In this document: one piece after another, positions 1-42,305 of the stretch
Layout: each line of letters opens with the position of its first letter
Position numbering within the stretch: the stretch's first letter is position 1
Source: a virus
Reading direction: 5' to 3' (one strand)
IMG/VR virus record: IMGVR_UViG_3300047576_000060
DNA length: 42,305 bases
The notes under the pieces: model-generated
The model's input: the letters and a program-made list of their open reading frames with translations, nothing else
What the model was told of the DNA's origin: nothing
Databases searched by the model: none
Translations under genes and position numbers: made by a program

Positions 1-25
1 AAGCAGTGGTATCAACGCAGAGTAC
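1..25. other. Synthetic SMART/template-switch PCR primer sequence (library artefact)
   Basis: Exact AAGCAGTGGTATCAACGCAGAGTAC. Its reverse complement closes the window at 42281-42305. Not phage DNA. Confidence 0.9.
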
Positions 26-26
26 T

Positions 27-330
27 CACACCGTCCAAGCCCCAATTTGCCCGATTTCCCGAGCTATTGAGCCGATTCAATAGGCCGGTCTATTAAACGG
101 ATAGTCGCCAAGGGTCAGATCCCTGGCGCGGCGGCGTGTCAGAATGCGACGATGTACTGCGCATAATCGTTTATTGGGCTTTCGGACGCTCGGCTGACCG
201 ATTTCAGTTAACATAATTCTTATTCTACGAAGTTACTACTTATGTCAAATCACGTCTTGACCTCGTCTGCCTGGGCAATGGTTCGGTCTCTAAGGGATCG
301 TTTGGGGCGCGCGCTCGCGATGACGTGATA
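27..330 (+). repeat. Left copy of 304-bp direct terminal repeat
   Basis: Identical by eye to 41976-42279 (offset 41949 bp). Non-coding, with an AT-rich stretch around 205-250. Lies 1 nt from the adapter. Confidence 0.9.
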
Positions 331-347
331 CCACACGCTTCCCCCGT

Positions 348-385
348 AAAAAAAAATTGCAGCCGTGTCAATTTGCGCGTACCTT
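348..385 (+). promoter_or_regulatory. Candidate sigma70-type promoter with upstream A-tract for the rightward operon
   Basis: A9 tract at 348-356, then TTGCAG (357-362), 17 bp, TACCTT (380-385). The predicted start falls a few nt before ATG 395. Pattern match only. Confidence 0.25.
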
Positions 386-658
386 TATTGCTTCATGGAC
401 GCCTCCCCCATTATTTGCAACATTATCGACGCGCCATTGCCCCCGAAATTGCCGCGCGGTAAGCCTGCGCACGATCGCGAGACGATGTTCGACCTGTTAG
501 GCACGATGGAGGCTGGCGGCACGGCCATTGAGGTCAACCGCTCCAAGCGCTCGGTGCAGGGCTACGTGCACCGGTTTCGGGTCAAACTCGCCCCTGGAGC
601 GCAGTATGTGATTCGGGACGCTCGTCCGGGCTGGACGCGTTTGTGGAGGACGAAGTGA
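365..658 (+). CDS. Hypothetical protein, first gene after the left repeat
   Basis: ORF-track ORF starting at GTG 365. An in-frame ATG at 395 (MDASPII...) may be the real start. No motif recognised. Confidence 0.45.
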   Translation: MSICAYLYCFMDASPIICNIIDAPLPPKLPRGKPAHDRETMFDLLGTMEAGGTAIEVNRSKRSVQGYVHRFRVKLAPGAQYVIRDARPGWTRLWRTK

Positions 659-984
659 GTCGACTCGCGAAAGTCATTGAGCAGGCGGCGGCACTGAACC
701 CCGAGTTGATGCGGCAAGTCACCCGCCGGCTCGCGCGCCGTTTTGTTGAGCAACGGGCAAGTGCCAAGTACCGCGGAGTTGAGTTTCGGTTAACCTTTGA
801 GGAATGGCGCGACTGGTGGCTTTCGACGGGCCATGTGGATGAGCGTGGCCGCCATCGTGGCGAGTGGGTCATGGGGCGGCGCGGCGATTCGGGCGCGTAT
901 GAGATCGGCAACTTGAAATGCATGCGAGCGGAGGACAATGTGACCGAACAGAATCACCTGCGCGCCGGGGAGTACGTGTTATGA
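655..984 (+). CDS. Hypothetical protein, possibly a small HNH/AP2-like DNA-binding module
   Basis: GGAGGA (645-650) lies 4 nt before GTG 655, which forms a GTGA overlap with the upstream stop (the ORF track starts at 643). The AKYRGVEFRLTFEEW...G.Y.IGN pattern resembles small phage nuclease-associated modules, from memory only. Confidence 0.5.
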   Translation: MSRLAKVIEQAAALNPELMRQVTRRLARRFVEQRASAKYRGVEFRLTFEEWRDWWLSTGHVDERGRHRGEWVMGRRGDSGAYEIGNLKCMRAEDNVTEQNHLRAGEYVL

Positions 985-1334
985 GCGAGTACTGGGGCGA
1001 TGTGCTGCAATCCTTTCAAAACGGGGTGCAGTTAGATTTGCGGGTGAAGCTCGCGATCGAGTTCTTGAAGTCGCCGGCGTTTTCAGGCGATGGGGCGAGT
1101 CCTGAAGGGGCGGCGACGCGCGCGCTCACCCTGGCGGACTCTTTGCTCGAGCAGGCGCAAGCTTCTGGATTACTGAAGCCCCTGCCCGAGGACAGCGAGT
1201 TGAACGCGCCCTTGCGCCGGCACTTGGAGAGAAATGCGCGCGCGCAGATTTTTGCGAACTTAGCCGCGCAGCGCATCGGCTCCGAGCCCGCGGTGGCTTT
1301 GAACTCGGTGCCGGCGACGATTGTGCAGCGGTAA
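981..1334 (+). CDS. Hypothetical protein
   Basis: ATG 981 forms an ATGA overlap with the upstream stop (MSEYWGDVLQ...). Helical, Ala/Leu-rich. Confidence 0.6.
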   Translation: MSEYWGDVLQSFQNGVQLDLRVKLAIEFLKSPAFSGDGASPEGAATRALTLADSLLEQAQASGLLKPLPEDSELNAPLRRHLERNARAQIFANLAAQRIGSEPAVALNSVPATIVQR

Positions 1335-1336
1335 AT

Positions 1337-1540
1337 ATGCAGCGCCGCTCCGTCACGAGTTCGAACGTCGCCTCGGTGGGCTGGGAGGAGGAGACCCTTG
1401 AGGTGGAGTTCGTGTCCGGTCACGTGTACCTGTATCACGAGGTTCCTGAGGGCGAGTACCAGGCACTCTTGGGTGCCGACTCGATTGGCCGCGCGCTCTC
1501 AAGTTTGCGCGACAAGTACACCTCGACGCGCTTGCGGTGA
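1337..1540 (+). CDS. KTSC domain protein
   Basis: SSNVASVGWEEETLEVEFVSGHVYLYHEVPEGEYQALLGADSIG matches the KTSC pattern (S.I..vgYd...L.V.F..G..Y.Y..VP...y..l..A.S.G). Confidence 0.8.
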   Translation: MQRRSVTSSNVASVGWEEETLEVEFVSGHVYLYHEVPEGEYQALLGADSIGRALSSLRDKYTSTRLR

Positions 1541-3390
1541 GCGAGCCCCTCATCGCCCGCCCCGTGCTCACGGAGGAGGAGCGCGGCCGCTTCGATGCCG
1601 AGCGGTTTGAGGATTTTTGCGGCAAACTCATGATCGACTCCAAGGAGTTTGGCCGCATTCCCTTGAAGTGGCTGCAAAGTCAGCGCTACGCCATCGAGCA
1701 GATCAGCGAGGGCTTAGGGCGCGGCATTCACGAGTTCGTGATTTTGAAGGGCCGCCAGATGGGTATCTCGACCGTAACCCTGGCCTTGGACATCTACTGG
1801 ATGTTCAAGCACCCGGGCCTGCAGGCCGCGGTGGTGACGGACACGGACGAGAACCGGGAGATTTTCCGCTCCCTGTTGGGCCAATACATCGACTCCTTGC
1901 CGCGGCACCTGCGCCCCGGGATCAAGACCCACAACCGCACGCAGCTCGTGTGCAAGTCCCCGTGCGGTTCGCGCATGATCTACATGGTGGCGGGCACCAA
2001 AAAGAAGGGCGATTTGGGCCGCGCCAAGGGCGTGAACCTGTTGCACGCGACCGAGTGCTCCAGTTGGGGGGATGAGGAGGGATTTGGCTCGCTCATGAAT
2101 TCCTTGGCGCAAACCAATCCGCACCGGCTCTACATTTTCGAATCCACCGCGCGCGGCTACAACCTCTTTCAAACCACCTGGGAGGTCGCCAAGGACTCCG
2201 AAACCATGGTAGCGATTTTCATCGGCTGGTGGCGCAACGAACTCTATCAAGTGCCCGTCGACTCCCCGCAGTACAAGACCTATTGGGACGGGGTGCCCAC
2301 CTCGGACGAGCGGGTCTGGATTGGGGAGATTTTTGAACTCTACGGGGTCGAGATCAGCGCCAACCAGCTTGCTTGGTGGCGCTGGTACGTGACCGAGAAG
2401 ATGAAGGGCGATGAGATGATGGCGCTCCAAGAGATGCCGCCGACCGAGGACTACGCCTTTCAACTCTCGGGCAGCAAGTTCTTCTCCGCCGAGCGCACCA
2501 ACTTAGCCTTCAAGCGCGCGCGCGATGTCACCGAAAAATTGCACTTTCGCTACGAGTTTGGGCTCCAGTTCGAGGACACGCAGTTCATCGAGACGACCGA
2601 GAAGCTCGCCGAAGTGACGCTGTGGGAGACTCCGGTGAAGGCTAAAAATGCGGGCGAGCCGCACGGGGTCTACATTTTGGGCGCGGATCCCGCCTACGGC
2701 TCCTCCGAGTGGGCGGACGAATTTGCGGGGTGCATGCTGCGCTGCTATGCGGACCGGGTGATTCAGGTGGCGGAGATCGGCACCGCCGCCTACACCGAGC
2801 AGCAATTTGCCTGGGTGCTCGCCCACATGGCCGGCTGGTACGGCAACTGCATGCTCAATTTGGAGATGCAGGGGCCGGGCGCCACGGTCTACAACGAGTT
2901 GGGCAATTTGAAGCGCCTCGCCGCCTCCCTGCCGCACGGCGATCCGCGTTTGGGCGCCTTCGATGTGGTGTCGCGCATCCGCGATTACCTCTACCCCGGC
3001 CGCCAGGACTCGATCTCCGGCATGCCGACCGCGTTTCAGTGGCAGACCAACTCGCGCGAGAAGCTTCGCATGATGTCGACCTTGAGGAGCTACTTCGAGC
3101 GCGAGATGCTCGAATTGAACTCGCCGCTGTGCCTCACGCAGTTTCGTAACATTCACCGCAACGGCGATAAAATCGGCGGCGAGGGCCGTGCGAAGGATGA
3201 TCGGGTGATTGCGCTCGCGATCGCGGTGGTGGCCTGGAACGACTCGATCATGCACGAACTCGCGGCGAACGGGCGCACCTATGCGCGCGAGAACCGCCCG
3301 CCGGCCGAGGTCAAGCAGTTTCATGCTGCGGAGCGCAGTGTCGTTAATTTCCTTCGCAAAGAAGGCATCAGCGTCCGTGGACTCACATGA
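1537..3390 (+). CDS. terL: Terminase large subunit
   Basis: 617 aa with a GTGA overlap at the start. Walker-A-like KGRQMGIST is followed by an acidic Walker-B-like segment. The C-terminal RNaseH-like nuclease has acidic motifs (YILGADPAYG, DDRVIALAIAV). Sits upstream of the portal. Confidence 0.85.
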   Translation: MSEPLIARPVLTEEERGRFDAERFEDFCGKLMIDSKEFGRIPLKWLQSQRYAIEQISEGLGRGIHEFVILKGRQMGISTVTLALDIYWMFKHPGLQAAVVTDTDENREIFRSLLGQYIDSLPRHLRPGIKTHNRTQLVCKSPCGSRMIYMVAGTKKKGDLGRAKGVNLLHATECSSWGDEEGFGSLMNSLAQTNPHRLYIFESTARGYNLFQTTWEVAKDSETMVAIFIGWWRNELYQVPVDSPQYKTYWDGVPTSDERVWIGEIFELYGVEISANQLAWWRWYVTEKMKGDEMMALQEMPPTEDYAFQLSGSKFFSAERTNLAFKRARDVTEKLHFRYEFGLQFEDTQFIETTEKLAEVTLWETPVKAKNAGEPHGVYILGADPAYGSSEWADEFAGCMLRCYADRVIQVAEIGTAAYTEQQFAWVLAHMAGWYGNCMLNLEMQGPGATVYNELGNLKRLAASLPHGDPRLGAFDVVSRIRDYLYPGRQDSISGMPTAFQWQTNSREKLRMMSTLRSYFEREMLELNSPLCLTQFRNIHRNGDKIGGEGRAKDDRVIALAIAVVAWNDSIMHELAANGRTYARENRPPAEVKQFHAAERSVVNFLRKEGISVRGLT

Positions 3391-3394
3391 ACCC

Positions 3395-3832
3395 TTGTCG
3401 GTCGGGCAGATTTGCCATCGCCTTTCGCTGATTCGCGAGGGCGAGGCGCACCTACGCGCTGAGCTGCCGCCCGAGAACCCGCACAACGCCGTTTTGCGCC
3501 TGCGCGATGTTACGCGCTATATTGACTGTCGCGCGAACGAGGTGCTTCTGTGGTTTCCCACCATGACGCGGGTTTCACATCGGCTGCGGGATCGCCCGCC
3601 GCCCAAAAAAGCCGTGCCGCTGCCTGCGGCGCGTCAATGGGACTTCTCGCGTTTTTTTTGGGGCTTCGATGAGGGCAGGATCATCAAGGCGCGCGTGGGC
3701 GATGAGTGGAAAATCATCTCCCGCCATTCGCACCCCCTACCATTGGGTGCCGCGGCGCGGCAGGAAGCCCCGGCGAAGCGTCTCGATATGAGAATTGATC
3801 TCACCGCGCTCGGCCCGAGGTTGAAACTATGA
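3395..3832 (+). CDS. Hypothetical protein
   Basis: In frame with ORF 3209-3832. TTG 3395 is the first start after the terminase stop, so the start is uncertain. Confidence 0.4.
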   Translation: MSVGQICHRLSLIREGEAHLRAELPPENPHNAVLRLRDVTRYIDCRANEVLLWFPTMTRVSHRLRDRPPPKKAVPLPAARQWDFSRFFWGFDEGRIIKARVGDEWKIISRHSHPLPLGAAARQEAPAKRLDMRIDLTALGPRLKL

Positions 3833-4332
3833 TTCGAGAATTTGCGTGTCTCGAACACGGCCCGTTTGAGGGTTCGCACGCGATTTGCCCCGCCTACGGC
3901 TGCGACTCGCGCGCCGTATCCCAAGAATTTCGCACCGCGCCCAAAATCGGCTCCGCCTTGACCCGCCGCACTGATGCGGGGCTTCGAAAGAGCGCCGAGA
4001 TGTACGGCATCAACAACTGGAAGTCGGGCGCTCGGGAGGGGGATATGTCCTTCGCCGGTCACGCCGACAAGGCGTTGGGAATGGAGGTGTTATGGGGGAA
4101 CGAGGTGCAAAAAAAGATGGGCCGCTCCTTCACCGAGCTCTCCGGACTTGCGCAAAAGCCCTTGGTGGTTGCGAAACGCGACGGCTCTGGAGTGTTGCGC
4201 TTGGATCGAAACAACGCGATGCGCGAGGCCGCGACCGAGGCGGGGATCACGCGCCGGCGCCTGCCGAAAGCCGCGGAAGTGTCGGGGGACCCTGATACGC
4301 CCAAAGCGCGCGCCCAAGCGCTCACGGTGTGA
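3829..4332 (+). CDS. Hypothetical protein with an N-terminal Cys/His cluster
   Basis: ATGA overlap at the start. The N-terminus reads CLEHGPFEGSHAICPAYGC. Confidence 0.6.
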   Translation: MIREFACLEHGPFEGSHAICPAYGCDSRAVSQEFRTAPKIGSALTRRTDAGLRKSAEMYGINNWKSGAREGDMSFAGHADKALGMEVLWGNEVQKKMGRSFTELSGLAQKPLVVAKRDGSGVLRLDRNNAMREAATEAGITRRRLPKAAEVSGDPDTPKARAQALTV

Positions 4333-6011
4333 AAATCCCCAAGGACATGCTCGAGCGCAAGCTCCTGTATGAGGAGCTGGTGCGCCAATGCACCGCCTCG
4401 CGCAACGATCGCTTCCAGGTCTATCAGACGCTGCGTAACTATTATCTGTTTGGCTCCATGGACGCGAACGGCGCGCCCTACAACAAAATCGCCTCCACGG
4501 TCGAGACCCTGTCGAGTTTCATCTACTCGCCCGACACCTTGAAATTCTCGCTCCACTTGGGCACCGAGGCATCAAACGATGAGGTCTACAAGGCGGTGCC
4601 GCTCGCGACCGAGGTGACCGAGCAGTGGCGCGCGAGCAAAACTCACATCGTTTTCGGCATCGGGCTTCGCTGGTCCTTGGTGTACGGCATGATGCTCATG
4701 AAAATTCTGTGGAACGAGAAGCGCGTACGAAGCTACTTGGTCGAGCCGCACCAATTCGGCGTGTTGCGCGAGGACATCATGGAGTTGGCCGACCAGGAAG
4801 CCTTCACCCATCACTACACGATGACTCGTACGCAACTGCACTCGCACTTGGAAGGCAACCCCCGGCGCGACTCGATCATGGCGCGCGTCGGCCGATCCGA
4901 TCAGGATACGCTCCCGCCGTTATCTTCGGGCCTGTCGCGGCTTCTGATCGGTTCACCCGTTGGCGGGGTGCCGGGTTCGCTCGCGATCCCCGGGCAGATG
5001 AGCAGTTTTCAAACCGGCATGGGGCGGGGCCCCTCCTACGACTACGCGCCGAAGGTCGAAGCGGATTTGATCGATTTTTGTGACCTCTATGTATGGGACG
5101 ATGAGGAGCGAGACTATCAAGTGGTGACGCGCGCCGCTCCCGATGTAATCGTCTACGACCGGCCGAGCCACACCATGGGGCACGTGCAGGGCATCGCGCC
5201 GTTCGTGCCGATACGCCCGGAATTTAACGCGTACGACTATTTTTGGGGTAACGCCTTCGTCGCCAAACTCACCTTTCTGCAGGACTGGCGCAGCGAGCGG
5301 GTGTTTCAGATCAAGCATCTTTTGTCCAAGCAGTTCGATCCGCCCATGTCGATGACCGGCGGCGTCGGGATCGCGGAGGAGAAGTTCTTGGCGTTCGGAA
5401 GCGCCCGCGGTCGGCTCTCGATGCCCACCCCGAGCGCCAAAATTCAAGTGCACGAACCGCAGATGCCCTCCGATGTGTTTGCGGAAATTTCGCAAATCGA
5501 TGCCATGTTCGACGATCAGGCGGGTTTGGGCCACGTGCTGCAAGGCAAGGGTGAACCCGGCGTGCGCTCGAAGGGTCAGGCGGACTTGATGGCGAGGTTG
5601 GGCTCCGCCCGCCCGCGTGAGCGAGCGCTCGCGATCGAGGAATCCTTAGAGGACGCGGCGGGCAATATTCTGCGCCAGGTGCAGGATCATTCCGACCAGC
5701 GCTTTCAATACTCGGTCCCCGCAGAGAAGACGCCGCGCACCTTCATTGCCGAGCAGTTCACGCGCGATTACGAGGTACAGGTCGACGGGCACTCCGCCTC
5801 GCCGATCTTTATCGAGGACGAAAAGCATGACGCGGTGACCTTGCTCGAAGCGCACGCGATCGATCGGGAGACCTATCTTGAGATGTTCCACCCCTCCAAT
5901 TTGCAGGTTTTGAAAGAAAAGCTTAAAGTCATCGAGGAACAGGAATTGAAAGCGAAGCAGTTGGAACTTCAGGCAGGCATTGCGCCGAAGGCAGGAGGCA
6001 AGAAAAAGTGA
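4329..6011 (+). CDS. Portal protein (by position and size)
   Basis: 560 aa with a GTGA overlap. Lies between the terminase and scaffold/capsid genes. C-terminal coiled, charged tail. Confidence 0.7.
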   Translation: MKIPKDMLERKLLYEELVRQCTASRNDRFQVYQTLRNYYLFGSMDANGAPYNKIASTVETLSSFIYSPDTLKFSLHLGTEASNDEVYKAVPLATEVTEQWRASKTHIVFGIGLRWSLVYGMMLMKILWNEKRVRSYLVEPHQFGVLREDIMELADQEAFTHHYTMTRTQLHSHLEGNPRRDSIMARVGRSDQDTLPPLSSGLSRLLIGSPVGGVPGSLAIPGQMSSFQTGMGRGPSYDYAPKVEADLIDFCDLYVWDDEERDYQVVTRAAPDVIVYDRPSHTMGHVQGIAPFVPIRPEFNAYDYFWGNAFVAKLTFLQDWRSERVFQIKHLLSKQFDPPMSMTGGVGIAEEKFLAFGSARGRLSMPTPSAKIQVHEPQMPSDVFAEISQIDAMFDDQAGLGHVLQGKGEPGVRSKGQADLMARLGSARPRERALAIEESLEDAAGNILRQVQDHSDQRFQYSVPAEKTPRTFIAEQFTRDYEVQVDGHSASPIFIEDEKHDAVTLLEAHAIDRETYLEMFHPSNLQVLKEKLKVIEEQELKAKQLELQAGIAPKAGGKKK

Positions 6012-6172
6012 AGATTGACCGCGCGAGCAAAGCATCCGGCGGCCATCAGCCCGGCCACGCGTACAAGCGCAACTTCAACGCGCCGCCGTCGGGCCGATTC
6101 GGTATCCGCATGCATCGACCGGCGCACTCGCGCGCGAAGTCCTCGCGCGGTGCGGGCGCCCGGAACGGTTGA
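6008..6172 (+). CDS. Possible small, highly basic protein (54 aa)
   Basis: GTG 6008 forms a GTGA overlap with the portal stop (VKIDRASKASGGHQPGHAYKRNFNAPPSGRFGI...). Below the ORF-track size cutoff. Confidence 0.2.
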   Translation: MKIDRASKASGGHQPGHAYKRNFNAPPSGRFGIRMHRPAHSRAKSSRGAGARNG

Positions 6173-6442
6173 GAAAAGGGTTGGCTGCTCCCTCGATTAG
6201 TGGCCCTTCTGAAATAGGAGAATGCACCATGGCTCGTCGGCATCGTCGTCACAAGCGGTAAGGAAATAACGGGAGTTTGAGCCTCCTCCCGTTTGACCGC
6301 CATGAAAAACGAACCTCAAGTAGTCCCCGCGGGTCGCCGCGGCGCGGGCGGCGCGTACCGCCGGGGCCGCACCCCGCGACGTGTTTGATATGCGTCGCTA
6401 TGGCCGCGCGCCCTCCTCTCGCCCGACTCCGAGGCGGGTCTG

Positions 6443-6892
6443 ATGGCCGTGCCGCCCGAAGTGATGCAGAAAATGATGGCTGGCGCTGGAAGTGGCGCCG
6501 CGCCCACCGGCGTTGGCGCGACCCCACCGGCCGGCCCTGAGGGCGCGGGTGGCGCTCCTCCGGCACAGTCTCCGGCCGCAGGTCCCATGTCAAAGCCGCA
6601 AGATAAGCGCGGCCTGAAAGCCGCCGCCCAGACCAACGTCCATATCGCAATGAACATGCTCGAGGAGGCGCTGCCGAAGTTCGGTAGCGAATCCCCCGAG
6701 GGCGCGAAAATCCTGGCCGCGCTGAAATCTCTTGGCAGTTTGGTCGCGAAGCGTGATACTTCGGACCTTGTGCCAGCCGAAGTCATGCAAATGGTCAAGC
6801 AACTCCCACAAGCGGGCGGCGGAACCCAGGTTCAACAAGCTATTATGAAACAGATGCAGGCGGCAAAACCACAACCGGCGCAAGCCGCTTAA
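6443..6892 (+). CDS. Hypothetical protein with an Ala/Gly/Pro-rich N-terminus and helical C-terminus, head-module associated
   Basis: 149-aa ORF between the portal and scaffold-like genes. Confidence 0.55.
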   Translation: MAVPPEVMQKMMAGAGSGAAPTGVGATPPAGPEGAGGAPPAQSPAAGPMSKPQDKRGLKAAAQTNVHIAMNMLEEALPKFGSESPEGAKILAALKSLGSLVAKRDTSDLVPAEVMQMVKQLPQAGGGTQVQQAIMKQMQAAKPQPAQAA

Positions 6893-6902
6893 AGGACACT
6901 GT

Positions 6903-7085
6903 ATGCCGGAGCGATTCCTAGAACCCTCAAGCGCCGGACTTCGCCGCCCGACGGATCCGCAGAAGGATAACGGCCAGATCATCAACCAGCCCCGGTACGC
7001 GGAACACGGCGGCCTCGACAAGCCCGCTCGCGTCGCGCAGCACAACCCGTTGAAGATCTCCAAGCCCAATGGCGGACGTAGCTGA
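6903..7085 (+). CDS. Small hypothetical protein
   Basis: 60-aa ORF. Its stop overlaps ATG 7085 (TGATG). Confidence 0.35.
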   Translation: MPERFLEPSSAGLRRPTDPQKDNGQIINQPRYAEHGGLDKPARVAQHNPLKISKPNGGRS

Positions 7086-7675
7086 TGCCGACCTTGGAAG
7101 ATCTGCCGATTGAGCAGCTACTCGCGCACGCGAAAGCGACCGAGTCTTCCCACACGCTCCTGCGCTCGCTCACCTCGAACCCCGAGACGCGCGAATCGCT
7201 GCAGCGGCTCATCAAGAAAGTGCAGCCGAACCTCTCCATCCCCGAGATCGATGCGAAGGACTCGGTGCGCGAGGAGATCAAGACCGAGCGCGAGGCGCGC
7301 TTGGCGCTCGAGCAGAAAATTCTGGAGCGCGATGTACGTGACCGGTTGGAGAAGCAGAAACTCGCGGTCAAGCGCGACTTCAACTTAACCGATGATGACC
7401 TCTTGGAGGTCGAGAAGCTGATGGTACGCGCCGAGGATCCGATCCCGACCTACCGAGGGGCGGCGCAAGTGTTCGCCGCGAGCCGGCAGAGCGCGCTCCC
7501 GACACCCGCTTCGTATCAGAGGCCCACCTTTCAGATGCCGGAGAAGGAAGTGTGGGCGGGCGGTATCGGCAGCCCCGCGAAGCTCAACAAGATCGCGATG
7601 GATGAGGCGTACAATGCGATGGGTGAGATCATGTCAGGCAAAGTTGCAGGAGTCGGCCCCGCGCGGGCGAATTAG
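7085..7675 (+). CDS. Scaffolding-like protein (by position and composition)
   Basis: 196 aa, charged and helical (EIKTEREARLALEQKILERDVRDRLEKQK). Immediately upstream of the capsid gene. Confidence 0.55.
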   Translation: MPTLEDLPIEQLLAHAKATESSHTLLRSLTSNPETRESLQRLIKKVQPNLSIPEIDAKDSVREEIKTEREARLALEQKILERDVRDRLEKQKLAVKRDFNLTDDDLLEVEKLMVRAEDPIPTYRGAAQVFAASRQSALPTPASYQRPTFQMPEKEVWAGGIGSPAKLNKIAMDEAYNAMGEIMSGKVAGVGPARAN

Positions 7676-7740
7676 AATTTTCAACGTCTCGTGAGCGTTT
7701 GAGCGGCGCTTTTACGGGACCACAGTAGGAGTTTGCGCTC

Positions 7741-8757
7741 ATGCCGATTTTAGGCACAGGAATTGTCCCCGCCGGCGGCGTTGGATCTTTGGGAGGTGAG
7801 CTACAGTATGTAGTGCGCCGCGGATTCGTGAAAAAGTTAGTTGTACAGTTGTACAACACGAGCCCCTTAACCGCCGCGCTCATTGCGAACTCTCAGCCCG
7901 CCTCGGGCGGCGTCTCCTCGGTGACGATCCCGGCGCAAGGGTCGCAGTTCGTGAACTTGCAGTGGGTCGGCTACGACGGCTCGTTCAACCAGCCGGCGGT
8001 ACAGGCGGCGGTGACGAACCTCGAATTCAATTTAAAAGGCGCGGTGATCCCGATCCCGTACCTTGGGTTCGAGGGCTTGATTCAGGACGCGCACGAAATC
8101 ATTCCGCTCCTGGCCGCGCGCATGAACGATGCGGGCAACGTCTACTGCGATGGGGTCGCAACCGCGCTCCTTAACAACGTGTCGAACCAGACGCAGGTGA
8201 TCGGGCTCCCGGCGGCGGTCGATGATGGTACGAACTCGACTCTTTACGGCAACCAGTCGCGCACCACCAACCCGTGGTTGAAGGCTAAGCGCTATGCGGC
8301 GGGCTCGACGAACCCGACGCGTGCGCTCGTGGCGCAGTACATCACCGGCACCTTCAAGTACGGCGGCGAGTTGCCCACCTTCGGCATCATGGGACCGGCG
8401 ACCTGGCAAACGCTGCAAAACGACTACATCCCGAACGAATCCTATGTGGTGACCCCTGAGAAGGGGTTCGATGATGAGCCCTGGGGCGCGCGCTCGGCGT
8501 TCCGCGCCTGCATGGTCTCCGGGGTGCCGATCTATATGGACCCGTACGTGCCTGAGGGCACGCTCTATTTGTTGAACACGGGGTATCTCGCGTTCTACAT
8601 CCACGAGCGCGCGGCCTTTGCCTTCACCGGCTTTGAGTCGACGCTCTCGAACAACCAAATCGGCTTCATCGGCGCGGTGCTATCCTTGTTGGAGTTGGTG
8701 CTCGCGAAACCGAAGGTGTGCACCGTGGTCACGGGGTTCACGTTCGTGGCAATTTAA
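7741..8757 (+). CDS. Major capsid protein (by position and size)
   Basis: 338 aa. An AGGAG RBS precedes the ATG. Follows the scaffold-like gene. Confidence 0.7.
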   Translation: MPILGTGIVPAGGVGSLGGELQYVVRRGFVKKLVVQLYNTSPLTAALIANSQPASGGVSSVTIPAQGSQFVNLQWVGYDGSFNQPAVQAAVTNLEFNLKGAVIPIPYLGFEGLIQDAHEIIPLLAARMNDAGNVYCDGVATALLNNVSNQTQVIGLPAAVDDGTNSTLYGNQSRTTNPWLKAKRYAAGSTNPTRALVAQYITGTFKYGGELPTFGIMGPATWQTLQNDYIPNESYVVTPEKGFDDEPWGARSAFRACMVSGVPIYMDPYVPEGTLYLLNTGYLAFYIHERAAFAFTGFESTLSNNQIGFIGAVLSLLELVLAKPKVCTVVTGFTFVAI

Positions 8758-8782
8758 AGAGCACGTTCAGGAGTAAAGTCAG

Positions 8783-10150
8783 ATGGGTTTCAATAAAATC
8801 TCCGGCGGCGCAAACGTCCCCCCGATGATGAACGTCGGGATGCCGGCGGGCTCTTACTGGATGGTGCCCGCAGGCCAAGGGGTAGTGGGCGCTTTTGGTG
8901 GGGTACTCTTGCCGCAGATCGGCACGAATAACCCGCTCAGCGGTCAGTTCCTCCTGCAGTTGGGTCAGTACACGAACCTTCAGCAATACGATCAGGGCAC
9001 CAACAATTGGCAGTGCGTGCAGGTCTCGATCTACGCGCAGACGACGATTTCATCCGACGGCACGAACTACCGCGTGGTCAACTCAACCGGCTGCCCCGTG
9101 GGAGCGGTCATCACGAACGCGGGCTCCGGCGGCACGAACGGCTTCTACGGCTACGCGCAAGGCCCGGGCGACTCGACTCAGCCGGCGACCGCCTTGGGCG
9201 CCGCGATCACCATTCAGTCCGGCATCGTCGCGACCGGCAACGCGATTTTCACCATCACCCCGTCGGCGGGCGGCGGGCTTTGGAACGCGATTGTCGGCGG
9301 GGCTATCAACTCGACCATCAGTTTCTCCGGCACGGTGTTCAACGGCAACTTCGCGAGCGCGAACAGCGGCGCCGGCCAGTCCTTGGGCGGCTTCGGGCAA
9401 GGATCGGCCGCTGGCGGAATCACCGCTTCCGGCGGCACGCTTTGGACCAAACCCCCGATCCTCGTGTTCTCGCCCCCGGCGAACCAAGGCCAGCAGCCCT
9501 ATATCTTGCCGACCGCGGTGTGCACGATCTCGGGCGGCATCATCAACGCGATCACCGTCATTGACCAGGGCGCGGGCCTGATGGGCCTGCCCGGCATTGT
9601 CGCGGTCCCGCAACCGGGCGATGTCACCGGCGGCGGCGCGGTGTTGGGGTGGCTCTTCGGCGCCACCGGCACCGCCGGCTTGGGCGCGGGCACCGGTTCT
9701 GGGTCGGTCCTTGCCATGTGGCCGGCCTACTACGGCACTGCGTTGACCGCCGTGCCGACTTTTACCTACGGCGGCACCTCAAACCCCGCGCCCACGGCGA
9801 CTGCGATCATGAACTGGACGGTGACCTCGATCACCAACACCACGCCCGGCGTCACCTACACCGGCGCTTACGCGGTGTGGCAAGGCGGCGTCACGGTCGC
9901 CACCCCGGCCGCGAACACGTCGGTCTCCTTCACGCAGAGGATCTCGAACCCGATTTTCCCGCCCTTAGTCGTAGCGGCGACGACCGGCGTCACCACGCTC
10001 TCGGGCAACAACTTCGGGGGCGTCAACATCCAGGCAGCCGCCACGATCGCGCTGGGCACGCAGTTGGCGGCGGGCACGGTGGGCACGGTGGCGGTGCAAA
10101 CCCCGGTGTTCGGCGGCGCGTCCGATGTGGTGAAGTTCATCAGCTTCTGA
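8783..10150 (+). CDS. Gly-rich virion structural protein (decoration or fibre-like)
   Basis: 455 aa, Gly/Thr/Ala-rich. Contains the shared module ...ISGGIINAITVIDQGAGLMGLP... that also occurs in the next two large proteins. Confidence 0.6.
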   Translation: MGFNKISGGANVPPMMNVGMPAGSYWMVPAGQGVVGAFGGVLLPQIGTNNPLSGQFLLQLGQYTNLQQYDQGTNNWQCVQVSIYAQTTISSDGTNYRVVNSTGCPVGAVITNAGSGGTNGFYGYAQGPGDSTQPATALGAAITIQSGIVATGNAIFTITPSAGGGLWNAIVGGAINSTISFSGTVFNGNFASANSGAGQSLGGFGQGSAAGGITASGGTLWTKPPILVFSPPANQGQQPYILPTAVCTISGGIINAITVIDQGAGLMGLPGIVAVPQPGDVTGGGAVLGWLFGATGTAGLGAGTGSGSVLAMWPAYYGTALTAVPTFTYGGTSNPAPTATAIMNWTVTSITNTTPGVTYTGAYAVWQGGVTVATPAANTSVSFTQRISNPIFPPLVVAATTGVTTLSGNNFGGVNIQAAATIALGTQLAAGTVGTVAVQTPVFGGASDVVKFISF

Positions 10151-10179
10151 TTTTTTTACACACCCAGAAAGGTTGAGCT

Positions 10180-10503
10180 ATGGGTATGAATCAAGTGTTC
10201 GTGACCAACACGAACGAGGATGTGCACGAGGATGGCTACAACGGGGAGGCTTTCGTCTTTCCGCCGGGCGAACGGGTTTTGGTTCCCGTCGAAGCCGCAA
10301 TCCACATGTTAGGGTTTAATTTGGTTGACAAGACCGACACTCTCGTGAGGTTGGGCTGGGCGACGATCTATGACCCCAAAACCAAGAACTGGGCCGAGAA
10401 CCCGCAAGGCGCCCAGCGGCTCGGTCGGTTCGTGTTTGACAAAGCGGTGATGGTGTCGGAGTCCTCGCTCGCGCGCGCGCTTGAGAAACCCGTCGCGGCG
10501 TGA
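10180..10503 (+). CDS. Hypothetical structural-module protein
   Basis: 107-aa ORF with an RBS-like AAAGG upstream. Confidence 0.6.
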   Translation: MGMNQVFVTNTNEDVHEDGYNGEAFVFPPGERVLVPVEAAIHMLGFNLVDKTDTLVRLGWATIYDPKTKNWAENPQGAQRLGRFVFDKAVMVSESSLARALEKPVAA

Positions 10504-10521
10504 AGCGCTCGCGCGTGAGCC

Positions 10522-11391
10522 GTGACCACCCTTGGCCCCTCAACGACACCCGGCACCTATGAATATCAGGTGCTCGACGCCCTCCACGACCCGAACAATA
10601 ACCGCTGGTCCATCGCGCAGATCGATGGCTACATCAACGAGGCGCGCAAGCAACTCGTCATGGACTCGGGCTGCCTTCGCACGCTTCAGCAGTCCTATCT
10701 CTCCCAAGGCGTGGAGCAGTACCAATTTGGCGCGGTGGCGGGCGCAAGCATTCTTACCCCGGGGTCCGGTTATTCCGCTCCCACGGTAGCCTTTTCTGGG
10801 GGCGGGGGCACTGGTGCCGCCGCTGTCGTGACTCAAAGCGGTGGTGCGCTCAACACGATTGTCTTCACGAGTTACGGCAGCGGCTACACGAGTGCCCCCA
10901 CCGCCACGGTCACGGATTCGACCGGGGCGGGCGCGAGCGTGCAGGTCGGCGTGATCAACATCTCGACCTTCGACATCTTGGGCGTGCACGTGCTTTGGGG
11001 CACGCAGCGTTACTCCTTGGACTGGTACCCTTTTAGCCTCTTCTCGGCGCGCTACCGGCTCTACACGGCGGCGACCTACCAGCGACGGCCCGACGCGATG
11101 GCGTTCTATGGCGAACAGAGCCTTTTCATCGGCGTCACCCCGGACCAAACATACGGGCTCGAGCTCGACTCGGTGATTTTGCCGACGCCCTTCGTCACCG
11201 GGGATACGACCACCCAGGACGCCATTCCGCTTCGCAATCAGGATCCGATCAAGTTCTTTGCCGCCTACCTTGCCAAAAACAACGCCCAGAACTTCGGCGA
11301 GGCTGAAGGGTTTCGCCGCCAGTATGCGACGCGCCTGCTCGAGGTCTGCGCCTCCTACACCCGCCGCATAGGCTCGATCTATGCCACCTAA
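10522..11391 (+). CDS. Virion structural protein (possible adaptor or tail tubular A-like)
   Basis: 289 aa, GTG start. Contains the tandem module GSGYSAPTVAFSGGGGTGAAAVV..GGALNTIVFTSYGSGYTSAPTATV. Confidence 0.55.
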   Translation: MTTLGPSTTPGTYEYQVLDALHDPNNNRWSIAQIDGYINEARKQLVMDSGCLRTLQQSYLSQGVEQYQFGAVAGASILTPGSGYSAPTVAFSGGGGTGAAAVVTQSGGALNTIVFTSYGSGYTSAPTATVTDSTGAGASVQVGVINISTFDILGVHVLWGTQRYSLDWYPFSLFSARYRLYTAATYQRRPDAMAFYGEQSLFIGVTPDQTYGLELDSVILPTPFVTGDTTTQDAIPLRNQDPIKFFAAYLAKNNAQNFGEAEGFRRQYATRLLEVCASYTRRIGSIYAT

Positions 11392-13366
11392 AACCGCGAA
11401 CGTCGGCGGGGCGAACCCGGAGTGGATCCTGCGTGAGTTTGAGGGCATGAACAACTTGGCCGCGCGCGAGGCCATCAACGACAATGAGTTTTACTGGTGC
11501 GAGAACGCGATTCCGATCGCCCCGGGCAAGTGCGTGCCGGTCAAGGCCCCGTCAGCCGCCCTCGCCACCGTTTCGGCGGAGACCGGCGCCCCCTCCTATG
11601 TGCAGAACTTCAACGTGCTCGGGACCGATTACGAGTTCTCGGTGTGGGCGTTTTCGGGTAATGGTTACGTGGTGAACCTCTCGAGCTTCGCGGTGACGAA
11701 AATCATCTCGGGGCTTACCTCCGGGCTCACGGCGGCCGCGCAATACTCGAACCAAGGGCTTCTAATCATCGACCCGACGGGCTATTGGGACTGGAATTTA
11801 ACGGCCCCGAACACGCTCACCCCCCAAAACAAGGCCATCGCGAACGTGACTCTGGAGGGCAGCGCCGCGCAAGTGGCGGGGGGCACGAGCCTTCGCATCG
11901 TCACGCTCGCGCCCTTGGGCACCGGGGCGACCTTCCAGGCGAGCTACCAGGTGGTCAATGTCACCCTGGTGAACGCCGGGTCAGGCTACGCGGTCGGGGA
12001 CTCGATCTTTTTGAGCGACGGCTCGCCGGTGACCCCGGCACAGATCATCGTCGCCTCGATCTCCGGGGGCGGCGCGACCGGCCCGGTAACCGGTATCACG
12101 TTGGCTGCCGGGGGCTCCTACCCGGGTCCGACCGCAAGCACCTTCGTCGCCACCGGGCCGACCGGCTCGACCATCACCACCACAGGCGCGGGCACCGGCG
12201 CGACTTTCACCGACCACATTCAAGCGATTTCGATGGCGGTGCTCACCCGGGGCACGGGCTACGGCACCGACACCGCAGTTCAGGACCAGACCGGCTCAAG
12301 CGTGGTTGACACCTGGATAGCCGCCTCCTCGGGGGTGATCGGCGGCACTTCGATTGCGGTCTATTCGGGGCGGGTGTGGATTGGGCTCTCGCGCACGGTG
12401 TACTTCACCGACATCAATTCCTACTACTCCTTTGGCGGCGTCGGGGGCTCATTTTTCATCCCCGATTCCTACCTGCACAACAACATCACGGCACTCTACG
12501 CGGCGAACAATTACCTGTATATTTTCGGCGACACCTCGATCGATGCCTTGTCGAACGTCACGGTGTCGGCCGGCGTGACCTTCTTCTCGCGCATCAACGT
12601 CACTGCGAGCGTCGGCACCTCGACTCCGACCTCGATTTTCGCCTACTACCGCGCAATCGTTTTCTATCACGCCTCCGGGTTCTATCTGCTCGCGGGTGCG
12701 ACGCCTGAGAAAATTTCCGACAAGGTCTCGGGGCTCATTCAGAACATTGTCGCCGTGAACCCGGGCTTCTCCATGCCTCTTGCCTGGGGCGGGCAGGTGC
12801 TGGTGCAAGGGGAGCTGTGCGCCGCGATGCTTTTCTCCTTCACCGACACCGTCACGGGCTACGGGGCGACGCGCGGCATTTTCGCGCTCTACTTTCGCGG
12901 CCGCTGGTGGGTGTACTCGGGGTTGACGTCGGGTCCCTATCAGTCGATGGTGTCTATTTCGGTCGGCGGCGTCGCGACGATGTACGCTTGGGCCGGGAAC
13001 TCGCTCTACCGGATGATGGACTCCGCTGCAGCGCTTGCGGCCTGGCTTTTGAAAACCAAACTCTGGGACGGCGGGGCGCCCACGCACGACAAACAGTCCC
13101 TGAACGCGGCGGTCGCCGGGGTGTGGACGGGCCTCACGCCTTCGGGCGTTGCGCTCTACATCGACACGGAGACCGCGAACGCGACGACTCCGGCGACTCT
13201 GAACCCGCTGATGAGCGTGACCTCTGGGTACCACTTCAACGTGTCCTCCGTGAACAACGGCGGCACCCAGTACTTGGGGCTCACCGTCACGGGCTCGACC
13301 GACATGTCGCAAATTGACATGTTGGCGCTACGTGGCTCCTCAGGCCCCCGGGATAAACTCGCATGA
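11381..13366 (+). CDS. Large virion structural protein (possible nozzle or tail tubular B-like)
   Basis: 661 aa. Beta-propeller-like repeats (YLYIFGDTSIDAL, VFYHASGFYLL) with GSGY modules inserted. Confidence 0.55.
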   Translation: MPPKTANVGGANPEWILREFEGMNNLAAREAINDNEFYWCENAIPIAPGKCVPVKAPSAALATVSAETGAPSYVQNFNVLGTDYEFSVWAFSGNGYVVNLSSFAVTKIISGLTSGLTAAAQYSNQGLLIIDPTGYWDWNLTAPNTLTPQNKAIANVTLEGSAAQVAGGTSLRIVTLAPLGTGATFQASYQVVNVTLVNAGSGYAVGDSIFLSDGSPVTPAQIIVASISGGGATGPVTGITLAAGGSYPGPTASTFVATGPTGSTITTTGAGTGATFTDHIQAISMAVLTRGTGYGTDTAVQDQTGSSVVDTWIAASSGVIGGTSIAVYSGRVWIGLSRTVYFTDINSYYSFGGVGGSFFIPDSYLHNNITALYAANNYLYIFGDTSIDALSNVTVSAGVTFFSRINVTASVGTSTPTSIFAYYRAIVFYHASGFYLLAGATPEKISDKVSGLIQNIVAVNPGFSMPLAWGGQVLVQGELCAAMLFSFTDTVTGYGATRGIFALYFRGRWWVYSGLTSGPYQSMVSISVGGVATMYAWAGNSLYRMMDSAAALAAWLLKTKLWDGGAPTHDKQSLNAAVAGVWTGLTPSGVALYIDTETANATTPATLNPLMSVTSGYHFNVSSVNNGGTQYLGLTVTGSTDMSQIDMLALRGSSGPRDKLA

Positions 13367-13776
13367 ACATCGACTTGTCCGCGACCACCGGCTTTAACGA
13401 TACGCAGGGCTTGCGCAATTTCCTGCTCGCGCACCGCTTCGTGCACTTGGAGACCGCGAACGCGTTGAGTGCCAAGTACAACGTACCCTTCTCGACCTTC
13501 GGGCTCGACAGCCAATTGGCCGAGGATGCTTGGGTGCAGGCCATGCAACAGGGCGCGCAGGGGCAAAGGGGCGTCAAACAGCCCGCCTCGCTTCAAGATT
13601 GGCTGAACGTGCATGCGGCCATTCACAATGCGTCGTATAGTCTCTTGGCCGGCCAAGGGGCGGTCGCGCCGGATTTGTCGGTGGTGGATTTCGCCCAAGC
13701 CGATCAGTTCTACGATTGGATGCAAGCGCACCAGGAAATGCACGATTACGAGTACCAGCAGTTGGGGTTGATGTGA
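13363..13776 (+). CDS. Hypothetical protein
   Basis: 137 aa with an ATGA overlap at the start. Confidence 0.6.
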   Translation: MNIDLSATTGFNDTQGLRNFLLAHRFVHLETANALSAKYNVPFSTFGLDSQLAEDAWVQAMQQGAQGQRGVKQPASLQDWLNVHAAIHNASYSLLAGQGAVAPDLSVVDFAQADQFYDWMQAHQEMHDYEYQQLGLM

Positions 13777-14246
13777 GCGCGCAATTAAAACCCATGATCA
13801 GCATTCAGCGCGAGCGCTACTCGGACGCGCTGTGCCAGGAATTACTCCCGCTCCTGCGGGATAACTGGGTGCGCACCGAGAGTTACATCAGTGAGCTTGA
13901 AATCGATCCGGCGTTCAAGAAGTACAAAAAGCTCGATGAGATGGACATGGTCACCTGCATCACGGCGAGGCGCGACGGCGCGCTCGTCGGCTACGCGATT
14001 TTCTTCGACAACTTCTCGCTCCATCACCAGACCGTGCACACGGGCCATGGGGACATGATCTATGTAAAGGACGAGGCAGGCTTGGGGCGCACCGCCTTTC
14101 GCTTGCTGGATGCCGCCGAGGCGCACTTACGGGCCAAGGGCGTGCGCTACATGGGCTGGTTTGTGCGCACGGGGAGCCGCTTTTACATGATCTTGAAGTC
14201 GCGTGGCTACGTCGACGATGAGATCGTGATGGAGAAAAAGTTGTGA
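13773..14246 (+). CDS. GNAT-family N-acetyltransferase-like protein
   Basis: GTG 13773 forms a GTGA overlap (alternative ATG 13794). GALVGYAIFF...GDMIYVKDEAGLGRTAFRLLDAAEAHLRAKGV fits a GNAT motif-A region. Confidence 0.6.
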   Translation: MSAQLKPMISIQRERYSDALCQELLPLLRDNWVRTESYISELEIDPAFKKYKKLDEMDMVTCITARRDGALVGYAIFFDNFSLHHQTVHTGHGDMIYVKDEAGLGRTAFRLLDAAEAHLRAKGVRYMGWFVRTGSRFYMILKSRGYVDDEIVMEKKL

Positions 14247-15652
14247 TACGGCTGCATTTTTTCGAGTGTCCGATAACCGACATTATCGGCGCGATTGTCG
14301 ATGCGGTCGGGGACTCAGCCGCCCTCGATGCGGGCGTGGGAGCCGCTGCGGACGCAGGCGCCGGGGTCGCTGCTGCGGATGTCGGAGCTGGCGCGCTCGC
14401 GGCCGATGCGGGGGCCGATATCGGTGCGGGAGCCTTGGCGGCGGATGCGGGCACGTCGGCGGCGCTGGGCGGCATCGCGGACACCGGGATCGCGGACGCA
14501 GGCGTTGGCACGTTAGGTGATGTGGGCTTCACAGGCGCCGGCACCGGAGCACTCGCCGACACCGGAACCGCAGCGCTAGGGGCAGACAGTGCGTTGGGCG
14601 GCGCGGGGGCGGACACCGCAGCGCTAGGGAGCGGTGGCGCCATCCCGGGAGCCGTCGGTGACGCGGGCGCTGGGGCCATGCTCCCCGAACAGACGGTACT
14701 CGGCCAAGCCGCAGGACCGGCCGCGGCCGGAACCTCGAGCCTGCCCGACGCCTTGGGCGGCATGGTGCTGCCCTCTGCGGTGGCGGCGGGCGCGCCGGGC
14801 GCGGGAGGTTCTGGCGTGCCGGGGGCAAGCGCTCAGCCCGCGGATTTCTCAGGTTCTTTGGCGAGCACCACGCCGACCCAATTTCTGTCGGCGGACGACA
14901 CCGCCCCGTCCTTGCAGAGCTTGGACCCCTCGACCATGCAGGCCCTCGGGATAGACCCCACCGGGGGCTTGAACGACCCGGGCGGCGCGGGCGGGGACTT
15001 TGACCTATCGAATGCGGCAGTGAACCCCTCGGACACCGGCATCGACCCGAACGCCCCGGCGCCGGGTGCGGGGCAAGGCGGCGGCATCGGCTCTTGGCTC
15101 TCGAACCCTAAAAACGCCGCGACTGCGGGCCTCCTAGGTCTCTCGCTCAAGAATGCCTTGACCACGCCAAAACTGCCCGGCGCGGACGCGACCGCCTCAG
15201 CAGCGGCGCAACAGGCCGTCAAGGGCGCGACCTCGGTAGTGCAATCGGGCGGTACCGCGACACCTGAATGGGGCAGCCAAAAGGCGAGCATCGACGCCAC
15301 GATCAACCAGCAGATCCAGCAGCAAACCGAGGCGATCATGCAGGCGGCCGCCTCGAGCGGTGAGGGCAACCAGAATTCAGGCATCGTGCAGCAGCAAATC
15401 GCGCAGATGACGCAAAACGCCAACGTGCAGCGGCAAAACCTCTACGCGCAGGCGCAGCAGCAAAACGTCTCGAACGCGCTCTCGGAGCTTTCGGGCGGCG
15501 ATCAGGTGCTTACCAGCATTGGCAACACGCAGCTCCAGCAAAGCGAGGAGGCGCAGGCACTCGCCGCGCAGACCGCCGAGATGGCGCTCCTACTGCAATC
15601 CGGCGGCTCAATGCGCATCCCCGGTAGCACCGGCATCCCAGGCGGCCCGTGA
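14243..15652 (+). CDS. Internal virion/ejection-type protein with an Ala/Gly/Asp repeat N-terminus and Gln-rich C-terminus
   Basis: 469 aa with a GTGA overlap. Degenerate (A/G)-A-D-x-G repeats span roughly residues 25-150. Confidence 0.55.
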   Translation: MIRLHFFECPITDIIGAIVDAVGDSAALDAGVGAAADAGAGVAAADVGAGALAADAGADIGAGALAADAGTSAALGGIADTGIADAGVGTLGDVGFTGAGTGALADTGTAALGADSALGGAGADTAALGSGGAIPGAVGDAGAGAMLPEQTVLGQAAGPAAAGTSSLPDALGGMVLPSAVAAGAPGAGGSGVPGASAQPADFSGSLASTTPTQFLSADDTAPSLQSLDPSTMQALGIDPTGGLNDPGGAGGDFDLSNAAVNPSDTGIDPNAPAPGAGQGGGIGSWLSNPKNAATAGLLGLSLKNALTTPKLPGADATASAAAQQAVKGATSVVQSGGTATPEWGSQKASIDATINQQIQQQTEAIMQAAASSGEGNQNSGIVQQQIAQMTQNANVQRQNLYAQAQQQNVSNALSELSGGDQVLTSIGNTQLQQSEEAQALAAQTAEMALLLQSGGSMRIPGSTGIPGGP

Positions 15653-16956
15653 GCGTACCCGGCGATCAGTTGGGTGCTGACCGCGCCGCCCTGGTCAAGC
15701 AGGTGGCTGGCATGCCGGGCGGGGACGAGGGCGCGACGCTCGCGGCGAAGCAGGCGGACCTGGCGCCGACCCAGGAGGCGCTACAGCACGCTTACCACGA
15801 CGCAGAATCAGTTAAACCACCAGGGCCGGCCGATCTCCCTCAGGCGCCCAATAAGCCCTTGGTGGACGCCGCTGAGTACCAAAAATTCAGCGGCGCTTTA
15901 GTGGCGATGGCGCTCATTGCGGGCTCGGTCTCGCGCGGCAACTGGTTCGGTGTTTCGCACTCGCTCAATGGCGCGCTCAAGGGCTACATGGAGGGCAACC
16001 AACAAAAGGCGGACGAGGAGTGGAAAAAATACCAGGCGGACTTCACCAAGGCGGTCGACAAGCACAAGGAGCAGCAAGAGGACTACATCGATACCCTCAA
16101 CAACAAAAAGCTCTCGATCAACGGCATCCTCGCGGAATTGCAGACCAAGGCGGCGAAGTGGGATGACCAAGCGCTCTTGGCGAGGACGAGGGCGAAGGAC
16201 CTGGCGGCCGTGCAGAAGCAGATTTATGACATGGATGCCAAGACCGATGAGCTGAAACTGCGCAAGGAGGCGATCGACAACGCGAAGGAGAAGGCGACGG
16301 GCGGCAGCAACCCGGAAACGCAGGCCCTGGAGGCCGCATTCAGCGCTCACGGCGTGACGCTGCCGCAGGGCATGCGCAGTCGCCAGGTGCTTCAGGACAC
16401 GTTAAAGGGGCTCCTAAAGCGCTATCCCGACATGACGCCCGATGAGATCTCGGACGGGGTCAAGACGGGCGCCATCGATATGCGAGTCGCCATGACCGAA
16501 GCCAGCAAGCTCGCCACGCGCGCAGCCTCGATCATGCCGGTCGAGAAGTCGATCGTGCAGCCGGGCGGCTTCTTGGATCAGGCCGAGAAAGCGGTCAACG
16601 CGGTCCACTTCCCCGACTTGAAGAAAGCGGGAGAGTTCAAGAACTGGACCATGGAGCAGACGAGCGATAAGCGTCTTTCCGCCTACAAGACGCGAGTCAC
16701 GGAGCTGCGGCAGGAGTACGCCATCGTGCTCGCGAAAGGCGGCTTGACTTCGGACGCCTCGCGCGCCGAGGCTGAAAAAGTGGTGCCCGACATCATCACG
16801 CCGGGACAGTTCGGTGAGATCGAATCCGCCATCATTCAAGGCATTGAAACCGCCAAGCGCGGCGTGGATGCGAGCATCGATGAGGTAGCAGGGCGCGGCG
16901 CGAGTGGCAAGGTGATCAAGGTCGATGAGAACGGGGTGCCGCTTGCCAATCCTTGA
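15649..16956 (+). CDS. Internal virion/ejection-type coiled-coil protein
   Basis: 435 aa with a GTGA overlap. One hydrophobic segment (FSGALVAMALIAGSV) and a long charged helical region. Confidence 0.55.
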   Translation: MSVPGDQLGADRAALVKQVAGMPGGDEGATLAAKQADLAPTQEALQHAYHDAESVKPPGPADLPQAPNKPLVDAAEYQKFSGALVAMALIAGSVSRGNWFGVSHSLNGALKGYMEGNQQKADEEWKKYQADFTKAVDKHKEQQEDYIDTLNNKKLSINGILAELQTKAAKWDDQALLARTRAKDLAAVQKQIYDMDAKTDELKLRKEAIDNAKEKATGGSNPETQALEAAFSAHGVTLPQGMRSRQVLQDTLKGLLKRYPDMTPDEISDGVKTGAIDMRVAMTEASKLATRAASIMPVEKSIVQPGGFLDQAEKAVNAVHFPDLKKAGEFKNWTMEQTSDKRLSAYKTRVTELRQEYAIVLAKGGLTSDASRAEAEKVVPDIITPGQFGEIESAIIQGIETAKRGVDASIDEVAGRGASGKVIKVDENGVPLANP

Positions 16957-18613
16957 ACTCCCCGACGGCACGCGCCTGTCAGCCCCGGATGGCGCCGATC
17001 CGCGCAAGGTCGTCGCGGGCTACAAGGCGCATCTCGCTGCCAGCCCCCCCAAAAAAACGAGTTCTGATATATCAGAAAGTCCCACGTCAGCCATGAATCT
17101 CGTTGGCGCGGCGGTCGAACCGATGATGTCGATGGCCTCGGGTGCTGTGGCACAACCTATTGCGGGCCTCGCTGGCATCGGTGCGGCGGGTACGAATGCG
17201 ATGGGCATCACGAACACGCCGGCCGCCGATGTCGTCAACAAGGTGCAAGGCTCGATGACTTATCAGCCGCGCACCACCGGCGGGCAGAATGCGATGAGCG
17301 CCTTCACCAGCATTCCGCAGGCGCTGGAGGAGGGTATTACGCGCGACACGCCGGGCTATCACGCTGCACAGCGCTCGCGCATGCCGGGCGCGGGTAATCG
17401 CCCAAGCGGCGACTGGTCGCCCGCCGCGAAAACCGTAGGTACGACGCTGACTCAAGGCGCGCTGCAACTCGCGGGCGCAAAGGGCGGCGCGAAGATGGCG
17501 GAGACGCCTGGGGTACTCAAACCCAAAGGTCCCTCGCCCTCAGTCAAGATGCTCGCCGACAAGGGCGTTACCATGACGCCGGGACAGATCAAAGGCGGTG
17601 CCACTAATGCGATCGAGCAGAAGCTCACGAGCCTACCGATCATCGGCGATGTCATCAAGAGCGCGCGCGGCAAGAGCGTCGAGCAGTTCAGCCAAGCGAC
17701 CGTGCAGGATGCGCTCACCGACATCGGCGAGACCTTGCCCAAGAGTTTGAAGGGGCACGATGCCGTCGCTCACGCGGGCGAGAAATTCAACGAGGCTTAC
17801 GACAAGATACTGCCTAAGCTCAAAGGCGACTTAACCGCAGGGACACAGCCACTAGGGATAGAACTCAACAACATCAAGAGTATGTCGGTGCAAGCGCTTC
17901 CCGCCGAGCAAGGCGCAGCGGTCGCGCGCTTCATCGATCAGGACATCATCGCCAAGTTCAAAAACGGCACCACGGCGAGCGGCGCGGAACTGCAGGAGAT
18001 CCGCGAAAATCTGCGTCATGAGATCGAGTCGTACCAGAAATCGAATGTCCCGGCAGACCGCAAAGTGGCGCTCGCACTCATCACGGCGCGTGAGGCGATG
18101 GATAAGATGATCGAGCAGGTGAATCCCAAGTACGCCGCCGAGTACGCGAAGATTCGCTCAGGCTATGCCAAGTTCTCCATCGCGGAAGCCGCCTCAAGCT
18201 TGAAGGGCGCGAAGGAAGGCGTGGCCACCCCAAGCCAATATACGGGCGCGGTGCGGGCGAAGGATGCATCTAAAAACAAGCGCAGGTTCGCTCAGGGCCG
18301 CGCCAACCAGCAGCCGCTCGCGAAGGCGGGATCGAAGGTGCTCGCAGGGGATGAACCGGACTCCGGCACCGCAGGCCGCGTTGGCATGGCCTCGCTCGTT
18401 ACAGGCGGTGCTGGAGCTGCGGCAGCGCTGCATAACCCACTGTTCCTTGCAGGCGGTGCCATTTTGCCTGCGATGTATAGCCAGATGGGTTTGAAGGCGC
18501 TCCAGCCCTTTCTGATGCGCGGCAAGAATAAGCCCGCTGTCGGCACGGGGGCGGCGCTGGGGCTTGGCACGACCCAGCCAGGAAGCGTCGATGAGAACGG
18601 AGTCGGCCAGTGA
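16925..18613 (+). CDS. Internal virion/ejection-type protein
   Basis: 562 aa with Gly/Ala-rich hydrophobic segments near both ends. The start is uncertain (ATG 16925 or TTG 16943). Confidence 0.55.
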   Translation: MRTGCRLPILELPDGTRLSAPDGADPRKVVAGYKAHLAASPPKKTSSDISESPTSAMNLVGAAVEPMMSMASGAVAQPIAGLAGIGAAGTNAMGITNTPAADVVNKVQGSMTYQPRTTGGQNAMSAFTSIPQALEEGITRDTPGYHAAQRSRMPGAGNRPSGDWSPAAKTVGTTLTQGALQLAGAKGGAKMAETPGVLKPKGPSPSVKMLADKGVTMTPGQIKGGATNAIEQKLTSLPIIGDVIKSARGKSVEQFSQATVQDALTDIGETLPKSLKGHDAVAHAGEKFNEAYDKILPKLKGDLTAGTQPLGIELNNIKSMSVQALPAEQGAAVARFIDQDIIAKFKNGTTASGAELQEIRENLRHEIESYQKSNVPADRKVALALITAREAMDKMIEQVNPKYAAEYAKIRSGYAKFSIAEAASSLKGAKEGVATPSQYTGAVRAKDASKNKRRFAQGRANQQPLAKAGSKVLAGDEPDSGTAGRVGMASLVTGGAGAAAALHNPLFLAGGAILPAMYSQMGLKALQPFLMRGKNKPAVGTGAALGLGTTQPGSVDENGVGQ

Positions 18614-18795
18614 CGGCGAAGAAATACGACCCGAACAAGGATATTGAGTCGGCGCTCAAGAAGCTCCTTGAGGACAGCGTGGACCAGCCCTTCGACATGC
18701 GCTGCAAGGCTCTTAATACCGCCATCTCCTGGGAAAAAACAAAAAATGCCATACTAGACAACGCCGATAGCGAGTATGACCCGGAAAGTTACTAA
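18610..18795 (+). CDS. Small hypothetical protein
   Basis: 61 aa with a GTGA overlap. Confidence 0.45.
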   Translation: MTAKKYDPNKDIESALKKLLEDSVDQPFDMRCKALNTAISWEKTKNAILDNADSEYDPESY

Positions 18796-18804
18796 GGAGA
18801 CCCC

Positions 18805-19134
18805 ATGCCTACCAAAGACATCTTCTCGCGCCCGGTGCGCATGATCAGCAAGTACGGGAGCCTGGAGCGGCGCCAAGACCCGTTGGGCGTTGACACGTTC
18901 GAAATGCCGTGGCCGAAGCGCGTCGATGACCTGTCGAAAAAGTGCCCGGGCGGCACGCGCACGAACCAGGACTACGGGGTCACCAATTACCGGCCCGACC
19001 CCTCGCCCATCTGTAAGCCGAATGGCGGCTTTGCCTCGACCGATGGGCCCGCGCCGGACCGCGCGCAGGAGCTCGCCATGCCGCTACCCGTCGGCACCAA
19101 GCGGCGTTTGGGCCCCTTGAAAACGGACAAGTAG
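18805..19134 (+). CDS. Hypothetical protein
   Basis: 109-aa ORF with a GGAG RBS upstream. Confidence 0.5.
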   Translation: MPTKDIFSRPVRMISKYGSLERRQDPLGVDTFEMPWPKRVDDLSKKCPGGTRTNQDYGVTNYRPDPSPICKPNGGFASTDGPAPDRAQELAMPLPVGTKRRLGPLKTDK

Positions 19135-19136
19135 CC

Positions 19137-19442
19137 ATGCAGCCAGGCAACACAGGGTTTCACTACACGCACCTCTCTGGCGCCGGAACCACCGTCATCC
19201 TGGCCGGCATCGGGGCGACGCAAGGCTCTACGAGCTCGCCCGGGAACGTCGGCGTACTGGGCGGGGTTGAGATCAACACCGCCGGAACCACGGTCACGGT
19301 CTACGATGGCCCGAGCGCATCCTTCCCGGTGGTGGCGGTGTACGGGGCGATCACCGGCTGCTTCAACGTGCAAAAACAGTTGACCCAAGGCTTGACGGTG
19401 GTGATTGTAGGCACCGCAGACGTGACGGTGGCGTGGGCGTAA
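19137..19442 (+). CDS. Hypothetical beta-rich protein
   Basis: 101-aa ORF immediately upstream of the tailspike gene. Confidence 0.55.
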   Translation: MQPGNTGFHYTHLSGAGTTVILAGIGATQGSTSSPGNVGVLGGVEINTAGTTVTVYDGPSASFPVVAVYGAITGCFNVQKQLTQGLTVVIVGTADVTVAWA

Positions 19443-19443
19443 A

Positions 19444-21807
19444 GTGACGCAAGCGGTCGTCAACGTCGGCACGCTGCCCGGGGATGGCACCGGGGATAAG
19501 GGCCAAGTGCCCTTCTCCAAAGTCAACGCGAACTTCACCGAACTCTACGGCAACGCGCTCTTTGTCGGCGCCGATACCGGGGTGGTCAATGCCGCGCTGG
19601 TTGCCGCCATCGCGCCGAACCCGGCCTCCTTCGCGCTCTCGCTCAACACACGGCTTTTATTCACCCCCGCGATCGCAAACACCGGGCCCGCGACCTTGAG
19701 TGTGCTCGGGAACACGCCGACCGCCATCGTCAACGCGGCGGGCGCGCCGCTCATCGGTGGGGAGTTGCAGCCGCTCACCCCGACGCTCGTGCTCTATAAC
19801 GGGACCGCCTGGCAGATTCTGATCCCGAACACGGCCGCGCTTCTGACGCAGATCATCACTCAATCGATCATCGGTGCCGTGTTCTATCCGCGCACCGCGA
19901 ACGAGGGTAACGCGGCCGCCGCGATCTCGAGTTTCCAGTACCCGGAAGGTAATGTGCTGCGCTATGGGGCGGACCCGACAGGTGTGATGGCGAGCAACAT
20001 CGCGTTCCAAACGGCGATGGCGGTCGCGGTCAATTCAGCCGGCTCCTCGGGGCTTGGCAACTGCTCGCCCATCTACATTCCGCGCGGCCAGTACCTGATC
20101 AACAACAACACGCTCCCCGTGATGAATAACCCTTTAGGCCCCACCGGCAACGTGCGCCGCGGCATCATGGTCTATGGCGATGCGATGGGCGGCACGCGCA
20201 TCAATTGCGTCTCCGGCGGCAGCACCAACGTTTTCTGGTGGTTCAACCCCGCGTTGGATTCGCGCTTCACGACGACCGAGCAATCGTTCATCAACTTGTG
20301 TTTCCGGGACCTGTACTTTTTGGGCGACTTTCCGGCAAACGTGAATTTCTTCAACGCCTACCAGTCGCAGGGCTTCGATTTCGAGCGCTGCTACTTCAAC
20401 ACCTTCAACACGCTCCTCGCCTCGAACGGGGCGGCGGGCGGGGACTCGTGGAAATTTCGCCACTGCCGCGCGACCGAGGGCGGAAACGTGATCCTCGGCA
20501 ACAATCCGCAGATGGTCAACACCGAGTTCCACTCCTGCGACTGGGAATCCTGGTGGGGCAATATCTATTACTTCGGGCCCGGCGGCGGCGGGGCGATGCG
20601 CCAGTGGGGCGGCTCGATCATCATGTCGAATTCCACCGCCTTCACCGGGTCGGTGTCGGGCACGGTGCTCACCACGAGCGCACTGACGGGGACGATTCCC
20701 GGCTCCGGCGGCGTCATCGCGCCGATCGCATTGGGGATGGTCGTGCAGGGCGCGGGGGTGCCGGTGAACATGGAGATAACGGCGCAGCTCTCAGGCCCCC
20801 CGGGAGGCGTCGGAGGTACCGCGACCTGGACCGTCAACAACCCGGCCATCACCACGGTCGCATCGACTTCCATGACGACGATGGCGTACATCGTGAGTTT
20901 GAACGGCGGCACGGGCTTAGGGGGATTTAACGGTACCTACCTCATTGACGGCGTCCAGACGCAGCAGCAATCGACCCAAACCGGCACCTGCAATATCACG
21001 CAAGCGGGCTCGCAGGTGCCGGTGGTGTGTTTCCGGGAATCTAACTTCACTTCCGGCACCGTCTTGACCTCGCGCCTGATGGTCTCTGCGCAGGGCGGGC
21101 GGGTGCGCTTCGTGCGCTGCGGCTTGACGCAAAACCCCTCAGATACCTATTCGATGACGGGGAACGCGACTGGCGATCAGTACGGTGACCCGGGGACGCT
21201 GGAATTCTTTGATTGCAATGTACTCGCGACTCTGCCGACCTTGATCACGCTTGCCGCCTCGAGCGACGGCCTCATCTGGGGCACTGCGACCGCGCGCAAG
21301 TGTTTCCAGGGCGCCTACAATCCGGCCACCCCGCGCACCTCGCGCACTGCCTTGGACTTCGACTTGAACGGCGGCAATCAGGGCTTTTGCTCAAACGGCC
21401 GGGAGTTGCTGCGCGCCTGGTTCAAGCCCCTGAATCGGCAGTGGCCCGATTCGACCACGACGTTTAACTGGACGTTGACGCTTCCACCGGGCGCGCTCAT
21501 CGTGCGCACCTGTTTGAGCCGCACTGCGAATGCGGGCGGCGGCAGCAACACCTGGGTCGCCAACTTGGGCTACGGTACCGGCGGCACCTTGACGGCCTAC
21601 GGGTCGAGCGCCTCCTCCGCATTGAATGTGACCCAAACCTGGATCCAGGATTCAAACCCGGCCGGGAATTCGAGTACCGCGGTCGGCTTCCTCTTGCAGA
21701 CGAGCGGCACGTACGCGAACCAGATCACTCTCTCCGCGACCACCAGCGTTACCGGCGCCGCCGTCGGGTCCTTGGGTGAGGCGTGGGTCGAGTACTACAC
21801 GAACTGA
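19444..21807 (+). CDS. Tailspike / depolymerase with a pectate-lyase-like beta-helix
   Basis: The N-terminus VNVGTLPGDGTGDKGQVPFSKVNANFTELY is a common phage fibre anchor motif. NVLRYGADPTGVMASNIAFQTAM...IYIPRGQYLI matches the start of pectate-lyase-superfamily tailspikes. Confidence 0.75.
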   Translation: MTQAVVNVGTLPGDGTGDKGQVPFSKVNANFTELYGNALFVGADTGVVNAALVAAIAPNPASFALSLNTRLLFTPAIANTGPATLSVLGNTPTAIVNAAGAPLIGGELQPLTPTLVLYNGTAWQILIPNTAALLTQIITQSIIGAVFYPRTANEGNAAAAISSFQYPEGNVLRYGADPTGVMASNIAFQTAMAVAVNSAGSSGLGNCSPIYIPRGQYLINNNTLPVMNNPLGPTGNVRRGIMVYGDAMGGTRINCVSGGSTNVFWWFNPALDSRFTTTEQSFINLCFRDLYFLGDFPANVNFFNAYQSQGFDFERCYFNTFNTLLASNGAAGGDSWKFRHCRATEGGNVILGNNPQMVNTEFHSCDWESWWGNIYYFGPGGGGAMRQWGGSIIMSNSTAFTGSVSGTVLTTSALTGTIPGSGGVIAPIALGMVVQGAGVPVNMEITAQLSGPPGGVGGTATWTVNNPAITTVASTSMTTMAYIVSLNGGTGLGGFNGTYLIDGVQTQQQSTQTGTCNITQAGSQVPVVCFRESNFTSGTVLTSRLMVSAQGGRVRFVRCGLTQNPSDTYSMTGNATGDQYGDPGTLEFFDCNVLATLPTLITLAASSDGLIWGTATARKCFQGAYNPATPRTSRTALDFDLNGGNQGFCSNGRELLRAWFKPLNRQWPDSTTTFNWTLTLPPGALIVRTCLSRTANAGGGSNTWVANLGYGTGGTLTAYGSSASSALNVTQTWIQDSNPAGNSSTAVGFLLQTSGTYANQITLSATTSVTGAAVGSLGEAWVEYYTN

Positions 21808-21808
21808 C

Positions 21809-24571
21809 ATGCGACGCTACCAGCTCATCCCCGCCTACGCCCTGCAGACGCTCACCATCGTCTCGACCTCGCCGTTGCCCGCGGGCCAGGTGGGTGTGGC
21901 CTATTCGTTTGACTTCGGCGCGATCGGGGGTGTGCCACCCTATACCTGGTCGCTCGCCTCAGGCACCTTGCCGACCGGGTTGACGCTTACAGGCCCGGTG
22001 CTGTCCGGCACGCCGACTGCGGCCGGCCCGTACACCTTCACGATCAAGGTCCAAGATCAGATCGGCTCGACCTTCATGCTCGCCTTCACGATGACGGTAT
22101 CGGCCGCCGCGGGCGCGTATGTCAACCCCATCGGCGTGCTGATCCCTGCGGGCGGCGTAGGCGCGACCGATTATGAGAATCTGCCCTACATGGCGAATCG
22201 GGTGCGTGAGGGCACTTGGGGCTCGACCTCCGCCAACACGACGGTCGGTGCTTCCGGCTGGCCGACTGCGGACGGCACCTGGATTCTATGGGCCGGCGGT
22301 ACAAATGTGCCGTCTTGTTTCAATGCTAACCTCGCAAGTGTTGCGATCGCCGGCACCAGCGGTGAGTTTTCTTGCGCCTCCTCGACGCTGCCCGCTATCG
22401 GTTGGACTATCATGGTCTCAGGCACCGCGACGGGCACGCCGATTGTCGGCTACACAAACCCGAGCTTCTACACGATCAGTGCGGCGACTTCGACTAGCTT
22501 TACGCTCACCGCGATCGGCGGCGCTCCTATCACCACCACGCTTGCGGGCTCGACTGCGGGGTTGACCTTCACGATGCCCTTCATGTGCGGCTATATCGGC
22601 ACGGGCACGGTGACAGCGGCGGATTCGTGCTCTATCGGCAACATTGTGTATGGCAACGGCACAACCACCTATACGACGTTTGCTCTCTACAACATCACGG
22701 ATGACTTTGGCTTTACGTGGGCTGGCTCAACGGGCGGCATTACAAACATGTATGCCTACATCCCTGGCGGCTATACGGGGAATCCGAATGTGATTGAGCA
22801 GATCGTACTCGGTAACGGCTCGCCCAACCCCGCGATTATTTTCACGCCCACCGCACAGCACTATTCGCAGTTTGGCTCGATTAGCACCGAATGGCTCAAT
22901 GGCAATTGGTGGAACAGCAAACTCACCACGCATTCGAATCGCACCAGTCCTGCCAATTTCCAAATAAATCCCGGCTCGCCTCAAGGGATGGGTACCGGGC
23001 ATCAAACCGGGACGTTCACGGCGACCCCTGGGGCGGGGGCCACTAGCGCTGTCATCAGCAGTTGGAGTTTGGGCGCTGGCACGTGGGCCATGGGGCTCTC
23101 CGGCGATGTCATGAACAACGGCATCGGCTGGGTGATTGCGACAATCGCCAATATCTCGGGACAGTGGACAGCGACTTTTACGCAGCCCTTGGTCAATGCG
23201 GCGACTTCGGCGACTTTTAGCTACGGCGGCGATGGCGTGCCCATGGAGTGGCAGATTGCGCTGTGCATAGCCTCTAACACCAGCATGTTCATGAATACGC
23301 CGTTCTTGGAGGACGGCTCAAACTACGCCTGCGGTAGTTTCACCAATGATCTTTGGACACTCTGGCAAGCGGCGCGCAATGCTTATCCTTCATGGGCGGC
23401 TGGGACGAAACTTATACAAGAGATTGCGAACGAAATCTGGAACTCCGGAAACTACGCCTATCGCATGATGTATGTGCAGTACCTGACGACTTTCTATGGA
23501 TACACGGAGCCTTGGCTCTACATGGCTTACCGGATGCACGCCATTGCGAATGCGGGGCGCGCTTTCTGGGGCAGTCTGTGGGGCACCAGCATTCAAAACG
23601 TGTTCGCCTGGCAGACCAAGACTTCACAAACCGTGATGGCGCCGTTCAATGCCTATATCAGCACGCTAGGCGGCACCCCGTCCGCCGATGTGCAGTGGCT
23701 GTTCAACGCGCCTTATGCGACGCCCGCGCTGACCTCTGCCATGACGATCGCGCAGATTGAAGCGGCTACCGCCGTGACCGCACCGACGCAGGCGTGGTCG
23801 AGCGGTTGCGAGAATCGCTCAGCGGTCGCCTTTTATTATGGCCAGAGCGCGGGCGAGTACGAAGCGAATGTGGGCGAGTGGACGAATAGCGCCTACACGG
23901 GAATCACGAATCTTTCGCTCGCGGTGGTTGATCCGGGGATGCAGGCGCCCACCGCGACCTACGAGAACGCGCTCTTGAATGCAGGCTCGACGCTGACTTT
24001 CTGGAGCACCGGGGGTGTGGCGCACGCCGCGAACCCGATGACTAATAATGCGATCGGATTGGACTTCACGAACTCCTACGCGAATTTGATCGACAACACC
24101 AATGTGCCGGTGCTCGCGGCGTTGCAGCAGTTCATGGTGTCGGGTGGCATCTCTTGGAATCGCAATGTGGTGGGCGCGCCCGGTGCAGGCCCCTATACGA
24201 TCCAGGGCGGCAATTACTGCGATTCGAATGGCGGCACATGGCCCGGCATGCCCTCGAGCGGCAATCTATTCGGCTCACCGACCGGAGCCGCCTACTACGT
24301 CGGCTTCATCATCAACTGTACGAATCCCGGCGGTGGCACGTATGGCTTTGCGATTAATACGGTCACAGCGGGCGCCGTGACGACCAATGTGCAGGTCGCG
24401 AACTCACAGAACGGCAACACGGTGCTGCAAACGGGGCTTAGCGTCGCGAATGGCACTACGGCAGGGGTGAATGTGCCCTTGGTCTACGGCTCCAATTTGC
24501 TAGTGCTGGGCAATGGGACGGCGCAAGCGCACTGGACCGCAGGATCTAGCACGACGCTGGTCTTTACCTGA
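21809..24571 (+). CDS. Second large receptor-binding/enzymatic tail protein with an N-terminal Ig-like (He_PIG-type) domain
   Basis: ATG 21809 lies just after the tailspike stop (the ORF track starts at 21776). LPAGQVGVAYSFDFGAIGGVPPYTWSLASGTLPTGLTLTGPVLSGTPTAAGPYTFTIKVQD fits the putative-Ig pattern. Confidence 0.65.
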   Translation: MRRYQLIPAYALQTLTIVSTSPLPAGQVGVAYSFDFGAIGGVPPYTWSLASGTLPTGLTLTGPVLSGTPTAAGPYTFTIKVQDQIGSTFMLAFTMTVSAAAGAYVNPIGVLIPAGGVGATDYENLPYMANRVREGTWGSTSANTTVGASGWPTADGTWILWAGGTNVPSCFNANLASVAIAGTSGEFSCASSTLPAIGWTIMVSGTATGTPIVGYTNPSFYTISAATSTSFTLTAIGGAPITTTLAGSTAGLTFTMPFMCGYIGTGTVTAADSCSIGNIVYGNGTTTYTTFALYNITDDFGFTWAGSTGGITNMYAYIPGGYTGNPNVIEQIVLGNGSPNPAIIFTPTAQHYSQFGSISTEWLNGNWWNSKLTTHSNRTSPANFQINPGSPQGMGTGHQTGTFTATPGAGATSAVISSWSLGAGTWAMGLSGDVMNNGIGWVIATIANISGQWTATFTQPLVNAATSATFSYGGDGVPMEWQIALCIASNTSMFMNTPFLEDGSNYACGSFTNDLWTLWQAARNAYPSWAAGTKLIQEIANEIWNSGNYAYRMMYVQYLTTFYGYTEPWLYMAYRMHAIANAGRAFWGSLWGTSIQNVFAWQTKTSQTVMAPFNAYISTLGGTPSADVQWLFNAPYATPALTSAMTIAQIEAATAVTAPTQAWSSGCENRSAVAFYYGQSAGEYEANVGEWTNSAYTGITNLSLAVVDPGMQAPTATYENALLNAGSTLTFWSTGGVAHAANPMTNNAIGLDFTNSYANLIDNTNVPVLAALQQFMVSGGISWNRNVVGAPGAGPYTIQGGNYCDSNGGTWPGMPSSGNLFGSPTGAAYYVGFIINCTNPGGGTYGFAINTVTAGAVTTNVQVANSQNGNTVLQTGLSVANGTTAGVNVPLVYGSNLLVLGNGTAQAHWTAGSSTTLVFT

Positions 24572-25743
24572 TGGCCTCCGTCACCTACAACGGTTTTGCG
24601 GTTGCCACGACGACAAGCGGTTCTAGCTCGCTCGCGTGCAATTCTGCGCTTACCGTCAACACCGGGGATCGGATCGATGTGGTGGTGCAGCTCAACCTCA
24701 TTTATTTGAGTGACCTCAGCGTATCCGATAACCTCGGCAACACCTATGTGTACGCTGGAAGCCAGTTTACCTTCGTCGCCTACACCGCGACCACGATCCC
24801 GACCGCCGCGAGCATCACGGCGGCGGTGGCGGGCTCCTCGACCTTAGTCACCTTCAATAGCGCCGCTGCGAGTAACCCCTTTGCGGTGGGGCAATACCTC
24901 TACTTCACTGCGGCGGGTGGTATCACGGGACTTGATGGCAATATCGGTCAGGTGACCGCGATCGGCGGCGTGACGAGCGCCTGGACCGTGACGGTGAACT
25001 TATCGACGGGCGGCAGCTACACCACCGGCGGCACGGTCTCGGCGTCGAGCATTTTGCTCACCGGCAACTGGGCATACGCCTCCGGCACCTACGAGATGCA
25101 GCTCTCTGCGACCCAGCAGGTGTACGCGACCTTTGTCAACGGCTCGAACGTCGTCACCTGGCCGGGAGGGCTCAGCGCGACGACGACCACGAGCCTCAAA
25201 GTCGCGTACAACTCATCGGCCTATCAATCGCTCGCGTTTTACTACTGTTTGAACGCGATCGGCGGCTCAGCGACGATCACCGCTTCCAACTCCTACTCCG
25301 CCGTGATCATCAACGTGTATGCGCAGAATTTCTCGCCCGTGGGTGCCGTCTGGGGCAGCTTCGCCGGCTTCTCCGCGTTCACGATCGCGACCAACAGCAG
25401 CGTCACCTCGATCAACTCGGGGCTCATCAGCCTGCCGACCGTGCCCGTGCACATGATGGGATTTTGCGCCGATATTCAATCGGGCGCGATCCCTGCCACG
25501 GTCACGGCGGGCTCAGGCTTCACCAGCCGCAACGCCGTGTGGCTCGCGGGCACCGACACGGCCGCCCCGGCGCTCGCGGAGGATCAATACATCACGACCG
25601 GTGCGCCGCAAAGCCTCGCCGCCACATTCGGCGTACCGAGTCAAATTGAGTTTGACACCTTCGTCATGGGCGCGATGGCGTTTAATCTGAACCCGACGCC
25701 GCCGTACGTGTTTTACCGTAAGAACGTTCTGTACTTCATATGA
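24571..25743 (+). CDS. Tail fibre-like protein
   Basis: 390 aa, Thr/Ser/Ala/Gly-rich. TGATG overlap with the upstream stop. Confidence 0.55.
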   Translation: MASVTYNGFAVATTTSGSSSLACNSALTVNTGDRIDVVVQLNLIYLSDLSVSDNLGNTYVYAGSQFTFVAYTATTIPTAASITAAVAGSSTLVTFNSAAASNPFAVGQYLYFTAAGGITGLDGNIGQVTAIGGVTSAWTVTVNLSTGGSYTTGGTVSASSILLTGNWAYASGTYEMQLSATQQVYATFVNGSNVVTWPGGLSATTTTSLKVAYNSSAYQSLAFYYCLNAIGGSATITASNSYSAVIINVYAQNFSPVGAVWGSFAGFSAFTIATNSSVTSINSGLISLPTVPVHMMGFCADIQSGAIPATVTAGSGFTSRNAVWLAGTDTAAPALAEDQYITTGAPQSLAATFGVPSQIEFDTFVMGAMAFNLNPTPPYVFYRKNVLYFI

Positions 25744-25784
25744 TTTATCAACACCGCGAGAGCGGCTTTTAAAAGGAGAGACTT

Positions 25785-26261
25785 ATGGCCGCCAATGGCC
25801 TCATGTACACCGCCTCGTTTTCGAACGTCTCGATTACGAATGCGGCGCAAAATATCTGGGAACTGATCGCAGGGTCCGGTGCATCGGTCCTGATCCATTC
25901 GATCCGCTTGACCATCACGCCGACCATCACCTCAGGCGTCGCCCAGGACGTGCGGGCACTTCTGAACATTCAGAAGATCACCTCCACGGGCACGGGGGGT
26001 ACCGCCAAGACCCCGGCAGCGGTCAATAACCGCAACACGGTGGCTGCGTTACTCACCGCGAATAGCCTGGTGACGACTCCGGGAGCGGCCTCGACCGTGC
26101 TCGACAGTGAGAACGTGTCGATCATTGTGCCGTTCGAGCGTATTTACACGCCCGATCAGCGCTTGCCGATCGCACCGTCTGCGCGTATCGCTGTGAACCT
26201 TTCGGCGGGCTTGGGCGGCGCGTACAACGCTTCTTCGGAAATCTACTTCGAAGAAATCTAA
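25785..26261 (+). CDS. Hypothetical beta-rich structural protein
   Basis: 158 aa with an AAGGAGAG RBS. Confidence 0.6.
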   Translation: MAANGLMYTASFSNVSITNAAQNIWELIAGSGASVLIHSIRLTITPTITSGVAQDVRALLNIQKITSTGTGGTAKTPAAVNNRNTVAALLTANSLVTTPGAASTVLDSENVSIIVPFERIYTPDQRLPIAPSARIAVNLSAGLGGAYNASSEIYFEEI

Positions 26262-26267
26262 TAGGAG

Positions 26268-26286
26268 GGGGGGCGTCAAGCCCCCC
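26268..26286 (+). terminator. GC-rich hairpin (possible attenuator/terminator)
   Basis: GGGGGGC-gtcaa-GCCCCCC, a 7-bp stem, between two tail genes. No U-tract, and it overlaps the RBS region. Confidence 0.2.
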
Positions 26287-26291
26287 GTTCT

Positions 26292-27557
26292 ATGGGTGTG
26301 ATCGTACCGGTCCTGGTCAGCGCGGATACGATCTATCAGCGCGAGGACCACAACAAACGGTTGCTGATGTTCGGCAGGCCGGGGGTTGGGCAATACTATC
26401 CCCTGCAATTCCAGAGCCAGCCGTTGAGCGTGCAGCTCTCGGGGGACCCGTGGCTCGAGCAAGTGCACCGCCCGGCGAGCCCCGAGGCGGCGATCTATCC
26501 GTTCCGCCAGATCAACGTCCAGCAACCGGCGGGCCAGTCGCTATTCTTTCTCACGCCGAAAAGACCGCCGCCTGAATTCTTCTTCGACCGCTTTGCAAGC
26601 GTCTATTCGGTCACCGAGATTGATTCGCAGACCGAAGCCACGTTCGTAAACTCATCGCAGCCCTACCTTGCGTACGCGCAGGCGAAGCGGCCGGGAAATG
26701 CGTTCTTCGAGGATCACAGCCTTGAGACCGGGCAGACCAATCACCCCTATCCGCACGTCACGAAGATCGAGATCGGTTTGTTCCCGTATTCCTTCGAGGT
26801 GCCGGACTTAAACGATAACCCGTGGCTCGAACTCGTTCATAGGCCGCCGAACCCCGAGGCCGCGATCTACCCCTTTAGGCAGATTTATCAAACGGTGCCG
26901 GGACAGCCCTACTCACTTATCGCCTGGCGCTCGCGCAACTGGCCCTTGGAGCCGGAGCCGATTTGGCGCGTGCCCGACACCACGACCTTGAACAGTTTCC
27001 GTCAGATCACGGTTGTGCCCCCGCCGCCGCTTCCCACCACCTGCGTCAATGAATGGAGCGCGGACGGGCGCTTGAACTGGACGGCGGACGGCTACCCCGG
27101 GTGGAGCGCCGACGGGTACGAGCCCACGCCCTTAGAATGCGCGGTGACCTATTTCGCCGAAGTCGGGGTGAATGTCGGCACCTTGACCTACCAATGCTCG
27201 AACGACGGCGTGCCCTTAGGGTGGGTCATCACGGGCTACGTGCCCTATATCAACGTCGCCTACGCGGGGCAATACATCCCCCTGACCATCTCGAACGGGC
27301 CGTGCGTGGGGTCGACTCCCCTCACGGTCCCCAATGTGGTCGGCCTTTTCTACTATGACGCGCAGTTGGCGATTTTGGACGCCGGGTTCCTCATCGGCCC
27401 CCCGATCTGGGCGCTTTCGGGCACCGTGCTCCCGCAGTATGTGATTTCGCAGTCGATACCGGCCGGGACCCTTGTCTCGAACCAAACCCAGATACTGATC
27501 ACCGTCTCGGGTTTCCCCGTGATCAATCAACCGGGTATCATCACCCCAGTGCCATGA
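26292..27557 (+). CDS. Tail protein with an internal duplication and a C-terminal PASTA-like domain
   Basis: 421 aa. A repeat of about 32 aa occurs twice (DPWLE.VHRP..PEAAIYPFRQI). The C-terminal VPNVVGL..DAQLAILDAGFLIG...VISQSIPAGTLVSNQTQILITVSG resembles PASTA. Confidence 0.6.
   Translation: MGVIVPVLVSADTIYQREDHNKRLLMFGRPGVGQYYPLQFQSQPLSVQLSGDPWLEQVHRPASPEAAIYPFRQINVQQPAGQSLFFLTPKRPPPEFFFDRFASVYSVTEIDSQTEATFVNSSQPYLAYAQAKRPGNAFFEDHSLETGQTNHPYPHVTKIEIGLFPYSFEVPDLNDNPWLELVHRPPNPEAAIYPFRQIYQTVPGQPYSLIAWRSRNWPLEPEPIWRVPDTTTLNSFRQITVVPPPPLPTTCVNEWSADGRLNWTADGYPGWSADGYEPTPLECAVTYFAEVGVNVGTLTYQCSNDGVPLGWVITGYVPYINVAYAGQYIPLTISNGPCVGSTPLTVPNVVGLFYYDAQLAILDAGFLIGPPIWALSGTVLPQYVISQSIPAGTLVSNQTQILITVSGFPVINQPGIITPVP
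26442..26537 (+). repeat. Intragenic direct repeat, copy 1
   Basis: Encodes GDPWLEQVHRPASPEAAIYPFRQINVQQPAGQ. Imperfect copy at 26811-26906. Confidence 0.8.
26811..26906 (+). repeat. Intragenic direct repeat, copy 2
   Basis: Encodes NDNPWLELVHRPPNPEAAIYPFRQIYQTVPGQ. Confidence 0.8.
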
Positions 27558-27576
27558 CCGAAAGGATGAACTTGCC

Positions 27577-27807
27577 GTGAGCAAGATGGCGATTCTGATG
27601 TCCCACATGGAAGGGTTCGGGGTGCCGGGCTCAATCCCCACGGTGCGCAATAACCCCCTGGACCTGCGCCACGGGCCGAACGCGAGCCACCCACCGGACG
27701 ATCCGGACGGCATCGGCTACAACCAAATTCAGCTGTGGGCGACCACCACCGCCACCGGCGTCACCGTGGTAGGAACCGCAGGCAATGCCTGGATCGAGTA
27801 CTACTGA
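27577..27807 (+). CDS. Small chimeric ORF, possibly a remnant, ending in a tailspike-like C-terminal motif
   Basis: 76 aa. The last ~28 aa (NQIQLWATTTATGVTVVGTAGNAWIEYY) parallel the tailspike C-terminus (NQITLSATTSVTGAAVGSLGEAWVEYY). Confidence 0.4.
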   Translation: MSKMAILMSHMEGFGVPGSIPTVRNNPLDLRHGPNASHPPDDPDGIGYNQIQLWATTTATGVTVVGTAGNAWIEYY

Positions 27808-27959
27808 TGGACCGATCTTTAGCTTGGCTCTTGACCCTCTTTGGCGTGCTGACCGCCGCGGGGGTGGTGTGGGTGGGCTCGAGCATGGTGGCGCTGCAAG
27901 CGAAAGTCGCCGCAATTGATACCAAGGTCGACTTGCTCATCGAGGGGCACATCAAGTGA
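27807..27959 (+). CDS. Small single-pass membrane protein (holin/antiholin or spanin-like candidate)
   Basis: ATG 27807 forms a TGATG overlap (MDRSLAWLLTLFGVLTAAGVVWVG...). One TMD plus a short helix. Confidence 0.45.
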   Translation: MDRSLAWLLTLFGVLTAAGVVWVGSSMVALQAKVAAIDTKVDLLIEGHIK

Positions 27960-28396
27960 ACTTAGCCTTGCAGCGGCTCTCCGAGAACGCGGTGTGCACC
28001 CAGGGCATCCTTCAGATCCCGGGGCTCACCTTGAAAACCCTCGAACTGCCCTGGGTCCCCGAAAACGGCTTCCCGGGCGGCACGCCGGATAAATCCTGCG
28101 TACCCGCGGGGCTTTACCAGTTGGTGCTGCATGACACCGAAATGCACCCGCGCAGTTTTGCGCTGGTGAACCCTGATTTGGGCGTGATCCATGAGCCCGA
28201 TCCGGCTTTTCCGAACGCGCGTACGGCCTGTTTGATCCATATCGCCAACTACCCGGACGAACTGGAAGGCTGCATCGGTCTAGGCATCACATCGGGGGAT
28301 TGTTTTGTATCGAACAGCGCCAGCGCCGATAGTCAGTTCCGAAGGGCGGTGCCCTGGGTGGCCGGACACACGCTCGATATCTTGCCGCCGCCTTAA
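27956..28396 (+). CDS. DUF5675-family protein, the only endolysin candidate
   Basis: TQGILQI...TLELPW...KSCVPAGLYQL...CLIHIANYPDELEGCIGLG...SNSASA matches the DUF5675 pattern as I recall it. GTGA overlap at the start. Sits at the head of the membrane-protein cluster. Confidence 0.65.
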   Translation: MNLALQRLSENAVCTQGILQIPGLTLKTLELPWVPENGFPGGTPDKSCVPAGLYQLVLHDTEMHPRSFALVNPDLGVIHEPDPAFPNARTACLIHIANYPDELEGCIGLGITSGDCFVSNSASADSQFRRAVPWVAGHTLDILPPP

Positions 28397-28405
28397 GGAG
28401 TTACC

Positions 28406-28600
28406 ATGATTCACACATTGCTTTTGTTGTTCATCATTCTTTGCGTCGTTGGCCTAATAATCTGGGGAATTGGACAAATACCCGGCATCCCGCCCATTTT
28501 GAAAACCGTGATTTACGTCGTGGTCGGTGTCATGCTGCTCTTGTGGGTTTACTCGCAGCTTGCCGGTGGTGGGGGCGGAATGAATCTCTCGCTTAGGTGA
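28406..28600 (+). CDS. Holin candidate (two TMDs)
   Basis: 64 aa with two hydrophobic helices (res 4-22 and 33-50). Locally AT-richer. Confidence 0.55.
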   Translation: MIHTLLLLFIILCVVGLIIWGIGQIPGIPPILKTVIYVVVGVMLLLWVYSQLAGGGGGMNLSLR

Positions 28601-28606
28601 ACTTAA

Positions 28607-28933
28607 ATGAATCAGACACTGCTGACGGCTCTAGTAGGGTCCGGGATCTTGGTCGCACTCGCGCAGTTGATTACGGCCTTGGCGACCTTTATTCGTCAAA
28701 AGGCGAACGCGGTCACTTTGAACACCAAGATCGATGCAAACACCGTGCTCACTGCCGATATCCACAAAGTCACCAATGGCCCGCTATCGGCCATGGGGCA
28801 GAATGTCACCGCTTTAGCCGTGCAAGTGGCATCCAATGCCGCCGAAGCACGCACCACGGCCGAAGCTGCTAAAGTCCAGGCCGCCATCGATGCGAAAGCC
28901 GATCCACCCAAAAGCCTAGGAGATGTCCCGTGA
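28607..28933 (+). CDS. N-terminally anchored membrane protein (i-spanin-like candidate)
   Basis: 108 aa. One N-terminal TMD, then an Ala-rich helical domain. Confidence 0.45.
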   Translation: MNQTLLTALVGSGILVALAQLITALATFIRQKANAVTLNTKIDANTVLTADIHKVTNGPLSAMGQNVTALAVQVASNAAEARTTAEAAKVQAAIDAKADPPKSLGDVP

Positions 28934-29367
28934 TGCGTAAACTTCTTTTGCTGTCTCTTTTGGGCCTGTCATTTCTGACAGGCTGCGCGACCTTGAATGC
29001 CATCTCCTCGACCGTCGCCGTCGCGTTGGCCGACGGGATCGAGTTCGGCACCGCCGAGTACATCAGCCACCACGCCACCGGCGCCCCCGCGCAAACCGCC
29101 CTTGCGGTCAAGATCAAGGCCATCGCCGTCCAGGTGGAGGGCTTCAATAACGGCACCGTCACCGTCGCGCAGATCGAGGCGACCATCGCGGCGGATATCG
29201 CCAAGCTCTCGGTGGCGGACCAGATCTTGGCCAACGGGCTCTTGCAGGAGCTCGTGATAGCGCTCGGCGTGCAGACTCAGAAGGGGCTGATCAGCGCGGC
29301 GGCCTCGGCGGACATCGCGGTGGTCTTAAACGCCGTCATCGCCGCCTGCGGGCTCTACGGGGCGTAA
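28930..29367 (+). CDS. Lipoprotein (o-spanin or u-spanin-like candidate)
   Basis: Signal peptide plus lipobox (MMRKLLLLSLLGLSFLTGC). Hydrophobic C-terminus (IAVVLNAVIAACGLYGA). 4-nt overlap with the upstream gene. Confidence 0.55.
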   Translation: MMRKLLLLSLLGLSFLTGCATLNAISSTVAVALADGIEFGTAEYISHHATGAPAQTALAVKIKAIAVQVEGFNNGTVTVAQIEATIAADIAKLSVADQILANGLLQELVIALGVQTQKGLISAAASADIAVVLNAVIAACGLYGA

Positions 29368-29445
29368 ATGGTCGCCTGGATCGCCCTAGGGATCGCTTTG
29401 CTGGCGCTGCTGATTGCTGTTCTTGGGATCGCCATGGATAGCTAA
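29368..29445 (+). CDS. Possible 25-aa membrane peptide
   Basis: MVAWIALGIALLALLIAVLGIAMDS, starting directly after the upstream TAA. Too short to be confident. Confidence 0.2.
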   Translation: MVAWIALGIALLALLIAVLGIAMDS

Positions 29446-29520
29446 AGTCCTATAGCTTTTTGGCAATTGTCGGTGTCTACTATGCGCTGTCCGACATAAC
29501 CCATTTTTGGAGCTTTCCCC

Positions 29521-29895
29521 ATGTCTACCCCCCTCATCGCCGTCATCGTCGCCATCACCAAGGGGACGAGCATCCCGACACAGACTGGCGCCGCCTTTGC
29601 CTCAACCTCGGTCGTTGTGACCGATTCCTCGGGCGTCGCACAGCCCGCCGTGCTTCTGACCGGCACCGAAACCCCGACCCCGTGGGCGTTCTCGACCTCG
29701 GTCAACCCGGGCGCGGGCACCGTCGTTGCCACCGACCTCGATGCCAATGGAGCGACCTTGGGATCGCCCGTCAGCCAAACCTTTACTGAGGCCGGCACGC
29801 CGCCCGCCTTCCTGCCGACCGCCTCCATCAGCGTGACGCCGGTGCAGCCGCAGGTAGCCGCCGCGGCGAGCAAGAAAGCGAATTTCAAGGCGTAA
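29521..29895 (+). CDS. Hypothetical Thr/Ala/Pro-rich protein
   Basis: 124-aa ORF. Last clear gene of the rightward operon. Confidence 0.55.
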   Translation: MSTPLIAVIVAITKGTSIPTQTGAAFASTSVVVTDSSGVAQPAVLLTGTETPTPWAFSTSVNPGAGTVVATDLDANGATLGSPVSQTFTEAGTPPAFLPTASISVTPVQPQVAAAASKKANFKA

Positions 29896-29900
29896 CGCCC

Positions 29901-30077
29901 ATGGCAGCGCCGTTACCGCCCGGAGCGAGCGACGAGAGTAAGCGACAGTGGCGCATTGAATGTCTGCTTGAGCAGGAGGTCATCCTGCTCAGGCAGATCC
30001 TCGCGCGACTTCCCGCAGCGCCGCAGTATTTCCCCACTACGGGTATCGCGGTCGTCGCAGGCGTGCCGGATTCATAG
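29901..30077 (+). CDS. Possible 58-aa protein
   Basis: MAAPLPPGASDESKRQWRIECLLEQEVILLRQILARL... Below the ORF-track cutoff. Competes with the hairpin interpretation at 29964-29996. Confidence 0.25.
   Translation: MAAPLPPGASDESKRQWRIECLLEQEVILLRQILARLPAAPQYFPTTGIAVVAGVPDS
29964..29996. terminator. Strong hairpin in the convergent junction (possible bidirectional terminator)
   Basis: CTGCTTGAGCAGGA-ggtca-TCCTGCTCAGGCAG, about 14 bp including one G-U pair. No U-tract on either strand. Confidence 0.25.
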
Positions 30078-30102
30078 CTTCTCGCTGGCATCAGAGGCGT
30101 AG

Positions 30103-30321
30103 TCACTCACCGTCGTCATCCCAATAGCTCATCGATTCGTCGGCGGCCGCCACGGGATCGTCAGTTAGATCGATAGGCTCATCCAGGCCGTTGTATTCCG
30201 CGTTGGCTGCGTCTATGGCTTGCTGCCGCGTCCACGGTGATTGCTCTATCATGAGGCGTTCGATGATGCGCAGCTTGAACCGCGCAGCCCATGCCTCGGC
30301 CTCGGGAGGTCGGTACTTCAT
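30103..30321 (-). CDS. Small acidic-tailed hypothetical protein
   Basis: ATG at 30321 with GGAG 9 nt upstream (MKYRPPEAEAW...SYWDDDGE). The ORF track extends to 30357. Confidence 0.5.
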   Translation of the reverse strand: MKYRPPEAEAWAARFKLRIIERLMIEQSPWTRQQAIDAANAEYNGLDEPIDLTDDPVAAADESMSYWDDDGE

Positions 30322-30323
30322 TG

Positions 30324-30518
30324 TTACGCTCCGGGTTTGGATGGGTACTCGACCCATTCAGCATGCAAATTGCTATCGTGGATCGCTACCGAACGCTTCT
30401 CCCAATTGACAGCGACCACAACATATCCACCCTCAGTCTTGATATCGATGCTGCGGGTGATGCCCGCTGTATCAGCGATGATTAGTGGTGTCAGCGTAGA
30501 TCTGAATTCGTAAGTCAT
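30324..30518 (-). CDS. Small hypothetical protein (64 aa)
   Basis: ATGA overlap with the upstream gene (MTYEFRSTLTPLIIADTAG...). This is the 3' part of track ORF 30324-30806. Confidence 0.5.
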   Translation of the reverse strand: MTYEFRSTLTPLIIADTAGITRSIDIKTEGGYVVVAVNWEKRSVAIHDSNLHAEWVEYPSKPGA

Positions 30519-31006
30519 TCGCCACCTTTGGATGTAGCCGGAAAGCCTGGAAGTTTTGGAATCGGCAATAGTGCGCCAACACGCGGCCCGCGCCTGAACT
30601 CCCAGCGATGGCGAGCTTGTACATGCAATCGCTTCAGACCACGAACCACACGCGGATACACTCCTGCATATTCCTCGATGTGCTCGTAGATATCGTCCCA
30701 CACACCGCCCCACAGGAAGCCATCGCAGTTCTCGTAAAGCCAATCCGCCGCGATGTGGCAGTGAGCGCACATTTTCATCTGTTCGATTCGACCGTCGATT
30801 GCCCATTTACTGACGTGATAAGTCTCACCAGGAGCGATGGCGCGAAAGCAGTCCTGACATTTGTGAACCTTTTTGGCTTTGCGCGCCTCGGTTCCGAGCG
30901 GCGTGCCTTCGCCATCTGCATAATCAATCGCGCACATCGGAATCTCCTGCTGAAACGTAGGGGCGAAGCTTTTCCACGCGCGATACTCGTCAGCATCGCA
31001 GTACAC
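30515..31006 (-). CDS. Cys-rich (zinc-ribbon-like) hypothetical protein
   Basis: 163 aa with HKCQDC...CAHC pairs. Confidence 0.6.
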   Translation of the reverse strand: MYCDADEYRAWKSFAPTFQQEIPMCAIDYADGEGTPLGTEARKAKKVHKCQDCFRAIAPGETYHVSKWAIDGRIEQMKMCAHCHIAADWLYENCDGFLWGGVWDDIYEHIEEYAGVYPRVVRGLKRLHVQARHRWEFRRGPRVGALLPIPKLPGFPATSKGGE

Positions 31007-31052
31007 CGTCTGGTCGGCCTGCCCAGCAGGCGGCTCATACAGCGCGGGACAC

Positions 31053-31424
31053 TCAAGGCCGGCTCAGGTTGTCGGGGCGTGAAGGTGAGCCTGCGAGCGC
31101 CTTATCTACCGCCGCGCCCAGCGATATATCAACGTAGGGGCGGACAAGCCGCAGCGCCTCCTCAAGCTCGGCTATGCGGGCCTTGGCATCTAGCCACTCG
31201 TCGAGAGCAATTGTCGCGATCAGAACATTGTCGGTCATGCGTTCCGATTCCAGCCGGTCTACCAGCTCGGCGTGATCGACCTCACCGCTAAAGTCCGCGT
31301 GATCTTTGTACAGGTGAGCGCAGCCGATGTAAGGCGGGTCGGCATAACCAATTCGCATACCTTTCCTCGTATCCGGTGGCGGCATTAGCCCCGGCTGAGC
31401 CCAGACGATGGGACTGCTATCCAT
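31053..31424 (-). CDS. Truncated DNA-methyltransferase-like N-terminus fused to an unrelated helical tail
   Basis: GGGGAGGTG RBS before ATG 31424. MRIGYADPPYIGCAHLYKDHADFSGEVDHAELVDRLE matches the first ~40 aa of a phage DPPY methylase family as I recall it. The rest of that fold is absent. Confidence 0.45.
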   Translation of the reverse strand: MDSSPIVWAQPGLMPPPDTRKGMRIGYADPPYIGCAHLYKDHADFSGEVDHAELVDRLESERMTDNVLIATIALDEWLDAKARIAELEEALRLVRPYVDISLGAAVDKALAGSPSRPDNLSRP

Positions 31425-32076
31425 GCTCACCTCCCCGGTCATCAGGTGTCACTTCCCCGATGATTTCGCGCTCGAGCGCCCCATACTTCTCGTCATCGCC
31501 CACGACTTCGCCTTTGAGCGCAACGATCCATAGCCGCTCGCCCTTCCATTTCTGCGGGGTCAGCGTTGCGTGTAATGCGCGCTTCGTGCACAGCTTCAGC
31601 GGCCCTTGCACGGTCTCGATGGTGCCGGCCTTGACCGGACTATTGCTGCCGCCCTGGCATGCTTGGCCATTCGCGTCCGAGCGCCAGAAGGCAATCTTGG
31701 CACCCAGCGCTTTCAGTTCTTCAAGCCGCGCTCGCTGCGCGTCGCTCCACTTCTTCGCGAAATTTTTTATACACGCGCGCCAATAGGACCCGGACCCGTA
31801 CCCGTACCCGGACCCGGACCCGGACCCGGACCCGTCCCCGGACCCGGACCCGTACCCGTACCCGTCCCCGGACCCGGACCCGGACCCGTCCCCGTACCCG
31901 TACCCGTCCCCGGACCCGTACCCGTACCCGGACCCGGACCCGTACCCGTACCCGGACCCGTACCCGTACCCGTACCCGGACCCGTACCCGTCCCCGGACC
32001 CGTACCCGTCCCCGGACCCGGACCCGGACCCGTACCCGTACCCGACCCGCTCGGCGCCCAGTCGGGCGCCTCGCCT
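31417..32076 (-). CDS. Repeat-containing gene with unresolved start: (G-S/Y/D)43 linker plus a ~120-aa C-terminal domain
   Basis: This frame is open from TAG 32077-32079 to the stop at 31417, but has no ATG/GTG/TTG before GTG 31611. The 3' part (KNFAKKWSDAQRARLEELKALGAKIAFW...LWIVALKGEVVGDDEKYGALEREIIGEV) looks coding. Confidence 0.4.
   Translation of the reverse strand, partial: RRGARLGAERVGYGYGSGSGSGDGYGSGDGYGSGYGYGYGSGYGYGSGSGYGYGSGDGYGYGDGSGSGSGDGYGYGSGSGDGSGSGSGSGYGYGSGSYWRACIKNFAKKWSDAQRARLEELKALGAKIAFWRSDANGQACQGGSNSPVKAGTIETVQGPLKLCTKRALHATLTPQKWKGERLWIVALKGEVVGDDEKYGALEREIIGEVTPDDRGGEHG
31786..32043. repeat. 43 tandem hexamers (GGACCC/GTACCC/GTCCCC), which read (GGGNNN)43 on the - strand
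   Basis: Counted unit by unit from the sequence. Only three unit variants occur, and there is no stop in any of the six frames. Confidence 0.95.
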
Positions 32077-32083
32077 CTAAGCA

Positions 32084-32377
32084 TTACGCACTCCACGGAG
32101 CGCGCTCCCATGCGGCAATCGCTTCCGGCGTGCAGGCTGCGACACTCGTGATATCGCGCAGTTCCAGATCAGCCGCAGGCCCGATGCGTGCGCCTTTGGT
32201 CGGCCCCATCGCAGCGAGTCCAACGAAGCCTTTCTGATCAGCCGACCAGTACAAACAATTGCGCGCGGCACGAAGCGAGATGATTGCTCCGCTCGTGTCC
32301 GTCGCATATCCAAAAAATACGCCGCGGTGACTCGTCGTCACGACTACTGCGCGTTCGCCATTCGATTTCTTTCCCAT
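32084..32377 (-). CDS. Hypothetical protein (97 aa)
   Basis: MGKKSNGERAVVVTTSHRGVFFGYATD... Ends at TAA 32084-32086, just upstream of the hexamer array. Confidence 0.6.
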   Translation of the reverse strand: MGKKSNGERAVVVTTSHRGVFFGYATDTSGAIISLRAARNCLYWSADQKGFVGLAAMGPTKGARIGPAADLELRDITSVAACTPEAIAAWERAPWSA

Positions 32378-32393
32378 CTCAAATCTCCTTGTT

Positions 32394-32633
32394 TTACAGT
32401 GCTTTCAATCTTTTATCGGGGCTGACGGTACGGGCGCCAACTCGGAGCTTTCCACTTTGTTCTCCTTTGGTTTTCGATTGTGAGCAGCCGAAAAAGTGAA
32501 AACCGCCAACGTCCCCGCCACACTCTTCGCAAGTGCGCGAAAGACCGCGTTTCCTCTGCGCCATTTCCCATCGCATCGCGCGGATATCAACGCAGTCTGC
32601 GCATGAACAATCGGCTGCGTGTTCTTCGGTCAT
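32394..32633 (-). CDS. Small Cys-rich protein
   Basis: ATGA overlap with the methyltransferase stop (MTEEHAADCSCADCVD...TCEECGGDVGGFHFFGC). Confidence 0.5.
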   Translation of the reverse strand: MTEEHAADCSCADCVDIRAMRWEMAQRKRGLSRTCEECGGDVGGFHFFGCSQSKTKGEQSGKLRVGARTVSPDKRLKAL

Positions 32634-33448
32634 ATCGCCATTCCTTCCTGTAGACCTATGCCGTCCTGAAGTGCCGCATAGGCTGGATTGATTTCGCACC
32701 CGATGAAGTTTCGCCCCATCGCTACGGCAACGCGGGCCGTCGTACCGCTCCCCATGAACGGGTCAAATACCGTGTCCCCAGCTCGAGAGCCGACCTCTAC
32801 GCACCTTGCGGCCAATTCGTAGGGAAACGCAGCAGGGTGAACGCCGTCACGGTCCTGGGTTATTTCCCAAACCGAATGGCCCCACCATTTGGCACCAGGC
32901 TGGTGAGCGGTGTAGACCTCGGCATTGCTGAACAAGAAAACGTACTCATGCGAAACCGCAGGGCGATCCAGGCGTGTCGGTTCTACAGCACTCGGCTTTT
33001 GCCAAATGATGGTTGAGCGCAGATACCAGCCATCGGCTCGGAGCGCTTCGGCCACGGCGAAAGACGCCAGAACCAAATCTTTCATCTTGTAGCCCTTGGG
33101 GGGCATCCTAAATCCCTTGCGCTCGCGCACAGTCTCCCAAGCGATGCGGTCGCCAGCATTGCCGCCACCGCCTTTACCGGAAGCCGCATAGGCATCCCCA
33201 ACGTTTAACCAGAAAGTGCCGCCATCGGCGAGTATCGATCGGACACCGCGGCCGACATCAACCACAGCTTTCACATAGTCGGCCGGGTCCCTTTCAAGAC
33301 CCAATTGACCGAGACAACCGTAATCCCGCAGTCCGCCCCAATAAGGCGGCGACGTGACGCAGGTCTGGACCTTAACGCCATCGGCCGCCATAGCCCGCAT
33401 GGCAATGCGGCAGTCCGTCCGATGGGTCTTATTCAGCCAGTGGCTCAC
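32630..33448 (-). CDS. DNA methyltransferase (N6_N4_Mtase family, beta class)
   Basis: TSPPYWGG (motif IV) lies near the N-terminus and FDPFMGSGTTARVA (motif I) near the C-terminus. Confidence 0.85.
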   Translation of the reverse strand: MSHWLNKTHRTDCRIAMRAMAADGVKVQTCVTSPPYWGGLRDYGCLGQLGLERDPADYVKAVVDVGRGVRSILADGGTFWLNVGDAYAASGKGGGGNAGDRIAWETVRERKGFRMPPKGYKMKDLVLASFAVAEALRADGWYLRSTIIWQKPSAVEPTRLDRPAVSHEYVFLFSNAEVYTAHQPGAKWWGHSVWEITQDRDGVHPAAFPYELAARCVEVGSRAGDTVFDPFMGSGTTARVAVAMGRNFIGCEINPAYAALQDGIGLQEGMAI

Positions 33449-33602
33449 AATCCGTTTCCACAGTGGGCGCGTCGTCTATGTCGATCTTGATGACCGGCTT
33501 CGGCAGGATGCCAGCGGCCTGCAAATCGAGACGCAGCAACGCCACTTGCGCCTCGATCTTGTGCATGTCCCGGAATAACTGGGCGAGTGATTGCTTGGTC
33601 AC
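33429..33602 (-). CDS. Small hypothetical protein (57 aa)
   Basis: GTG 33602 forms a GTGA overlap with the upstream methyltransferase stop. Helical (QLFRDMHKIEAQVALLRLDLQ). Confidence 0.35.
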   Translation of the reverse strand: MTKQSLAQLFRDMHKIEAQVALLRLDLQAAGILPKPVIKIDIDDAPTVETDCEPLAE

Positions 33603-34405
33603 TTTCCGTCTCTTTGCGCAGGAAAGCATAGGGAATCTTGAGATATGCGCAGTTCGGCCATTTCGCAATATTGTGGATTTACTTCGATACCGATATATCG
33701 TCGGTCGAGATCCTTGGCCGCCTTGGCCGTGGTTCCGCTTCCCAGGAAAGGATCAAGCACGAGGTCTCCGGGATTGCTCCAAGACGCAATATGATCTCGC
33801 GCTAATGCATCAGGGAACTGCGCAGGGTGTTCGCGCTTTAGATTGCTTTGCTCTGGCGAAATGTTCCAGACATTAAATCTTATTCCGAAGTCATCCATAG
33901 GCTTGGCTTCATGAGTCTTGCGGATCAATTCTCCGCTCGGCAGGCGTAACGAATTGGCTTTTCCGATCTTGCCGGAATAATTGTTTTTCCTGTCACGAAT
34001 TGGGTTAAACGTCTTGGGCCTGCCCTTTGAAAAAACAAACATAAATTCGCTGGAAGGTCCATAACGCACGGATACAGACCCGACGCCCGTAAACGATCCC
34101 TTATTCCAAATCATAGTGTCGTGAAGGCGAAGGCCGAGGCGTTTAAAATGTAGGGCCTGCTCAAGACTTGTACCGCTCTCGCTACCGTTCTCTGTCTGGT
34201 CGCAAACTATCCAAACGATTACGCCACCGGGTTTTAGCGTTCTAGCCAATTGCCACGCAATGCCATAGAAGTCCCACGAATGGCCACCGTATTGCCTTAA
34301 ATCGTCGTATGGCGGCGACGTGAGCACTAGGTCTATAGATTCCCTTGGAATCTTCGCGACCAAATCGCAATTATCGCCGCAGTGGATTTTGTCAATCTTA
34401 AGCAT
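33599..34405 (-). CDS. DNA methyltransferase (N6_N4_Mtase family, beta class), low-GC
   Basis: LTSPPYDD (motif IV) and LDPFLGSGTTAKAA (motif I). Sampled 60-nt lines give about 43-45% GC, against about 55-65% elsewhere. Confidence 0.85.
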   Translation of the reverse strand: MLKIDKIHCGDNCDLVAKIPRESIDLVLTSPPYDDLRQYGGHSWDFYGIAWQLARTLKPGGVIVWIVCDQTENGSESGTSLEQALHFKRLGLRLHDTMIWNKGSFTGVGSVSVRYGPSSEFMFVFSKGRPKTFNPIRDRKNNYSGKIGKANSLRLPSGELIRKTHEAKPMDDFGIRFNVWNISPEQSNLKREHPAQFPDALARDHIASWSNPGDLVLDPFLGSGTTAKAAKDLDRRYIGIEVNPQYCEMAELRISQDSLCFPAQRDGK

Positions 34406-34568
34406 TTGCTGCCTTCAAAGAATTGGCATCGCGCTCGCGTTTCAATCGCAATTCATCGTCCCAATTGTCCGCGACGATGGTTTTAAACTGTTCCGCCGTG
34501 ACGCCAAACTGAATAGCGGATTCCACCGCCCGCGATATGTCGTTGTAAACGACTGATGGGATACTCAT
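34398..34568 (-). CDS. Small hypothetical protein (56 aa)
   Basis: MSIPSVVYNDISRAVESAIQFGVTAEQFKTIVADNWDDELRLKRERD... ATGA-coupled to the upstream ORF, and overlaps the methyltransferase start by 8 nt. Confidence 0.35.
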   Translation of the reverse strand: MSIPSVVYNDISRAVESAIQFGVTAEQFKTIVADNWDDELRLKRERDANSLKAANA

Positions 34569-34732
34569 GGCTTAACTTCCTTTGCAGAGGGAAAGCCATC
34601 ATCAAAAACAATTTTCTGGAAGAATTCCCCGTCTATCTCGATTTGAATTGAATGCATAATTTCACGGTCTGGATAAATTTCCCGATATCTCTTGAGAATC
34701 ATACCGACGATATCTAATGTCTCGTCATCCAT
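34565..34732 (-). CDS. Small hypothetical protein (55 aa)
   Basis: MDDETLDIVGMILKRYREIYPDREIMHSIQIEIDGEFF... Part of a chain of coupled small ORFs. Confidence 0.35.
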   Translation of the reverse strand: MDDETLDIVGMILKRYREIYPDREIMHSIQIEIDGEFFQKIVFDDGFPSAKEVKP

Positions 34733-34850
34733 TCTTACGTGCTGCCAGTAGTCCTGCGAGATAGCCGGCTATGTACGCGGCCATTGGTGGAGGATTGCGC
34801 CCATGCTTTTGGAACCATCGCCAGTTCCAATTGAAGAATTTTTGCTTCAT
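34725..34850 (-). CDS. Possible 41-aa membrane-associated peptide
   Basis: MKQKFFNWNWRWFQKHGRNPPPMAAYIAGYLAGLLAARKNG. ATGA overlap with the Dam-like gene stop. Confidence 0.3.
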   Translation of the reverse strand: MKQKFFNWNWRWFQKHGRNPPPMAAYIAGYLAGLLAARKNG

Positions 34851-35500
34851 GAATCGTCCTCAAGCTTGTGGCCGATCTTGCGCTCGCATTGCGGACACCC
34901 GTTTTGCACTACCTGGCCATGCCCACAATCTTTAACGAAATCTTCGAGTGCTTTCACGTCGGCCAAATATCCGGCATCCATGAGGGGGGCGGGCTGGGCG
35001 CGTAGTTTTATGAATTTACCGATATCCTCAAGCCCACGAAGAACTTCGACATTGGCCGTTCCGTAGGCCACTAGGACATTGGGCGCGGTGCAGCCAGTAT
35101 CGCTAATCTTGCCGCTGACATGGTGGAAAGTCAGACGCCCACGGAGGAATAACACGGCATCCGCTCTACGCCATACCGAATCGAAGAATGCTCGCGTGTC
35201 GGTTCGTGCGATAACCAAGCCGATACCATTTCCATGATCGGCAAGCCGCTGCATCCAAACTCCAATTTTCCTGCCATACGGCGGATTGCACCACACGCGG
35301 CCCTCCCACGGCTTAGCTAGGCCGTTCTCCTCGATGGAGTAGTGGTGTAGGGCGGTCGACCACGGGCGCCTAGAATCGCTTGGGGCGCACGGGTCTAGAT
35401 CGAACTCACCCAGCCGTTTCAACAGCCAGGGAGGCGTAAGCCATTCCTCTTTGGTGGCTATTGCCGACTCGTGAGTACCGATACTAAGTTGCTGCATCAC
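34847..35500 (-). CDS. Phage-type DNA N6-adenine methyltransferase (Dam family) with a C-terminal Cys cluster
   Basis: EEWLTPPWLLKRLGEFDLDPCA...WEGRVWCNPPYG fits the phage Dam pattern. The C-terminus reads CGHGQVVQNGCPQC. Confidence 0.8.
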   Translation of the reverse strand: MMQQLSIGTHESAIATKEEWLTPPWLLKRLGEFDLDPCAPSDSRRPWSTALHHYSIEENGLAKPWEGRVWCNPPYGRKIGVWMQRLADHGNGIGLVIARTDTRAFFDSVWRRADAVLFLRGRLTFHHVSGKISDTGCTAPNVLVAYGTANVEVLRGLEDIGKFIKLRAQPAPLMDAGYLADVKALEDFVKDCGHGQVVQNGCPQCERKIGHKLEDDS

Positions 35501-35509
35501 AGTCTTTTA

Positions 35510-35764
35510 TCAATTGTGAGTGCTGGTTTGCATAGCTTCGTACAGGCCACGGATGAACGCGCGAGCTGGCTCGGTGGAGCATTCGCAGTTCCGCAGGTGG
35601 CCGCCAAGGTAGTACCACTGCTGATCGAAGTTCGATTCGGAATCCGCTGCGATGCGACCGATCTCCACGAAGAATGCGCACTGCTGCTCGTCGCTCATGT
35701 CGCAGAAGATTTTAGCCATCAATTCTGGCGTGACATCAACGGTGGATTTCATTTCGATTTGCAC
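35510..35764 (-). CDS. Hypothetical protein
   Basis: 84-aa ORF. Alternative start at 35752 (MKSTVDV...). Confidence 0.5.
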   Translation of the reverse strand: MQIEMKSTVDVTPELMAKIFCDMSDEQQCAFFVEIGRIAADSESNFDQQWYYLGGHLRNCECSTEPARAFIRGLYEAMQTSTHN

Positions 35765-35800
35765 AAAAACCCCTGTATTTACAGTCTATTCCCTGTGCTG

Positions 35801-35971
35801 TCACTTGCGCCGCCCAGCGAAAAGCCGCTCGATCAAGAGCACCGGCAACAAGAGCACGGTCGCAAGCGCGATGAGGGTCCAGCCGAGCACCGCGCCGAGC
35901 ACGCTCGGCTGTGGCGCGAGGCGATGCGAGCGGGGGCCTAAGTGACAGGTGCATTTCGGGGGTGCGCTCAT
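35801..35971 (-). CDS. Possible small membrane protein (56 aa)
   Basis: MSAPPKCTCHLGPRSHRLAPQPSVLGAVLGWTLIALATVLLLPVLLIERLF... 1-nt overlap with the upstream stop. Confidence 0.35.
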   Translation of the reverse strand: MSAPPKCTCHLGPRSHRLAPQPSVLGAVLGWTLIALATVLLLPVLLIERLFAGRRK

Positions 35972-36135
35972 CAGTCATTCTCCGGGTGCGGCGGGCAGGT
36001 ACAGGCGCTCTTCGGCCCGCAGATGCTGCAATAGGGCGAGGGATCGTAGTCCGGGTGATACGGGCAGCGCTGATCGTGTATTTCGTCGTACTCCGCGCAG
36101 CGGGCGCACACGAGTTCGGGGGTCTGTTCGCTCAT
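35971..36135 (-). CDS. Possible small Cys-rich protein (54 aa)
   Basis: MSEQTPELVCARCAEYDEIHDQRCPYHPDYDPSPYCSICGPKSACTC. ATGA overlap with the upstream gene. Confidence 0.35.
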   Translation of the reverse strand: MSEQTPELVCARCAEYDEIHDQRCPYHPDYDPSPYCSICGPKSACTCPPHPEND

Positions 36136-36560
36136 GGGATGTCAACCTTGTGTAGTGTCTTTTTGAAGGGACGGCGGCGCGGCAACGTCACCGTGAATTC
36201 GATCGGCTCCGCGATATCGGGCGAACCCCAGATGCGCAGGCACGGCTCCCCGTTCCAGATGTCTTCGAACAAGGTGATGCGTTTGCCGATCCAGTTGGCG
36301 ATGTCCTTGCCGAACATTTCCTTGATGCAAAGGCCGTTGGTTTTGCAGGCTACTAGTTTTTTAGGTGTGCGCTCGAAGGAGATGATGCACTTGGTCTTTT
36401 TGCCGTCATCGCCCTCCAAATCCTCAAGTTCCACGTCCGCCAAGGTGAGCGTAACTTTTTTGCCCTTCAAGTCAGCGGCCTTGATGAAGCGGCCCGGGTA
36501 CAACTCATCGTAGCTCGTCGGCTTCGCGTGACGTTTCGGCTCCTGCATCATGGCGTTCAC
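36132..36560 (-). CDS. Hypothetical protein downstream of the exonuclease
   Basis: 142 aa (FIKAADLKGKKVTLTLADVELEDL...LVACKTNGLCIKEMFGKDIANWIGKRITLF). Recurrent phage-type architecture of unknown function. Confidence 0.6.
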   Translation of the reverse strand: MNAMMQEPKRHAKPTSYDELYPGRFIKAADLKGKKVTLTLADVELEDLEGDDGKKTKCIISFERTPKKLVACKTNGLCIKEMFGKDIANWIGKRITLFEDIWNGEPCLRIWGSPDIAEPIEFTVTLPRRRPFKKTLHKVDIP

Positions 36561-37390
36561 TCCAAGCCCAAGTCGGTGAGGTCATCATCTTCGCGCTGGT
36601 ACGCCCAGGACGGGAGGGTCAAATCTTCCTCCTGCGGATTTGGCCCCGGCCATTGTCCCGACGTTTCACACTCGGCCAATCTCTCAAGCAGGCGGCGGTA
36701 CTCGTCGCGCCCCTGCTCGATGACATCATTTGGAATACGATACACCGCGACCGCGTGCGGCGCCTCGGACTCGACCACCACCTCGATCATCTGCGGCGCT
36801 TCGCCGCGGTTTGACACGAAGCCGTCGTGATAGAAGGCCCACTGTAGGTGATAGCCCAACTTCGCCGCCTGGGAACCGAAAATCATGTGCCGGCAGTCGC
36901 GCGCGGTTTTAAGTCCCACCAGCACCGGCTTCCCGTCCTGCCCGGTCCACCAATCAATGCGACCCTTGCAGGCCCACTCGCCCAGGCTCCACGTAAGCGA
37001 CACCTCAGGATCACCCGACGCTAGGTACTTCATCGCGAGCGTGCTCGCCCGCACCGCCTTCGCAATGTCGCGCGCTAGGTACCCCTCGTCACGGGTGAGC
37101 ACAGTCTTGCCCAAGTGTAGGGTGGTGAACTCATCCCAGTACTGGCCGCGGCGCGGGGCGGAGGCATCGGCGTCGGTGCGCCGCTCCCAGATGGCAAAGT
37201 CCCGCTCGAAGCGCTCCGGCTCCAAGACCGCGACGTGCGTGGCGATGCCAAGCGTCATCGGGGCAGAGTCCTTTGGGTGCGCAAGCGCCCACTGATAGTG
37301 CTGCGGGCTGCGACGCAACTCTTTCAAGCGCGTGATAGAGATCGCCTCGATACGCTGGTATTCAGGTCGCGGCAGGCGGGACTGGATCAT
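36557..37390 (-). CDS. PD-(D/E)XK exonuclease (RecE C-terminal / DUF3799-like)
   Basis: ISITRLKELRRSPQHYQWAL...LGIATHVAVLEPERFERDF, plus downstream D/E..K-type motifs (GRIDWW...LVGLKTARD). Confidence 0.7.
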   Translation of the reverse strand: MIQSRLPRPEYQRIEAISITRLKELRRSPQHYQWALAHPKDSAPMTLGIATHVAVLEPERFERDFAIWERRTDADASAPRRGQYWDEFTTLHLGKTVLTRDEGYLARDIAKAVRASTLAMKYLASGDPEVSLTWSLGEWACKGRIDWWTGQDGKPVLVGLKTARDCRHMIFGSQAAKLGYHLQWAFYHDGFVSNRGEAPQMIEVVVESEAPHAVAVYRIPNDVIEQGRDEYRRLLERLAECETSGQWPGPNPQEEDLTLPSWAYQREDDDLTDLGLE

Positions 37391-37583
37391 GGCTGAGCAC
37401 CTTGTTGATCTTATCGAGTGTGGCGTCGACCGAATCGGCGATCCGACGCGCGCCTAGCACCTTGCCATCCGCGACGCCGACCTCGTAGGCGATCTGAACC
37501 GCTTGGCGGCGGATGTCGTCGGTCATGGCCGTGCAGACCAGGCGTTTGATGTCGTCCAGTATTTTCTTCGTGTCCTCGTCCAT
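37362..37583 (-). CDS. Hypothetical protein
   Basis: 73-aa ORF. TGATG overlap with the upstream gene. Confidence 0.5.
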   Translation of the reverse strand: MDEDTKKILDDIKRLVCTAMTDDIRRQAVQIAYEVGVADGKVLGARRIADSVDATLDKINKVLSHDPVPPAAT

Positions 37584-37735
37584 CAGTGAAAATCCCTCAT
37601 GGAGTTGAAGCGTGAATCGGGCTGCGGCTTCGGCAGGAACTTGCGCCGCTCGCGCACTTCCTCAATCCAAATCGCCGCGCCGCACACGAGCACGACCCCT
37701 AAGAACATCAGCACCAGCGACGTTTGCCAGCTCAT
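37583..37735 (-). CDS. Small membrane protein (50 aa), first gene of the leftward operon
   Basis: GGGAG lies 7 nt before ATG 37735 (MSWQTSLVLMFLGVVLVCGAAIWIEEV...). The ORF track extends to 37801. Confidence 0.4.
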   Translation of the reverse strand: MSWQTSLVLMFLGVVLVCGAAIWIEEVRERRKFLPKPQPDSRFNSMRDFH

Positions 37736-37748
37736 GTAAGACTCCCAG

Positions 37749-37801
37749 TTGCAAAACACTCTCGATGGGCGTACGTTAATTGCACTAAGCCATATTGTCA
37801 A
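37749..37801. promoter_or_regulatory. Symmetric pair of overlapping divergent sigma70-like promoters
   Basis: TTGCAA (37749-54), 17 bp, TACGTT (37772-77) reads rightward. TTGACA (rc of 37796-801), 17 bp, TAACGT (rc of 37773-78) reads leftward. The two -10 elements share one palindromic core. Confidence 0.3.
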
Positions 37802-37810
37802 GGGCCATAA

Positions 37811-37999
37811 ATGCGAAAGTTAAAAAGATTACGAGAAGTGCGTATAGCGCGCAAGATGTCGCAGCAGGAACTTGCGAGGGCGCTGCGCACGAATCAATCG
37901 AACGTGTCGCAATGGGAGACGGAAAAAACAAAGCCTTGGCCGCACACGGTCGATAAGATCGCCAAAGCGCTCGGCTGCGAGCCCAAGGAGTTGTTGTGA
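37811..37999 (+). CDS. XRE-family HTH regulator (Cro-like)
   Basis: LREVRIARKMSQQELARALRTNQSNVSQWE is a classic HTH_XRE pattern. 62 aa. Confidence 0.75.
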   Translation: MRKLKRLREVRIARKMSQQELARALRTNQSNVSQWETEKTKPWPHTVDKIAKALGCEPKELL

Positions 38000-38406
38000 C
38001 CGAATCCTCGCGCATGACGCTCGATCAGTACCGTACCAGCCAGGCCCTCGCGCACGGTTTTAAGCGCGGCAACAAGTACAACGCCAAGCGCACGCTCATC
38101 GACGGGATCTGGTTCGACTCGAAATTGGAGGCGGGGCGGTATCGGGAACTGAAGGCCCTCCAAGGGGCGGGCGATGTGGCGTGGTTTATTTGCCAAGTGC
38201 CGTTTCGCTTGCCGGGCGGGATCATCTACCGCGCGGATTTTTTGGTGGTGTGGCACTCGCACCCGAGCCTGCCGCGCGGCTCACCCGGGGTCACGGTGGA
38301 GGACTGCAAGGGGGCGAGAACACGCGTCTCCATCAACAAGATCAAGCAGGTTGAGGAGATCTACGGCATCAACGTGCAACTCATCACGCGGGTGCGCAAG
38401 CGATGA
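37996..38406 (+). CDS. DUF1064-family protein (putative nuclease/resolvase-like)
   Basis: NKYNAKRTLIDGIWFDSKLEAGRYRELKAL...YRADFLV...VEDCKG matches the DUF1064 pattern. Confidence 0.75.
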   Translation: MTESSRMTLDQYRTSQALAHGFKRGNKYNAKRTLIDGIWFDSKLEAGRYRELKALQGAGDVAWFICQVPFRLPGGIIYRADFLVVWHSHPSLPRGSPGVTVEDCKGARTRVSINKIKQVEEIYGINVQLITRVRKR

Positions 38407-38418
38407 GGGCGCGACGGA

Positions 38419-39237
38419 TCAGGTATCGGTTTTTGGCGCGGCCGGGGCGCTTGCTCGCGCTTTGGCTTTGCGCCGGCGCTTGCGCTTGGGCGTTCGTGCT
38501 GCACCGGGTGGGCTGGCTTTGACATGCTTCAAGCGGGCGGCGGCGCGCACGCTCGCGCACCACGCCTCGAGCAGGGGAACTTTGGCCATCGCGCGCTTCA
38601 AGACCGCGGGCACGTCGGCGGGTTCGAGCGCCCGCTGAGCCGCTGGCAGTGCTACCAGGTCGGGCTCGTCGGGCGCTTGGAGCTCGCCGAACACCTCTTT
38701 GTGGATGTCCTCGGTGAGCGCCGGGCAGCGATACATCGCCAAGCAGCCCTGGCAGTAAGGGCCGGGAACCAAATGATCGAGCGCGGTGATCGAGGCGCTC
38801 AAGGAAAGCGATAGGGCCGCAGCCTCGGTGATTTTGGCCCCCTCGACGTAGAGCTCCTCCGGCGTCCCCACGTTCGTTTCCGTGAAGTCGTGCAGGATTT
38901 GGTACTTGAGGAGCGCAGCTAAGGCGAGTATCGGCTCCGGCGGATACACCTCGAGGCGCGTCTTGCCGCTCTCCGTCGAGTCGGCCAAGAGAACGCTTGC
39001 GAACCCCACCGCCCCGCGCTCGCCCGTAATCTCCCCGACGTTGAGGCTCGCCAAGGGGATGAACTCGACCGCCGCGCCTTGGGCCTGTAATGCGCTCGCG
39101 CGCGCCTCGAGCTCGGCCCGCCGTGGCGCAGGCAAGACGGGCACATCCTCGGGGCGCCCGCCTTCGGATTCCTCGAGCGCGGGGCGACCCGGGCAGGCGC
39201 GCCAGGCGGGCAGGTCCAAAAGGCGCAGGTAGCTCAT
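38419..39237 (-). CDS. Cas4/DUF2800-like protein with Fe-S Cys ligands and a basic C-terminal tail
   Basis: An N-terminal Cys (AWRACPG) plus CQGCLAMYRC (C-x2-C-x5-C) fit the Cas4/AddB-type cluster. The nuclease motifs look degenerate. The tail reads KRKRRRKAKARA. Confidence 0.5.
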   Translation of the reverse strand: MSYLRLLDLPAWRACPGRPALEESEGGRPEDVPVLPAPRRAELEARASALQAQGAAVEFIPLASLNVGEITGERGAVGFASVLLADSTESGKTRLEVYPPEPILALAALLKYQILHDFTETNVGTPEELYVEGAKITEAAALSLSLSASITALDHLVPGPYCQGCLAMYRCPALTEDIHKEVFGELQAPDEPDLVALPAAQRALEPADVPAVLKRAMAKVPLLEAWCASVRAAARLKHVKASPPGAARTPKRKRRRKAKARASAPAAPKTDT

Positions 39238-39584
39238 CGCTTCGTGCTGATCTCCGCCATCAGCGCGGGGTACTGCTCGGGCTTCAAATCCTTCATGTAG
39301 GTAGCCCCATGGCGCTTCACCAAGTCCACCCCCGCCTGGTAACCGTGCCGATCCTGGTAACCCAGGATCGCCTGCTTGAGCACCGGGTAAGGAATCGACG
39401 ACGCCGCCGCCGTTGCTGAAACACTTAGCGTAGACACAGGTAATTCCCCTAACGGGGTTTCGGGAGCGCGGCGGCGTCGCGGTGCCGCCGCGATCAAGGG
39501 ATGGGCGCTCTCGAGCGCTTGCGCGATGCGCTCCAACGCGCCCAAGAAGCGCTCGGTGTAGTCTTTGATGAGTTGCGGTTCCAT
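39234..39584 (-). CDS. Hypothetical protein
   Basis: ATG at 39584 (MEPQLIKDYTERF...). The ORF track extends to 39698, across the divergent gene. Confidence 0.5.
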   Translation of the reverse strand: MEPQLIKDYTERFLGALERIAQALESAHPLIAAAPRRRRAPETPLGELPVSTLSVSATAAASSIPYPVLKQAILGYQDRHGYQAGVDLVKRHGATYMKDLKPEQYPALMAEISTKR

Positions 39585-39608
39585 AGCCCTAGCTACATAC
39601 GCGCTTCG

Positions 39609-39627
39609 TGTGGTATATGCAAGTTCT
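39609..39627 (+). promoter_or_regulatory. Extended -10 promoter candidate giving a near-leaderless transcript
   Basis: TGgTATATG at 39611-39619 ends 8 nt before ATG 39628. No Shine-Dalgarno sequence precedes the ATG. Confidence 0.25.
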
Positions 39628-39882
39628 ATGTTAACACAACGCGACCGCAGCGCCTTAAACAAGCAGATTGAGGACATGTACCGGCAACGCGCGCTCAATC
39701 TAGCGCTCGCTATGGAGCACGCGGGGGGTTGGGCACAGCTCGGGCGATTGTGCGGTCAAAGTGCTGATTTCTTGAAGCAATTGGCGAGCTCTCGGCCGCA
39801 ACGGCGCGTCGGCGAGCACTTGGCGCGCAAGATTGAGTTCGATTTAGGGGTGCCGAAGGGCTGGCTCGACGAGAAACATTAG
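39628..39882 (+). CDS. CI/Cro-type repressor-like DNA-binding protein
   Basis: ATG 39628 (MLTQRDRSALNKQ...). GGWAQLGRLCGQSADFLKQL......VGEHLARKIEFDLGVPKGWLD resembles prophage repressor HTH domains. Confidence 0.6.
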   Translation: MLTQRDRSALNKQIEDMYRQRALNLALAMEHAGGWAQLGRLCGQSADFLKQLASSRPQRRVGEHLARKIEFDLGVPKGWLDEKH

Positions 39883-39897
39883 GGTATATATCAAGCG

Positions 39898-39976
39898 GTG
39901 GCGCCCTAGATTGGAAGTCATGATCCGGTCGTAAGCGGTTTTCCCTCCATGTCTACGCGAGGGCGCCACTTTTTTT
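39898..39976 (+). terminator. Terminator-like structure: 10-bp GC stem enclosing a 52-nt loop, then T7
   Basis: GTGGCGCCCT (39898-39907) pairs with AGGGCGCCAC (39960-39969), followed by TTTTTTT (39970-39976). Lies directly after the repressor-like gene. Confidence 0.45.
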
Positions 39977-40002
39977 AAGACGTGGACAGACTGGAGTTAT
40001 CG

Positions 40003-40188
40003 ATGCGCCGGTACATCCCGCCTCAGCCGCCCCACAAGTCCCACCTGCGATATTTCAATTTGTTGACAGTCGATGAGCAGAAGGCGTCGGTCAAGCGCCT
40101 GCTGGCGAGCCATCAGAGTGAGCACCACGTCGCGAGCCTGACGGGGTTATCGGTTGACCAGGTGCGACGCATGGCGGGCGCGCCGTGA
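40003..40188 (+). CDS. Small HTH-like hypothetical protein
   Basis: GGAG lies 6 nt before ATG 40003 (the ORF track starts at GTG 39982). VASLTGLSVDQVRRM is HTH-like. Confidence 0.45.
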   Translation: MRRYIPPQPPHKSHLRYFNLLTVDEQKASVKRLLASHQSEHHVASLTGLSVDQVRRMAGAP

Positions 40189-40263
40189 CGCCGGACGATG
40201 AGCTGATTGCACTCATGGCCGCCGAAATCAGGCGCTTGCGGGAACTATTAAAGGCCATTTTAG

Positions 40264-41658
40264 ATGGCCGATAAAATAGTCGATTTGGAGAGCCGACGCG
40301 AGAAGCTAACGCGCCTTGAGATCAACGACACGGACATCGCCAATTGCGCGCGGCTCGCAACTCGGCACGGCGCCGATATCCGATTTACCGCAGCGCGCGG
40401 CTGGTTCGCCTGGGACGGCAAGCGCTGGGCAGTCGATGAGAAGGCGGTCAGAGTCCAAGGCATGGCGAAGGAAACGGCCCGATCTATCTTTGGCGAAATA
40501 GAGCAGGCGGCCGACCGCAATGCGATGTTTCGGCACGCGCGCAAAAGCCAATCTAAAGGCGCGATCGATGCCATGATGTGGCTCGCCCGCTCAGAGCCTG
40601 GGATCCTCACCAAGATCACGGATTTTGACGCGGATGGCTGGCTGCTCAATGTCGCAAACGGAACATTGGACTTAAAAACCTTAGGTTTGCGTCCGCACCG
40701 GCGCGAGGACCTGATTTCTAACATTGTCGATATTGAGTTTGATCCGGCGGCGGACGCGGAACTCTGGGACGGCTTTTTGTGGCGAGTGACGGATCGGAAC
40801 GAGGAGTTGTATCGGTATCTGAGACGCTTTGTCGGCTACCTTTTGGTCGGCGACATCTCAGACCAAAGCCTGCATTTTTTGTACGGCCTGGGAGCGAACG
40901 GCAAGAGCGTCTTTTGCGAGGTGCTGATGCGGCTCTTGGGTGAGTATGCAATTGGGGTGTCGCCCGATTTGATCATGCTCAAGCGTCACGGCGGAATTCC
41001 GAATGATGTGGCGCGCTTGCGCGGGATCCGGGCGGCGCTCATGAACGAGACCTCTCAGGGTGCGCGGTTCGATGAGGCGAAATTGAAGGACTTGACGGGC
41101 GGCGATACCTTAAGCGCGCGCTTTTTGCATCAGGAGTTTTTCGACTTCAGGCCCACGCATCGGATCATCATCCGAGGAAACCATAAACCGGTGATCAATG
41201 GCACGGATGAGGGCATCTGGCGGCGGCTCCGCCTAGTGCCTTTTACCGTGACCATCCCTGAGGATGAACGGGACCTGCATCTTATCGCCAAGCTTGAGGC
41301 CGAGTTGCCGGGAATTTTGAACTGGGCACTGCAAGGCTGTCGCGAGTGGCAGGAGCAGGGTCTGCGGCCGCCACCGATCGTGACCGATGCGGTGCGAGCG
41401 TACCGCGAGGAGTCGGACATTTTAGGCCGTTTTATCGCGGAGTCCTGCGAGGTGCGTAAGCTTGCCCAGATCAAGTCCTCCGCGTTGTTCAAGGCCTATC
41501 AGCAATTTGCCGAAGCAGCCGGCGAGCGCTGGATGCCTGCGAAGGACTTCCCGGATGAGCTCGCCCGCCGCGGCTTTACCGCTAAGCGCTTGAAAACGGG
41601 CGTCGTGTTTGAGGGCATCGAGTTACAGATCCAGGAGCCTAATTGGTTAAGCAATTGA
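40264..41658 (+). CDS. D5_N / P4-family primase-helicase (NTPase) protein
   Basis: DTDIANCARLATRHGADIRFTAARGWFAWDGKRW matches the D5_N pattern. Walker A is LYGLGANGKSVF. The downstream phage/plasmid primase C-terminal region reads GIWRRLRLVPF. Confidence 0.8.
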   Translation: MADKIVDLESRREKLTRLEINDTDIANCARLATRHGADIRFTAARGWFAWDGKRWAVDEKAVRVQGMAKETARSIFGEIEQAADRNAMFRHARKSQSKGAIDAMMWLARSEPGILTKITDFDADGWLLNVANGTLDLKTLGLRPHRREDLISNIVDIEFDPAADAELWDGFLWRVTDRNEELYRYLRRFVGYLLVGDISDQSLHFLYGLGANGKSVFCEVLMRLLGEYAIGVSPDLIMLKRHGGIPNDVARLRGIRAALMNETSQGARFDEAKLKDLTGGDTLSARFLHQEFFDFRPTHRIIIRGNHKPVINGTDEGIWRRLRLVPFTVTIPEDERDLHLIAKLEAELPGILNWALQGCREWQEQGLRPPPIVTDAVRAYREESDILGRFIAESCEVRKLAQIKSSALFKAYQQFAEAAGERWMPAKDFPDELARRGFTAKRLKTGVVFEGIELQIQEPNWLSN

Positions 41659-41852
41659 GTTTGCTCGCGCCGATCATCGAAGGCCCGAAACCGCGTTGCA
41701 GCCGATGCGGCCGAGAAGCCAAAACCATCGACCGCGACGAAGGCCAATGCGAGCGCTGCAACGCCGCGTGGCTGCATGAGGTGTGCAGACTCGCGCTCAT
41801 CGCCTCCCTCGATCCTGAGGCAGCTCGTCTTTACATGCGGGACGGCGAATAG
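41643..41852 (+). CDS. Small zinc-ribbon-like protein
   Basis: CSRCGREAKTIDRDEGQCERC. TTG start overlapping the helicase gene end. Confidence 0.4.
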   Translation: MVKQLSLLAPIIEGPKPRCSRCGREAKTIDRDEGQCERCNAAWLHEVCRLALIASLDPEAARLYMRDGE

Positions 41853-41868
41853 TGTCAAGAAGTGTAAA

Positions 41869-41956
41869 GGTGTAGGCAGGTGTAGGCTACGCCCTGTTTT
41901 TTCTATGACGCGCGCGCGTATGTAAATATATGGATGACCCTACACCACCCTACACC
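41869..41956. promoter_or_regulatory. Iteron-like cluster: 2 direct plus 2 inverted GGTGTAGG 8-mers flanking an AT-rich/alternating-CG spacer
   Basis: GGTGTAGG at 41869-76 and 41879-86. CCTACACC at 41939-46 and 41949-56. Each pair has 10-bp phasing. The 52-bp spacer contains T6, ACGCGCGCGCGT and TGTAAATATATGG. Confidence 0.5.
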
Positions 41957-41975
41957 CGATGAGTTCCACGTGGAA

Positions 41976-42279
41976 CACACCGTCCAAGCCCCAATTTGCC
42001 CGATTTCCCGAGCTATTGAGCCGATTCAATAGGCCGGTCTATTAAACGGATAGTCGCCAAGGGTCAGATCCCTGGCGCGGCGGCGTGTCAGAATGCGACG
42101 ATGTACTGCGCATAATCGTTTATTGGGCTTTCGGACGCTCGGCTGACCGATTTCAGTTAACATAATTCTTATTCTACGAAGTTACTACTTATGTCAAATC
42201 ACGTCTTGACCTCGTCTGCCTGGGCAATGGTTCGGTCTCTAAGGGATCGTTTGGGGCGCGCGCTCGCGATGACGTGATA
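41976..42279 (+). repeat. Right copy of 304-bp direct terminal repeat
   Basis: Same sequence as 27-330. Followed by 1 nt, then the adapter. Confidence 0.9.
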
Positions 42280-42280
42280 A

Positions 42281-42305
42281 GTACTCTGCGTTGATACCAC
42301 TGCTT
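42281..42305. other. Reverse complement of the same SMART-type primer (library artefact)
   Basis: GTACTCTGCGTTGATACCACTGCTT is the reverse complement of 1-25. Confidence 0.9.

Follow-up and report, generated by a model that had tools for sequence, protein, structure and literature searches.

How a phage whose late genes end in a run of small membrane proteins opens the wall of its host, when no canonical lysin is recognisable among its genes, is the question raised by positions 27,577-29,445 of the viral contig IMGVR_UViG_3300047576_000060, the whole of which (42,305 nt) was analysed here and is referred to as the window. A reading made from the sequence alone (the sequence-only reading) had proposed that this region is a lysis cassette in which a protein of the DUF5675 family is the only enzyme candidate. 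Our analysis supports this view, with the DUF5675 protein as the only intact enzyme candidate in the cassette. The region is probably the lysis module with which the late operon of a Gram-negative-host phage (~42.3 kb) ends, with the DUF5675 protein as an endolysin acquired by recombination.

Organization of the cassette

All ORFs listed for the region are present (Table 1), and JGI gene calls for the same contig contain identical genes of 76, 50, 146, 64, 108, 144, and 124 aa. Hydropathy and lipobox analysis of the cassette ORFs yielded one, two, and one transmembrane domains (TMDs) for orf50, orf64, and orf108, respectively, and a lipobox for orf145, in agreement with the sequence-only reading. 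The genes are translationally coupled through the junctions TGATG, GTGA, GTGA, and TAAATG: the start of orf50 overlaps the stop of orf76, the stop of orf50 overlaps the start of the DUF5675 gene, and the stop of orf108 overlaps the start of orf145 by 4 nt. An ORF of 25 aa, considered earlier as a possible further member of the cassette, does exist, but its status as a gene is doubtful because JGI did not call it and L016, the only locus with a homologous lipoprotein, leaves no space for it. The 124-aa gene downstream is followed by a 58-aa JGI-called gene.

Table 1 Features of the lysis cassette and its downstream neighbour in the window
Feature	Coordinates	Strand	Description
orf76	27577..27807	+	76 aa; N-terminal remnant (residues 1-48) of lysozyme-like protein
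orf50	27807..27959	+	50 aa; one N-terminal TMD and short C-terminal helix motif
DUF5675 protein	27956..28396	+	146 aa, soluble; proposed endolysin
orf64	28406..28600	+	64 aa, two TMDs; holin candidate
orf108	28607..28933	+	108 aa; N-terminal TMD, Ala-rich periplasmic domain; i-spanin candidate
orf145	28930..29367	+	145-aa lipoprotein, lipobox LLTG/C; o-spanin candidate
25-aa ORF	29368..29445	+	hydrophobic throughout; doubtful gene
124-aa protein	29521..29895	+	Thr/Ala/Pro-rich; among last genes of rightward operon

In content and order, and in its location at the end of the late operon, the cassette matches the lambda-type arrangement of holin, endolysin, and Rz/Rz1, with which it shares small membrane proteins, a soluble enzyme, a protein with an N-terminal TMD, and an overlapping lipoprotein gene. 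Unlike in lambda-type cassettes, the enzyme belongs to none of the glycosidases, amidases, or known peptidases, and an additional one-TMD protein and a truncated lysin remnant are encoded upstream. No match to the cassette DNA was found among 50,697 phage records, and a promoter and terminator scan of positions 27,000-30,600 gave nothing above the shuffled expectation. Two scans of genome collections were also conducted, of which the first gave no loci and the second only four.

Six-frame analysis of the 129 ORFs of at least 90 aa in the window recovered 19 Pfam families, none of them a glycosidase, amidase, or peptidase, and PHROGs searches revealed no lysin in the large virion proteins, including the one at 16,925-18,613 that had been singled out earlier as a possible carrier of an endolysin domain. 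The proposal that no canonical lysin is encoded elsewhere thus holds for window ORFs of at least 90 aa at the level of Pfam and PHROGs. No domains are recognisable in the large proteins at 14,243-18,613, and since most virion proteins of the phage lack a Pfam match, they could conceal a very divergent lysin domain.

A DUF5675 gene in the place of a lysozyme-like gene

The first gene of the cassette, orf76, is a lysozyme-like remnant that the sequence-only reading had missed. Its first 48 aa are identical to those of the full-length protein P0141 (114 aa), a member of a lysozyme-like family of 114-155 aa with the pattern EG[FY]G...IPT.RNNPLDLRH. Full-length relatives match phrog_873 ("endolysin", E = 1.6e-13) and also phrog_7182 ("tail injection transglycosylase"). 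Truncated orf76 lacks the C-terminal 66 residues, which make up most of the PHROG match (residues 25-105), and itself has no match in Pfam or PHROGs; it retains the EGFG...NNPLDLRH segment and is open and translationally coupled. A Foldseek search of the PDB with a model of a lysozyme-like relative (pLDDT only 70) returned nothing.

The origin of the truncation is recorded in a metagenomic contig, L096, which is 99.86% identical to positions 25,513-27,723 of the window (2208/2211 nt) and then diverges completely, placing a recombination junction at 27,720/27,721. In L096 the full-length 114-aa lysozyme-like gene is followed directly by a two-TMD holin gene, while in the window the TMD gene orf50, the DUF5675 gene, and a holin allele replace the rest of the lysozyme-like gene. 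At this locus, then, one contig carries a recognised lysin gene where the other carries the truncated gene and DUF5675. Recombination would have brought in a module that took the place of the 3′ half of the ancestral lysozyme-like endolysin gene together with its holin allele. The truncated arrangement occurs on 12 contigs, of which the six listed come from six different samples, and therefore represents a viable lineage. The two near-isogenic arrangements, which diverge at the same junction, offer a clean and testable comparison of a lysozyme-like lysin with DUF5675.

The possibility that DUF5675 and the lysozyme-like family strictly exclude each other was discarded, since both genes lie side by side in three jumbo-phage loci, with the small lysozyme-like gene just upstream of DUF5675 by 40 nt (L049) or ~1 kb (L060 and L061). 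Such neighbours also associate DUF5675 with functions in the cell wall.

The genomic context of DUF5675 in other phages was also evaluated. In the Mu-like Vibrio phages martha 12B12 and vB-Vv-ZX4290, the gene lies between the late activator and terminase genes, directly after the activator in ZX4290 and one gene further in martha, with small ORFs thereafter; it occupies the position of the Mu endolysin gene lys, and neither genome contains an annotated endolysin. Vibrio phage 1.165.O is similar, with TMhelix genes near DUF5675 and no annotated endolysin, and a 5.8-kb microvirus encodes a DUF5675 ORF whose end is overlapped by a 71-aa TM ORF. Across 70 non-redundant viral loci, a small TMD protein is encoded beside DUF5675 at position +1 in 66%, at +2 in 51%, and at -1 in 35%, compared with 16-21% at positions -3, -2, +4, and +5; the flanking membrane-protein pattern is present in 58 of the 70 loci, against 27 of 70 at distal positions. 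A putative lytic role of DUF5675 is supported by this conserved context and by the natural replacement of a lysozyme-like gene.

We consider it very unlikely that the muralytic protein is instead a virion protein (that at 16,925-18,613 or another internal one) or the orf76 remnant, with DUF5675 as a passenger. In T7-like phages an internal virion protein contains a transglycosylase domain, and this precedent, the lack of recognisable domains in the proteins at 14,243-18,613, and the segment retained by orf76 all speak for such a reading. No SLT, lysozyme, or peptidase signal was found in the six-frame ORFs of at least 90 aa, however, and virion-associated lysins act at entry and are not normally substitutes for an endolysin. 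The loss of 66 residues from orf76 and its lack of any family match also argue against it, as does the link of DUF5675 to membrane-protein genes, which is general across the 70 loci.

DUF5675 and the L,D-transpeptidases

The protein encoded at 27,956-28,396 matches the Pfam family DUF5675 (PF18925) over residues 5-132 (52.9 bits against a cut-off of 26.7, E = 3.9e-14) and phrog_1501 (E = 3.9e-15). It contains neither a signal peptide nor a TMD and, as is usual among its relatives, consists of a single domain of about 140-165 aa. The family is large, and a search recovered 9,201 cluster representatives (50% identity, E up to 1e-3). A profile search for fusions or bridging families gave only single-domain DUF5675 proteins among the best 120 matches listed, and DUF5675 domains are also present within virion-size proteins of 868 to 1251 aa. 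Residues E30, G52, Y54, H95, N98, G105, and C106 are invariant in 78 DUF5675 sequences, down to 26% identity; H95 and the G105-C106-I107 segment are invariant or nearly so across the family, with an invariant R89 upstream. The motif in the window protein reads LIH-x9-GCIGLG (H95...G105-C106), one residue shorter than the x10 spacing given earlier. We propose His95 and Cys106 as candidate catalytic residues of a Cys-His enzyme.

The sequence-only reading had likened this motif to the His...Gly-Cys signature of YkuD-type L,D-transpeptidases. The invariant His and Cys lend this likeness weak support, as do sub-threshold Pfam matches to Tlde1_dom (PF10908) in 17 of the 78 members (best E = 1.4e-3) and to YkuD (PF03734) in one (E = 7e-4). 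Besides Tlde1_dom, no Pfam family recurs in more than three of the 78, and the window protein itself has no YkuD or Tlde1_dom Pfam match. Comparisons of structures and profiles point the other way. A Foldseek search with the AlphaFold2 model (pLDDT 95.8) against 350,542 PDB chains, a library that should include YkuD, Csd6, and Tlde1a structures, placed the protein in no PDB fold, YkuD or other (best E = 0.93, TM <0.2), and the ErfK/YbiS/YcfS/YnhG beta-sandwich fold was not detected for the model among solved structures. The PDB was also searched by sequence and by profile, with the protein, two family profiles, and three distant members as queries, and nothing relevant emerged. Alignment of DUF5675 profiles with hhalign to a small four-sequence YkuD alignment rebuilt from PDB hits covered only the H...GC segment (13-19 columns, <1.2% probability); H95 and C106 fall opposite the His and Cys of YkuD in this alignment, which is not significant, and a home-made YkuD HMM gave only noise against DUF5675 members. 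Because Foldseek found no PDB match, an L,D-transpeptidase fold stays putative for DUF5675, and the sequence comparisons weakly suggest a distant relationship to this fold (YkuD, Tlde1; MEROPS C82).

As in DUF5675, the His of YkuD/ErfK proteins (PF03734, MEROPS C82) lies ahead of a Gly-Cys nucleophile. The His-Cys spacing of DUF5675 is 5 residues shorter than in YkuD, and relative to the YkuD motif H-x(n)-[ST]-x-G-C-[IV]-R, DUF5675 contains neither the [ST] residue nor the Arg after the Cys. Tlde1a, whose family is the only one with recurrent weak matches to DUF5675 (all below threshold), has catalytic residues H121 and C131 that are 10 residues apart (PMC9638812; structure 7UMA), nearly equal to the 11 between H95 and C106, with an SHGC motif compared to L-x-GC in DUF5675. 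Like the enzyme proposed here, it is a Cys-His enzyme, small and stand-alone, with peptidoglycan stems as its substrate. Unlike the DUF5675 proposal, Tlde1a is not a phage lysin and moves between bacteria, as a type VI secretion L,D-carboxypeptidase/transpeptidase effector with carboxypeptidase and exchange activities (PMC9638812).

The idea of DUF5675 as a new lysin class, as put forward in the sequence-only reading, overstated its novelty. A preprint (bioRxiv 10.64898/2026.04.11.717860) proposes DUF5675, from predicted structure, as a "C82-like" lysin family (LysPd160), and its searchable text contains no activity assay for LysPd160. A crAss-like DUF5675 homologue has already been named L,D-carboxypeptidase/transpeptidase, and PhaLP lists YkuD as a rare catalytic-domain class (10 phage lytic proteins). 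In comparison with what the searchable part of the preprint contains, the support presented here is genomic (the recombination junction, the Mu-like phages and the microvirus in which DUF5675 takes the endolysin slot, and neighbourhood statistics), and our Foldseek search did not link the model to any solved L,D-transpeptidase. The searchable literature yielded no study in which a DUF5675 protein had been tested biochemically or genetically. Having visibly replaced a lysozyme-like gene, DUF5675 is a strong candidate, if not an entirely new one, for a little-known class of wall-cutting enzymes.

We infer that the DUF5675 protein is muralytic and that it would cut the peptide stems of peptidoglycan, with Cys106 as the nucleophile and His95 as the general base. 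Given a putative distant relationship to the L,D-transpeptidase fold, its most likely target would be the L,D bond after meso-DAP, where hydrolysis in a cross-linked donor stem would sever the cross-link. Carboxypeptidases alone do not dissolve a sacculus. An endopeptidase action of DUF5675 is an assumption because characterised hydrolases of the L,D-transpeptidase fold, such as Tlde1a, are carboxypeptidases. It is conceivable, and we advance it tentatively, that DUF5675 represents a mechanistically new endolysin class, an L,D-transpeptidase-fold Cys hydrolase that serves as the sole wall degrader in many phages, ranging from tailed phages to microviruses. Such an enzyme would sever cross-links via an acyl-enzyme at the L-centre of meso-DAP, might share the carbapenem or copper sensitivity of L,D-transpeptidases, and in the window would be paired with an unusual long helical lipoprotein spanin. 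If DUF5675 is an endolysin, many phage genomes annotated without a lysin would be explained, including those of Mu-like vibriophages, some microviruses, and many environmental phages, and a cysteine-based, L,D-bond-directed domain would join the few endolysin chemistries available for enzybiotic engineering.

Less probably, DUF5675 is an accessory peptidoglycan modifier, which would trim tetrapeptides as an L,D-carboxypeptidase or, in the manner of DpaA, release Braun lipoprotein, with the wall broken down by an unrecognised protein or another route; we regard this as unlikely. The activities of Tlde1a, which include no endopeptidase, are in line with such a modifier, and the position of DUF5675 beside a lysozyme-like gene in the three jumbo-phage loci suggests the role of a second enzyme. 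A hidden lysin is also possible, as most structural proteins are unannotatable. In the window, however, only 48 conserved residues of the lysozyme-like gene are left and no other lysin-like sequence is detectable, and the lineage with the truncated gene is nevertheless widespread. Moreover, no lysin besides DUF5675 is annotated or visible in the Mu-like phages and the 5.8-kb microvirus.

The least probable reading is that DUF5675 has no cell-wall function at all, being for example an anti-defence protein or a regulatory protease whose position in the cassette is coincidental. The lack of a PDB fold match and family similarities that are only sub-threshold are compatible with this, but the position of DUF5675 is consistent across unrelated phage lineages, and the gene replaced that of a lysin in the lineage described here. 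Its occurrence as a domain of very large virion-type proteins, and the fact that its only recurrent remote similarity is to peptidoglycan enzymes, likewise argue for a function in the wall.

Holin and spanin candidates

In the course of lysis proposed here, the DUF5675 endolysin, which is soluble and has no signal sequence, would build up in the cytoplasm and gain access to the cell wall through holes formed by orf64, a step that orf50 may modulate; orf108 and orf145 would then most likely act on the outer membrane as a two-component spanin. We infer these holin and spanin roles from topology, gene order, and the comparisons below.

The orf64 gene begins 10 nt after the DUF5675 gene, with an AGGAG ribosome-binding site upstream. 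Its product is 45% identical to a 69-aa two-TMD protein encoded after the lysozyme-like gene in L087, and it is a two-TMD protein of this L087 type that trails the lysozyme-like gene in L096; it is also 27% identical to a two-TMD protein encoded immediately upstream of DUF5675 in L016. Homologues of orf64 thus adjoin either type of lysin. The small size, the two hydrophobic segments, and the adjacency to the endolysin candidate are compatible with a class II holin; of the charged C-terminus expected for this class, orf64 shows only one basic residue, and Pfam gave no holin family match above noise. The TMD of orf50 is predicted at residues 3-30, and its C-terminal motif KVxAxDxKVDLxxxG is common to a 93-aa TMD protein encoded ahead of the lysin in L087; orf50 is possibly a holin partner or antiholin.

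With an N-terminal TMD in orf108 (residues 3-30), a lipobox in orf145 (Ala at +2), and overlapping genes, this pair has the layout of a two-component Rz/Rz1 spanin. The combined length of 253 aa is near the typical spanin total of about 250 aa. Both proteins contain 21% Ala and are apparently helical, judging from their composition. Compared with a typical o-spanin, orf145 is unusually long and Ala-rich; its mature part of 126 aa contains one Cys near the C-terminus and no Pro-rich stretch, a region that the T4 o-spanin family likewise lacks.

A unimolecular-spanin-like role, suggested earlier from the hydrophobic C-terminus of orf145, appears unlikely. The last 27 residues are moderately hydrophobic (KD 1.98) and include Asp and Asn, and the 41%-identical lipoprotein in the equivalent position of L016 ends in ...IMNDVISACNLYIPTAT, which is not TMD-like. 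Unimolecular spanins of the T1 gp11 type combine an N-terminal lipobox with a C-terminal TMD in a single protein; orf145 has the lipobox, and it is adjoined by a separate, overlapping gene for a partner with an N-terminal TMD. Pairs of a TMD protein and a lipoprotein follow DUF5675 in L001, L008, L014, L016, and L021, and classic Rz-like genes do so in L011 and L015. In these features, orf145 resembles a two-component o-spanin more closely than a unimolecular one. Searches with orf145 of Pfam, PHROGs, phage records, and viral contigs gave no match beyond L016; similar lipoproteins of 113-155 aa are encoded in L001, L008, L014, and L021.

The 124-aa protein encoded downstream is 53% identical to the product of the gene after the lipoprotein in L016, so that it is conserved along with the lipoprotein. 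The gene in the equivalent position of L001 carries a He_PIG domain, and the 124-aa protein is possibly Ig-like.

Lysis cassette and an upstream gene remnant

The region at 27807-29445 is a real lysis cassette. All of the ORFs that the sequence-only reading had listed there were found in place, and independent JGI gene calls on the same contig (products of 76, 50, 146, 64, 108, 144 and 124 aa) concur; the membrane and lipobox topology proposed for the flanking ORFs was reproduced by hydropathy and lipobox analysis. The genes are linked by stop and start codons that overlap or abut, and an AGGAG ribosome-binding site precedes 28406.

Genes of the lysis cassette and other features of the window
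Feature	Coordinates	Characteristics
Head and packaging genes	1537-11391	
Likely terminase	1537-3390	
Likely portal	4329-6011	
GNAT acetyltransferase	13716-14246	Pfam E 3.8e-6; phrog_1249; amid large virion or internal-protein genes
Last tail or fibre-like protein	26292-27557	421 aa; C-terminal PASTA domain, residues 345-406, E 5.8e-9
Truncated lysozyme-like gene	27577-27807	76 aa
TMD protein	27807-27959	One TMD
DUF5675 protein	27956-28396	146 aa
Two-TMD protein	28406-28600	Two TMDs
N-TMD protein	28607-28933	N-terminal TMD, rest Ala-rich
Lipoprotein	28930-29367	Lipobox LLTG|C, Ala at +2; C-terminus moderately hydrophobic with Asp and Asn
25-aa ORF	29368-29445	Hydrophobic; absent from JGI calls; not conserved in contig L016
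Thr/Ala/Pro-rich protein	29521-29895	Near end of lysis operon
DNA methyltransferases	32630-35500	Minus strand; three consecutive genes, two N6_N4_Mtase and one Dam-like with a possible C-terminal zinc finger

The gene for the N-TMD protein overlaps that for the lipoprotein, and the pair fits an overlapped two-component spanin architecture, with a typical combined length of 253 aa. In viral contig L016 a lipoprotein with 41% identity stands at the corresponding place, and pairs of a TMD protein and a lipoprotein (113-155 aa) follow DUF5675 in loci L001, L008, L014 and L021. The window lipoprotein differs from a typical o-spanin in being long and Ala-rich and in having no Pro-rich segment, and had been read as a possible unimolecular spanin; we rank that reading below the two-component pair because the C-terminal segment is not a convincing TMD. 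The Thr/Ala/Pro-rich protein after the lipoprotein (approximately 107-124 aa) is kept with it in L016 (11215-11538; 53% identity to the window); in L001, the gene in the equivalent position (7396-7722) carries a He_PIG (Ig-like) domain.

The 76-aa ORF ahead of the cassette, which the sequence-only reading did not discuss, is a truncated lysozyme-like gene. Its relatives are 114-155 aa in length, with an EG[FY]G...IPT.RNNPLDLRH signature and a helical C-terminal half. At full length they belong to no Pfam family and match phrog_873 ‘endolysin’ (over a segment only; E down to 1.6e-13), a tape-measure-protein segment and phrog_7182 ‘tail injection transglycosylase’; these PHROG matches indicate a lysozyme-like domain. 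Over window 25513-27720, metagenomic contig L096 matches at 2208 of 2211 positions; from 27721 on the two are unrelated. In L096, a full-length protein of 114 aa (2065-2409), which agrees with the window ORF in each of its first 48 residues, is followed by a ribosome-binding site and the beginning of a two-TMD holin. In the window, the cut gene is instead followed by the gene for the 50-aa TMD protein, then by DUF5675 and by a candidate holin with 45% identity to the two-TMD holin of the more distant relative L087, a type also present in L096. L087 encodes, in order, a one-TMD protein, the lysozyme-like protein, the two-TMD holin, additional small TM proteins and a classic Rz that has a Pro-rich Rz1 embedded in it. 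The candidate holins beside the lysozyme-like gene and beside DUF5675 are akin, so one holin family would serve either enzyme. In the window lineage, recombination broke up the lysozyme-like gene and introduced DUF5675. The recombinant arrangement is present on 12 contigs, and the six places listed each belong to a different sample; it therefore lyses its host successfully.

Members of the lysozyme-like family are located beside holins, within tail modules (L097), and beside terminase and portal genes (L089 and L093). In loci L094 and L095, a single 89-aa gene separates the lysozyme-like gene from a downstream gene for a class-3 lipase domain protein (4622-5293; GHSLG motif, Pfam E 2.9e-8), after which small TM proteins are encoded; the lipase domain protein is a possible lipid-targeting lysis accessory.

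DUF5675 as the candidate endolysin

The DUF5675 protein is probably the endolysin of the window cassette. Large ORFs were scanned singly and then the six-frame ORFs of 90 aa or longer, 129 in all, together, and no glycosidase, amidase or peptidase was found among the 19 Pfam families matched. With PHROGs, none of the large virion proteins matched a lysin, 16925-18613 among them, where an endolysin domain had been considered possible; matches there were only weak coiled-coil or Ig-like. The earlier statement that no canonical lysin lies elsewhere is thus borne out for these two sets. Non-detection is not proof of absence because the phage is very divergent: the likely terminase, portal and capsid region also have no Pfam match at E < 0.01, and with PHROGs a major head protein was detected only at E 9.5e-22.

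The protein scores well over the Pfam DUF5675 threshold and also matches phrog_1501, which has no assigned function; the family is large, a search at E up to 1e-3 having recovered 9,201 representatives. Residues E30, G52, Y54, H95, N98, G105 and C106 are invariant in a set of 78 sequences that reaches down to 26% identity. The motif reads LIH-x9-GCIGLG, with one residue fewer than first described. The AF2 model (pLDDT 95.8) is mostly beta. Foldseek against BFVD matched DUF5675 proteins and a crAss-like protein named ‘L,D-carboxypeptidase/transpeptidase’. In the PDB, neither Foldseek nor searches by sequence and profile gave a match. When each of the 78 members was scanned against Pfam at permissive thresholds, Tlde1_dom was matched by 17 and YkuD by one, with every other family in at most three. 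Tlde1a is a carboxypeptidase of the L,D-transpeptidase fold with catalytic H121 and C131 (PMC9638812), a spacing almost equal to that of H95 and C106. An hhalign alignment that is not significant places H95 and C106 opposite the YkuD His and Cys. On this evidence, distant kinship with the L,D-transpeptidase fold is likely rather than demonstrated. The bond cleaved is one that we can only infer.

The YkuD-like reading is itself not new, although DUF5675 had been put forward as an uncharacterised class. In a 2026 preprint, DUF5675 (LysPd160) is classed as ‘C82-like’ from predicted structures (bioRxiv 10.64898/2026.04.11.717860); PhaLP includes a YkuD class among lytic domains, and the name of the crAss-like homologue stands in UniProt. 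No experimental test of any DUF5675 protein was found in the searchable literature. The genomic evidence, foremost the near-isogenic lysin replacement, is the new contribution.

DUF5675 genes in other phages and bacteria

Two Mu-like Vibrio phages, martha 12B12 and vB-Vv-ZX4290, carry DUF5675 in the interval from the late transcription activator to the terminase genes (one gene after the activator and directly after it, respectively). In Mu this interval is occupied by lysis genes, and neither Vibrio phage genome has an annotated endolysin. Vibrio phage 1.165.O, with no annotated lysin, encodes TMhelix genes upstream of and directly after DUF5675. A crude chain-walk over 70 non-redundant viral loci placed small TMD proteins at position +1 in 66%, +2 in 51% and -1 in 35%, compared with 16-21% at -3, -2, +4 and +5; classic Rz-like genes occur further along in some loci. 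A 5.8-kb gut microvirus (Microvirus sp. MT135437.1) carries an unannotated 144-aa DUF5675 ORF (206-640) whose end is overlapped by a 71-aa membrane or lipobox-like ORF (588-803); the two ORFs may make up a two-gene lysis system of this ssDNA phage.

The two enzymes are not always alternatives, since three contigs of 175-350 kb, probably jumbo phages, carry both: L049 (9542-10423), L060 (8510-10432) and L061 (8500-10438). In these, a gene for a lysozyme-like protein of ~135-148 aa, of the same family as the window remnant, lies just upstream of DUF5675, at 40 nt in L049 and about 1 kb in the others. DUF5675 domains also form parts of proteins that are 868 to 1251 aa long, among them one of Ralstonia phage RP31. 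Genome matches were all in diderm bacteria (a Thermoanaerobaculia MAG, a Steroidobacteraceae MAG and Psychromonas).

Window ends and a tail-associated PASTA domain

A 25-nt oligo, AAGCAGTGGTATCAACGCAGAGTAC, which we take to be a SMART-type PCR/amplification primer, is present at both ends of the window (1-25 and 42281-42305) as inverted copies, and the 42,255-bp core between them has the same extent as the JGI contig on which these genes were called. The two ends are accordingly library adapters, and in the sequence between them no terminal direct repeat was detected. The window is probably one whole amplified molecule, i.e., a complete genome.

PASTA is a peptidoglycan or beta-lactam-binding module and is unusual for a phage tail protein; it is also present in the L096 and L097 counterparts of the last tail or fibre-like protein.
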